DNA of 63,087 nt, the filler included, from Klebsormidium nitens (Eukaryota; Plantae; Klebsormidiophyceae): assembly GCA_000708835.1 (NCBI GenBank). It is 7 parts of 7 records of this genome, joined end to end, with 100 filler letters (N's around TTAATTAATTAA, not from the genome) between each part and the next. Parts side by side here need not be neighbours in the genome. Positions count along the whole stretch, not along the records: positions 1 to 6,755 come from DF238332.1; 6 more parts are not named here. One strand, given 5' to 3'. The notes under the pieces are model-generated. The model was not told where the DNA came from and did not search any database. It saw only the letters and a list, made by a program, of their open reading frames with translations. The position numbers and the translations under genes are program-made. Each line of letters opens with the position of its first letter. Position 1 is the first letter of the stretch. Of this stretch, positions 1 to 63,087 are shown piece by piece.

Positions 1-1990
1 CCCGTATCTCTCTCACCCCGAGTCGATTCTGTTCAGCGCCGCTTCACCGAACGTCCCTAGGCTGGACGACCGGGTGTTCGATTCGGCCATGCAGGCCTTC
101 AACGACCTCGCCGCCCGGTCGCGGATCCAGCACGTGTGCTCGCGCGTCGATTGCGCGCACCTCTACACGTGCGAGGTGGAGGCGGCCGAGGCAGAGGCCC
201 GGATGGCTGGCAACCCCCTGAGGCCGGAGCGAATGGAGGGGCCGAGCTCCGAGCTGGCCACGTACGCTTTTGGGCGGGACAAGGTCATCACCTTCGACGG
301 GACCTTCTTTGCCAACTCAAGCGCAATGCGGGATTCTGGCACGGAGGCGTCCTTGCATAGCATCTGCGAGCCCGATCCGGAAGCGCCGAGGGTCGCCGGG
401 GACTTCACTCCCCTGAGCGTGGGCGGGGTTCGACCTTCGGACGTGCCCTTGGAGGGCATTGATTGTCCGTGGAAGTACCGCAACGGCCTCTCGGAGTTGC
501 GGCCGGCCGTGCGTGCTCTTGCGCTCAGGTGGTGCAACTTCCGGAAGGCTCCAGCCCAAGGGAGCAACGCGCCTCTGAAGCCGGAGGAGTTTGTTGCCAT
601 GCGGGAGGGGCTTCCGGCAAATGTCGTTGCTCTGATCGACCTCGTAACGGACTCGGGAGCTTGTGGCGACCCCGCCGCGTGTGCGATTTGCAAGGCGGTG
701 CCGCGGCGGCCGTGGATGCAAGGGTTTCTCAAGGACGGGCCCGTGGGAGCGACCGGCTGGTGTCCGACTCACTTCCAGCCATACGGAGCCCTCCTCCACG
801 CCCTCCTTATTCCAAGGTACTCGTGGATCTTTGGGCACGTGGTCACGTTGAAGCTGCTGAGACACGTGTTGCTGGAGGGGCCTCTTGACGAGCGCGGAAT
901 TGCGTACCTCTCCAACGACGGCCCCATGCTGGCGGCCATCTTGCGCCTCCATTCGGTTGCCGGGGCGCTGTACGCCTTCCCGCCAACTCTCCGGCCGCTC
1001 GTGCGCGACATCTACGCCACGAATCTCCTCTGTTTCGAGCCGAGCGCAAACCGGCCCGGCACCTCCTCGCGATCGCCCTTGGCCGCCCTCCATGATGCTA
1101 CCGAGCATCTGCGGGCAATCGAAGGCGAGAGGCTGAAGCTCATGGGCCAGCTGGAGGCGGCCGCTATGGAGTATGCGGAGCGGCAAGGGGCGACTCTCAA
1201 GAGGGTCGCCAACTCGCTCCTGTTCGAGCTGGAGGTTCGCGAGCCCCCGTGCTACAGGACGGGCGGGTTCCTTCGAGCGCCATCGGCGGCCTACACTGAG
1301 CGGGTCGGCGCCGTCTCGGTCTACTCTTTCCACCCCCTGCTGTACGGCCGCCCTCAGTTTGTCGACTGGGAGGACGAGTCGGGCCGCGGCAAGCGGTCGA
1401 CGGAGGAACGGCTCACCCAACATTGCAGCGCCCCAAATCCTCGATCCTCCAAGGGGCGCGCTGGCGTGTTCATTGCGTGTTGTCAAGACCGGGCGCCGCT
1501 CGGCTACCACTGGCTGAAAGGGGGCGAGAGCGTCTCCGACCTGGGGACCGTTTTGATCACGCTGTTTCCGTTTAAGACGCTGCGGGGGCTCACGATCGTG
1601 GAGGACGCCGCTTGCAACGCCCAGGAGTGGTTCTTGAACCGGGTGCCTCAGTTGGCTAAGTTTATGCTCTTTTTGGTCGACCGATTCCACTCGGGACCCG
1701 TGAGCTGCGCACCAACAGGGGCAAAGCGCTACGCAACGCACACGTCCACGCGGTCCTTGTTCATCGACTCCTTTTCGCAGCATGGCCACACGATTACAAC
1801 CGCGTCGGAGGGCATCAATTCTGGGCTAAAGAGATGTGCAGCTAGCCTCCAGCAGATCACGAGCATCAAGCGGTTGATAAGCCGTGTGACGACCATTCTC
1901 GACACGCTTTTTGAACGGTCAAAGTATGCTGTCTATTGGAGCGAGTCTAGCAATTCGTTGAGAGACTCGATCAGGCGGGCGCGTGGCTGA
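1..1990 (+). mobile_element. KDZ (Kyakuja-Dileera-Zisupton)-type transposase ORF with Cys-cluster region, 5'-truncated by the window edge
   Basis: The 638-aa ORF stays open upstream to base 2. C-terminal motifs GVFIACC..GY..LKGGES, EDAACN..W.LNR.P, FLVDRFH and SEGINSGLK match the KDZ pattern (G.F..C.HG..GE, YD.AC, D.FH, EQ.NS.L). Family call is by motif recognition only. Confidence 0.7.
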
Positions 1991-1997
1991 CATTTGG

Positions 1998-2680
1998 CTC
2001 TATTACTCTATCATTCATTACCCACCGTCTCAAGTTCCACTCTCTTTGTACATTTTTCATGTGGTGATGGGGGCTTTTGAAGAGGTTCCGTATTTAAAGA
2101 ATCATAATAATCATAGTAATGGAGTAATAGAGATATGTACTTGAGGCTTCTTCATGGGTACATTCATGTGTGTGTGTGTGTGTGTGTTATAAAAGTAATA
2201 GAAGGTAATAAGCTATTTGGTGCTCAACGACTTTCCAACTTAAGGAAGGTTTGTCTTTCTTACCTTTTCAAGACACTCCATGCCCCTTTAATGCCTCCTC
2301 ACCACCAACACATGACCAATAAAGCAAGGGTAGAATCATGATTCGCCGATACTGTTGATTCCCTATATTACTCATTACTCTATTACCCACCGTTTCAAGT
2401 TCCATACTCTTTTGTACATTCGTCATGTGGTGATGGAGATTTTTGAAGAGGTTCCATATCTAAATAATCAATGGGTAATAGGGTAATAGGGTAACAGATA
2501 TGTGTGCTTTAGGCTTCTTTCATGGGTGCGGTCATGTGTGTGTGTGTGTGTTATAAGGTAATAAGAGGGTAATAAGCTATTTAGTACTCAACGACTTTAA
2601 GAAGGTTTGTCTTTCTTGCTTTCTCGAGTCACTATGTGCCCCTCCTCATTCCTTCTCACCACCCACCCATGATGATTCGA
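1998..2680. repeat. Diverged ~350-bp direct tandem duplication (copy A ~1998-2345, copy B ~2363-2680), each with a (GT)n tract
   Basis: Collinear shared blocks: attacccaccgt.tcaagttcca, catgtggtgatgg, ttttgaagaggttcc, aggcttc.ttcatggg, (GT)n-ttata, gtaataagctattt.gt.ctcaacgacttt, gaaggtttgtctttctt. Copy B contains the 3' end of the primase-helicase ORF. Confidence 0.9.
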
Positions 2681-5401
2681 GCAAAACGAGCACTTTTGCT
2701 CTGCGGCAGATTGTCGCAACTCTTTTGACCCTTTTGAAGCATTGACGAGCTCCTGAAGAGCTTTTGGATCTGTCATCCATGGCCCTTCTTCATCCTCGGT
2801 ATAGTCTAGCCGCTGCCAGGTGTCCACCCACTCCACGGTGGAGCTTAGAAGCTTGCCTCTATGGAGAGCCTCGCAGATAGCGCCCTGTGGGGAAAACCAC
2901 CAACCCTTGTGGGTCCGCACCCCTTGGATGGAGCGCGCCGCAGGCTTCATGTTAAAAATGGCATTCAGAGAGCGCATTAAGACGTTGACGTCGGTATGCC
3001 GATCCTCTTTGATGTCCAATTGAAGCAGAAACGTGTCATATGTCCTCTTGATGTCTGTCGATGCTACCCACGTTTCTAAAGAAGGATGAAAGCATCCGTT
3101 CTCGAGCAGCGCTTGCATCATGTTGACATGAGGTGGAATCGAGTGTTCCTTCAAGCCTTCCCCCCAAGCTGTGACCGGCATCTTTTGAGGATTCCAGTTG
3201 GATATTTCAATGGATGATAGATATCGGTGGAGGTGATATGCGGTCTCCGGTTTCTCCAACTCCTCCACAAGCTCATCAAAGTATTTCTTGTTTCCCATCT
3301 TGGCATTTGAGACTTGCTGGCAACAGTATCGACGATCGTCTGCCTCCCGTTTGACAGGCCAGTAATTGTTTGTGGTAAACACAATGTTGCTCTTGTCATC
3401 CACGCTGATAGGGTCTTGGCCTTTGCGCTCCATACACGTCGTCTCTTGAGTGATTAGGGACTTTATCCGGTCGTTCATCCGGTACGCTCCGCCCCAACTG
3501 CCACATTCGTCCAACACAATCAACAATCTATTGGCTGCTAGTGAGTTGAACTTGCCAATGATCTTTTCGATCTCGTTACAATACAAATAGTATATGGCGC
3601 CAAGGATCATCCGTCCAAAAAAGTCCCACAGTACAGACTTTCCGCATCCTTGCCCACTGCGGAACACGAGAGCCACACCAATCTTCCTCCAAGGCTTCTG
3701 AAGGGCGTGCGCCATCCAACAAAGGTTGTAATCGAACCGCTCCTTTGAGCCATCGCACAAGATGTTGCGGAGGTGCCACATGAGCTTTGGCATTTGTTCC
3801 TCGCACTCCACGAGCTCTGACTCCGTTAATCTGCAATCAAGCGGTTTGAATTTTAGCCCGGAGAACAGATTGAAGTGTCGTGAGGACCCCTTTGACGGGT
3901 CTGGCTCGAACACAATTCGATCGTATTCGCGGCGTCTGGAATCACTCTCCCAAAATTTGGCAACTTCTTTGCTCTTTCCCGATAGGCTCTGGAGTTGAAA
4001 GTTCCTGCAAACCTCCGAGAAGTCCCGGCCGGACCGGTGGATAGTCTCCTCGGGCTCAAGCTGCCCATTCGCGTCTCTCCAGTAGATGGTCTCAAGGTAG
4101 ACAGCCTTTGTCGAGCGGACGATGGCAAAGTAATGGTTCATGATACGCAAAGCGAGATTGAGCAAGTCCACTTTTGCTTTACTTGTTCGTACGTCATCTT
4201 CCCTTTTCCTCCCTTTCTCGTCGCTTTTATCTGTGGACGGCTCAAAGGGAAGAATGTAGCTCTCGCAAGTTCTGAAAAGTTCCGCTTCCGCTCTTAGAGG
4301 CAAACACTCGGGCCAGAAGTGAATGCCCAGCAGTTGCTTTGATCGATCAACGCACCCCGGACTGAGACAGCGGTACACAAGAATGCACCCGTTGCTCATG
4401 ATGCTAAACTGATTCGAATCGTGTTGATGACCATTTAAGCAAGTTCGCGTGCCGTTTGTCTTAAACTTTAGGATCTGCCACCCATTGGGGGTCCTTTCTC
4501 CAACACCGTTGAATGTGCTGGTGTCGTCTTGCACTTTATCGCGCAGCAATCTCTTGATCTCTTGGAGCGCACCTTCCAATCCGGGCAAGGCCTCCGTATT
4601 TTGCACATTACCAGAAGGTGCTGATGACATCGATGTTGAGATTTCAATACCAGATGAAGTGGCATTCGAGTCATTCTCACGTGACTTGTGCTTCTTTGGT
4701 GTCTCAATCTTGTCTGTTGCGGTCTGTTGAACGTGATCGTTGAGAAATCTTGTGAGCCAGAGAGGCATATTCTGGCATGCATCGAAGCTTGGAGGCCCGT
4801 TGAGCCATTCGTATGTCGCAAGCTTTCCGTGACCCTTCACGTAGCTTGCGGGGTGAGCAAAAACGACCCCTCCACCAGCTCGACCGTCAATACCATAGAC
4901 AGTGTCATCAACCTTGATGGTCTCGAAGTTACGGGTGCATTTGAGGCCGGGGGAAGTCGCCTTGAAATAAAAATGATACCCACCGGATCCTGATTGTGCT
5001 TTGAGTGTTTGAGGCTCGCCATATTCCTTAATAAGACGGTTCCAAAGCTCGATCCCCGGCTTTTTGTTATCTTTGCTGGACACATCAATATCAACCACGA
5101 ACAACCGACTGGGACGTGTCAGGATCGCAATTCCATTGGCGTCCTTCACCTGCCGCATTGCTTCATCATTAGAATGTTTCCACAATTCGGGCGTCGTGAT
5201 GTGTGCGTACTTGTGTGGAAAGTCAGCATCTTTTCTACCCTCTTTTTTATTCCAGAACATGCGCACGGGAATTGCATAGAGCCCAACATTGGAGAGTCCT
5301 TGGATCTCGTCTGCAACGGCTCGGGGCCCTACAGGCCTGGGGACACGAGCGGCCTGAGGTCTTGAGAGGCTGATCTGGGCGTCTGTCATTTCTTTTGACA
5401 T
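2597..5401 (-). CDS. Intronless primase-polymerase (bifunctional PrimPol/AEP) + Zn-ribbon + superfamily-3 (D5/DUF5906-like) helicase, 934 aa
   Basis: N-terminal NGIAILT..LFVVDID, SGSGGYHFYF and IDGRAGGGVVFAHPAS are PrimPol motifs. Central C.NGH.HDSN.F...YRCLSPGC is a Zn-binding motif. C-terminal SGQGCGKS (Walker A), LIVLDE (Walker B), FTTN (motif C) and DDRRY. Confidence 0.9.
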   Translation of the reverse strand: MSKEMTDAQISLSRPQAARVPRPVGPRAVADEIQGLSNVGLYAIPVRMFWNKKEGRKDADFPHKYAHITTPELWKHSNDEAMRQVKDANGIAILTRPSRLFVVDIDVSSKDNKKPGIELWNRLIKEYGEPQTLKAQSGSGGYHFYFKATSPGLKCTRNFETIKVDDTVYGIDGRAGGGVVFAHPASYVKGHGKLATYEWLNGPPSFDACQNMPLWLTRFLNDHVQQTATDKIETPKKHKSRENDSNATSSGIEISTSMSSAPSGNVQNTEALPGLEGALQEIKRLLRDKVQDDTSTFNGVGERTPNGWQILKFKTNGTRTCLNGHQHDSNQFSIMSNGCILVYRCLSPGCVDRSKQLLGIHFWPECLPLRAEAELFRTCESYILPFEPSTDKSDEKGRKREDDVRTSKAKVDLLNLALRIMNHYFAIVRSTKAVYLETIYWRDANGQLEPEETIHRSGRDFSEVCRNFQLQSLSGKSKEVAKFWESDSRRREYDRIVFEPDPSKGSSRHFNLFSGLKFKPLDCRLTESELVECEEQMPKLMWHLRNILCDGSKERFDYNLCWMAHALQKPWRKIGVALVFRSGQGCGKSVLWDFFGRMILGAIYYLYCNEIEKIIGKFNSLAANRLLIVLDECGSWGGAYRMNDRIKSLITQETTCMERKGQDPISVDDKSNIVFTTNNYWPVKREADDRRYCCQQVSNAKMGNKKYFDELVEELEKPETAYHLHRYLSSIEISNWNPQKMPVTAWGEGLKEHSIPPHVNMMQALLENGCFHPSLETWVASTDIKRTYDTFLLQLDIKEDRHTDVNVLMRSLNAIFNMKPAARSIQGVRTHKGWWFSPQGAICEALHRGKLLSSTVEWVDTWQRLDYTEDEEGPWMTDPKALQELVNASKGSKELRQSAAEQKCSFCSNHHGWVVRRNEEGHIVTRESKKDKPS

Positions 5402-5451
5402 TATGAGAAGATTTTAAATGAGGCGTTTCAAACGCGCGTGCGTTTAACCTT

Positions 5452-5841
5452 TTGTCGTTCAAATTTTCTTACCATGACATTAGTACTGACATGGAGTCGC
5501 AAAATGAAACCGCTTCAAATGACTGCTGCAATTGCAGAACGTGCAAATCTATCAGCCAATTCTATGTAAAGCACCCAGATGCTCGTAAGACTTACACGAA
5601 AAGGTACTACTACCGACATAGGGATGCAATCTTACTGGCTCAGGCTTTTGAGCGCTACAAAAATGGGCATGCATCTCAGCAAAAGACTCTCAAGCGCCTT
5701 TTCGATGCCGGCTTCCCGGTGAAGAGTCCGTGTCAAGCATGGCAGCACGATGATCATCAAATGGCGTCTTCCGGCACGTCAGATGATATTAAAGTACCCT
5801 CGCTCCGTTTGGGCGCGTTCACAAGCATCCAAGTGTCCTGA
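5452..5841 (+). CDS. Small intronless hypothetical protein (likely start M at 5491) with CxCxxC and a basic Tyr-rich helix
   Basis: ORF packed divergently from the primase-helicase and convergent with the recombinase (36-bp gap). Contains CCNCRTC and RKTYTKRYYYRHRDAIL. Confidence 0.5.
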   Translation: MSFKFSYHDISTDMESQNETASNDCCNCRTCKSISQFYVKHPDARKTYTKRYYYRHRDAILLAQAFERYKNGHASQQKTLKRLFDAGFPVKSPCQAWQHDDHQMASSGTSDDIKVPSLRLGAFTSIQVS

Positions 5842-5877
5842 AGGCAACTGCCAGGTGGCGAGCAGATTGTGAATCGT

Positions 5878-6755
5878 TCAAAATCGGATCCGAGACCCAT
5901 CTGGGTTAAATTTCTTCTCGTATGTTTGCTGGGCCATAGCGGCCGTATGCAGCATGCTCCGCGCAAGGTCGTCGCGCTCGGCTATGCTTGGAGCATCTTT
6001 GAAGAGATTGCTCACACAAATTTTTCGCAGCAGGCAACTGCCAACGCTTGCATCCTTAAACAGGCCGCTTGCGCAAAATTTCGTGAGGTAGTTTCGACTC
6101 ATTGGCTTGTCGGGCGACCTCATTCGAGACAGGAGGTACTTTCGAGGAAAGACTTGTAGCGATTCGGCTATCACGTTGTTACACCTTGTGCTCATGTCGA
6201 TTTCGGTAGGCCCGTGGTGCTTTGCCGTCTTGAAATCCTTCAGAATGAGTCGAAACTGGTCTTTTGCAAACTCGAGCAGGTAGTTTCCGGGACCGGACAT
6301 GAGTATGCGCGCATCAGGCGTCTTGATGTCATCAAAGCGAACAATGGGACACTCTGAATAATCATTGCGGATGGCTGGCTGGTACGTAAACAGACACAAG
6401 ATCAGATGCCGCATTAGAATCACTTTGTCTCCAATAGTCAACTCTTCGGGAGATTTGGGAAGGATCTTGCGATTGACGTAACGCTGCAGCTCCACTCTTC
6501 GGTCGTTGATCTCCGACAAGCTCTTCCAGTTTGCCGCTTCGCGCTCCGTCAAAACCTGTGGCGGCGGCTTGGCATCCTTCATCTCCTTCCGGACCTGCAT
6601 GTACCTCGTATAGTATGCATCGTACAGCGGCTGATCATTGGGAAAGACTTTGCGCACCACAACGAGCAGAGGGTTTAGGCCAGTTGCTTGCATTGAGAGC
6701 TTTGTAGGATACCTGTCCTGAAAATGCTTTATGATGGCGTCAACATCCTTGACCC
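5878..6755 (-). CDS. Tyrosine recombinase/integrase of the type carried by Polinton-like viruses, virophages and giant viruses; 5' end lies in the gap
   Basis: Catalytic order R (PAIRNDY), K (FKTAK), xLLR (SCLLRK), H (MLHT), Y (QQTYEK). The frame stays open upstream of the tracked M (VKDVDAIIKHFQDRYPTKLS) up to the N gap at 6756. Confidence 0.75.
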
Positions 6756-7189
6756 NNNNNNNNNNNNNNNNNNNNNNNNNNNNNNNNNNNNNNNNNNNNT
6801 TAATTAATTAANNNNNNNNNNNNNNNNNNNNNNNNNNNNNNNNNNNNNNNNNNNNGCAACACTCACACTCACACTTACACTTCTACTCACACGAATACGC
6901 AATCTCCTACGCAATCAGGTCCATCCGACTTCGAAGACTTCGGAACGCCACCTCCTAATCTACCAACCAAACGCTATCCCGCAGAACCGGGACTAGCACC
7001 AAATCTACGACTCTAACTACTGGTGGTCTTCATCGTCGCCGTCGACGCCTGAACGCCACCCAAACTATCTTCTCGGTCGCCGGCCGCCGCGCGAACTCCT
7101 TCCGCGCGCGCGCGGGCTCGCGTACAGCAGGGGATGACGAAGTGGCACTGTCCGCGAGGGGGTGACTCTTGGGCAGCACAGACCATTCT

Positions 7190-7304
7190 AGAATTATTTA
7201 ACCTTTCCGAATTTCCACTTTCCGAATGAGAAATCCGAATTTCTCACTTTCCGAATGCAAATAATTATTTATTTATTCGGAATCATTACCTTGGCCTACG
7301 GTAC
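7190..7304 (-). repeat. TTCCGAA-rich dispersed repeat; inverted copy of 54616-54674
   Basis: 7246-7294 is the reverse complement of 54627-54674 with one indel (ccaaggta(a)tgattccgaataaataaataattatttgcattcggaaagt). Confidence 0.8.
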
Positions 7305-8182
7305 CTATTTCTAAATATTAAGGCTAAGTGTCATTGCGTGCGGTTTTCCTACAAACGTCAACAGTAACCCGTTACCCGTAACCCGAGCCTGCAGCCTGCG
7401 GCCCGCGACGTGTGACGACGTAGGTACGACGTAGGACTATGATACGTATTACGTACTACCGTAGATATTTTAGCTAGTGCACATTCGCCGCAGCCGAATC
7501 TTCCGGGGAGTATAATGCGGTGCGGCGTGCACACTGCCAGTGCACGAGTCCGTCCGAGTTGGTCCGAGTCCGGAGTCCGGACTCCGCCTAAACAGTACTG
7601 GAATTCGGCGCCTATTACCTACCTAGGTAGGTACCAGCCTACTACTACCTAGGTAGTGCGGTTTCCCGTACCTCCAGTAGGTACCTACAGCAGTACCGTT
7701 CTCCCGGCATTTGGAGTACGGCAGCAGATAAAAACAAAGTTCTGTACATATATCAGGCACTGTTCCCTACAAGCCGATCAGAGGACTGTACACTTTTTGG
7801 TGTGCGCGCGGGTTGCGCGGCAACTACCCCGGGGTACTATCCAACACCGCACCCGGGAAAGCAAGCAGCCCTTCCTGTGACTTTTAGGGTCTCGCAAGCA
7901 TGACCGGGAGACAACCGGGTACTTCCAAGTGATTGTCGGTCACATTCCGCTAGGTTTTTATTAGTCCCCGGGGTTCTGTACCTGTACAACATTCCTCTGC
8001 GGTTAAAGTGCTTCCTAATAGGTAGGGAACATGGTCCTAACACGTACAAAACTTTGTGGTTATCAGCAGAGACCCATGGTCTACCGTACTACCGTAATGC
8101 GATGTGTCCATGTGTCAAGGCGATTACCGTAGGTATCAATATTGGTACGTACGGTAGCGTGGATAGGCCGTTAACACAATTA

Positions 8183-8472
8183 GGCGGGTCGAATTTAATT
8201 CCCGGGTTCCGGTCCTACCCCCTTTTGGGTGGGTCGGTCGGTCGGGAAAATTAATAGTTGGTTTTTTGCTAGTATGTTTGAAATATGAAATAATATGGGG
8301 TATTTTTGGGGGAAAACCTCGTTTCTTGGCCCAGATCTTTTAGACTGTCAATACTTTCAACCCAGAATCGGAAAATCTGGGACAAAATATCCACTATAGT
8401 TATTATTTTTTAGAATCCTTCGGATTTTGGGTCGGTCGGGGACCGGAAACCGGGAATTAACTTCGAGTCGCC
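8183..8472. mobile_element. Tourist/Harbinger-like MITE, 290 bp
   Basis: Imperfect ~33-bp TIRs (ggcgggtcgaatttaattcccgggttccggtcc / ggaccggaaaccgggaattaacttcgagtcgcc), AT-rich interior, flanks TTA / TCA (TNA-like 3-bp TSD with one mismatch). Confidence 0.65.
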
Positions 8473-10002
8473 TCAAGTGCCCTTGTTGACTTGAGCCAAT
8501 TGCAAGTATAGAAACATAATACCCTACCTGGGTAGTAGCTGATCATATAATTCTAGTACGTGTATATTACGGTATAGACAAGTACAAGATTCAGTGGCGG
8601 AGCTGAGGAGCTCCAGCCAACGTCCGTCCCACGAGTCGTGACTCTCACGAAGCTTTTCGGCTTATGGCCTCCGGGGCGTTCTGTTTACGGTATGCCACCC
8701 AGTTTGAAATATCTGATTACGCTTCGGACACTTTGGGTGCACTAGGTACACCTGTACACCAGCATAGAGCTACGGTATCGTAGTACCTAGGTAGGTACTA
8801 GGTACTGTTCCATTCCGGCAGCAGACCTAGGTATGTCGTGTACCGNNNNNNNNNNNNNNNNNNNNNNNNNNNNNNNNNNNNNNNNNNNNNNNNNNNNNNN
8901 NNNNNNNNNNNNNNNNNNNNNNNNNNNNNNNNNNNNNNNNNNNNNNNNNNNNNNNNNNNNNNNNNNNNNNNNNNNNNNNNNNNNNNNNNNNNNNNNNNNN
9001 NNNNNNNNNNNNNNNNNNNNNNNNNNNNNNNNNNNNNNNNNNNNNNNNNNNNNNNNNNNNNNNNNNNNNNNNNNNNNNNNNNNNNNNNNNNNNNNNNNNN
9101 NNNNNNNNNNNNNNNNNNNNNNNNNNNNNNNNNNNNNNNNNNNNNNNNNNNNNNNNNNNNNNNNNNNNNNNNNNNNNNNNNNNNNNNNNNNNNNNNNNNN
9201 NNNNNNNNNNNNNNNNNNNNNNNNNNNNNNNNNNNNNNNNNNNNNNNNNNNNNNNNNNNNNNNNNNNNNNNNNNNNNNNNNNNNNNNNNNNNNNNNNNNN
9301 NNNNNNNNNNNNNNNNNNNNNNNNNNNNNNNNNNNNNNNNNNNNNNNNNNNNNNNNNNNNNNNNNNNNNNNNNNNNNNNNNNNNNNNNNNNNNNNNNNNN
9401 NNNNNNNNNNNNNNNNNNNNNNNNNNNNNNNNNNNNNNNNNNNNNNNNNNNNNNNNNNNNNNNNNNNNNNNNNNNNNNNNNNNNNNNNNNNNNNNNNNNN
9501 NNNCAGACCTAGGTATACCGGTACACTGTACAGACTCTGTATTTGGTAGCTTCACCCATGGCTGCTACGGGACTTGAGAATTAATTGATTGATTGACCCA
9601 CATTCAGCAACTGTGTGCGTATTGAGTGTACGTGCTCAGCCTTGCTGTCTAAGACGTACGTCCTAGCTGCCGATGGGAAAGCTACGTCGGCGTACAGAGG
9701 CTCCTAATTTTGCTCTGCATATGGCAGGCTTCTCTGGAGATGCGATGCTGGGAGCCACATTGCTTCAAGCCTCGAGAATCAGTGATGATTTCCAGCTTCG
9801 CATAGCAAGGGCAAAGAACGTTCATGAACCTCTCCCTTTCATTGGAATCTCAGTGTGTATCAACCCTTAACCCACTACTCTTTTCGTAAGATCTATCGCC
9901 ACAATCTCATCGCCAGCGCCGCCGTCTAAGCGACCCGTGTTTCCCCCAGGCTTTGCTAGCGGGCCGCGGAGGAAAACTCTGTTAGCAGCCTGCTCGAGCA
10001 GC

Positions 10003-13000
10003 ATGGCGGAACCCAGGACGGATGCTATTCCTCTGGGCTCGGGAAAAGCGCTCAACAGCCTCGACATCTCTCGGGCGCTCCTGTGCTCAAGGGCAGTGTA
10101 TGCTGAGACGGTCCTGGACGCGGAGCGCCTCTATTGCGAAGCGCAGAGATCAAATACAGGCCTTACGTTCGAGAAAGTACACATGTCCCTGGAATCAGGC
10201 CTCCAGAAGTTCCTCGTGGCATATGCTGCCGACGCCATCTTTCTTGCTTTCAGAGGGAGTGCGTCACTTAAAGATGTTGCCAGCAACCTGCAGGCAGAGG
10301 CTATGCGCAACCGGGGAGGCTCTTTCCATGCTGGATTCTTCAAGCGGACAGACATCTTTGCAGGATCTGGCCACAACCCCCTGAAAGAGCTTGTACGCAA
10401 CCAAGGAAAGCGACTCATCTTCTGTGGGCACAGCCTGGGAGGTGCAGTCTCCCATCTGACTCTTCTGCGCTTCCTCTGGGATCCAGCGTGTGTGCCTCCG
10501 GAGATGTTAGTTTACGATCAGTTTGAGGTGAGTGAGAGTTAAACGTCTGCTTCTGCACAATCAACAAAAGTGGGGAATAATTTCCCACCCTGCTCCATAT
10601 GATTTGCAGCACTCTAGAGTCTAGGCAGCATTGGTGAATTCTCTCAAGCCCTTTTGCAGCACCTGCAGAGTCCAAGGTGGATGCAAACTGGGTGCATGAT
10701 TGTCAGATAAAAGGTCTCTGTCAGGTTCTGGATGGAGCAGTGTTGACAGCATCCGCAACGTGCGACTTAGCTATCTTCTCTAGCTGCAAAATGCCAAGCT
10801 TTCTTGTGAAAGAGACACTGAGACGATTTCTAACTTGCATTTACGTGTGCAACCTGCAGAAGGACCTGGCAGACTCTTTCATTTCCATTGCCTTTGGTGC
10901 GCCGCACATTTGCGACAGCGTGCTCGCTGACGAGGTCAAGGACAGTGGGCTGGGGTGGCGGTTCATCAACATCGTCAACCAGGATGATCCGGTGCCGCTT
11001 TTGCTCCACGACCTGCCAGGCCTGGTCAAGTCAGCTTTTGACGCTGCGAAGCCCGTTCTCAAGGATGCAACGAACAGCCTCCTGGCCCTGGGAGGCTTTA
11101 TCGGTCACTCCGTCAGCGGCTATGCCACAGGGGGCGTTGCTGGCGCCGTCCGTGGCGCAATCAAAGCGCTGACCTCTCCGACTGCCGACAGGCTGAACCT
11201 TGCTTACACGCTGACGGAGCAGTGGGCGAACAGTGTGCAGAACATCGAGCTCTCCGACGTGCCCAAGGGGCAGCGATTCGCTCCCATCGGCCAGTACGTC
11301 CTGATGCACAAGGACCTTGGGGTTTGGACGAGCATATGCTTGCCAGCTGGCTCCAAACCCCTCCACTTGCACTTGGGTCAGGGACCCCTGCTCCAGGACG
11401 GTCCCCTGCATCACCACACCTTGGACGGCTACTCGATAGCACTGGCGGCCTGCCGTCTCATCCAAGCCGGATTGCCCGCCATGGACACCCAGGTTTCCTC
11501 GACCGAGGAAAAGTTCGTCGTTTCGTGTCCTGGGCCCCAGGTCAGCTATCTTTCCAATATACTCTTTCGATATTTTGGAATTTTCTCCAGGGTCCTTCCA
11601 AATGGGAGGCTGAGGAACTGATGACCGTAGCAAACTAAAAGTACGAGTCCAGGACACGGGTTGTGCTCATGTGTGGGGACTTCCGTCATTTCGTGTCCTA
11701 CCCTTGGAGGACTTGTAGTTGGAAGGGTTTCAAGTCCAATTTAAAACAGAAGCGGCAGAACGGATTCGATTATACGGAACAAAAAGGCTGATTATGGAAC
11801 CATTGGTTCAGCGCGCTGGTGGACTTGCCTTAGACAACTCCGCATTTCCCAAGGTCATCAAATGCGTCTGGTTCGGATCTGGGCTTGAATGGTAGCACCC
11901 TGGTCCGTTTCCCAACTGGATTCTTGACCCCGTTTAGTTTAAAGTTCCGTTTTGAGAAACACTCTCCCGCAAACGGCCTCAAACTACAGCAAGAGTTTGC
12001 TACCAACCCATCCGGAAACTCGTGAGCCGACCAGCATCCTCTTTCTCCACAGGTACAATTTGCGAAGCTGAAGGTGACGGACACCAATCAGCGTTACCTT
12101 CACATCAAGGGCAGCAACCTCCTCTTCCTGACATCCCGGGTCAGTCTGAACGGAACCGAAGACTGGCAGACAAAAGTGCAGACTGACAACGAGCTGAAAG
12201 TGTTCGAAGCCGTGAGCCCCCTCCAAGCAGGGCAGCGAAGGACCAGCGCGATGGAGACAATCAGGATCGCAATCGTGAAGACTGCATTTGGTCAAACGGA
12301 GGCAGCCGTGGTGGAGGTGAGTCTTCAACTCAAGATACAGCAAAGTCGTTGAAAGCGGCAATAATGCCGTCTTAGTGGGTGCAATCAGGTGAATGCGCCA
12401 TTTCACCTGATTGCTCAACTGATTGCTCACCTGTTTGCGCCATTTCATTTTTGCAAACGTCTTTGACCATAAACCCAGTCTACGCGAGACCCAAATGCTC
12501 GTTCCCATCAAGGCAGATTGGAGAAAGGGCCTCACTCTGACTGACTGCATTTTGTGGTCACAGTGCTTATCTTTTCACTGCTTCGATCTCTAGCACATGC
12601 AGAATGATATTTGCTTCTCACTTTATTCGTCACTGTTCACCCGTGGTCAATTTCTTGGTCGAGGGACCTTCTATATTTCGCACACCCGTCACGTTGTGCT
12701 TGAGTTCTGTCTCTTCTTTTGACGCTCTTTTCTTCATACCTAACTGTCAGTATGCACTCTGGTACAAGGAAAAAGTATTGGAGAAACAAGTTAAAAGCTT
12801 ATTTTCATACCCTTCACAGGACTTCCAGATTGGAGAGACACAAATAGAAAGAGCTGGGGTTCTTGGAAGCTTCCCCAAGTGCATCCAGACCATGCTCGTC
12901 AAGGCGCAGCCTCCCCTCTCACTTAAGCCATCCCCTTCCGACTTGGAGATGCTCGACAACATTATGAGTTGTAAGTCAGGGACACAATTTGTACCAACCT

Positions 13001-13123
13001 TCTGACAACGCTTTCACGACGCCACGCAAAAAATTGTTGTTGGGCAGTTCTCCTTACAGAGAAAGACTCAGTCGGCAAGGACCCGATGCAAGTTAATATA
13101 CTTTCTGGAGCTCACCTGCGATA
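10003..13123 (+). CDS. Class 3 lipase-domain protein, spliced (exons ~10003-10527, 10860-11540, 12053-12316, 12820-12970; last exon uncertain)
   Basis: FLAFRGS, FHAGF, FCGHSLGGAV nucleophile elbow, SIAFGAP, IVNQDDPVP and HHHTLDGY. GT-AG junctions keep the frame through 12970; the 3' end is inferred. Confidence 0.75.
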
Positions 13124-13464
13124 AAATCCAATTGAATGCAATAAGGCGAGGAATATTGCTACACTGTTCTCAATCAACGAGCCTGCAAATCTTACATGCA
13201 GTGGACGACCCGGAAGGCCTGTTACAACCTGCCCCTATTGTAACGATTACGACTGGTTAAGCCTAACCTCGTTCTCGACAGGATTTCGTTGACCTGCGGG
13301 TTAGCGAAACGGCGGTGGTTACGTCTTAACGACGCACTGCGTGGCNGTCTGCAAGACGCCGTAANNNNNNNNNNNNNNNNNNNNNNNNNNNNNNNNNNNN
13401 NNNNNNNNTTAATTAATTAANNNNNNNNNNNNNNNNNNNNNNNNNNNNNNNNNNNNNNNNNNNN

Positions 13465-13554
13465 GGCCGGCCGGGCGGAGTGAAGCGGTCCGGCTCCATC
13501 AGCAGGACCATGGCCGGCGGAGGCCGGACATTGGCCGTGGCTTTTGAGGCCCTG
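13465..13554. mobile_element. Possible right end of a hAT-like element emerging from the gap
   Basis: The reverse complement begins CAGGGCCTCAAAAGCC followed by CCGG-rich subterminal sequence, resembling the hAT ends at 24187/28907. No matching left end is visible. Confidence 0.25.
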
Positions 13555-14425
13555 AACATGAAGTATCGCACCGCGGAAGCGATGCTTTAGCAGATTGGCC
13601 CGCCCCGGTTTTGAGCTTTTAGCCTAAAAGGCCCGAATCCGAAGTATCGCTTCGTGCCTGCGGTACTTTGCGATCTGGCCCGCCTCGCGACTTGGCCGCC
13701 GCATTAAGGCGATAGCGGTAGTGCCGTTGGACGGCACAAACAATATCCTGTCCCCATCATTGGGAAGCGAGCTTTTAAAACTAGCGTTTCGTCACCGCCG
13801 GTGGCACTTCAAGCTGTCGAGTCGAGCAGAAAAGTACAGCCTGGCTGTACTTTTATTCGACCTCGTTCCTACCGCAGTGCGGTAGGAAATGCACAATGGG
13901 GAGTTCAAGAGCGCATTTACACCCCTACTAACAGTCAAATAGACCCAGGAAAGCTTCGGTAGCGAAAGTTCTGAGGCCTTTCGGTGCAGGTGGTGCCAGA
14001 ACCTCACAAGACACCGCGCGCTACCCGGAATATGGCCCCTGGCGCGCCGGGGCGCTCGAGGATAGCAATTGGATTGAGGGATCGCGGACTTGCCAGGCAA
14101 AATCCGTCCGTCGGGCGAAAACGCCCGAGTTTGAAAGATTTTCGGGGACGCCGGGGGAATACGGCCAAACTTTGCCCCAGCAGTAGCCCACTGGGCACCC
14201 GTTGCCTTAGTAGCCTATCCGTGCCCGTCGGAGAGGTCGGCTTTGGTCCCCTTTCGATCAGAAATATTGTGACCGAGATACCAGGGCCGGGGACCTCTCG
14301 TAGCCTTATAAGTACTTGTCGAGCTTAATTTCGAGCCCGATACTATCCTCGCTGCCGAGACTAGCCATATTCACCGGCATCCGGGGTTCCCTTAAAATCA
14401 CCCCATTCCTACGCTTTGAACAGAG

Positions 14426-15147
14426 TCATAGCGTTGTAGAAGAAGGTGACAGGTCCGCCCGCAACTATGCCTGGTTGCTTGATGGAAAAGTGCTCGGGAC
14501 TTTGGCCAAGATTCGCTCGAAGCGATAAGGCCAGTCAGAAGCTGCCAAGTGTCTAGGCCCGAAACATGGTGTTGGAGCCTCGAGGGAGGGCGGCGGTTGC
14601 CCAAGCTGCGCACTGAGGATGTATTGTTTTACCGGCACTACTACCGACCAATACGTGAGACTAGCAGTGGGGCAGGTCGTGGTACCGGTTCGAAGTCTAG
14701 TGCGCTCTTTTGACCGGCCGAAGTGCCTTAGCTGCAGTCGCAGACCGAGTTGCAAGCTAAGATTCAAATGATCCGGATCCTCTACACGTTCGCGTGACTT
14801 TTAATACCCGGTACGCGCAACGGCCAAAATAAGTTGCATGTACTGTAGAGGTTAATTGTCAGAAAATAATTCCGTACCTTAGTTCCGTACGTTGCGGTCG
14901 CGCTGGCCGACTCCTTCACCGCGCGCCGCGTGTCAAAATATAAGTACCGACGTGCGCGGCGGTTCGATTTCCAAGTTCCGTACGGTCTGGGTCGATTGAC
15001 ACTGCGAATTGCCTCAATTTGCCTGGGGGCTGCGCGGACCGTCGATGATGAATTTGACGGGCAAGATTACACCTTATCGCTGCGATCGAATCTTGAAATG
15101 TCAGAAAGATAAGGGCGGGTCCGCAAGCTTCTTCTACAACGCTATGA
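14426..15147. repeat. Degenerate long inverted repeat (foldback/MULE-like relic)
   Basis: 14426-14445 is the exact reverse complement of 15128-15147. 14507-14530 matches the reverse complement of 15072-15095 at 22 of 24 bases. Confidence 0.7.
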
Positions 15148-16124
15148 GTGCCGCGTGGCATGCCATTTTAAATACTACATATATTGACTTGTGCATTTTG
15201 ATGGCGCGGTTCGTTCATACCTACGCTATTGCTCCGGATCCCATCAGACCTCCGAAGCTAAACGCCTGTGGGCGAGAATATTACTGGAATGGGTGACCTT
15301 CCGGAAAGTCCTCGTGACGAACCCACTCTTATTGCACTTTTGGCCTTTTCGCGTCCTCTTTTGACAAAGCTCTTTCAAATTTTTTTGTTTGCATGCTTTG
15401 TGGAGTGATTGCTTTCGCGAGTGATAGGTACTCCATATATACGTGGCTATCAAAACACAAAATCATACAGTAAGCATGCACACTGCTTACTGGGTAACTC
15501 AGCGCAGCATCTTGCGTGATTGAATTGTATGATTGTTGTGAAGCTTGTCGATTTGCTCTAGATTGAAGTAAGCAACTATATGACGTTGAATGCTACTACC
15601 CAACCCAGGTTTGGTGACCTGCCATGTCTTTTGGGTGATTGCTCTGTCCAGCTGTGCACTCATTCATACCGCGGTGGTCGCGGTACTTACGATGGAGTTA
15701 TGGCACATTTTAACATGGAGTTGAATTTTTCATGACGAAGTGTTTGCGGCGGGGCGGTGGTTGGCCGGGGTTGGGATTGGGGGAGGGGGGTGAGCGGAGA
15801 TCATGGGAAGGTGGGAGGATGTGCAGATGGGTTGACAAGCCGCGACAGATTGTAGAGCCAGGAATGCATTTATCGGAGAACGTTAACGCCCTCAGCGCAG
15901 GAGGCTTTTGTGGGCGACCTCAATTGTGGAGGGCAACAAACTTTGGGACATGACATATGTAAAGAATATACACGGCGGTGAGCACTTGGTGGACGTGATT
16001 GGGGGTTCAGTGGTTTTTTATCGACCGCTCAGTGAGGCTCGCGGACGCGAAAGTGGTCTGGACAAACTAGCCTCAGTCACTCGGGGGCTCCCTGGGTAAC
16101 CGTATTGGCGCTCGCCGGGTTTAA

Positions 16125-17614
16125 TTGGGGGTTGGGCGGCCGTTGGGGGGACGGCTTCCGCGGCCCTGCCGAGGACTGGGTCCGGTTGGTCGAGCAACAA
16201 GAAGGACTACTCATTTCAGTAGCCAAGGCGGTTCTTGCAGAAGTAGGCAGAACCTCAAAATTTTAGCGCTCTCGGTCCGGCTCACATGCCCAGAGGACTC
16301 GCGCACAGGGTCCAGTGCGCGGCGCTCGCATGCTCGCGTCTGGACTCCATACCCGGGACGCCCCTTGAAGGAAACGCCTTGATCTTGCTTTGCCTCAGCT
16401 CGGCCCTGTTCAGAGACCTCTTGAGCCTCAGCCGGCTGCATTCCGCCGCAGCTCCGTTCGTTTTGTCGGATCGGAATCCGAACGGAAGGCCCGCAGGTTC
16501 TGGACGGAACTCCGGCCTTCAGTTGCACAAGGAACTCGTTGAATCGGGGGGTTGCGGAGGTGAGAGAACGGGTGGCAAGGGACGCGTTCAAGAACGTCGG
16601 TTTGCTCGCGAGGGCTCTTTGCGACCACTGCAAAGCAGCAGACGATGTGGGGCGGCGACTAGTTCTGGGGGAGGTGGTGCGTTTTGCACTTGGCCTTGAA
16701 ACGGGGCACCGAATTGCGGCGATGGGTTTAGGAACTCTGGACCCTGCAGAGAGAGAAGCCGCTGAGGCGGCAACGAGAAAGGCCCTCGACGCCTGCTCTT
16801 GACGGTGACTGTCTGCTGCAAAGCCGTCCTGGGAGAGCCGCTTGGTTCCGGCCGTGCGGCCGGTCGGGAAGCGGATTCGAAGGTGGTCTGCAAGATTTTG
16901 GAGGCCCTGTCCTGCGTGGTGTTTTGCCGGGGGCCCTATGCGGAGTATAGCCAGCTGGTGACTCAGGCGGTAACGCTGGCCGCTGAGAGCACAACCGGGG
17001 CTGAGGGGCTGGCGGCAAGCATGCCGAACTACGAGGAGACAGTCGCTATCGCATTGGACCAGTCGCCAACGTTCTCGGGAGGCGAATTGCGGGGTTCGCG
17101 GGACTCAGAAACAGGCTATTCCGGAGCAGTAGCAACGGACAGAGACGCTCGTCACGGTCTCGGCGAGGCAGAGATTATTGAGGGAAACGCCTCGAGAGGA
17201 TAAACGGTGGAAAGCACACCCAGCACGTCCGGCCGGGAAGCCGCAACCGGCCCCCCGGAGCACGTTAACCCGACCAGCTCCTTTTTCCCCGAGCACCCGT
17301 CCCACCTCTGGGCAAGCGACGCGGTCCGAGCCGCCCGCGTCCACTTCATGCTGCGTGTCTTGGGGCTGTGCGTCGAGAAGATTGGGGACGAGCCGTTTGC
17401 GCATGCGGTCCTCCCGACGCTTCTGCTGTACCTGCTTCAGCCCTCGGCCCCAGTCTCGCGCTCCGCCCATGCGGCTAAGTTGCTGCCTTTCCGGACAGCC
17501 GAGAGGCGATCCGGCGAGAGTTTGAAGCGGGACGGAACGACGGAACGTCCGGAACGGACTGCCGGAACGGAAATGGAGCTCCCGAGACCTCGACTCCGCA
17601 TGGCGAGTGTGACG
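16125..17614 (+). pseudogene. Disrupted ORF of unknown function upstream of the DIRS recombinase
   Basis: A succession of helical-looking ORF pieces (16539-16802, 16799-17203, 17207-17614) broken by stops and frameshifts. No family recognised. Confidence 0.35.
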
Positions 17615-17900
17615 NNNNNNNNNNNNNNNNNNNNNNNNNNNNNNNNNNNNNNNNNNNNTTAATTAATTAANNNNNNNNNNNNNNNNNNNNNNNNNNNNNN
17701 NNNNNNNNNNNNNNAACAGGGTCGCCAACGGCCGAAAATGCTTGCGGTGGGCCCGAATTCGCCGGTCCAAAAAACCAAATGTTGAGCAAACAACAGTTAT
17801 TGGCAAATAATGCTTTCTGTTGGTGCAGGAGAGAGTTCCAGGGACGGTGTCAGGCTCACGTTCTGAGTGTGCGGGGTATTGAGGGAACCCAGCTGGTGGC

Positions 17901-18945
17901 GTGTGGACCGAAGCAGAGACCGAGGCGCTGTATGCGAGGTCTCGTAGCGAGTTTGGGACCATTGCAGAACGGAAGGTGACGCCTGCGGCCAACAATCCAC
18001 GGAAGCAAACGGCTTGCGAGTTCGCAAAGTTTCTGGGGAAGAACCGTTTTGGGGTCACAGCGGAAACAGCCACCGCGGCGATCGTAGGGGCATTTATAGT
18101 GGGGAACTGGCTTCCCCGCACAGCTGAAACTGCCGGACTGTCTTGCCTGCAACTGGGCAGACTGTGGCGTCTGCATCTGCAGCAAAGGGCGTCGTGAAAG
18201 ATTCATCTAAGACGTACAACATGCTTGGTTTCGCCGGGCACGAAAACCCGGCTAAAGCTAAGCCAGTGAAATCCTTTCGGGATGGCTACGAACGGTACCT
18301 GCACGACAAGGGGGTGAAAGTGCAGAGGGCAAAAGTATCCACCGAGAGCAAGCTCGACGCCCTTCTGGGCTTTTTAGCTGAGCGGGTGCGGGGAGAGACA
18401 GACGCGTTGGAACTTTGCACGTTGCTAATGGACCAGGCAGCGGTTCTATACCTGTGGGAATCATTGGCTCGCGGCAAAGAGTGCGTCTCTTTGAGCGCCA
18501 ATCAGATCGAGGGTGGCGAATCCCCAGCCGCGTTTCCCGGCTGGAGCAAGACGGTTAGACAAGAGCCCAGCGCTCGTATCCCGTTGGCCCAGGCAGGCTC
18601 GTCTCAGCGCCTCACCTTGTTGAGGTGACGTCTCAGCTCGTAAAGGCCCTGGAGATCCTTGGTGAGCACACCGAAGACGGGTACCTGTTTTGCGCCCACA
18701 ACCGGCAACGTACAGGATTCTCCTCGGGGCCAATCTCGAGCGCATCCCTGCGGAAACGAATTCAACGGCGCCTGCAACAAGCCGGGATGTTTGAAGGAGA
18801 AACGTTGCATTGATTTAGAAGATCCGCAGTACAGCATGCTGCGATAAATTTGAAATAGAACGTAAAACAGTTGATGGAACTCGGGCGTTGAAAAAGTTAC
18901 TCTGCGTTCAAAGTTTATGTAGAAAAAGTTTGGCAGAGACGCTGA
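17901..18945 (+). pseudogene. Tyrosine recombinase of a DIRS-group retroelement, disrupted, antisense to pol
   Basis: ORF pieces 17901-18197, 18143-18628 and 18625-18813. Read-through gives ETLH*FRRSAVQHAA...LMELGR*KSYSAFKVYV (HSFRR, GRW and Y positions), plus GWSKTVRQ and GYLF. Confidence 0.8.
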
Positions 18946-19010
18946 TAACAATGATGGTCAAATTGACTGAGTCTAGTTTCTTGTCTATCTACTTGCGTGC
19001 TGATAGTATG

Positions 19011-21435
19011 CTATGCCTCCCAACGAATGATGTATGCTCTAAGCTTATACACCGCTAGGTTCACGGTTCCGTTTGGAATCCTGAAGCTGGGGTTGCAAGT
19101 GCGCTCGCCGCGCGGTAGCTCCAGCGGCCCCCTCATGTTAGTCTGCCTGCCGAATTTTTGGAGCGCCAACCACCAGTTGGTCGCCGGTGCTTCAGGAACG
19201 ATTAGCACACAATCCGTTTGGAAAAGCCGGATCGCTTGGACGACTTGGCTGAGCAGGCAAACCGGCGGGAAGATCCAGGCGACTTCCCCCGGGGCTAGTA
19301 GAAGGCTCCAGTCGACGCGCATGGCGTCCGCTGCAAGGGCCTCGGGCGTCGAATGCAAGCTCAGGAATCTCTCCGCCACGTGCCACGTGTCCGACCCAAA
19401 CAAGTCGACGGCGGGCTCCACCCCGAAGCCATCCAGGACTGCGCGCACCGCCTCCTGCGCCAGCCCCGAGTCCGAGCTGTCTTGGAATTTGCTGAGGTCG
19501 TCTTCTTCTTGCATTTCTTCTCGTGGCTTCCACTGTGCTACCATGTCGAAGTCCGCCTCGATGCACAACTCGAACAGCAGAAGCAGCGCTACGTTAACAT
19601 CCAGCGCGCGGCTGTTCATTGCGTTCACTGCCCGTACCGCGGCCTGGTTATCCCCTCTGAGGAGCACCGCCGCTCCTTTGAGCGCGCCGCCTGCTCGCTC
19701 TCGCGCCTCTTTCAGCACTGGGAAGAATGCCACCATCTCGCGCGCCATGCTGGACATGCTCATCTCCGTTTCCGAGAGATTCCCGATCACCGTCAGCTTC
19801 TCTTCCCCCGGAATCTGAATCTTTCCCCCGAATCCCGTATCTGATGCGTCCGAGCCGGCTACGACTGCCACCTGACGTGGGAACCAGCGCCTCCCGTTCC
19901 ACTCGTCGAGGCGCTACAAGAAGAGCCTTGCCGTTTCCTTCGCCGCCTCCAGCGTCTCAAAGACGTCATCCCACGTCAGCTTCCCCCAAATGGCTGCAAA
20001 AAGTGGACTGCTGTACAGAGCCGCCGGGAGGACTGCCGGGCCCACTGAGATTGTTTTGCCGGCCACCTTAGCCAGCTCCCGGAGTGTAACTACCCCGCTC
20101 TCCGCAAGCGCTCTGAGCGCCCCTTTCAGCTTCTCCATCTTTGTGGCTGACACGACGAACCGTCGGTTCACCGTGTCGATGAGGAAACCTAGCGACGGGC
20201 CTTCTTGCTGGGGCCAGAAAGCTGCACTTTGGCAGGCTAAAAAAGGCGCCGAGCAGGGTTAGCGGCTTGACCACGATCACCGTGGCCCACACGCACCTCC
20301 AGAAATCCTCGCATCCCGTCAGTCCGTCGTCGAGAGAGCTCGAGACAGGAACGGATCGAAGCCGCAGCTCCTTGGCTGCCTCCTGCGTGAGCAGCGTGTA
20401 TAGAAAGCACGCTTCCGACCAGCCGAGATACATGCCGTTGTAGTGCATGTACACTTGGCCCACTTTGATGCCGAAGTACTTCCGGTAGGCGGGGTGAATG
20501 AGGAGGTGGTAATACCCCGCCTTGAAGTCCCAAGTGGTGAAGAACCCCCGCTCAGTCAAGAAGGTGAGGACCTCCCTGAGCGTCTTGTATTTGAACGCCT
20601 GCCGCTTGGAGAAGAGGTTAACATACCGGGCGTTGACGACAAGCCGACCTTTTGGGAGGTTAACGACTCCCAAGGGGTAAACCACCTTTGGCTTGCCGTC
20701 CTTTGGGGCGTAAACCTCGAGCGTGCCGTTCACCACCATCTTGACCACCTCGCCAATCGCAAATTCGCTGTTGTCGTAGAATTATCGGTGGTTTTCAAAT
20801 GCCACCGGATGAGGGACTTGACCCGTCAGCATGGCCTCCGCCTCTTTCGGGCCCATTGTCCGGATGAGCATCGCTTGAACTTGCTCTCGTTTCTTCGGAT
20901 CCGCCTCTGCTGTTCCAACAAACCGTGGTTTCGCCCCAGAGGCTCATCATTTTTAACACGCGCTTGGAAGATGCGCGGTTCGAGTTCTGCAGCATTTCTT
21001 CCCAAGTGGGTAGATGCCGCTCGAAGCTGCCCGCGACGAAATCTTCCGGGTCGAATGTGTGGGATCCCACGTTTTTCACCCAGTCTGTCAGTTCCGCTTT
21101 CTGCGTTTGGGACACCTCCGTTTCGCTTCTGGGGCCCGACATCGAGTCAAGGGTTTCTCGCACCGCTTTGCGAAGTTGTTCTCCGTTTGGGGTTACGCCT
21201 TGCCTCACTTTGAGTCCCGCAAAGACTCGTAGGTGCAGGATTGTAGAAGCGGCGCGCTCGCTTCCATGAGGGGATCTTCGTTCAGTTCGAGCTCGTTGTC
21301 TTCCAATTCGTTTTCCGGGGAGAGCGGCTCTGGCTCTGGGTCGCAGCCCAGGGGATCTGACGGCCTGGCGCACTTTTCTGTTTCTTGATCTCCTCCGCCC
21401 GGGGATTCCGGAACCGATTTTTTCCGTTCACCCAT
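19011..21435 (-). pseudogene. DIRS-type pol: reverse transcriptase, RNase H and C-terminal methyltransferase-like domain, frameshifted
   Basis: RT: GRLVVNARYVN, TWDFKAGYYHL, GMYLGWSEAC, SLDDGL (YxDD decayed). RNase H: SDASDTGFGG, RE, LRGDNQAAV, WKPREEMQEEDDLSK. MT-like: VDLFGS...DAMRVDW...WIFPP...LIVPEAPATNWW. Confidence 0.85.
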
Positions 21436-22361
21436 CAGGTCACTCGCCTCCTTCAGGGAACCGGTCGGTTTGTCTGCTGATTCCGTGCTTCGGAGATCAG
21501 GAACCTTTTCGCCCTTTTTGAGATCGCTCTGTTTCGAGCGGGCGGGCTGCCGATCTCGGGCGCGGCCGCCTCGCTTGGTTTCACCAGGCGGTCCGCATGT
21601 GGCCTGGTCGGGAATTCGGTCGACGGGAATTCGGTCGAGACTTCCTGCGCCGTGTCCCTGGCAATATGAAGAGTGAAATCAGCCTATGATGAGCCGCAGC
21701 GGCGGTCTCCAAAACGGAAGAAAAGCCTAGGCGTCTTCAGTGTAAATTTCGCCCGTGCACAGGAATGATCTCAGTCTCGTTAACCCAATTTTGGTTAATC
21801 TGACCCTGAAACAGCGGGATCCGCGGGGTCGTTTCGCAACTGCCATGGGACGGGGCATCTTTTATAGGTGTAAAATGCTTTTGGTCGTCCCGGGTTAGCA
21901 TTCTGCGTCACCTAACGAGAATTTGACCAACGGGTTAATCGGGTTAGGTAAGCGTATTTTCACCGAGTTCCGCGGTTTCTTTTTACGTCGCCGAATAGAT
22001 ACGCCGATGGCAATTCGTTAGCTCCGCGCTCGTGTCGATCAAAATGAGATTCCGCAGTTTCCCGAAGTTCAGATCATTGAGCGCATCATGCTGACCAGCA
22101 CTCATGTTCCTGTAACACAAAATCCATCTGAATGTAACCGCATGTTGTGCCACGGTTCACGTTGTGAATGGCCTTGTCGGCTCGCCGAACACTCGTCTCC
22201 GCTTGGGTGTGCTAAGGGTTATCCAAGAGAAACGATTACAGCAAGTTCGTACAGCCGTTTATCTAGGTTCGATCGTGCCTCACTTTTCTAACCTCCTTTT
22301 TTCTATCTGTACCCGGGGCTTCTAATATTTTTGACTCGCTACCCCCTCTTCTCTAACTTTC

Positions 22362-23952
22362 TCACCTACGACCCGACCTATGCGCCGGGGCGTGATTGTC
22401 TCGATCGTCTCTGTCGTCTCTCTCACGTTCTTCGAACCGTCTCTTGCCGCCCCAGCCGAGCCCCTTGCCGGAGCCGCCGGGTCCACTCCTAAAACGGAAG
22501 AAGTTTTCCGTTAGTCGCGCCTCTTGTGGGCTGAACTTCTGCCGGGCAACCTTGCCTACCTGATTGGCCGTCTTTCCGGCATTCTTGGCTTCCTTGTGAA
22601 GCATTCTAGATGAGAATTCTTCTCATGCTGGCCCCGCGTTGCTTAAAAACCTCACTTCAGGAGGGAATTCTAGTTTTGCTTATACCTCTCGTTTTTGCAG
22701 CGGCCTCACTTAGGGAGGATTCCTCATTCCTTGATGTTTTATACTTATGCATCTTTTGCGCGTCAATACTACCCTCTTAGTTCCGCAGGCCTGACCGAAA
22801 TGAGCACGTGTTTGTGCCAATATCAAACTCAATATCAGGCCATTGCACGTCACTGAACGGTTCCTCTTTTTACAGATGTGGTTCTGTACCTTATGTAACG
22901 ACTTGCGTCAGCAACTTCATCCTGACCTGCCTCCCCCTTGGAACCTTGTTTAAATGCTTCTCACGGGCCACCACGAACTCACCTCGTGTAGCTGCCGCTT
23001 CCGCCTCCAGAGCCCCGTAATTGCAAGGGGCGTGCATTACCTTCTCCCACCTGGGTCTGGGCCTCCTTCCGGTACTCCTCGAACATCTTCTTGCGGATTT
23101 TCTTCTCAAGCTCCCGCACTGTTTTTGCAGTCCACCCGCTGCTGTCTCCGGCTTCCTCTATCACCATTAACATGTCCGAGATGAACCCGTCCGCCAGATA
23201 TTCGAGGTCGAGGAAGACCACGTTAAGCTGGTTGGCATAGAAGTAGACGGCAGCGATGAGGTGAGCAGCTTTCGAGTCGGGCTCTTTGTACAACTCAAAG
23301 AGCTGCTCGAATTTAGTGTACCATGCCCGTGACTCCCTCGGAATCTTTCTCAAGCCAGCCTCCATGTGTGAAATCAGAGACCCCTTTTGCACGAATTTCT
23401 TGAAGGCTCTTTCCAGGCGGGCTGCCGACCCCGCCATGTCGGGCCCTTGCATAAAGCCTGGGGTGAATGCATTGAGGACAGCCGCGCTTGGTGTGACCGT
23501 TGGCGGCTCTGGAATCGTGACTCTTCTAGCGGGCTGTTGTCGGGGACCTGCTCTTGCTGCTGTGGCTGTGCACCTCCTGCCGGACCCACTGGGGCCACAG
23601 GTACCGTTGATGGAGCACCAGGGATGGCCACCTCGAACACCTCATGCTGCAGGCCTATCTCTCTAAGCCTCCTAAGCAGCGTATCATTGGGATGCCTGGT
23701 GCCAATACCAATCCTCAGCTCGGTTTTATTCACCGGTCTTCGGAAAAGCTCGCCTCCGCTATTCTTCAGCCGGAACTTGCCTGATGCGAGATCTACGTCA
23801 ACAACTATAGCCCAGAGCCTCCTTCCTGAGCCGGGTAACTCATGCAGCAGGTATTCCCCAATCAGACCTTGCGGTCCAATCAAGTCGATAAGGGTTGCGA
23901 GCTGAGGCTCCATGATTCCCCTCTCGACCTGTACAAGCAAAAGACGACTCAA
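22362..23952 (-). pseudogene. Putative gag-like ORF of the DIRS element, split by frameshifts and possibly an intron
   Basis: ORF pieces 23374-23952, 22979-23452 and 22362-22604 lie upstream of pol on the same strand, helical then basic/Gly-rich. Assignment is positional. Confidence 0.45.
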
Positions 23953-24186
23953 TGCTCAGTGCCAACTCACACCAGCCAGGGGGAGGGTCTTCTTTGCAGT
24001 GTTAACACCCCCCAAGAAAACAAACGTCTCTTGATGGCGCCCTGTCAGGCGCCTTCTCTTTCTGAAACGTNNNNNNNNNNNNNNNNNNNNNNNNNNNNNN
24101 NNNNNNNNNNNNNNTTAATTAATTAANNNNNNNNNNNNNNNNNNNNNNNNNNNNNNNNNNNNNNNNNNNNAGAGTTGGGTGGGAAT

Positions 24187-27100
24187 CAGGGTTTCCCACG
24201 GACTTTCGTCCCGGCCGGCCAGCTGCCGGCGATCGGACCCCCCGATTCTACCGGCTGGAACCGGCCGGACGCCGGCTGCCTATTACGGCAGCTGGAGCAC
24301 CGTTATCACTGGCTGGCACGTGACCCGGCCGGGCCCCGGGCCCGTGACCGTGATCCGATCAGGCGCGGCCGTGTGCGCGCGCCGCGCTCAAGCTACCGTC
24401 GCGCGCGGCCGCCCTTGAGCGGCGCGCGGTGCGGGCGGGCGGCCGCCGCGGTCACGTCGCTGGCTGTGGCGGCACGCGGCCGGGATCCCGAGTCCGCCAC
24501 TGGCCATATGCAAATCAGTGCATGGCCGCTTGTACGTAATTCAATCTGGCTCTGCCAGACATACTGCCGACACTCCGATGACTCTGGCTAGCAGGCCAGT
24601 ACGACAATGAACCGGCCTACCTTTTCATGTTGAGTTCGTCCCTTCCAATAGCAGCCCAAGGCCCAGGCTTTCTTGCATACCTAAAGTCTTATCATGAGGC
24701 AGTTTGACGGATATGTTAGATAGTGCTATGTAGCTTTTGCATGTCCTATAAGTGTATCAGCACCATATATAGATTCATTACAGTTGATGGACCAATGGGT
24801 TATTGCCAGTTAGTGCTTAAATTCATCCGTTGCACATCACTAAATCCCACGTATGCACCATGGAAGCCTATGGCTCATGTGGCGACGGCATGATAAGAGA
24901 ATATCATAAGAGACAATATAGACGGTTCACCGAAATTTCAAGTCCTAAATTAGGAAGCTTGCGTTTGTGTACCGTACAGTCTCTTCTTCTTAGACCCGGA
25001 CTTCCAAATCTTGATCGCCGGGCCAAAATCGTACTCCTTCCTAGGGGGCCCGACGAGTCCTATCCGCATAAGATTATCGAGCAACTCAATTTCTATCCTA
25101 TTGCGCAGCTTCGACTTGATGAGATTCTGTCGAGAGAAGCCGCGCTCACAGCATGCTGTGCTAACGAACATTATCATACCTACTTGCGTTAGTCGCAATA
25201 AACACGGAACTAATTCGAAGTAGGTGGGGTTCTTTGCAATCTTCGACCACGTGTCTTCCAAAGTGCATCCCTGGAAGGTGGTCGATCCCCACTGCTTGAA
25301 AGTGCGGAACTCCTGCCTAAGCGTGCCATAATCACAATCAACGAACGGAGCGAAGACCTTCCCGTCCACAACCCTCTCAACGCAATACAAGCCCCACAAC
25401 AACTTCAGCTCCGGCAAACCGTAGGTGGCAAGCTGATCTTTGTTTGACGGAAAGGCTGCCGCATCTGGGGCCAGGATACCAAACGCTGCCACCTTCGGGG
25501 CCTCCGCAAATCGCGCCTCTAAGTTTGAGATTACTTTCTCCACCCAAGCCGTGGCGAACCCGTTACTTGCCGCCTCCTCTCCTGCCGCCAGCTCGATCGT
25601 GTGACCGTGATAGGTGAGGGGCACCGGCTGTAGGCTGTCCAAAGCTGCCCTCAGTTCCAACTCTCTGAGCCTCTTCAGCTCTCCGAATTGCCCAAGGTAG
25701 CTCTGCACCTCCATAAAGTTGATGGCCCCACCCTGCCGGAGCACGTTCCGAGCTATCTCCATGTTGCGCTCCAGGTCCGGTAGCTCCGCCCCCATACGGT
25801 TTGCGACTTCCTGCCGCTGCTGCTCCCGCGCCGTCCGCTCTTCTCTCGACTCCTGCCCCTCCAGACCCTCCAAAAACTTTGCCAGGAAACCGCCAAGAGG
25901 CCCGGCAGGTCCGTTTGCACCCGCAAAGTCCTCCACCAGCTCAACTTTGGCACCCTCGACCAGGCCTTGGATGGCCGTCAGATCCACATGGTCCCCTTGA
26001 AAGGCCTTGCTGAGGCGGGCGAGGGTAGACGTGGCGTCGGCCAGCATGTGCAGGCCATGCAACACCCTGAAGCTGCACAATTGCTTGTACGCTGCAGGGT
26101 CCTCCTGTTGCATAAAGCCCACCACTGCGGGGAGCACGCGGCAGAGTTTCTTCAAGCACTCGTTGCGGGACAGCCAACGAACCGCAAAGATTCGTGTTGG
26201 CACCAGATCCGGAAGGCCGAGCTCCTCCTCCAACTCGCGCAACGCCCCCAGCTTCTTTGCGCTTCGCGAGAAGACAGCGGCGATCGCATTGACGAGCTTG
26301 TCAAGCTCCACAGCGAAGGGCAGACTGTCTGCCGCACCCCCCGCAGCGAGGTTGAGCCGGTGGGCGATGCAGTGGATGGCCAGCATGAAGGGGAAGAGCC
26401 TTTGCAGCCTCGCCGCCACCCCGTTCTGAGCACCTGCAAAAATGGCAAAGAGGGAGTGATTAGAAGACCAGACTTGTGGCGCATGAATGTTCAGCAGTAC
26501 TAAGTCACAAGTCATCTTTCCTGGTTGAAAGCAGTGAGAAGAATCTCGAATCTGCAGTCAGAATCAGACGCCAAAATGCAGACCTTTCAAGACAAAGAGC
26601 ATGCCCTCAACACTTCTGACGCTGTCCAACATCTAAATCCGATGCGTCTAGTACAGCAAGTGCATCAAATCTGTGCATATTGTGGCTTCAGTATAGCTAA
26701 ATAGGGATATAGATGGCAAGAACACGCTGATTATCTGGTTGCCAATAGTACATTTTGAAACACAGCAAGAGCAAAGTATGTACCTGTCATCACGCTCGCC
26801 CCATCAGAGCCAAAGCAAAGGACCTTCTCGATGGGAATGCCAAAGAGGTTCAGGCACTCCAAGACCCGCGCGCAAAGGGAGGCTGCATCGGTCTCGTTCA
26901 CTTGCAGCAAACCCAAGAACACGGTGGAGACCTGCAAACCAAAAGCAATCGCTTTGCTATGTCCATTGTTGACCAACTTGGCATTGATTAGTCTAGCAAG
27001 AGGTGCAAGCTATGCTGGACAGGATGCTCAAGTTGTCATCTTTGCAGGACATGCAACTTAGCAGATCTATTCATTGAAGCTACTTTTCAAGGACCCGAGC

Positions 27101-28907
27101 TCAGAATCAGCCAGCTTCCAAGCTTGCCCAGAACCAAAATAATAAATGCATGGAAGCATACAACCAGTTTTCGATTGTAAGCAAAAGACAGCAGAGCCTT
27201 TAAGCAACTGGCACAACGTGTGTCTCAAGATTTCAAGATGCCGCAACCCTTACCTTTTTCTCGGCTGTGATGTATTTGCAGTACACGATCATATGCTGAT
27301 GAACACTGATGTCCGTCGACTCGTCGATGCCGATGGACACCACAGGACTCTGCTTGAGTGCCTCCTTCTGCGCCTGCATGATTGCCTCTGCGATTGCGTC
27401 TATGAACTGATAGGCTGCCTTATTGTTATGATACAACTCGGAGGGGACCTGAGCACCTGTGTCTTTCAACAGATCTAGGAGCGTACCATACTGAGCGAGA
27501 GCCACGTCCTTCTTCGCCAACCAGTAGGCAGCCTGGAAGAGGTTGATCGCTGTTTGGTTCTCTAAAGAGATGGCCTGATCAATGGCCTTCTCCATTACAG
27601 CTGCTCCGCCTTGGTCCTCAACACATTGGCGGTGCTCCCTAGACGTGGCATGGTCAGAGAGGGCATTTGACTTGAAGTTGATGGAGCCTGTGGTCGCAAA
27701 AGGGCTGTCAAACTTGCGCTCAGACTTCCTGCATAGCTTGCAGAAGAGCTTCGCGCGCTTGGTGTNNNNNNNNNNNNNNNNNNNNNNNNNNNNNNNNNNN
27801 NNNNNNNNNNNNNNNNNNNNNNNNNNNNNNNNNNNNNNNNNNNNNNNNNNNNNNNNNNNNNNNNNNNNNNNNNNNNNNNNNNNNNNNNNNNNNNNNNNNN
27901 NNNNNNNNNNNNNNNNNNNNNNNNNNNNNNNNNNNNNNNNNNNNNNNNNNNNNNNNNNNNNNNNNNNNNNNNNNNNNNNNACCATGCCGCTAGGGAGCCA
28001 AAACTATGAGTGCCGGAATTGGCCCTACCTGATCCTGCGAACGCCCTCTTCCACTATCTCATGCCAGGGATGGTTTGTCGCCCAGTGATCCTTCACCTCT
28101 GCCCTCCAGTTCAACTTGCCGGGAACAAGAGCTTTCTTTTCCCTGTTCGTCAAGTGAACCTTTGCTTGCACCCTCTCCCTGGCTGCCACTGGGATTGGGA
28201 CAACAGCAGGCTGCCCAACAGTCTCAGCAGCCAACCCAGTCTGCTCAAGCCCTGCTTCAAGCTCAATCAGATCTGCATCGCTGGTCCCCTCAACCAAGGC
28301 CATAAGTCCTGGCTCCAGGAAGCCCGGTGCACGACCAACTGGCTGGTCATTACCGCCTGCCGCTGCATCTGGAGGCCTTGTGGACGGGCCTGTGCCATCA
28401 TTCCCCCCTACTGTTTGTTTGGACCTCTTAGGCGGGGTACTCCTCGGCAAGAAATAGCTCCTGATGGACTGCATTCTGCCTGTTGCAAGGAGAGCGACTG
28501 CACTGTGCAGGGTTGCAGGCACGTTGCGAGTTCACTGCTCAAGGTTCGACGCCTATTGAACAGGCCAGAACCGAAGCAATCTATCGATGGACAGCCTGAG
28601 TCTGAAAGGAGCTTAGGCCTGAAAGTAGAGGACCCGGCACTGAGGAGACAATGGCAGCGGCAGCCTGCTTCCCTATTGGGAACTTGGCATGCAATGGAAG
28701 TCAAAATGGCCGCCTGCGGCGGCCTGCCCTGCAGAAGACGTAACTAGGCTGGGCCGGCATCTGCCAAATCCTGTCGGCCAGCCGACAGGGTCTGTTTTCT
28801 GCCGGCTCCGGGCCGGCTTGGCAGCCGGCAGGGTGCCTTCGGCACCGGCCGGACTTCGTTCACCGCCGGCCAGGTCCAAGTGGGAGTGCCGGCTGTGGGA
28901 AACCCTG
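24187..28907 (-). mobile_element. Full-length hAT DNA transposon
   Basis: Perfect 13-bp TIRs (CAGGGTTTCCCAC 24187-24199 / GTGGGAAACCCTG 28895-28907), perfect 8-bp TSD GTGGGAAT (24179-24186, 28908-28915), CCGG-rich subterminal regions. Confidence 0.95.
24950..28522 (-). CDS. hAT transposase (ZNF862-like), spliced and partly in a gap
   Basis: Zn-finger LFCKLC...DHATSREH, IGIDESTD, FGSDGASVMTG, HCIAHRLNL, RWLSR and STACCERGFS..NLIKSKLRNR (hAT dimerization). GT-AG junctions near 26779 and 26434. Confidence 0.85.
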
Positions 28908-30367
28908 GTGGGAATGCAAGGTCGCGCCAACTGGCGGCCCGTCGGATGAGACGCGTACGCCGGGGGGCGGCCGCGTGCCGGCGGGCGCTGGCGTTGCGAA
29001 CCAGACGTACAGACGGTTGCGTCACGGTGACGAAGCATGGCAGTTGAGTAGGTTCTAAACGTCAGAGGAGGCGCAACCAGGTTCAGCAGCTTAGATATCA
29101 TAATAACCTGAACCACGTTGAAGCTCAGGCTTGACGCGGCGCGGGCGCACCAACTGTAGGCCTAAGCGACTAGAAGCAACTCTATCCGACGCTCAGACTG
29201 CTCAGGAAAGCAAAGCTTGGAGCAGGTTTGGTAGAAGCTGATGACACTCCAACGTAAGCGCCGATAGAAGAAATGGAGGATCCCCTGGAGTACGACCTGC
29301 TTCATGATTCCCCGAGGGATCACGCACCGGATTGTGCTCGCTTGTCGCAAGGACACCTCCGCCAAACAGCTCGGCAGCCTCCGCTTGTTGAACAAAACCT
29401 GGAAGGCCGCAATCGAAGCTGGTGTGTTTGGCCCCCATGGCCGGTTGATCATGTGCAGTCAAAAAAGTACCAGGTTTGCGCTGCTAGTGGGCGCCCATTG
29501 CGGTATGAATCAAGTTATGAGGTGCGCCCCGCGGTTGGTCTCCTAGACGAGCGGTTTAGGAACCTGTAATGATCTGTCCTGTGCCGAGCCGCAATGAGTT
29601 GGATCTACTTCTGAAGCCAGGGGTGACCGGGGGATCCACGTCAGCTTGCTGAACAAGTTGATGTATATCTTGGAAGAAAAATTCAACACTAGACGGAGTT
29701 AGTAAGGAGGTTTATACCCCTCGCTGCATAATGATGCATTCCTCACCAATCAGGAGAGTGGAACACAGAGTACTTCGGAATTCGGAGAAAAGGACCGGGA
29801 CCCATCGCTAGGCTACTTTGAGACACGCTTCTACTTTGCTGGGGAGGATCGCATCTTCTGCGTTGGAATGTATGTAAGACAGAGTCCCCGAGAAGAGCCT
29901 GAGCGCGTTTTGTCTTATGAGCCGCACACTGCTCAAGAGAGTACTAACGGGCCGTGAATATATACAAGTTTATCACTTTCATCATAGTATTGCATGATAT
30001 ACATAGGTGCAATCATATACATCTTCCTCATACTACCATATACCCCATATACCCCCCTTTCAAAGCCTTCATCATCATCAATCCCCCTTAGGTCCCCGGA
30101 CTCCGGGACCCCCTATACCCCTATTTCAAAGCCTTCANNNNNNNNNNNNNNNNNNNNNNNNNNNNNNNNNNNNNNNNNNNNTTAATTAATTAANNNNNNN
30201 NNNNNNNNNNNNNNNNNNNNNNNNNNNNNNNNNNNNNACTCCTATACCTGGCGATGGTCGCCGGAGCGCGGGTGCCAAACCGCACGGCGGCCCCTGGGAG
30301 GCGGCGACGACCTCGACTTACGAGGAATTATACACCCTTTTTACCCCGCACGCGGCATGACCCGTAG

Positions 30368-30450
30368 TGCGTTTGCGAGGGATCGAACCCAGGTCCCTCG
30401 CAGGCATTGACGTCATCATTGCGGTCCACCTGGCACCGTTGGCATTGGCA
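30368..30450 (-). pseudogene. tRNA-like relic (tRNA-Gly-like 3' half), possibly a SINE head
   Basis: The minus strand reads ...ccaacggt...gacctgggttcgatccctcgcaaacgca, with a B-box (GGTTCGA) and a 3' end resembling plant tRNA-Gly(TCC). No full cloverleaf. Confidence 0.35.
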
Positions 30451-30752
30451 TAAAGTCGTGTGTTGGACTCGGAGACTCAGAGCCTCAGAGTCATGACCCA
30501 TCTCTAGTTTCTAGTGATGCCTACACACCACGCCGCTGCACTGGCAATCATCGCGGAGGTGTCGCTGTCAACGTCATTTGTAGCCTAGGACGCCCAGGTG
30601 GGCCTAGATTGCTGTCCGTCACAATCCTGTCGTCCTAGATCGCTGTCTGTCACAATCCTTTAGAGAAGCGTCTTCCTCGATTTTCATCTCATCTTGCCTT
30701 GTTTCGGTTGCGAGCTGCTTCTTCACAGCAGCTGAATTGACGGTGTTCCCAC

Positions 30753-33700
30753 ATGGCGCGCAAGAAGATCCGCGAGTATGACTCAAAGCGCCTCCTGAAG
30801 GAACATATGAAACGGCTTGCCGGCGTTGAGCTCCCAATGAATGCAGCCCAGGTGAGCGGGTATGGAACACGAGGAAATCAGGCTTGAGGAGACTGTCCAG
30901 CTGAGAGGTTCTCAGCTCGCCTGCACATCAGACAGCTTTTGAAGTGGCTCATTGGAGGTCTTCTGTCCAGTTGCCAGTCTGGAAAGAAAGAATCCGACAA
31001 ACGCTCGTCAGTCTGTTGGCTTGTGCCTCCTGAAGTTGATCAACAAGTGAAGTAATTTGAGAGGAGCACAAGAAAACAAGCGGATCAGTGGGCATAGATG
31101 TATAATGGACATCAATGCCCTGCGTAGCTAAGGATTGCTGTCCATCTGTTTGTCCTTGGCAGGTCACTGCAGAGACGGACTGGTCCCAGCTGGCACGGGA
31201 CAACCCCTGGCTGACCAAGAGCAGGCTGGTGGTCAAGCCCGACATGCTGTTCGGCAAGCGTGGGAAGAGCGGCCTTGTGAGTGGACAAGAAGCACCTCAG
31301 CACTTGCATTTCCTGAATTGTTGGATCCTGCATTTGCAAGTCTTTCATCTTTTCACCTCACCTGCTGATAGTATAGGCCGCTGTCTGCTGACCATGTAAC
31401 TCCACAGAGAGGGCAGCTTCAGTGCTGTGTTTCTTGACGACAGACGTCACATTATGAGTAGATCAGTGTCGCTGCCACACGATGTGTCTGCAGGATGCAC
31501 CAAGGGCATGTTCACTGGCAGGCTCTGCTGACGCCAAAGGTGATGGACAAGTTTGAAGGACCAGGCTCACACTCAGCTCTTCGTAGTATTCCACAGCCTC
31601 CAGGCAGGGCCCTCGGGAATGTTTTCCAAGTTGTGTGTGCTGAAGATGGATGAGAAGGCTGAAGCGCTGCCCTTGCGTTGTGCTTGCCCAGGTTGGCCTC
31701 AACCTTGACCTGGAGGGCGTGGAGGAGTTTGTGGCGCAGCGGCTGGGCAAGAGCGTGGAGGTCAGCGGCACACGCGGCCCTGTCACCCACTTCATTGTGG
31801 AGCCATTTGTGCCCCACGACGACGAGTACTACCTGTCCATCACCTCACAGCGCCTGGGGTCGGATGTGCGCTTCTCGGATGCAGGGGGGGTCGAGATTGA
31901 AGAGAATTGGGACAAGGTGAGCGGGCGGGCAGAGGGTTCGGTGGGTGCACATGGCCATGACTGAGGAAGGTTCGCAGAGTGAAAGGCTGAGCCTGGGAAC
32001 TAGCCAATTGAGCACCCTACAAGTTGGGAGACCTTGAGATGTGCTGATGTCATTTCTTTGATGCTCTCAACACACACAACACCTGTCAGCAATTCCTTTG
32101 AAGCTGCTCTAGTGATCATACTTATACTGACCCATGAAGCTCCGCCATGATTTACAGAGAACCAACATCATTCATCATTAATCAAAGGTCGAGTTTCCAT
32201 TAGATAGGCAGTCATCATGTCATGCCCCTTGGCTCCCGTCGCTCCGCCCCACCCTGTGTCCTGTGTCTGTGCGCGCAGGTGAAGCACGTGTTTGTCCCGT
32301 CCGACAGCCCGCTGACCCCCGACCTGATGGCCCCCCTGATTGCCACGCTGCCGCTGGAGATCCACGACGTGATGCAGGCCTTCCTGGCGGCCGCGTTTGC
32401 GGTGTACACCGACCTCGACTTCTCCCTCCTCGAGATGAACCCCTTCACGCTCGTGGCCGGCCAGCCCTTCCCCCTCGACCTGCGCGGCGAGCTTGATGAC
32501 ACGGCGCAGTTCAAGGACTTCCAAAAGTGAGCCGCCCCCGATCGAGCCCCTCTCGACTGTGGTGAATCCGGCTTGCACACCGTTTGCCATCTCGATTGTG
32601 GTCGGAAGCATACACCGTGGTTTGGTTAGCTCGAGAATTGAAGCTGGCCTTGAAGGATGTGACGAGCTGCTGACGGGGTTCGTCGTGTCTGCTCGCAGGT
32701 GGGGCGACATCGAGTTCCCCCTCCCCTTCGGCCGCACCATGTCGCTGGCGGAGCACCACATCCACTCTCTCGACGAAAAGGTAGGGGCTCTTCCACCATA
32801 TTCGCCAGATCGCAATTGCGCCACTGGCCTCAGCATGCCCCAATGTAGAAGACGGGACCTTTGCCCAGCTGCAACGCATGGGAACCTCTTTTTGTTAGAG
32901 CATCACAAGTCCTGGTGTTGGTCCACAGAAGGTGCAACGTAGCTCGGATTTGTCAAGCTTGATGTTGCTTCTTGTATCATTGCCGAGGAGGCTTTCTGGC
33001 GCTGCTGTCTCTTTGGCACGACCTGCTCCGCTGTCCGATGCGGCTCCGCCCGTGCCTGTGCAGACGGGCGCCTCTCTGAAGCTAACCATCCTGAACCCCA
33101 AGGGCCGCATCTGGACCATGGTGGCGGGCGGGGGCGCCTCCGTCATCTACACCGACACCGTAAGCTCCACGCTCGCGACCAGCTTAAATCCACCTTGAAT
33201 CCACTCGCAGCAGCCACGTGCTAGGGTCGAGCAGCCCTACCTGGACAGCACACTCATGTGCTGCCGCTTGCCAAGACAACGAAAACAGTCCAGAAATATT
33301 ACGATCCGGAACTTGCTCCAATCAAAGTTTCCGTCTGGTATTTCCTCTCTGTCCCGCCCCCGACTTGGGTTTCCCCGTCCGCGTGCTGTGTTCGAGCCCG
33401 GACCCACAGCTGCGTCCCTGGTGTGTCCAGGTGGGCGACCTGGGGTACGCACACGAGCTGGGCAACTACGCCGAGTACAGCGGGGCGCCCAGCGAGGACG
33501 AGACGCTCAAGTACGCGCGCACGCTCGTGGACGTAAGAGATCACACGCCAGCTTCGGAGTGGCCAGGCTGCCTTCGTCATGCGCTGGATATGTCACCTTT
33601 ATCTAGTTGCATTTCAGTGCGCAATCTCTGTGCAGCCAGAATTTTCCAGACATATAGGCAGCGTTCTCATTTGGCTGTGCAGTGTGCGACGGCGGACCCG

Positions 33701-34138
33701 GACCCGCGGGCGCGCGCTCTGATCGTGGGGGGTGGCATTGCCAACTTCACTGACGTGGCGGCGACGTTCAACGGGATCATCAAGGCGTTCCGGGAGAAGC
33801 AGGAGCAGATCAAGGCGGCGCACATGCGCATCTTCGTGCGGCGAGGGGGGCCCAACTACAAGACGGGGCTGCAGAAGATGAAGGAGCTCGGAACCGAGAT
33901 CGGAGTGCCGATTGAGGTGAGCCGGCGCGCGTGGGCCCGAAGCAGTTGAAGAGAACGACCCGCTCGGACGGAGGCTCTCGTGATTGGCTGGAGGCAGAGT
34001 GGACGGATTGCGCCTCCAGCTTCCTGACTCCCTGTGTTTATATTTCTGCAGGTATATGGACCCGAAGCCAGCATGACCGGCATCTGTAAAAAAGCAATCG
34101 ACTTCATCAAGGAGGCCGATGCAAAGGTGTCCAAGTAA
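30753..34138 (+). CDS. ACLA: ATP-citrate lyase A subunit (ATP-citrate synthase alpha chain), 9 exons, ~428 aa
   Basis: Exons 30753-30851, 31163-31276, 31692-31916, 32279-32526, 32699-32780, 33064-33159, 33431-33532, 33683-33916 and 34052-34138 splice in frame via [83 protein letters not shown]. Confidence 0.97.
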
Positions 34139-35575
34139 TGAAGTGTGTGTTGAACGACTGGGATTACAGACTTTTACAAGTCAGCAGCAGTTACCAGTAA
34201 CGGTAAGAGGAAACGTTATTCAGAAACCGGCGAAGTCTCCCGCGCAGATGTTACTGACAGCCTGGCACGGTTAAATTTGATTTTCAGCATCCCTCATGTT
34301 ACGAACTCTCACATGACCGAGAGTGTGGACATCCTCTAACGCCAAAACCAACCGCAGTTCATTCAAGGTGCGTCTGTACTGAAATTTGTATCGAAGTTTC
34401 TCAGGACACTTGAGCGAGAACGTAGACTTTCAAGGCGAGATGTACAGGGCGTCTCCAAGAAGCCTAAGCTGCAGATATGTCTAAAGCATGCTTTTCCCGA
34501 CTGTCTAACTGTCTGCTTCTGCGGCCCTTCCGGCCCGTCAGACTCGAATGATCTGTGCATGGCTTTGTAATCAATATGACCCTTTCAATCAGTAAACATG
34601 GATTCCAACCCAACCTCAACTTGAAGCCTAAAGCTCTGATAAATCCATTTGAGCTGGCACCCACGGCAGGCACGAGGACGACCAACGTTTCTTCATGGTG
34701 CGGTTTTTGAGATCGACTTGAGAATGGTAAACCGACCACTGGTTCCTTTGATCATGTATACACTGCTTAATTACACTTCATAGATGGAATGGCAATTTTA
34801 TTTGCACACATGAACCACGAGCATCCGCGTCAAGCTAGATGATCAGATTGATTAACAATCCACCATATAGTGCACGTGCGAATCTTAATTTGCGGTGAGA
34901 GCTGTGTGCCTCGTGCCGAGTATACATCTGGTTAATCTAGTTCGAGTCGATCTCCACTCATGGGCCCTCAGCGCCCTCGGTCGTGCCAGGCCGACAAGAC
35001 TTCTTATATATGCAACTCGTGGCATGCACTTGAATTGCCTGGCGCGTGCCAATACCAAATCAAAAAGATAAGTTTTGCGCGATCGAGCTTGCCGTTGCAG
35101 CTTGTATAGGGTTGGACTTGTCAGACCCAGTGCGGCATGGGTGCTGCATTACCACTCACCTGGCCAGACTCAGATGCAAACCAAAACTTCGTAGGCATTT
35201 GCACGTCCGTATCTACGGGACATATGAGCTTGTCAGAATCTTCGCATGCAGTTAGCACGAGCAGTTTCATGTGCTCGGGATACTGTGCATTGAGGTATTG
35301 GAAAGCATCTTGATTCAACTTCCAGTAAGACGCTTCCTACGCTCATAGCACCGCGTGTGCCTTCACCTCAACTTAATACCGTTCACTTAAATATGACGGA
35401 GACCATGGCCGGAAACTGTCTCTTCGCCGTGGACTGTCCTCCTTCGCACTGCTCGCAGCCACTTTGGGGCGCCCATCGCGGCATGTTCCGACGACCTGCA
35501 CCAGATGGTGACCCGTCTCCATTTGTAAAGGCCGTCGTTATTGTCATGAAGCAAGATCTCCCCAGTCGAGGCGTC

Positions 35576-38500
35576 TTAAGTGCATTTTAATTTCGATTGC
35601 CTGCAATATCTAGAACGGTATAAAAAGGCGTGGCTGCGGCGGTGCCTCACGTCGTGGTACGGCCTGGTCTGCTGCAGCTGGCGGCGCAGGTCCGCCGTCC
35701 TTTTGGCGTGGCCGGCCTTGGCGCGGGCCAGCTTGCGCTGCTCCTGCCGCCGCCACACCGCGTTCAGCCGCACCTGCACGCACCGCCACACACAAGCGTC
35801 AATGCACGCGACCAAACGGGTGGCCCCCGAGCGACCTGCGCCAGAATGCAGAAGCGACCCCGCCGACGTGATATGCGGAGGGCTCGGGCAAGGAAAGTTG
35901 AGTGGTGGACAAGTAACCGACCGCCTCTCAGCTGTCGTACCAAAGGTGGTCACAGAAGGCCAGTCCTCAACGCCCAATTAGAAGCATCTACGTGGCTCAC
36001 ACTAAAACAGCCCCGAAGTTTCTATCACCCAGAGGATCATGAACTTAAGCGAGTCTCGCCCAGAAAGTTGCGCTTGACGCAGACGCCTGACGGAGATGTA
36101 GGCTCCAGCCTCGAGAATGAGCATCGCTTCCCGTTGCGAGAATTGCGGCAGCGGCCTCACCAGCAGGCCGTGCAGTGGCGGGAGCGGCAGGGCAGGCACG
36201 TGCGCAGCACAGAAGGACGCCACCAGGTCGAACGCCTCCGCAGGCACCCTGCACAAAGCGGCCGTCGATATTAGCCAGCCTGCCATCTCTGAGTCCAAGT
36301 CATGCAGGAACCCGTCAGAGTCCGAGGTGTTAGTCGCGCGGACTGAGGCACCCAAGTACGGCCCAACGTTGGCAGTGACGCCCTCGAGTCAAGATAATCC
36401 AAGCCGTGTGCGCCCCCTTGACGACGGGCTCACCAGTTGGCGCCTTCGCGGCCCGGCACAATGGGGACCCGGTCGCTTGAGTCCGCGTACTTGTCGAGCA
36501 GCGCCTGGCGGAGGACAACCGACCAGGGGGACGCGTCAAAGCGAGACAAAAAATGGTGAAGCAAGGACAAAGCCACGGCGACTTTGGTTGATTGCCCATG
36601 ATAGACGGCTGATCGGGCAACGAAACATCCCCTGGCCTGGCTGCTGCGCGGGGCAGGCGCTCACCTGCAGCTCCGCGGCCCCGTCTTGCGTTGCCGGCAG
36701 GTACACACCACCGTCCGCATCCTCGAGCTCTGCGCAGCACCGCGTGCACGGTAGGTTAGGACGGGGACAAGAGTGCGGCCCGTTGTGGCTTTCGTGGCCG
36801 TCACGTGCGCAATGAGGATGCAACAAAAGGAAGCAGGATTGACCTTCTCGAAGTCTCCGGTTTCCGCTCGTTGGTCGCTCTTTCTACGCTCGTCGGTCGC
36901 TCCAACTTGCAGCCGTTGTGATCTCAGCCCGCTTCGCGTGGTGCCGGCCTACCTTGCAGGAGCGTCTGGAAGTACGGCCCGTGCTGCAGCAGCGCGGCCA
37001 GGCGCGCGTTGTCGGCCCACACCTGGTCCGTGCTCAGCTGCTGCCGCCGCCACTCCGCCCCCGCCGCAGCTACCGCGGCAGCATCTTCGCGCGCCCCCGC
37101 CACTGCGAGCTCCAGCTCCGCGATCACGCCGCGCTGCTCCTCACACACCGCGAGAGCGGACGCAGCCTCGGCCTCCGCCTGGATGCCCGACAGCACACGG
37201 GGATTCATGGGGAGGACACGTAAGAGAGGAAGGAACAGGCAGACCCACAACAACGATGGAAGCAGCTGACTCTGTGAAACTCTAGCTAAAATCTTGGCCT
37301 CTCATGGTCGTGGCAACTCCCTTCCGAAGACGTTGCTTGAGGACCCACCAGAGTGCCAGCTGGCGGGAGCCTGATCCCCTGTGGTACCCTCTACAGCAGC
37401 ACTTGTGCGCTCTGCTCCACGGGACTACATCTGAAACAGGGGGTCGGCCAACCAACTCTCCACGACCCAGATATGCGAGCTTGCCCCCTGCATCTGCCCG
37501 TTTGGAACCATCCTCGTTCTCGCCTCCCCTCTCCTCCTTGTGCTGCGTGCCCCTCACCTGCGTGGTGCGCCCCGTCTCGCGCTTTAGCGCGTCCTCGAGT
37601 GCTGCTGCGCGCTGGTCCTGCAGCTCGGCCCGCTGCTGGTGCAGCGCCGCCTGCTCCTCCAGCTGCCCCACCGCCGCCCGCCACCCCGCCGCCGCAGCCG
37701 ACTCCGCCGACTCTGCTGAGCGCAGCCTGCGCACACACACAGGTATGAGCATGGGGGGTGACCGGGGCAGGGCCCCTAGGACCTGGATGGGCCAGGGGAA
37801 GGAGCCGCTCGTCTGTTTGACCTTGGTCAGTGTGCCACCACTGTCGGAAGGTGGATCAGCTTGCCGGCGCCCATGCCTGCCCAGTGGTGTTCCGAAGACC
37901 CTCGATGCTTTCGTTGTGGCTTGCTTTTAGGTCCACAATTCCAGCACCGTATCCGTGGATCTCTAAACTAGGCAACACCTTATCCAGTGTCCTACCAGTC
38001 TGGTACTGAAAGGAGAACGGCGTGCTGCAGTACTGGCCCTGGCAACCTGCAGCTACTAAATGCTCTCCTCGTGGTAGGCTTGACAGCGCTCCCCATGAGC
38101 CAGCCCAAACACGCATGACACTCTCGGATGTGGTGGCCTGTGTGTCGTGTCCCCTTTGCCGCGCGCTCACCTGTCGTGGAGGCGTTCCAGCTCCCCTCGC
38201 TGCTGCGCCACAACCCCCTCCAGCGCGCCTGCCGCTGCCACTGCGTCCTCCGCATGCCGCACCGCTTCCTGTGGTCAGGCACAGTCAGTCAGATTGGCAT
38301 GGACCAATCTGGGCTTGACACTCACTGTGGCCTATGCAGACAGGCCACCAAGGCCCGCTGACCCCTTCAAGGACCATGAGATCGGCCAGCCTTTAAGGTG
38401 TCAGTACAGACTTGCTGTCACAGGCGCAGGAGTTGCGGTCCCCTCACCTCGTACTTGAGCACACTGGCGTTGCGCTCCTGCCGCAGCTTGCGCGCCAGGC

Positions 38501-40709
38501 AGTGACTGCAGGCAGCGGTCAGGCAAGAGCAGAGTCAGCCACAAAGCGGCACCAACGCCAGACACAACGAGGAATCAACAAAGCAGATGTACAGCATGAC
38601 ACTGGATTAAAAGCGGGGGCTGCTCGTGTGGGCCAGATAGAGAATGGGGGCTGCTGGGGCACGAGAGTGTACCTGAAGCGCAGGCGATCTTTGAGGTCCA
38701 CCGCCAGGCCCGCCAGGGTGGCAGGGCCGTCTCTCTCCTCCGCCTGCACACTGACACCGCGTCAGCGACTGCGGGGCAGCTCAGGCAATTGAGGACGGAG
38801 CAGGGGACACGACAAGCTTGTGCCCCAGTCCTATGGCCAGTGAGAACATACTTCCTAGAAGCCCACAATTGGCCGCGCGACCTTTTCAGGATAGCTGAAG
38901 TTGGGGCTCTCACCTGGGCAATGAGGCCATCCGCCAGCTGGGCCTGGCAGTCCGCCAGCGCCTCCGCCCGAGCCTCCAGCTCCTCTTGCGTGCTGCGCAG
39001 CAGCTGCAGCAGGCGTGCCTTTTCTGAACGCCATGCCTGCCACAGACACAAGGAGGGGAATGCACGCGGTTAGGAGTGTGGGGCCACCTTCTCCAAGTGT
39101 AGTCGAGTAGCCACTGCCTTGCATGAAGGGACCAGAGTGGGGGGGAGGTTCGAGCACAGACCACTAAGGCTCCCCTTCTGCAATTGAAGACTTTGATCGT
39201 ACTGCATCACCCAATGTCTCTGCATTGTCTTTTTGTAGGCAAGACAGTGGACTTACCCCTCCGTGCTTCTCCCTGGTGCGGCGGCCGTCTTCATCAGCAG
39301 AGCCAGGGCTGTGCCCGGACCTCTCATCCCCATTCTGCTTGACCTTCATCGTGGCCCTTGAAAGTGAGAATGTTGTGAAAATCAGCCGATTGCCTGAACA
39401 TATAGGAGCTGGATATGGCCTCCAGGCTGGTCACCTGGAATGCTGCCCCGCCTCTGCGCTAAGTAGCGGCTGCGTTAGGCATGAAAAGGTCAGGAGGCAA
39501 GGGTCAACGGCATGAGAATAAGGGTTTGACTTTTAGGGTTGTAGCCAAGGCTGTGAGCTGGAGCTCCCCGCCTGCATGAGCTAACCTCACACTTTCTTCT
39601 CAAAATCGAATCCTTTGAAGAATGCCTGGCCGTAGTATTTAAATGGGAGCGGCAGGGTTTCTGCTGGTGGGTTGAACCGTGCTGCTGCATTGGGATGTTT
39701 CTCCCACACTGCCGACGTGTGGTTGTGAAAGTGGCAGCCCTCTGGGATGCCAGGAGAGGGCACGCATGGCTCGTCCTTTGCAGCCTGCGCCTCCCTGCCC
39801 AACCGTGCACCCATCAGCCTAGTCAAGGTCAAGACCTCACCGTTTACCTAGCTGGACACTGATCAACAAGAGCCGCCCGCCCAAGCAAGGAAGGTTTGGT
39901 GCCAGCGCCACGCCCTCGCCACGCTAACTCGAGCTGCGAACGACGAGCTGAACCCTAGCCGCTGAACTAGACTGGGCGGTCCACGAAGAACGTAGTGACC
40001 GGACGGCGCCGGGACGGCATAGAGCAGGCCGCGCGCGCAGCGCGGCCTCAAAACCTGAGACTGCATGAGCCTGAGGCTGAGGCGTCTTAGACTTGAGTCC
40101 AACTTCAAGTTGCTTGCGAGCAGACGGCTTGCTCACACTTCGAAGATCCTGCGGCCACCCTGCTCCAAGTGGCGGTGCTCGTGCTCGTTGGGCCGTCTGC
40201 CGCAGCGCTGTGGCCGGTGGGTTCGTGATGGCTGGGGTGGTGCCCGCCCGCCTGGCCGCGGGTTCCTTGCAGGGTGCTCTGCCCTTGATGCGTGTAGAGC
40301 AGCCGCGCTGCCGACGGGCTGCGGCTCCAGCAGCTGCGCTCCCCCCACTGGCCAGCGCGTCCCAGCCCTGGGGCCACAGCATTGGGCAGGCGGCGGGGCG
40401 ATACTCTGAGTGTTGCGCTCCCCAGCCCTCCTGCGACAGCTGTGGATTGGGCTCTGCTTCTTTCCTTTCTGGTGTCCACTCTTTACGTGGTGCCAGCAGT
40501 GGCAGCGTGGGCCTAGCGGGGGACGTGTTGACCTTCACAGAGAAGGACGTGCGGCGAAGGGGCAGCGTGCAGTGCGCGGCAGGGAAGAAGGTGACCAAGA
40601 AGAAGAGGACCGGGGGGGGCGCATTTGGGGCGGGAGGGGCAGGACCCAGAGAAAGTGAGGCAGCGGGACTGTAGTTGGTAAACTGAACCTTTTCCTTTCG
40701 GACCATCAT
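35576..40709 (-). CDS. Multi-exon uncharacterised coiled-coil protein; ends uncertain
   Basis: A series of Ala/Glu/Gln/Arg-rich exons bounded by cag|...|gtgag (e.g. AWRSEKARLLQLLRSTQEELEARAEALADCQAQL, AAVGQLEEQAALHQQRAELQDQ, VRLNAVWRRQEQRKLARAK). No named family recognised. Confidence 0.55.
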
Positions 40710-40742
40710 AGGGGTTGATGCTGGTGTCAGTCAGAATGGGTA

Positions 40743-43700
40743 ATGCTGCGGGGTTTGCGCCACTTAGTAATGCATTTCCTATACGAGGTCGGTTCCTGGC
40801 CAGTAGCCGGTAACGGTGGTGGTTCCAGCGGTGGTGTTACACAACCAAGGGACATGCCTATGCTACAGACAGAATTCAAGCCTTTGCATCGCAACTGGAG
40901 CCATTGCGCTCAAGAAGTATGCTGCATTTCTACCTTATTGCTTGCTTCACTTGGCAGGCTGTTGGATCATTTTTTCATGCCACTTTTGGGCCTCTTCAGG
41001 ATCTTTGCTACGGCCGATGGGGTCATCGCCACTTGTTCTGCGGTGGTGCACAGGTATCACGGCCCACAAAGTACGCCTGTGGCCCTGCACAGTTTTTTTG
41101 CTGCATTTTGACCCTTTTCTGTTTGTGGCAGCCCCTGCGGTGTTGCTGCGACGAGCGAGTGAGCTGTACGAGACATTGATGCGGCCGGAGCTGCTGGAGG
41201 AGGGCCTTGTGCGCGAGTACGTGGTGTGTGCGCGCCTCATCCTGGGTGAGGAGCCCCTGCCGGAGGCGGTGCGCACGCTGCAGCTGCTGCACGACTGGCT
41301 GCCCGTGGCGGAGCTGGCGTTCCTCTCCGCGCAGGAGGACAACGTTGCGCAGATGCTGCCCCTCATGAAGAGGTGAGCCGCACCGCTGGGGCCTCGGGGC
41401 CAGCCCAGCCATACGACCACCAGGCGCAGTGCCTAAAGGATGTTAGCTTGTATTTGTGGGATTGATCAGGCCTTGTTCAAGTCAGCTTCGTTACTCACCC
41501 ACATTCAAGGGCCCGCCAGGCTGCTTGATCGAATCAGTGCCGGCTGGTTCGTCTGCTCAACAGGTGCAGGAGACACGCGCGAGGTAGCTCTTGCCCCTGT
41601 TCCGCGAATAGGCGCACAACCTTTGTGGCAGGGTGGTCAAAACAGCGCAGCTTGGGTTGTGACGGACGCGGCATTTGCTCAGGGACAATGACTCATCTAC
41701 TCCCTTGATTAGTTGTTTGTGTGCCTTCGAAGCTGGAAATGTCGAGAGCTGAACAGAAGCTGGTGTAGATTGTGTTCAGGAATCACGAATCCTCTCCAGG
41801 AGGGGCACCGCATCGCAGCGGTGAGCTCGTGTGGCTGCCCTGGCTGTTTCTGATGCGGTGGGTGCGGTTGCGCGCAGGGAGATCTGCGAGTGCGTGCAGC
41901 GGGCGGTGCCAGAGGCCAAGAACGTGCCCCGCACCATGTAAGCCCCTTGGCCCGCCCTGGACTGTGAAGGCGACGCAAAGAAAGCGTGGTCATGCGACAG
42001 CTGCTTAGGAGGCGTTCGGTGGGGTTCCTGTCTTGTGGGAGGTCTCTCGCCTGCTGTCCTGATTACCACCCTGAAACAGGGTTCTAGCCAATAAGGTGCC
42101 TTTTCATTTCAACAAGGCCAATGATTCTTCGGCAGAGGATCTTTGAGGGGAGATTGAATGGGAAATTCGATGGCCCCTTTCTAGCTTCGGAGAGCTCTGG
42201 AGAGAAGCCGGGCGTGTTTCCTGTGAGAGACTGGAATTTGATGATCCGTGTGCAAATCTGCTAATGTCTGCCGGTGCTCGCTCTAGTAGTGGGTCTGTAC
42301 AAGTCTTCGTTTTTGGGCTCCACTTTCGGGCAGAATGTGTACTTCGTAAGGCCCTGGGTGGAGCGCTCTGTTTGGATGCGGCTCAGGTATTGCATCTTGA
42401 TTCTGAGTTTGTGCTTCAGGCAGGCAGCCTTTCGGTTTTGCGGCCATTAATATGCCTTTTGAGCTTCAATATGTATGTCAAACGCAAACCCGAGATTGTT
42501 ACGATTGTTGCTTCCTTTACTGTCTGGGCTGTCTCCGCAGCAGGTGAGGGCTTTGTGTCTGGGCTTGCCACCTCCGAGTATGTCAGGAGCAGCCTGTAAC
42601 TCTGTAAGGGCGACCTTGGTGAATAGGCTAGGTGGTACCCGTGGTTGGGGGGTGGAGTTTCGTCGGAGGTGTCAGTCGACAATTCCGGTTGACAACTCGT
42701 CTGGCCCAGCTATCGGATACCACTTGTGCAGGATGCACTGGTGCGTTGTTGCCATCAGTGGACAGTGCCTACGAAGGCGCACCGGCGGTGGATCCCTCTT
42801 GCTGTAGCCCGTTTGTTCGCTGCTGGGCGGCGGCTGACTGGCGGTGTTTGTGCAGGCTGGAGTACGCGTACGAGAAGCGCGAGAGCTTTGTGAAGCACGT
42901 GCTGGAGAACGTGGACAACAGCAGCCGCGAGGCGGCACCCAGCGAGCAGGACCCCTTTGCAGTGCTGGGCCTCAGCCGGGGGGCCGGCTCACAGCAGGTG
43001 AGGGGGGGGGTGGAACACCCGCGACCAGCAACGGGTCAAGGAGCAATAGCAAAGACCCAGCTGACTGTCTATCTTAACCGTCTTTTTCCAGTTTTGAAGA
43101 GAGTGAAAGCGGAAAGGGAAAAGAAGGATGAAACTCAGAAGCCGTATTTGAGACAACTGATCATACCTATCAGGCAAAGAGGAAAAGACTCAGCCGAGAA
43201 GGGGACTCTCGCATTTCCGTTAACGGGCCCCAGCTGCGGTTGTGGGCTCAAGGAGCCGCGGAGCTGACGTGGTGCGCGGGTGCGTGGTTGGGTGCAGGTG
43301 CGCACGGCGTACCGCGCGATGGCGGCCATCTACCACCCCGACAGGAACCCCGCCGCCGACGCCGCAGCCAAGTACATGCAGGTGAGCAGCACGCAGGGCC
43401 AGCGCTGCCCGCCCACCAGACCAGGCAGGCACACTGCGGGAAGTGCAAGTATGGCGGTCGCTCTGTGTTGCAGCCACCTGGACAATCTTCCTTTTGATGC
43501 TCCGCTCTCGCTCACGTGGTGCTGCTGCATGGCGCAGGTGACCAAGGCTTACGAGCAGCTGAAAGCCGGAGGGGGGACGGCAGGCTCCGGCTTCTCTGCG
43601 TATGCGTCCATTGGCGGGCGGGAGCGGGACGACTTGCACGGGCCCATTGACATGAGCAAGTCGGTGAAGCAGGTGGGGGACGGCAAGGAGATTGCAGTGC

Positions 43701-43813
43701 GGCCCCTTGACGAGGACATTGTGGGCAAGTTCGCGGCGCGCGCGCACTCGGTCGCTATGAAGCGGAGCACCATGGTCGACCGGACCAGGCGCGCCCAAAC
43801 AGTCGCAGCGTAG
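40743..43813 (+). CDS. DnaJ (J-domain) protein with a C-terminal J domain; 5' end uncertain
   Basis: Exons 41132-41372, 41878-41937, 42856-42997, 43298-43381 and 43538-43813 splice in frame to DPFAVLGLSRGAGSQQVRTAYRAMAAIYHPDRNP...YMQVTKAYEQL (HPD motif intact). Confidence 0.8.
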
Positions 43814-45137
43814 CTAACACGCACCATACGTGACCCGGAGGCTCTTGCAGGTTGCATTCTTTCTAGGACAGGTTTAGTACATAAGCTATGATACTCAATT
43901 GGTCGTCAAGGAGCGGTCAAATGACGTTCTTTGATTCCAAGGAACGTTGAAGTCTTCTTCACGTGTCGTGTATTGTGCACATCATTTGGGATGGTCCTTT
44001 CGTCTGCCCAGTATGACAAGCGCGGCAGGATTGTGTACTACAGTAATTTGTACGATTCTATCGTGTTATAGCATGGGAGGCCAGATATCTATACGCTTTT
44101 GAACGTGACCCCTTTGTGGTTGGGTTGAGTATCATCTTACATCATGCTGGCGGCCCTGCATCAAGCTATCTGCGACATCACCAGCAGCTGCCAGATCATG
44201 TGCGTTCGATTTCACAACTTAATCTGATCACCCCATGGCACTTGCTAGGTACTCGGTAAGATGTGCAGGCGCTGCGAAGCCAGAAAGCATTATGTACTCA
44301 TTCATCTCTGGCATGTATTTTGGCCGCCCCTGGAGTGTCGGCCGCCACTATTCCAAAAGAAGCCATGTCCAAAAAGTTGGCGACGTGTCGGATACAAGTT
44401 GAGACCGAATCGGGTGAAACGCGACCTTTTGCTGATACATGATGGACGGTCTCACTCCGATCATTGGTCTCTGTAGGGGACTCTTACAGAGTCTTCAGGA
44501 CCCATCCCGGCAATCTGATTGGTCGATACCGAGGTTTCAGACTCCGCATGTACATTGCAGCTAGGTTGGTGTTAATGATAAGGACCGAGGCAGACTGTGA
44601 TGTGGTGTCAAGGCTCCGCGCCGAGCCGCAGTCTGAATTGGTTGGCATGTCACTTCCTCCGGGTTTTTGGTAGTGATAATGCTGTACTCGTAGGCAGCAC
44701 TGTGAGTGGTCGCACCAGTTTTATTGTTTGTGTCAATATATCTTAGGAACAGCAGCGGGTTATGAAAAAGTGACACTATGAGCAGCGTTCAGTGCACAAA
44801 TGCACGCCTGGAGGCCTGTTTGCCCGAGCTCGCATCGATATTGCAACTGGTGTCAAGCAGTCAAGTTGAGCGTGCACGTTGAGGTCGTTTGCACCAGGTT
44901 CGACAGTTTGGTGAGCGATTGGAAATGTCAGTAGATGCGGGAATGTGCTTCGAGCTTGCCTCTGTTGACACTACAAAGCATCCGGGGGCCCAAGAGCCCC
45001 CGGCACGCCTAGTTTCGTTCTCCCGTACGTAGCCAAATAGGCCATTGAACTCGATCGAGGCTTCTCATGGCATACATATATGAAGTTTGTGTGTCTAACT
45101 TTGCCAGGGGACTACAGCGAAAGTATCACTAGACTAT

Positions 45138-45416
45138 AGGCCTATCCTGGGCCCGGAGGTCGCAGAGTCGCGGTGAAAGTCGCGGACGAAAGTCGCGCAA
45201 AGTCGCGGAAAGTCGCGGAACGTCGCGCAGATCTGCAAATATCTAAATGCAAATCATTCTTGAAAACATGTTTGTCAAAGCTTTGTAAGGTTTCGATGAA
45301 AGTCGCGAAGATCGCGAAACAAAGTCGCGGAGCAGTCGCGTAAAGTCGCGCAGAATCGCGGAAAGTCGCGCAACGTCGCGGGCAACTTTGGCAACCTCCG
45401 GGCCCAGGATAGGCCT
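45138..45416. mobile_element. MITE with 23-bp perfect TIRs and internal (AAA)GTCGCG arrays
   Basis: aggcctatcctgggcccggaggt (45138-45160) / acctccgggcccaggataggcct (45394-45416), flanked on both sides by GACTAT. Confidence 0.85.
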
Positions 45417-45609
45417 GACTATACGCTCAAGTCAGGCTACCAGATACTTATATTCCAAGCTTCTCCCAACCGAAGGTGTGACTCTGAGCTCCGACCACAA
45501 TGAACCAGATGGAGCTACCGTAGCCTCAGCGATCCGGCCAAAAGATGGTCAGTCACGACTCACGACCCTATTAAATTTTGTTCCAGGCTACGGGCATGTA
45601 CGGGCGCGA

Positions 45610-46145
45610 GGTAGACCCTACGAACCCACAACCTTCACATTTACCCGGGCGCGATCGCCGCGGTCGCGTGAAATTCTACTCAGTGAAATTTTGCCGCACC
45701 GTAGACTGCCGACACGTGGCAGAATTCAGGCAGGTTGTTCGCGAATCCAGTCTGCGTTTCAGACCTGTAAGAACTGCCCCTGTCCCCCGGTCAACCCGGT
45801 CATACCATAACAGGCCTGTATTTGGCGACAAGTCCGCCCGGTGTGTTCTGTGAACCTTGGGGTCGACCGAGCACTCCTCTAGGCTTTAGAAGTCCCCGGT
45901 AGAGACCTTAGCTTGTGAACCTTACCAAGCGGACTTGCGGCCAAAAACAGGCCTGCAATGGTCTGACTGCCTCACCCGGGGGACAGGACATTTCTTACAG
46001 GTCTGAAACGCAGACTGGATTCTGAGACAAACCTGCCTGATTCTGCTAAGTGTCGGCAGTCTACGGTGCGACAAGATTTCACTGAGTGAAATTGCGCGGC
46101 TCTGCCCGGGTCAATTTTGAAGGTTGTGGGTTCGTAGGGTCTACC
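45610..46145. mobile_element. Non-autonomous Mutator-like (MULE) element
   Basis: Long (~230-bp) imperfect TIRs starting ggtagaccctacgaacccacaaccttca, and a perfect 9-bp TSD CGGGCGCGA (45601-45609, 46146-46154). Confidence 0.9.
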
Positions 46146-47305
46146 CGGGCGCGAAGCCTGGTCACGTTTCCAATCATCTTATGTCATCATTGAAGTTGCA
46201 AAAGTAAATGCACTGGTCTTTGACGGTCCACTCAAGTCAATGGGGTCTGCGCCTTCACAAGTTCACAGTGGTTTTCTCCGGCTAGCCCATGCGCATAAAG
46301 CATCCCTGAAAGCTTGCGAGCGATTCTGAGAGCAATTCAATTGTACTGTATTTTACTGCCGGGTTTCAATCCCGCGCGAGAGCCCAAACTCAATGCCGGC
46401 CCGGCGGATTCAAAATCCAGACTGGCATCTGTCAGATTTGTCACGTTTCCTGCTAGCAGGCTGTGCTACGGTATCCGATCAACCGACCATGTTCTGTTGC
46501 ATCCCCAGGGGACACTACCGGCAATCAGCAACTACAACCGGGGACGAAAATCAGGCACTGGTCAGTCACGAAGCTCTGCCCAAGTACAGAGCATTGAGCT
46601 CATCAAGCTCGGGTGCAAATCCCCGCTTCAAGTATTGTCGGGACAGGGCGGGAGTGGAGGACCGGAGCCATACCTGAATTAATTTCCCGGTTGCCGTAGG
46701 TACCTACTTCACCTTGAAGGCAACATTTGCCTGCAAGCACTGATCTCCGATCTCTTCGCATCCAGGATCGAGTTTAGAAATCCCTAGCATATTCTCAGCT
46801 AGTCCATCTGCAATGTGCACCATTCTCGCCTGCGCATTCGCTGGCCAGCTCGCTGCCCCATTGCCCAGAGCCTCCGTTCCAGCTGGTGCAGCTGCCACAG
46901 CCTGCCGGGGAGGCGCTTCAGTCGCGTCTCACATTGATGACGGGCCAGGGGAGCAGTAGGGCGCTGAAGGGCTAGCTTGGTTGGGGGACTGCTTACAGCG
47001 GGGCGGGCATGCTCTGACCCCTTGTGGCGAACCAGAGAGGACGCTCCTGGTGCGGGAGATGGATGTGGCTTCAACGAGGACAACATGGCCCACTGCAGGA
47101 CAGCAGTGGCCGCCAGGCAGAGCTGGCAGAGGAGGAGTGCCATCGCAGGCATGCGTGCAGCATGCCAGCACAATGCAGCAGAGCAATGAGCAAACAGTTG
47201 AAGGCTGATTTAACCCAGACTGCTCAATTGCCGCCAATTCACAACTGGATTCTGCACGCTTAACCCCCACATTTCCTGGAGAGTAATACTAGTGAACTTT
47301 AGATT

Positions 47306-47390
47306 GCACGCTTATTTTTGAACGCTTACATTTTGCACGCTTACATTTTGAACGCTTACCGTTGGCACGCTGAGGTTTTGCACGCACTTT
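47306..47390. repeat. ~15-bp tandem repeat G(C/A)ACGCTTACATTTT, about 5-6 copies
   Basis: Read directly: gcacgcttattttt, gaacgcttacatttt, gcacgcttacatttt, gaacgcttaccgttg, gcacgctgaggtttt, gcacgc. Confidence 0.85.
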
Positions 47391-47454
47391 CTTCGAGGGT
47401 CCCCATCATAGACCAGTAGCAATCAGGTGCTGCTGCCCCCACTTGGGCGCCAGC

Positions 47455-49389
47455 ATGGTCCACCTGTCCTCCTCCAGTGCCACCGCCAGCACGCCCGCGC
47501 GCCCGCGCGCCACCCGCGTCAAGCAGGAGCCCACCAGCCTGCCCTTGGCTCAGGGTGAGGACCCTGCTCTCAATCCTCCGCCAGTGTCCTGGCTTGTGGC
47601 CCTGCATTGCAACTCGAGGTCGCCTTTTGCTCTGGGGAGGATGCCCAAAGCTGTCTCTTGAAGTTTGCCCTCTGCGACATGTGCTTCACCCCCTGGCCTT
47701 TTGCTGGAAAAGACATCTATCAATGCGGAACGATGTTTGACCCCCTCTCGTTGCCCGCCTGCAGCTGCAGCCTCCCCTCGCGCCGCGTGTGTTACTGAGG
47801 ATGCGTACGCACGGGCGGCGGGCCTGCCGTCCCCCAGCTCGGCCGTGTCCCCTGCGGGCGCCTGGAGCGTTGCTTGCAAGCAGGAGGACGAAAGTGCGGA
47901 CGGCGGGGAGAGCGCACGCCGCAGGCCCAAGCTGAGTGCAGCACACGTGGAAGCCCTGGAGGGCATCTTTGAGAGGGACCCCGCAGGAGCGCCAGGTGAG
48001 GATGGAGCCACCCAGCTAGCGACACTCTGCACTGTTGGACGTCATTGGGAAATGGTTGCCTGACCGTGCAAAGGACCCAATGTGCTCTTCCAGAGAGTGT
48101 GCGACAATCTTGTAACACAACAGCAGGGGCAACTGCCTCTGAGGTGCACCGGTGCCAAACTCAAGGCCCATCAGACAGCAGCGAGCTGCCTCGTATCCTC
48201 TTGCTCGCCTGCCCAACCAGTATGCCCGCCGGGCGTCCTGTCACCATGTTTGCAATGCTGGGCTTCTGATGCGCAGCTGCTGACCGTTGCTTCTGCCTGG
48301 CGTTGCTGCAGGCAAGCGTGCGGCGCTGGCGCGGCAGTTTGGCGTGTCCCAGCAGCAGATTGCCACCTGGTTCCAGAACCGGCGCGCCCGGCAGCGCACC
48401 AGGCAGCTGCAGCACGACTTTGACCTCCTCAGAAAGTGCCTGCGCGCCGCTTTCACGGAGAACCAGGCCCTCAAACTAGAGGTGCGCGCATCCCAGGGTC
48501 CTCGGCTTGGCCGCTGCCTGTTCAGCAGCTAAGCCCTGCGTCAACGATGCCTGCATCCCCTCTACCTTGCCTTACCTCCCCCCGTTACGTGCTTGGCCCC
48601 TGCAGAAGCCGGTGGTGCCTGCGGAATCTCCCATTGAGTTCGTGCATCCCTCCCCGCCCTGCCTCAATCTGCCCCCCTCCCTGACCCTGCCCTTCCTCTC
48701 CGCAGCTCGACGACCTCCGCCAGGCGCACGCCCACTGCCTTCTTCCCCCCAGCTCCCCGCCCGCTGCACCCGCTGTCGCCTCAGCCAGCCTGCCTGCCCT
48801 CCGCAACCTGCCCGCACCCTTTGCTCCCCCCCAGCCTGGCTCTCCCGAGAAGCGCCCCCGCCGCACCCTGTCAGCGCCACTGCTGAAGCGCGCGCGCCTG
48901 TCCCCAGCGGAGCCTGCGCCGGCCCCGCTTGCCGCGGCACCACCACACGAGGCCCCACTGCCCGCGCTGCCTGTTCCCTTTGTGCTGCCCACTTCGACAA
49001 TGCCCCTGCCGGTTGTTGCCGCCGGGAGCGGGGGTGATGAGGTGCACTCCGGAGGCGCCCGTTCGGCTTGCTTCCCTGCGGCGCCTGAGGAGACGACTTT
49101 GGACGAAGCCTTCCGCGACCTGCTGACGAGTGACCCGCTGGACGGCGGCCTGGGCGGCATGGGCCACCACAGTGCGCCCGCGCCTGACCTGGCCTGGGGC
49201 GGGTACGCCGCGCAGGGGGATGGCGCGGGGGCCGCGGAGTGGGGGGCCATGGAGTGGGAGGGCGAGGCGGACAGCGCGCTGGAGGGCCTGCTGAGCGCGC
49301 ACGCGCTGGACCCCATGTTCGACCTGGAGGCCGCCAGCCAGGCGTGCGCGCGCGAAGACCTCAAGATGCAGGCCGCGTGGTGGCATTAG
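47455..49389 (+). CDS. Homeodomain-leucine zipper (HD-Zip I/II-like) transcription factor, 4 exons
   Basis: Exons 47455-47554, 47765-47995, 48312-48481 and 48706-49389 give RRRPKLSAAHVEALEGIFERDPAGAPGKRAALARQFGVSQQQIATWFQNRRARQRTRQLQHDFDLLRKCLRAAFTENQALKLELDDLR and an acidic tail ending AAWWH. Confidence 0.85.
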
Positions 49390-50759
49390 CGCGCCACCTG
49401 CCCAAGGGGAGCCATGCCAACAGGAGGTATGGCCGAAGCAACTTGTAACATAGCCCATGTGTCGAACAGCCTTCCAAGAAACTGCACGCTATGGTCGCTC
49501 GCTTGCATGCTCACGAGCTGCGGGGCGACGACTTCTACATGAGGAAGTGGCGGCACGGCACTGCACGCGCAGGACATGCCCGCAGAGTAAAGATTGCTCA
49601 ATTTTGGCAAGCTAGCTCGCACTGATAACATTGGAGAATTGTGGCTTAAAGCCAGGACATTCTGTCGTAGGGCTTACTGCTAGAGGTGCGCGCGTTGATT
49701 TGGACAACGGTTTCTGACTAGAGGCACGCGCCAAACGTTACTGTAGAGTACCCACAGGCTGCAGCGCGCTTCAACGCGGCACCAACACCCAGAGGACTCG
49801 GAAGGCGTTCCAGTGCTTTGTGGCCTTTAGGAGTGGATCAATTGAACTTGACAGCTCGCGAACTCTAAGGACTGCAAATTATAAGCATGTCCAGACCAAG
49901 TGCATCATTCATTGACCCAGGCAGCAGTACCTTAATCTGCATGCCCGGCCCGAATACTAGGAATCACCACATTGGCCATAGGCTTCCATGGCATATACAT
50001 GGGAATCAATGTTCGTCACTTGAACGCCTAGCTGTGACCCCACCGCATGCATCTTAGTGTACTACGTTAGTAAGTTACATACCTAGTTTGTCAACTTCTC
50101 CAGATGGCTATACAGGCTCAGACCTGCGCCAGCGACATAGCTACGCTTTCCCCGGGGGTACAGGCTATTGATCTGATGAAATATAGTTGTCGATCCGACT
50201 AGCTAATCATTAGGGGAAATGTATGATGTACATGACGGCCGTACTTTATTTGTTCAGCAGTCCACATGCTGAGTCAGCGCTTAGTGCCCATATACTATCC
50301 CAGCACTTGTGAGAATTTACGAAACCATGCCATGTGAATTATGCATGATCGATGCTGCAGCATGCAAGTTATAGACGAACTCAAAGCTAGGTGATTATAC
50401 GCTTAGGTAGAACATGATGAGGAACTAAGAACACGTTTGATCGATCCGATCATACCAGCAAACAAGGTTGAAGCATGGTGGCCAGGCTGTACGTTGCATA
50501 GATCCCACAAATTTGGTGCATTCGTATGCGTCCGTACAACTGTACCTCACAATTTGGCCTCAACTTTACTGTCAATTGAATTTGGTTGCCAGCTAGCACT
50601 GCGCAGCGGGCCTCATATCTCATGTTCTCTACACCTGTTGCGTGCCTCTCAAAAGTATACAGATCTCGTAACCTCTACTCTGGGTTCTGCTGAACCTTCC
50701 GCTGTGAGCCGTGACCCGAAAGACGATTTAGGGCAGTGATCTCGTGCCGTCATGAGTAT

Positions 50760-53700
50760 CTCTTTGGGTTAACTACTGACGTACGCTGTCACGTGTTTTA
50801 CGATCTCGTCCCTCGCTGTGGCTGCCTTGGCCCTCATTGCGTAGTCGGCGCTCGCCGCCTCGACCTCTGCCAGCTGCTTGTGAGCTCGATGCAGCAGCGT
50901 CAGCAACTCCGTGGCCGCCCCCCCAGACCTGCACGCAGAAATTGAACGGTATCACTTCCGTTCTCAAAGTGATTGTTCTCGGACGGGGAAGCTTCGAATG
51001 CGGGCATGTGTCTCAGACTCGTCAACTGCCAGGACAGGGACATGGCACATCGGATCTGCACGAAGTCAGCGGCACCTCTAGCAAATCACTCCCCGCTGAA
51101 ATTCCCTCGTCCAGAAACCACTCGGGGCTTTGTCTTTTGAAGAAAGGACAGGTGCATAAATTCGGTTATTCACCCACGCTCTCCACAAACAAATCATCTC
51201 AAAGCAGATAGAAACGCCAAACGTGCTTTGGCGGGAGCTACGAGAGGCTTGCAGCAAGGTCAAGGTCGTCCGTTGTCCTCCTATGTTTGCATATCGCGGG
51301 AAGCTGAACGGGCATGCCGGCGGAACCTGACTGGGCAAGCTTCCCACTTGTCCGCTCCACGTGCGCGTACCTCCTCCCGCCTGTCCCGAGCGGGCTGCCA
51401 CCCGCCTCCTCCAGCACCCGCTCCACGAGCGCCACCAGCTGTCGCTCCGCGCCCTCGCGCACCCAGGCCTCGAGAGCCGGCCCAACGGCCTCCGGGCAGG
51501 ACCCGCCATCCTCCGGCCGGTTGCCCGTAGCAGAGAGCGCCTCTCCGGTGTGCTCTGCTGGGGCCGCCGGGTAGGTCGCCCTCGTGCTGCTGCCCTGCTG
51601 CCATTCTTGGGCGGCGCTGCCTTCCCCGGCCTCGCCAGCCTCCGCAAGCATGCTGGCCCGACCGCGGTCGCCTTTGTCGGGCTGCCCCTCGTCGCCTGCC
51701 GGCCCTGCCCCCGTGGCCTCCCTGCGCCTTGCGGGGCTCTGCCCTTCGGCCCGAGCTTGCAGGAGGGGAGGGGCCGGGGTGGTGACGACTGCGCCTGCCC
51801 GCCGGGTACCGTGCCTCCCGCCACCGCTCAGCAGCGACCTGGCGGCCAGCGCGGGACTGCTGCTGGGGGCGACCCCAGTCCTGGGCACACCGTTGGGCGG
51901 AGTGACGCGTGCGCCAGGCACGGGCGGCGGCAGGGAGGCCAGGCCGCCCGAGAGAGCCGCCTCGACCCAGGCAGCCGCCCAGGCGGGCCGGTGCGCGCCC
52001 AGCTGGCGGCCTGCACGGATGGGGGGGGACTGCATCAGCGGTTCTCCGTGCAGCTGCTGCTTCCAGGTCAGGGAGAAGCAGAGGAGAGAGCGTTGCAGCA
52101 ACATCGTCGTACGCGATTGGTGCTTTGTCACCAGCACTCAGCTGGCGGAAGCTCGTAGGAGCTCGACCACGTCCTCCGAATTTTGCAACGGAAACTCGAA
52201 GCAGACCGTCACCCAACGCACTTCCGTCAGCGGGGCCTGCACGATCCCGTTCCCCCAGCCTGTGCTCTTCATTGCCGACAACATTGTTGTCGTGAAGAGT
52301 GTCTTTGACTCATCAACTCGAAGTGGAATCTATTGAAGCACTCTGTTACGCAAGCGGAGATCGACATAGAAGTCGTTGACGGCAGGACCAGATATAATCA
52401 GCTCAAGTACTAGAAAGAGCGGCGGCCATAGCAGGGTCCTCCCTACCGTGGCCCTCCTCGCGCAGCGTGAGCAGCGCCTGCAGGGCGGCTTGCGGAGGCC
52501 CTCCCGCGCTGAGATCCTGCATGCTGGTGTACACGCGCGCCGCATGGAGCACGTTGTCCAGGTGCGCAGCCGCCGCCAGTGCCGCCGCAGCGCGCGAAGC
52601 ACTCTCCTCCCGCGTCCGCACTGCAGCCTGTGCCAGGTGGCGCACGCCTGGCTCAGCTGGGGCAACAGAAACGATTGACGGAGTCGCACAAACAGAGGGA
52701 CGCAAAGCTTTGTATGGGCATCGGTGGCAGTAGGAGGTGCGCAGCCCAAGAAGGCAACTTGGAGCACACATGGTTCAGCGCCTCTGCCACTTCCCAGTAC
52801 CCCACCCAAAGCTGCGAGCCACAGCGAGGGGCGCAGCTCAGGCCCACCGGGCGGGGCTGCGCCACGGAGAAGTTGGAGAACTGATCCGCATGAGAGAACA
52901 ATGAAGAAAGCGGCTTGCTTGGCAAAGGAAACGCTTGGCTGCAGACAACTTTGCCGCTGCCTTGGGGCCCTCACCTGCAGGAGCGCCTCCAGGGACTGGT
53001 CAGCAGGCCCACTCTCAAGCGCCGCCACGGCAGTGTCACAGAGGCTTCCGTTGCAGGCGGAGGGATGAGCGGGGCAGGCAGGGAGGCCAGGCAAGCAGAC
53101 AGGCTGCTCTCGGTCCTGCAGCAGCAACAGGGGACGCTTTGGACGCAGGCAGACAGAGGGGCAGCTGCGCAGAAAGGGCAAGGAGCCTGGCAAAAGACCT
53201 GGCCAAAGCAGCGGCACAGGCGTAGTTTCACACGTGTGATACTGGGGGTACTCCAGGCGCCCTTACGGAGGCCCACTCCTGGGGGCACACTCCCAGTGCC
53301 ACTTACAAGCTGCCCATTCTTGCCCTGCTCTGCTGCACTACCGCAAGGCACCCATGGTAGTGTGACAGCCAGATCGCGCACCAACGCATAGTCTCTCTGC
53401 TGGCGCCTCACTTCCAACGAGGGCGACGTTACTTCCGAGGAAGCCTCGCGCGGCGAGCACGGCATTGCGTCTGACAAGGACTGCGTGGAGTCAGCGCTGC
53501 CAGAGGGAGCCTCCCGCAAGGCCCGCCGCGCCTGGGAACCAACAGGACTCTCTTGTCAGTGTGGAGCGACTGCCCGGTGCCAGGGTCAGCGGGAATACGC
53601 AACAGCGGAGGCAGCAAGGAGAGGCGCCGGGACGAGGATGTCCATGGTGGTGATGGAGGCGGTCCAATCGGTGGCGGTTGTGCAGGTGACGGTCACTCAT

Positions 53701-54477
53701 GTGGGGACAGCTGACAGCATTCAAGGACAGGGGCAATGCTGGTGGAAGGCAAGCCAGTGAGCCCTCAGAGCGGGTCGCCCCCTCCTGCTGCCTCACCCCT
53801 GACAGCCTGGAAACATCCACCTGCCATCGGGACGTGCGCGGCACAGAGACACCCCACGGCCCAGCGCCCCCCTCCTGAAGCAGGACACTCGCCCCCCGCA
53901 CGCCAGGTGCCGCTCCTTGCTCAGGGTCTCCCGCCTGGCTGGGAGCCTTGGGTGAGCTGCCGGGAGACTGAGGGGGAGCTTGCAACCGCACTGCCAGGCT
54001 TGCATTGGTCTGAACGTCTGGGGAAGTGCGCTGCAGATCATAGAAACGCTTATCAGCCTGCTCCATTAGCAATGCAGCGCAAATTGTTCCAAATGCTGTC
54101 ACAATGCGTCTACCAACAGGTTTGCATCTACATCATTGTCTGCTCACCTCAGGTGTGGGTGGTGGTTTTTCAGCTGGGGCTCCTGGTCGGCCAGAACTCT
54201 CCCTCAAACCACAGATGTCGGGTTCACCGCCTGGCGCCGCTGCCAGGCCGGAGGTGTCGCATGGTGTCAAAGGGGACTGTGCGGTCACCTCTGCTTGGGG
54301 GGCACCACTGCAAACAGCAAGAGCCTCTGGAGCAACAACGCGCTGCTGCTCCGGTTCCCTTGTCTCTTGCTGCCTCTGACGTCCCCCAGGTGCTTCGGCA
54401 AGGGCAGCACGCACTGGGGCGCGGTCGCCATTCTTGCTGCCATCACCTCCCTTCAATCTTCTCCACAACCTCTTCAT
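50760..54477 (-). CDS. Multi-exon Ala/Pro/Gly-rich hypothetical protein; exon structure uncertain
   Basis: Probable first exon MKRLWRRLKGG...PPPTPE|gtgag (54477-54150), further GC-rich exon-like blocks at ~52440-52640, ~51360-52300 and ~50800-50930. No domain recognised. Confidence 0.4.
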
Positions 54478-54626
54478 ACGCGTCTATCATGCAGGGCAAT
54501 CTGCAACAAGACTCTCGCATACTCAGAGCCTGCAGTCGCCTCCCTGATCAGGCACAGAAGATGGCAGTGATGCAATGCGCCCCAATGCCATTGCCATTGG
54601 CAAGCGCTGCCTACAGTACCGTACGA

Positions 54627-54926
54627 CCAAGGTATGATTCCGAATAAATAAATAATTATTTGCATTCGGAAAGTTGGAAACTCCGGATAAGCAGTCGGAT
54701 TCTGCCTTTTCGGAAACCGAAAATAATTGCTAAATCCCGTTCGGAAAGTAATTTGTAGGCCGTATGAGTATACGGTACATACCGTTTTCGGCTACAAACC
54801 TCAAATATGTAGGTACCGAGGTACCTCCTGGCCATTCGGATTTAGGGTCGGAAAGTGGAAAATAATACATGATTTGGGCTCGCATTCGCTAAAATAATTG
54901 CCTTTTTCGAGCATTCGGAATCATAC
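54627..54926. repeat. TTCGGAA-rich ~300-bp unit with a 14-bp inverted repeat, overlapping the Harbinger left TIR
   Basis: gtatgattccgaat (54632-54645) / attcggaatcatac (54913-54926). The left end matches the inverted copy at 7246-7294. Confidence 0.6.
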
Positions 54927-56400
54927 ACTGTTCACACATGTTTTCTGCAGGTCCAGGCAGGTACCGGTCGCCGACGGGCGGTCCGACCGGAAAATGCTGG
55001 GTTGTTCACACTACCATTCTGGGCAGGCGCCGGCGATCACCGGCCGCGGGGCCGGACGTCCGCAGCAGATTTTTATGGTCGAGACGGACGGTACCAGGGA
55101 ACATGTCATCTTTGGAGAGCTGATTGCTGTAGCATCATTCTATGTCTACACTGCACTCAAAGGACATTACATCGAGGCCGCCGTCATGAAGCTCTTGAAA
55201 AGCATCATGGATCTTGGGGCTGCCATGCTCATGATCATGGTTGCATTATCTGGATACATAGAAGAGAGTAGCATGAACTTTCGCGGAAGAGACTGGTGGG
55301 TTTTCCCTAAACAACAAACGGAATGGGACGTTATTCAAGGAGAGGTCTGGAGGCTTTCTCCTGCCTTGCTTGATGAGAAGTGGGTAGAGAATTACAGAAT
55401 GTCATACATAACTTTCGAGGAGCTTGTCGAGGATCTGACACCATACATCCAGCAAGAGGATACAAGATGGAGGAAAGCTGTACCTGTAGATAAGGCTGTG
55501 GCAATGGTTCTATTTCGTCTTGCACATGGTTATTCACCAAAACATGTGGGACGCTTTTATGGAGTAGGGGGAAGCACCATTGTCAAATATACAGATCTGA
55601 TTGTAGATGCACTCTCCGATCAAAACAAGTTGCGCAGCAAGTACATACAAGTGCCCTCGGGAACCAACCTCAAGAGAATCATAGCACGGTTCAAGGCAGG
55701 CACAGGATTGGACAACATGTGTGGGGCCATTGATGGGTCTCATATCAAACTGTACAAGAAACCAGCAGCTAAGTATGTGCCCGCACAATACTGGAGCAGG
55801 CACGATATGCACTCTATCTTACTACAGGGAATCTGCGACTACGACAAGGTCTTCTGGAGTGTCGCTTGCCGGCAGCCTGGGGGGTGTCATGATGCCGCCC
55901 ACTTGAGGACCACCCAGATCTGGGAGGAATTGAGAGGAGGGCAAGTGTTACAAGAGCCAGTCGTTAGAATTCAAGGCAAAGACATCAAGCCCTACATTGT
56001 GGGTGATAGTGCATACCCTCTGATGTCGTTTCTGCTTAAAGCTTTCAACAATAGAGCCACGGGCAGCCCTGATCAGAATCTGTTTGACAAGCACCTTAGG
56101 AAAGGGAGAGTCAAGATAGAGAATGCTTTTGGCATACTGAAGAATAGATGGCAGATCCTTAAGAACTTGAATGTAGTGCTGCCTTCAGCACCAAAAGTTG
56201 TGATAACATGTTGTGTCCTTCACAACATATGCCAAAGGGCAGGCGAACCAGGAGACAATGTGGACTTATTAGATCCGCAGAATAACAATCTAAATGACGA
56301 GCACATTCCCCCCTTGATGTCGGAATATGCTAGCAAGAGGATTGGCCAAGACTTTCGAGCTGCATTGTTGAGAGACTTTGCTTTGAGAAACATAGAGTAG
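54898..56400 (+). CDS. Harbinger/PIF DDE transposase (HARBI1-like); true start probably downstream, ~55076
   Basis: ENYRMSYITFEELV, LFRLAHGYS, CGAIDGSHI, LQGICD, PGGCHDAAHL, VGDSAYPL, RVKIENAFGILKNRWQIL and CCVLHNIC; DDE triad present. Confidence 0.95.
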   Translation: MPFSSIRNHTLFTHVFCRSRQVPVADGRSDRKMLGCSHYHSGQAPAITGRGAGRPQQIFMVETDGTREHVIFGELIAVASFYVYTALKGHYIEAAVMKLLKSIMDLGAAMLMIMVALSGYIEESSMNFRGRDWWVFPKQQTEWDVIQGEVWRLSPALLDEKWVENYRMSYITFEELVEDLTPYIQQEDTRWRKAVPVDKAVAMVLFRLAHGYSPKHVGRFYGVGGSTIVKYTDLIVDALSDQNKLRSKYIQVPSGTNLKRIIARFKAGTGLDNMCGAIDGSHIKLYKKPAAKYVPAQYWSRHDMHSILLQGICDYDKVFWSVACRQPGGCHDAAHLRTTQIWEELRGGQVLQEPVVRIQGKDIKPYIVGDSAYPLMSFLLKAFNNRATGSPDQNLFDKHLRKGRVKIENAFGILKNRWQILKNLNVVLPSAPKVVITCCVLHNICQRAGEPGDNVDLLDPQNNNLNDEHIPPLMSEYASKRIGQDFRAALLRDFALRNIE

Positions 56401-57692
56401 AAGTTGCACAGAAACGTATGCTGAAAACAATAACCTGTAGACCTGAGAAATAGAGAAGAAGTACTTACATGTCATCATGGATCCTGCATGCCCCTGCGCA
56501 TCTTCTCCAGCTCAGTCTGGTACTTCAATTTAATGTCCAGCATTTGCAGATTTGTGTCTGCCTTGTCCTTTGCAATACGTTCTTCAACCTCCAGTGCCTT
56601 TGCTGCCATGCTAGCGTACACCTTCGTGAAGTTGTCGATGCTTCTTGCTAGCGCTCCCCCAGGAGAGCCCTTCAAACGCTTGTTCTTCCCATTGATCTGA
56701 CCATTGATTCCAGGTTTCTTTTCAAACTTTTCCCTGGGGCTTCCCCGGCCTGGATCCAGCTCGTCCTCCGTCGGCGCAGAAACGCGGCGCTTGGCCCTCT
56801 CTGACTCCGCAGAGGTGGGCTGGGGGCTGGGGGTTGGGGGCTGGGAACTAGCAGGGGACAGGACTTGCTCTGAATGCTCCCCCGCTGCAGGCTGGTCAAC
56901 CGCGTCTGATTCGGCGCCCGCATTCTCCCCAACATACTCTCCCTCCTCATCCCCCGCAACGTTGCCTCCTGTCGATATGACTGGCGGGGCAGGCACCTCA
57001 AGAAGCCCGCTGTCAATGGCTCCTGGAATACCGATGACCTTGGGCAACTTCTTCAGGTAAGGAGCCAGGACTTCGAAGAGGACCCATGAGCTATTCACAG
57101 ACCCCGTGCTGGTTTTCTTCTTCAATTCTGCCGCAAACCTCTTCTTGAGACTGTTGATCTTCTCCTGGCACTGCTTGACTGTGAATGGGGCTACACCCTC
57201 TGGGAGTTCCTTGTTTATCTGCTCTGTCACAAAGCTCCAGTTGTGAGTTTTAAAATTCCCTTGCTTGATCCTTAGAAACTCCTCTCCCCAAACGCCAACG
57301 AACTTCTGGTCCAGCTCTGGGTTCCAATTAGCAGCCACTTTCTTGGGAGGTGCTGCAGCAGCAGCATGTGCAGCAGGTGCGGGGATGGCAGCGCCATCTG
57401 CTGCATTGGCGGTCGCCATGTTGGCGCTCTCCTTAAGAGTTGCTCTCCTGCCAGCACTTCAAGCTAAGCAGCCTTTCTTTCCGGAGTTCAAAGTTTCCCG
57501 CCTGAACTGCGACTTCAAGGTCACGTGACGAGGTACCTGCCATCGCCGGCCCTGCCTGGCCCAGCCTGGCCAGGACCTGTACCCGGCCGAAAGTCCTGGC
57601 GGCCGGCGGTGGCCAAATTCGGAGTTTCTTGGCGAAACGACCTGGCCTGGCCTGCCGGATTCGCGGTTTCCGGGCATGTGTGAACAGTGTAT
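54923..57692. mobile_element. Autonomous-looking PIF/Harbinger transposon (transposase + Myb/SANT, convergent)
   Basis: Perfect 18-bp inverted repeat atacactgttcacacatg (54923-54940) / catgtgtgaacagtgtat (57675-57692), enclosing two intact ORFs. The right flank is a gap, so the TSD cannot be seen. Confidence 0.85.
56475..57419 (-). CDS. Myb/SANT-like (trihelix/MADF) DNA-binding protein of the Harbinger element
   Basis: NWNPELDQKFVGVW...NWSFVTEQIN...TVKQCQEKINSLKKRF...SSWVLFEVL, followed by a low-complexity linker and a C-terminal coiled coil. Confidence 0.9.
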   Translation of the reverse strand: MATANAADGAAIPAPAAHAAAAAPPKKVAANWNPELDQKFVGVWGEEFLRIKQGNFKTHNWSFVTEQINKELPEGVAPFTVKQCQEKINSLKKRFAAELKKKTSTGSVNSSWVLFEVLAPYLKKLPKVIGIPGAIDSGLLEVPAPPVISTGGNVAGDEEGEYVGENAGAESDAVDQPAAGEHSEQVLSPASSQPPTPSPQPTSAESERAKRRVSAPTEDELDPGRGSPREKFEKKPGINGQINGKNKRLKGSPGGALARSIDNFTKVYASMAAKALEVEERIAKDKADTNLQMLDIKLKYQTELEKMRRGMQDP

Positions 57693-59792
57693 NNNNNNNN
57701 NNNNNNNNNNNNNNNNNNNNNNNNNNNNNNNNNNNNTTAATTAATTAANNNNNNNNNNNNNNNNNNNNNNNNNNNNNNNNNNNNNNNNNNNNAATAGGGT
57801 TTTGAATCTCCGAATTGGGGAAGCTCGACCTTAAGTTTTCAATAAGTTCACAGGTGGGGATCTCAAACCGTCACGGTGGAGGTTTTTGCCTATGCAAATC
57901 ATAGAGTGAATTTGACCGTGAGTTCCAAACTACGGCGGTCACTTTCAGTAGCTTATTGAAAATCGAACTTTCAGCCATCGAAACTTAGGGTTTTGACTCG
58001 AACCGTCGAGGGCTCCGAGACCGTGCGATTGTGAATCTGACGGTCGTTGAAGGAGCCCGGTATCGAACCACTTCGATCTAAAAATGGCGTGGTTGCATTG
58101 TGTGGGCGAGGCTGGAAACCTACCAACAAACAAATTCATTTGTGTTATGATGACTCAGCTGAAAAATGAAGAAACAACGGAACACATATACAGAAAGTGA
58201 GTGCTGAGCTGCAGCCTCATGGCCCGTGCCGCAGGTCAGCAGGGGTGAGGCGCCCATGATGGCTTCCGCCTACTCAACAGCTTTGTCCTAGTCGAGATCC
58301 ACTTTCAGTTGTTGTGTGGTGTGCAAAACTTGGTTAGGCCCCTTCTTCTTTAATGCGAAATCAATCGGGCGGGTTTCGAAGTAGGTGATCCGATCGGACG
58401 GTTGCGGTATCATTTTAGCAAAAACCTCGGGCAATTTGAATTCGCGATTCAAGCGGACGTGGTTTAAGACGTGGTTTAGAGAAGCGTCACTTTGAACCGG
58501 TAGCCCTCGCAGTAGCGCTTGTTTTGATTGAGGACCCGTGTCGCCCCCCTTCCCGACTTGCCGCTGGCTCAAGTCCCAAGTACTCGCCCCCTATGCCCTC
58601 TAAGCCTTGGTTGAAATCTCAAGTTCCCCTCCCATCTAAAGGCTTATAGATTGCAGATATTTTGAATGATACCGGTAGGGTGTATTTACATGATTATGTT
58701 TCCGGCCAACCCCTACAGCAAGCTATAGTTGCAAGGGCTGTTTGACCAGTTGGTGGAGAACTCCCTAATCTATTATGCAGTAAAATCCAAAAAAATATGC
58801 TCCATCGGGGCTCCAATTTCCTCTTACCCTCTCAAACCTTTGTACTTCAAGGGTTGCAAAGGCTCACCCCTCATGTAGCTCCGAGATTCTTCACATGCTG
58901 CCAAGTTCACCCCCAGTTCACGAGCTGAGTGATATAGTAGTCCCAACCATTGGTGTGCAGTAGCCCCGACCAATGAAAATATCACCGACCACCTATAAAG
59001 GCACCGACTACAATTCAAGTGGTATTTAGCCAGGATAGCGAATGCTTTCGTGTGCCACATGTGCCACATGTGCAAATAATTAGAATAACATTGCGGTCAC
59101 TTGGATACAGTTTTATATTGTTAAACCGACTAGTAGCGACGGACTAGATCAGATCACGGCTGAACTACATTTACGTACGGATTTACCGTGTGTTTGAAAT
59201 GTCGTTAGTGTTGCTTGAGCCGGCCTCCCAAGTCCTCGGTTGGACACGATTCGCACGTCTTCGCATTTTCGAGCGCTCCGAACAGATTTGCCGAGCATTG
59301 CCAAAGAGTTCTCGAATCTGAATACTATGCTCGACTTGAAAAAATAGCTGCTTTAGTAAATTGATAGCTTTCATATGTAAGGATTTTTGCCATAGAAATC
59401 ACCGGTACAGTAGTATTTGTATATGTCATCAATGCTGCCAGTGTTAAGGTCGAACTTCCCTAATTCGGACACGCAAAACCCGGCTAATACCGTAGGAACG
59501 ATAATGTCGAAGACGTTCAGTCGTCACCATGCAAAACTTGAGCGTCTCTTCATCTTTTTGAGATTCGTCTTTTGCAACATGACGGGCACATCAAATGGAT
59601 GCTAGGAAGCTCTAGTTGACAGAAAACAACCACTCTAGCTATGTGTGGTGACGGACAAAACATGCCTTTTTTGGGGATTCTGCGCATCGTTCGGAATGAC
59701 GTTCCACGTAATATAGGGCACCTATGACAAATTTCAGCCACGGAAGAGGGGAAAAATTCAACAGCCGACTACTGGGGGTCTTTGGAACATGG

Positions 59793-59928
59793 TCCCAACA
59801 AACTTTAACCTAGGATTTGGGAGATATCACATGCACTTTTTGGTATGCCTGCAAATCAGCGGGAAATCAGCGCAGCGCCAAAAAGTGCATGTGATATCTC
59901 CCAAATCCGAAGTTGAAATTTGTTGGGA
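59793..59928. repeat. Compact hairpin: 31-bp perfect arms extended by imperfect pairing, 34-nt loop
   Basis: ggatttgggagatatcacatgcactttttgg (59813-59843) is the exact reverse complement of 59878-59908. Outer tcccaacaaa / tttgttggga also pair. Confidence 0.9.
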
Positions 59929-60911
59929 AATTTTAGAGTAGCCTAGTAATTCCGCATAAAATCGGTCACAATTTGGCCGTCCATTGACCCAGATCTCATC
60001 ATCCACTTAACGTTCTTCAACAAGACTCGTCCATTGACTACCGTCAAAATGCACTCTGCGCAATGGCTTTTCAATACCTTTGCTACTCAAGGTGCTGCCC
60101 CAATCCCGTCGAGTGTTCCCCCGTTTCCGCCGCCATGTTCGCCCGATACCGTTCTTCGGGCGCTCGTCTCGTGCGGAGTGTCTCTTTTGAACGCCGCTTT
60201 TTGACGCCCGCCTCAAGACTCGCTCTGGGTGTCAGTTTCGCCCGTAGAAGTAGTTCCTAGATCGCGCTGAGTGTCGGCCTCCACATAGGGGTACACCTAC
60301 ATCCGTCCGACTCGGGGGGTTTATGTCTTCACTGCATCCAGAGGAAGATTCTGCACAACATCTCCAGGCCGGATGTAGCTTGCGTGTTTTCTAGTGCCAG
60401 ATACCCTCACATAAGATTCAAGCAGCTTTTCTCGATTCTCAGAAGCCCATGAAAAGGGTATTCGCGCACCCACACCCATAGCATTCGCGGGCAGGGCCAG
60501 CAAATGGATAAGATTAAAGCTTCGAGGCCCCCCACCCTCTTTTTTCGAATTAAAGCAAGCTCAACGATTACCCAGGGCCTGGTCTCATCGACGACGACGT
60601 CGCGAGAGAAAAAATACTCTTTCTGTTGAAACACGGCGTGTTGGAACGAAGAATCGAATGCATGATTTAGTTCACACAATACATGTCGAGTGTTCGGAGT
60701 CTAGCGGCGCTAAAGCTATGTAGTCCGTGTGCTATGCTCGTGTAGAGTCACACTCCTAGTCTAGGTCTAAACTAATAGCCATATAGGCTCAATTGACTGC
60801 GGATAAGCAAGTCCAAGAGTCTCGCGCAAATCTGAATATCTACGCTTAGAATCGAACCTACTCATTACGGCGATTATCCCAGTATGTCATTCCGGTGTAA
60901 AGCTGTAACCC

Positions 60912-61720
60912 ATGCGCATTCAACCGCCAACCGCCCACTACAAATTATCGTCGAACTCCCGTTGCGTCACCGAAGAGATTGCTTACACAACATGCCTAGA
61001 TCTCAACAAAGAGCTTGAGGTGGAGGTAGAGGCTCCGGAGAGGATGACAATGCAGAAAGCGCGTTTGTTGCTAAGCGGGAATGGTATGGATGACCGTTTC
61101 AAGAGGTCAAAGCGAGCGGATAATCACCGGAGGGGAAGTGGTGACGTTCGGAGACGAGGACTTTGCTACGCTTGCGATGAAAAAGGCGTATTGCCGAAAG
61201 CAGAACGCCGAGTGCTTCAATTATGGTGAGAGGGGGAACATTAGCTCGGTGTGTAGAGAGCCTCAGAGTGGTGCAAAGAGCGGCGGTGAGGACCAGCCGG
61301 ACCGGAAGGACGTTTGCGGTGTAGCGTTTACGACGTGGCGCAAGGAGGCGTGAGCGCCGGCAGGTGTGTAGCTTGTTGACCGTTGGAGCACCCAATACAT
61401 CACGGCGGAAAAAAGCCAATTCCCAAGTTCCGAGAGGCTTGCGTGTACAAAGAGGATAGAGGGGCTTGGCCCCCCAAGAAGCCTTGACGGCTGTGGGGAT
61501 TGGGAAAGTCGTCTTGGAGTGTCAAACGCCAAATGGTGCAAGCACGGTAACCTTGAACGAGGTTTGGCACATTCCCGGAGCGAGGGCAAATTTGTTTGCT
61601 ATGCGTAGAGCAACGAATGCGGATGCAAGGGGCTTCTTTGAAACGGGAATTGCCGGATTGAAACGGAAGGCGTGGGGATAGTATGGAGGCGGTGCAAACG
61701 GCTTTGTTGAAATCATTCAC
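60912..61720 (+). pseudogene. Degraded Ty1/copia gag-protease fragment
   Basis: Decayed zinc knuckle (ECFNYGERGNISSVCRE) and copia protease-region motif (LTAVGIGKVVLEC...VTLNEVWHIPGARANLFAMRR) with stops and frameshifts. A possible TG...CA LTR at ~60682-60990 is unverified. Confidence 0.65.
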
Positions 61721-63087
61721 TCATGCTTGTCGTGGTCTATCATAAGCGCCTTCACAAAGAAGCGCCTTTCTCCCTTCATGCATCTCTTCGAATGAATGTC
61801 AATACATGACAACAGTTCAAAGTCACTCCAAAACCTTAGTTAGACGTACTCTAGCCCGGATCCTTCTCGTTCTCCCACTATGAATGTAGCTCCAAGATGA
61901 AGTACTCATCTACCGGCTTGTATGCTGCGACGTTGGATACCATCTGCTTGATTGGTCGTTCATGTGCTGCCTAAACCTTTTCTTTATGAGGACCCTTGTC
62001 CAACTTATAAACACTTTCGAGTTCACTGTGCATTGTCTTTTTGTAAACCTTGTATTTTACTGGACTCGCCTTTCCCCAATCTTCTAGTCACTTCTCGATT
62101 TTGCGTCTTGTCGTTGGGGCCTCCGCGGCCACCGCCTGAGCACGGAGCTGCAGCAGCCGCGGGGGGTATAAGGGGCCGAAAGCGTTGACAAGATCGGTCC
62201 GGTTCAACGACACGTGAACTTCAAGCACCACTGCGAAGCCGACAGAGTCTGCTGCGCCAGGAGCGTGTGCGGGGACCTGGTCTTGCGCACCTGCCGCAAG
62301 CTGTGCGTTGTCAGGTGATTGTTCCAGCTTCCTCTTCATGAGGTAATTGACCTCTCGCCTTGCCAAACCAAATGTAGTTTGTGTGATCAGAATCTGAAAG
62401 TTTTGTTGTCCAACATGTGTCTTTCTCACTGCTCGAAGTCAAACACACTTCAATAAAACTCTTAAGTAGAGTGAGTGATTTTGGTAAGGTTTCCGGTATG
62501 AAATTCCAAGTGGTCTTGGGCCCTCTTAGTCCGATCTGGCTTTAAAAATTGAAGCAACTTGTTGGACCTTGCTTCGTGAATCGAATCTGCAACCTCGAAA
62601 TCAGCGTCATGAGCAAAAAGAGTTGCGCCGAATCCGTTTTTTCAAGGAGCCCAAAATCACGATAATCGAGACGCAGGGAAACAAAACGTGGAAGAGAATT
62701 GAAACTCACGATTTGCAGGTTAGATCGGTTCTGAACACCGTTGATTCGTACATGTGCTGCAGTGAGGTCTTTGATGCGCAAGAACGGCTTCTCTTACTCA
62801 AAGGGTGCGGAGGGTGTTAGCCTGCCACCACGAGTGAGCGCCTTGTGTGCGTCGTGTTTGATCAGATGATTCTTGTCGGATGTCACTCCGTGCTTCGAAA
62901 GAAAGAAACTGTTGAAACTCATGGTAGGGAGTCGTGGTGTAGTTGAGATGCTCATCATCGGGTCTTATCGTGTTGCCCGGCACCCCATGCTCATCACTCA
63001 TTGATGGCAGCCATGCATCCTAAGAGGAACACTTGAAGCGCCTTACAAGCGGCTTCCTTCTCTCCACAAACTTCTCTTAGAATGATG

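Follow-up and report, generated by a model that had tools for sequence, protein, structure and literature searches.

Klebsormidium nitens carries compact, intronless genes for a tyrosine recombinase (YR) and a PrimPol-helicase, which raises the question of whether these belong to an integrated Polinton-like virus (PLV), to a contaminant, or to a transposon with viral genes. The window, i.e., the whole stretch of DNA that was analysed, comprised 63,087 nt in seven joined records of assembly GCA_000708835.1. Window positions 1-6,755 correspond to DF238332.1, a 6,755-base scaffold that represents part of a composite element with multiple copies, because the pairing of its helicase gene with a Kyakuja-Dileera-Zisupton (KDZ) transposase gene recurs. 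Four genes are present in the order listed below, and their co-occurrence is repeated. The reading that we tentatively favour is a giant KDZ DNA transposon with a module captured from a PLV.

Organization of the scaffold

1-46, no strand: end of an unrelated high-copy repeat interrupting the KDZ gene (paralog comparison, summed contig depth); outside the element proper
47-1990, plus strand: 3' half of a KDZ-type DDE transposase gene (ESM Atlas, paralogs, conserved residues)
1998-2327, no strand: diverged second copy of the helicase 3' end and downstream spacer, 84% identical to 2363-2684
2363-2596, no strand: AT-rich spacer between convergent genes, with GTAATA/TATTAC repeats and an imperfect inverted repeat (2374-2389 / 2472-2487)
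2597-5401, minus strand: PrimPol, Cys/His cluster, and superfamily-3 (NrS-1-like) helicase, 934 aa, uninterrupted (Pfam, PDB profile, motifs)
5452/5491-5841 (first ATG 5491), plus strand: small ORF divergent from the helicase gene, 129/116 aa (open frame)
5878-6755, minus strand: predicted YR of virophage/PLV/giant-virus (OLV11-like) type, 5' end cut by the scaffold end (fold searches, residues)
6756-6855, no strand: artificial scaffold linker, a non-biological 44N-tag-44N block

The block at 6756-6855 consists of 44 N, a 12-base tag, and 44 N, and is an artificial joiner because the identical block occurs at six sites in the window. It was rejected as a closable gap, and the proposal of an earlier note that virion genes lay in or past a gap at window position 6756 fell with it, since this position is a linker between scaffolds. 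Genes past 6855 were also rejected as flanks of the element: they are on other scaffolds of unrelated DNA, and none of the 250 proteins compared matched anything beyond 6855. The intron-rich genes that were thought to surround the ORFs are thus not their neighbours. The ORF coordinates and spacing reported previously were reproduced (spacers of 50-89 bp and 36 bp). Three ORFs had been described as apparently undisrupted; the helicase gene is indeed uninterrupted, but the YR gene is cut by the scaffold end. The minimal three-gene element that had also been envisaged is not supported, because a fourth gene absent from that note, the KDZ-type ORF at 47-1990, lies tail-to-tail with the helicase gene and is repeatedly joined on that side.

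Replication and recombination genes

The predicted capacity for priming/polymerization and SF3 helicase activity was confirmed at the domain level, as PrimPol (PF09250, residues 79-215, E 6e-14) and helicase (PF19263, residues 581-691, E 1e-19) both exceeded Pfam cut-offs. NrS-1-type primase-helicase chains 6k9e/6k9c were also matched (E 7e-11). The 934-aa protein retains intact DxD, H, D, Walker A, Walker B, motif C, and RR motifs, whose roles are predicted. The small ORF likely encodes a small DNA-binding protein. It had no match in Pfam and no relative among 467 viral ORFs, and ESM Atlas gave leads only (0.85-0.87), two of which were viral clusters. A diverged contig of run X4 spans 5237-5982 (74 differing letters, two gaps).

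The YR gene comprises 291 codons and stays open up to the N run; the scaffold stops at that point, so that about 60 residues found at the N terminus of full-length relatives (~350 aa) are missing. Pfam, PHROG, and sequence-profile searches against PDB returned no match for the YR. Foldseek against PDB identified Cre as the top YR match (E 6e-3, prob 0.98), and 12 matches at E<=0.001 in BFVD were giant-virus and Qinghai Lake virophage proteins. In VIA-align, Cre was again best (Z 7.8, none >=8; rmsd 13.6, 187 aligned), and XerD/XerA/XerH were among the entries that followed. Residues R, K, R, H, and Y were kept in 79-85 of 87 sequences. The three agreeing searches and the conserved residues provide moderate support for the predicted fold, moderate because the VIA-align Z stays below 8, and are in line with the site-specific recombinase proposed earlier. 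The OLV11-like label rests on virophage and AaV fold matches and PMC4642659, without direct OLV11 alignment. In public K. nitens gene models, the YR and helicase were spliced into false fusion proteins (n=6).

Viral affinity of the module

PLVs are characterized by a double jelly-roll major capsid protein (PgVV-like), a minor capsid protein, and an A32 packaging ATPase, and are 15-30 kb long with terminal inverted repeats. None of the four ORFs on the 6,755-base scaffold, which ends inside the YR gene, encodes a PLV major capsid protein, and no minor capsid protein or A32 ATPase was found on this fragment, from which the region upstream of the YR gene is missing. The fragment does contain a PLV-type module for replication/integration (primase-S3H helicase and OLV11-like YR), a common and non-defining feature. 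The protein-primed PolB and rve integrase of Polinton/Maverick elements were absent from the 6,755-base fragment by Pfam. Cryptons encode a YR as sole enzyme, and DIRS elements a YR and a reverse transcriptase; a transposon of either type was rejected, as the YR here is linked to a primase-helicase and the fragment lacks a reverse transcriptase.

The YR family is common to virophage, PLV-like, and giant-virus contigs, which agrees with the PLV/virophage affinity suggested in the earlier note. Its co-occurrence with virophage capsid (L001), NCLDV capsid (L023), A32 ATPase (L004), and PrimPol-D5 (L025) genes is consistent with a possible alternative, namely a complete endogenous PLV (PgVV group) with capsid and packaging genes upstream of the YR gene, off the scaffold, and with a KDZ gene fixed in its lineage. 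The YR would then integrate the virus, the simplest role for an intact enzyme as an integrase, and the KDZ gene would either be carried along passively or provide a second, Teratorn-like means of spread. Capsid-bearing endogenous PLVs usually combine a YR with a primase-helicase (PMC10120064, PMC4642659). Furthermore, K. nitens has seven listed PgVV-group capsid loci, and for several of them identity to the reference capsid is 71-86% (PMC10120064 table S5); these loci resemble the close helicase copies in number and divergence, which counts against the composite transposon. However, they could belong to distant YR/helicase subfamilies without KDZ. None of the seven capsid-bearing contigs equals any of 25 element-bearing records in exact length, a weak comparison as contigs inside larger scaffolds escape matching. 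A 12,742-base record bearing YR, helicase, and KDZ genes is shorter than every capsid contig in that table, and no capsid is therefore reported on it. The Klebsormidium YRs also cluster apart from all sampled IMG/VR viral YRs, and a KDZ gene was present at 0 of 29 viral loci bearing this YR family, which counts for the composite transposon.

KDZ transposase gene

KDZ DNA transposons have defined termini and 7-8 bp target-site duplications enclosing their cargo. The 6,755-base scaffold, which breaks off within the outer gene on either side, showed neither an element end nor an inverted repeat or target-site duplication. A KDZ-type DDE transposase was recognized from ESM Atlas and conserved acidic residues, and copies are dispersed, with 19 named K. 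nitens KDZ models on different records. All 10 best family matches of the ORF in ESM Atlas fell within the same family or clan; the best KDZ matches scored 0.95, PF18758 occurred on 39-47% of members, and the KDZ clusters were 100% eukaryotic. Direct Pfam matches for the ORF were weak or absent, and those of paralogs to PF18717 (CxC4) and PF18758 were weak and all below cut-off. Residues D99, D535, D560/H563, and E603, which we take to be putative catalytic residues, were kept in 13-15 of 15 aligned sequences. The AlphaFold model (pLDDT 39) was too poor for a fold search. Full-length relatives are 1,250-1,330 aa in length and carry a CxC4-like domain upstream.

The first 15 residues of the open frame were unlike all 14 compared paralogs, which agree among themselves there. 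Diverse loose contig ends occurred at 46/47, and summed contig depth, not taken as copy number, was far higher in the first bin. The DF238332.1 copy is probably non-autonomous, judging from the interruption of its KDZ gene at 46/47.

Linkage of the KDZ gene and the module

The element is multicopy, as the earlier note had anticipated, with close helicase homologues elsewhere in K. nitens. A KDZ model occupied the adjacent locus tag for four of six other close helicase models (KFL_008920020/030, 003240015/020, 002740165/170, and 011360030/040) vs. none of two distant ones. On JGI contigs (>=5 kb, genes paired by exact length match), KDZ genes accompanied 7/9 close helicases vs. 0/7 distant ones (Fisher p 0.003) and 5/11 close YRs vs. 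0/17 distant ones (p 0.005), related copies being non-independent in both tests. The linkage does not reflect one recent duplication, because linked copies are scattered across the KDZ tree and extend to a paralog of 78% identity. Among models listed, 15 of the 19 named KDZ models had no helicase neighbour, which counts against the composite transposon. Third codon positions held 12 of 18 listed KDZ variants (p 0.004; a small, non-random list) and only 6 of 18 listed helicase variants, the former counting for the composite transposon and the latter against it.

Bacterial or phage contamination is very improbable as a source, as is a mis-assembled scaffold with genes adjacent by chance. Phage helicases were matched in 370 records, all at <60% identity, the top 10 at 25-29% over <=42% of the query. 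On the other hand, the named close homologues are from K. nitens, with some encoded on 103-115 kb records, the KDZ clusters are eukaryotic, and error-free contigs of runs X1 and X2 cover 1908-2560, across the KDZ-spacer junction. No relatives were found in prokaryote genomes, and the YR had no phage match, so the contamination that the earlier note had named as its refuter was not borne out. Viral contigs and JGI metagenome contigs also yielded no confirmed relatives. Recurrence on long host records largely refutes this reading.

In diverged-copy contigs from runs of two studies, the KDZ-like stop runs on into the spacer; junction contigs showed the joint 1990-2371 in X2 and X4 and loose ends at 2001/2002 in X4 and X5. 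The junction lies 7-10 bases past the KDZ stop in several diverged copies, and some other KDZ paralogs have different DNA after the stop (loose ends 1971 and 1991). This would suit two separate elements, an unlikely reading in which a YR-mobilized replicon, with or without a capsid, integrates site-specifically behind the stop of a single KDZ transposon family and hitchhikes. The tandem remnant at 1998-2327 (263/314 aligned bases identical to 2363-2684) fits two insertions at one site, although unequal crossover between copies explains it equally well, and no attL/attR core duplication was identified. The GC step (0.635 in the KDZ ORF vs. about 0.50 in the module) favours two elements and counts against the composite transposon. 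Co-divergence across copies was also non-significant in Mantel tests of all three gene pairs (p 0.23-0.42; unequal fragments); however, it is lacking within the module too, and the test has little power because the helicase-YR pair fails as well. Ngaro retrotransposons that target mavirus-like elements are a precedent for such a target preference (PMC8547959).

GTAATA (n=7) and TATTAC (n=3) occur within 1991-2596 and are absent from the rest of 1-6755. The spacer hairpin was significant in one copy alone (folding z -2.35 at 2363-2596 vs. only -0.99 in the other copy). The spacer is a candidate att site, origin, or terminator.

Proposed mechanism and significance

All three live readings imply a stable union of a KDZ transposase with a PLV-type replication/recombination module. 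The two likely spread through the genome as a single unit. For the favoured composite transposon, the DDE transposase would act at ends outside the scaffold to cut and insert the element as a whole, an excised or circular form would be primed and copied by the PrimPol-helicase, and the YR would circularize the element or resolve dimers. A cut-and-paste element would thereby become self-copying. Capsid genes are assumed to be lost; a capsid-less, self-synthesizing transposon, combining KDZ insertion with a PLV-derived primase-polymerase, SF3 helicase, and YR that copy and resolve an extrachromosomal form, is a somewhat doubtful version. If true, it would be a eukaryotic transposon of new design, and a virus-to-transposon transition would have been caught in a streptophyte alga near land plants.

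No earlier description of the pairing of KDZ with a PLV-type module was found in the literature searched. A 2019 review proposed that a primase-coupled polymerase and a suitable integrase could yield new giant transposons (PMC6431247). A 2023 review presents Teratorn as the first fusion of a cut-and-paste transposon and a DNA virus, and leaves open how general such fusions are (PMC10175614). With the Klebsormidium family, both questions can be tested in a culturable alga.

Comparison with known systems

The following comparisons refer to the accessible parts of the sources. Giant KDZ transposons of brown and green algae and fungi resemble the Klebsormidium element in their ~1,300-aa KDZ-type transposase with a CxC4-like domain, multiple copies, extra genes, and broken transposase in some copies (PMC12477816, PMC12730594); known examples reach 30 kb and contain nested insertions that have become fixed, together with additional genes (PMC12477816). 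In contrast, primase-helicase and YR cargo is unreported in those parts of the KDZ sources. Endogenous PLVs of the PgVV group share the YR family, primase-helicase fusion, compact intronless genes, and algal integration (PMC4642659, PMC10120064), whereas the Klebsormidium fragment is without a capsid/ATPase gene and has a KDZ DDE gene joined in many copies. The "Plavaka giant repeats" of Amoebidium are likewise intron-poor, with DDE-type transposase and tyrosine recombinase genes (10.1101/2024.01.08.574619), but Plavaka is unrelated to KDZ (PMC12730594) and the accessible text mentions no primase-helicase. Teratorn (piggyBac and alloherpesvirus) likewise combines, in stable association, a cut-and-paste DDE transposase with replication genes of a DNA virus (PMC10175614). 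It differs in its transposase superfamily and in the viral lineage involved, and it has a complete set of virion genes with no YR noted in the accessible text, whereas the Klebsormidium element is known from a 6.7-kb fragment only.

Gene content of the element

All three ORFs described in the earlier note were confirmed at their positions (2597–5401, 5452/5491–5841, and 5878–6755), but a fourth gene had been overlooked, a KDZ (Kyakuja-Dileera-Zisupton)-type DDE transposase. The features were as follows:

2–1990, plus strand: KDZ-type transposase, open frame
2597–5401, minus strand: PrimPol with NrS-1-like superfamily-3 helicase, 934 aa, unbroken
5878–6755, minus strand: tyrosine recombinase (YR), from fold matches and conserved residues, 5' end cut by the scaffold end
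6756–6855, 13365–13464, 17615–17714, 24071–24170, 30138–30237, and 57693–57792, no strand: identical 100-base linkers, a repeated block (n = 6)

The ORF at 2597–5401 contained PrimPol (PF09250, E = 6e-14) and NrS-1-like helicase (PF19263, E = 1e-19) domains, both above the Pfam cut-off, and also resembled phage primase families; it matched the PDB primase chains 6k9e and 6k9c as well. Catalytic motifs expected of such a protein were retained. On a 77,129-base JGI contig (proteins P0050 and P0025), a related PrimPol domain was fused to a D5-type instead of an NrS-1-like helicase and adjoined a distant-clade YR, which is a helicase swap within the family. The divergent spacer between the helicase and the small ORF (5402–5490) contained, close to its middle, a short and perfect inverted repeat that might serve as a bidirectional promoter or binding site, although its fold z was only -0.70. 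The small ORF gave weak viral leads only.

Neither Pfam nor PHROG matched ORF 5878–6755. Its predicted structure (mean pLDDT 71) had Cre as best PDB match (E = 6e-3); a second structural alignment with Cre gave Z = 7.8 and rmsd 13.6 over 187 aligned residues, Xer recombinases ranking soon after Cre, and the BFVD matches were giant-virus and virophage proteins, 12 at E ≤ 0.001. R, K, R, H, and Y were conserved in 79–85 of 87 aligned relatives, and the usual first histidine of HxxR was substituted throughout the family. The YR was about 60 codons shorter than full-length relatives, and the first scaffold stops within it.

Frame 2–1990 scored 0.95 for a KDZ-type transposase in the ESM Atlas, and CxC4 and KDZ Pfam matches, weak and all below cut-off, were obtained for 6 of 14 scanned paralogs; full-length paralogs measure 1,254–1,331 aa. 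The first 46 bases of the window's copy were foreign, all 14 paralogs sharing another sequence there; in read contigs, a very high-copy repeat with diverse flanks terminated at 46, ending in CA. LTRs typically end in CA, and the terminus at 1–46, inserted in the KDZ gene, is possibly an LTR end. The KDZ and helicase stops were 606 bases apart, and 365 of those bases stem from a tandem repeat, 84% identical, in which the 3' end of the helicase gene and the spacer recur.

Scaffold ends, host, and copies

The virion genes that the earlier note, in one of its two readings, placed in or beyond a gap at 6756 were not found there: 6756–6855 is an artificial linker (two runs of 44 N around a 12-base tag), and nothing past 6855 in the window matched the element. 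This block occurs six times, and public gene model P0036, which splices this YR onto this helicase, sits on a record whose length is exactly 6,755 bases. The window is therefore a chain of seven small, unrelated scaffolds, artificially joined; any other finding spanning the linker points is an artefact. Error-free contigs from two sequencing runs (X1 and X2) extended 49 bases beyond the scaffold end. Elsewhere in the window, two adjoining ORFs (19011–19913 and 20068–20781, minus) comprised an RT-like one (PF00078, E = 7e-4, below cut-off) and one that by eye looks like the RNase H/methylase region found in DIRS-type retrotransposons. Pieces of a hAT-like transposase lay at 24950–26557 and 27233–28003 (both minus; PF05699 at E = 0.03, short of the cut-off), and a tail-to-tail ORF pair (54898–56400, plus; 56475–57458, minus) looks by eye like a Harbinger transposase with its Myb/SANT partner.

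A bacterial or phage contaminant, which the same note named as a refuting outcome, was largely contradicted: close named relatives were Klebsormidium nitens proteins (68–91% identity), some on 103–115 kb records, the prokaryote genome search found no relative, and phage relatives were distant helicases only. Six gene models (P0036, P0044, P0045, P0046, P0057, and P0268) start in YR and finish in helicase, which shows that other copies keep this gene order and orientation. Short contigs, hundreds of them and 85–100% identical to the element stretch, occurred in 4/4 runs from two studies.

Linkage of the transposase to the PrimPol-helicase and YR module

A KDZ model with the adjacent locus tag, its record equal in length, accompanied 4/6 other close K. 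nitens helicase models (one of the two unlinked being on a 5,744-base record) and 0/2 distant ones. On JGI contigs of at least 5 kb, where gene records were paired by exact length, KDZ shared a contig with 7/9 close vs. 0/7 distant helicases and, two close-YR contigs below 5 kb being excluded, with 5/11 close vs. 0/17 distant YRs (close YRs having ≥70% identity to P0004, or just under); the Fisher p values (0.003 and 0.005) overstate the linkage, because copies are kin and because the lists covered cluster representatives within length limits, with 30 clusters expanded, and so were incomplete. In read contigs of diverged copies, the KDZ-like stop continued into the spacer; other KDZ paralogs had different DNA beyond it. 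Module-linked copies were scattered across the KDZ tree. The KDZ-module link is conserved. Pairwise distances of the three genes did not co-vary significantly, and since this included helicase vs. YR, the copies are mosaic or the test was too weak. A YR replicon inserted site-specifically behind KDZ stops would account for the step in GC content, for the tandem remnant, and for KDZ paralogs that lack the link; this reading is rather unlikely, and it would merge into the capture of a module by a KDZ transposon once KDZ carries the insert along.

Further Klebsormidium-associated YR and PrimPol-helicase subfamilies at 35–55% identity (P0008–P0021, P0035, P0063, P0065, P0070, and P0080) had no KDZ link in the lists examined; they are candidates for the host's capsid-bearing Polinton-like viruses (PLVs).

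Viral relatives of the module

The YR profile search returned 3,077 clusters. Two motif scans of IMG/VR yielded 29 loci, all with the same YR family and none with a KDZ gene. Beside these viral YRs, Pfam detected virophage capsid, NCLDV capsid, A32 ATPase, and PrimPol-D5 genes; the scan covered 79/467 ORFs from 15/29 loci, and its blanks say little because most PLV capsids lack a Pfam model. In trees with weakly supported deep nodes, Klebsormidium YRs were separate from these IMG/VR viral YRs and near ENA, Logan, and JGI proteins. PLVs have been described that carry YRs of the OLV11-like type and a primase fused to S3H (PMC4642659); at least seven PgVV-group capsid loci are listed for K. nitens (PMC10120064), and giant-virus inserts are reported in this alga (PMC5294986). 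The element might itself be a PLV, a possibility that we hold with some doubt: the simplest role for an intact YR is that of an integrase, and the capsid loci of the host are as many and as diverged as the close helicase copies, for which reasons it comes close behind the preferred reading.

Proposed mechanism and novelty

Four genes in fixed order and many copies are established, and residues predicted to serve priming, unwinding, tyrosine recombination, and DDE transposition are kept. Our preferred, still tentative reading is that a giant KDZ transposon has captured a PLV module. The KDZ transposase would carry the whole unit to new sites, while an excised form would be copied by the primase-helicase and circularized or resolved by the YR. 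Nested insertions have become fixed in known giant KDZ elements (PMC12477816), and 7–8 bp duplications are known for KDZ elements (PMC12730594). A search of the open literature, subscription papers and Repbase entries aside, listed no paper on the KDZ and PLV-module pairing, and none that joins Zisupton to Klebsormidium or to a virus, a primase, and a tyrosine recombinase. These results indicate a real, undescribed composite mobile element. Each of its parts comes from a family already known; Teratorn is the closest precedent for combining them.
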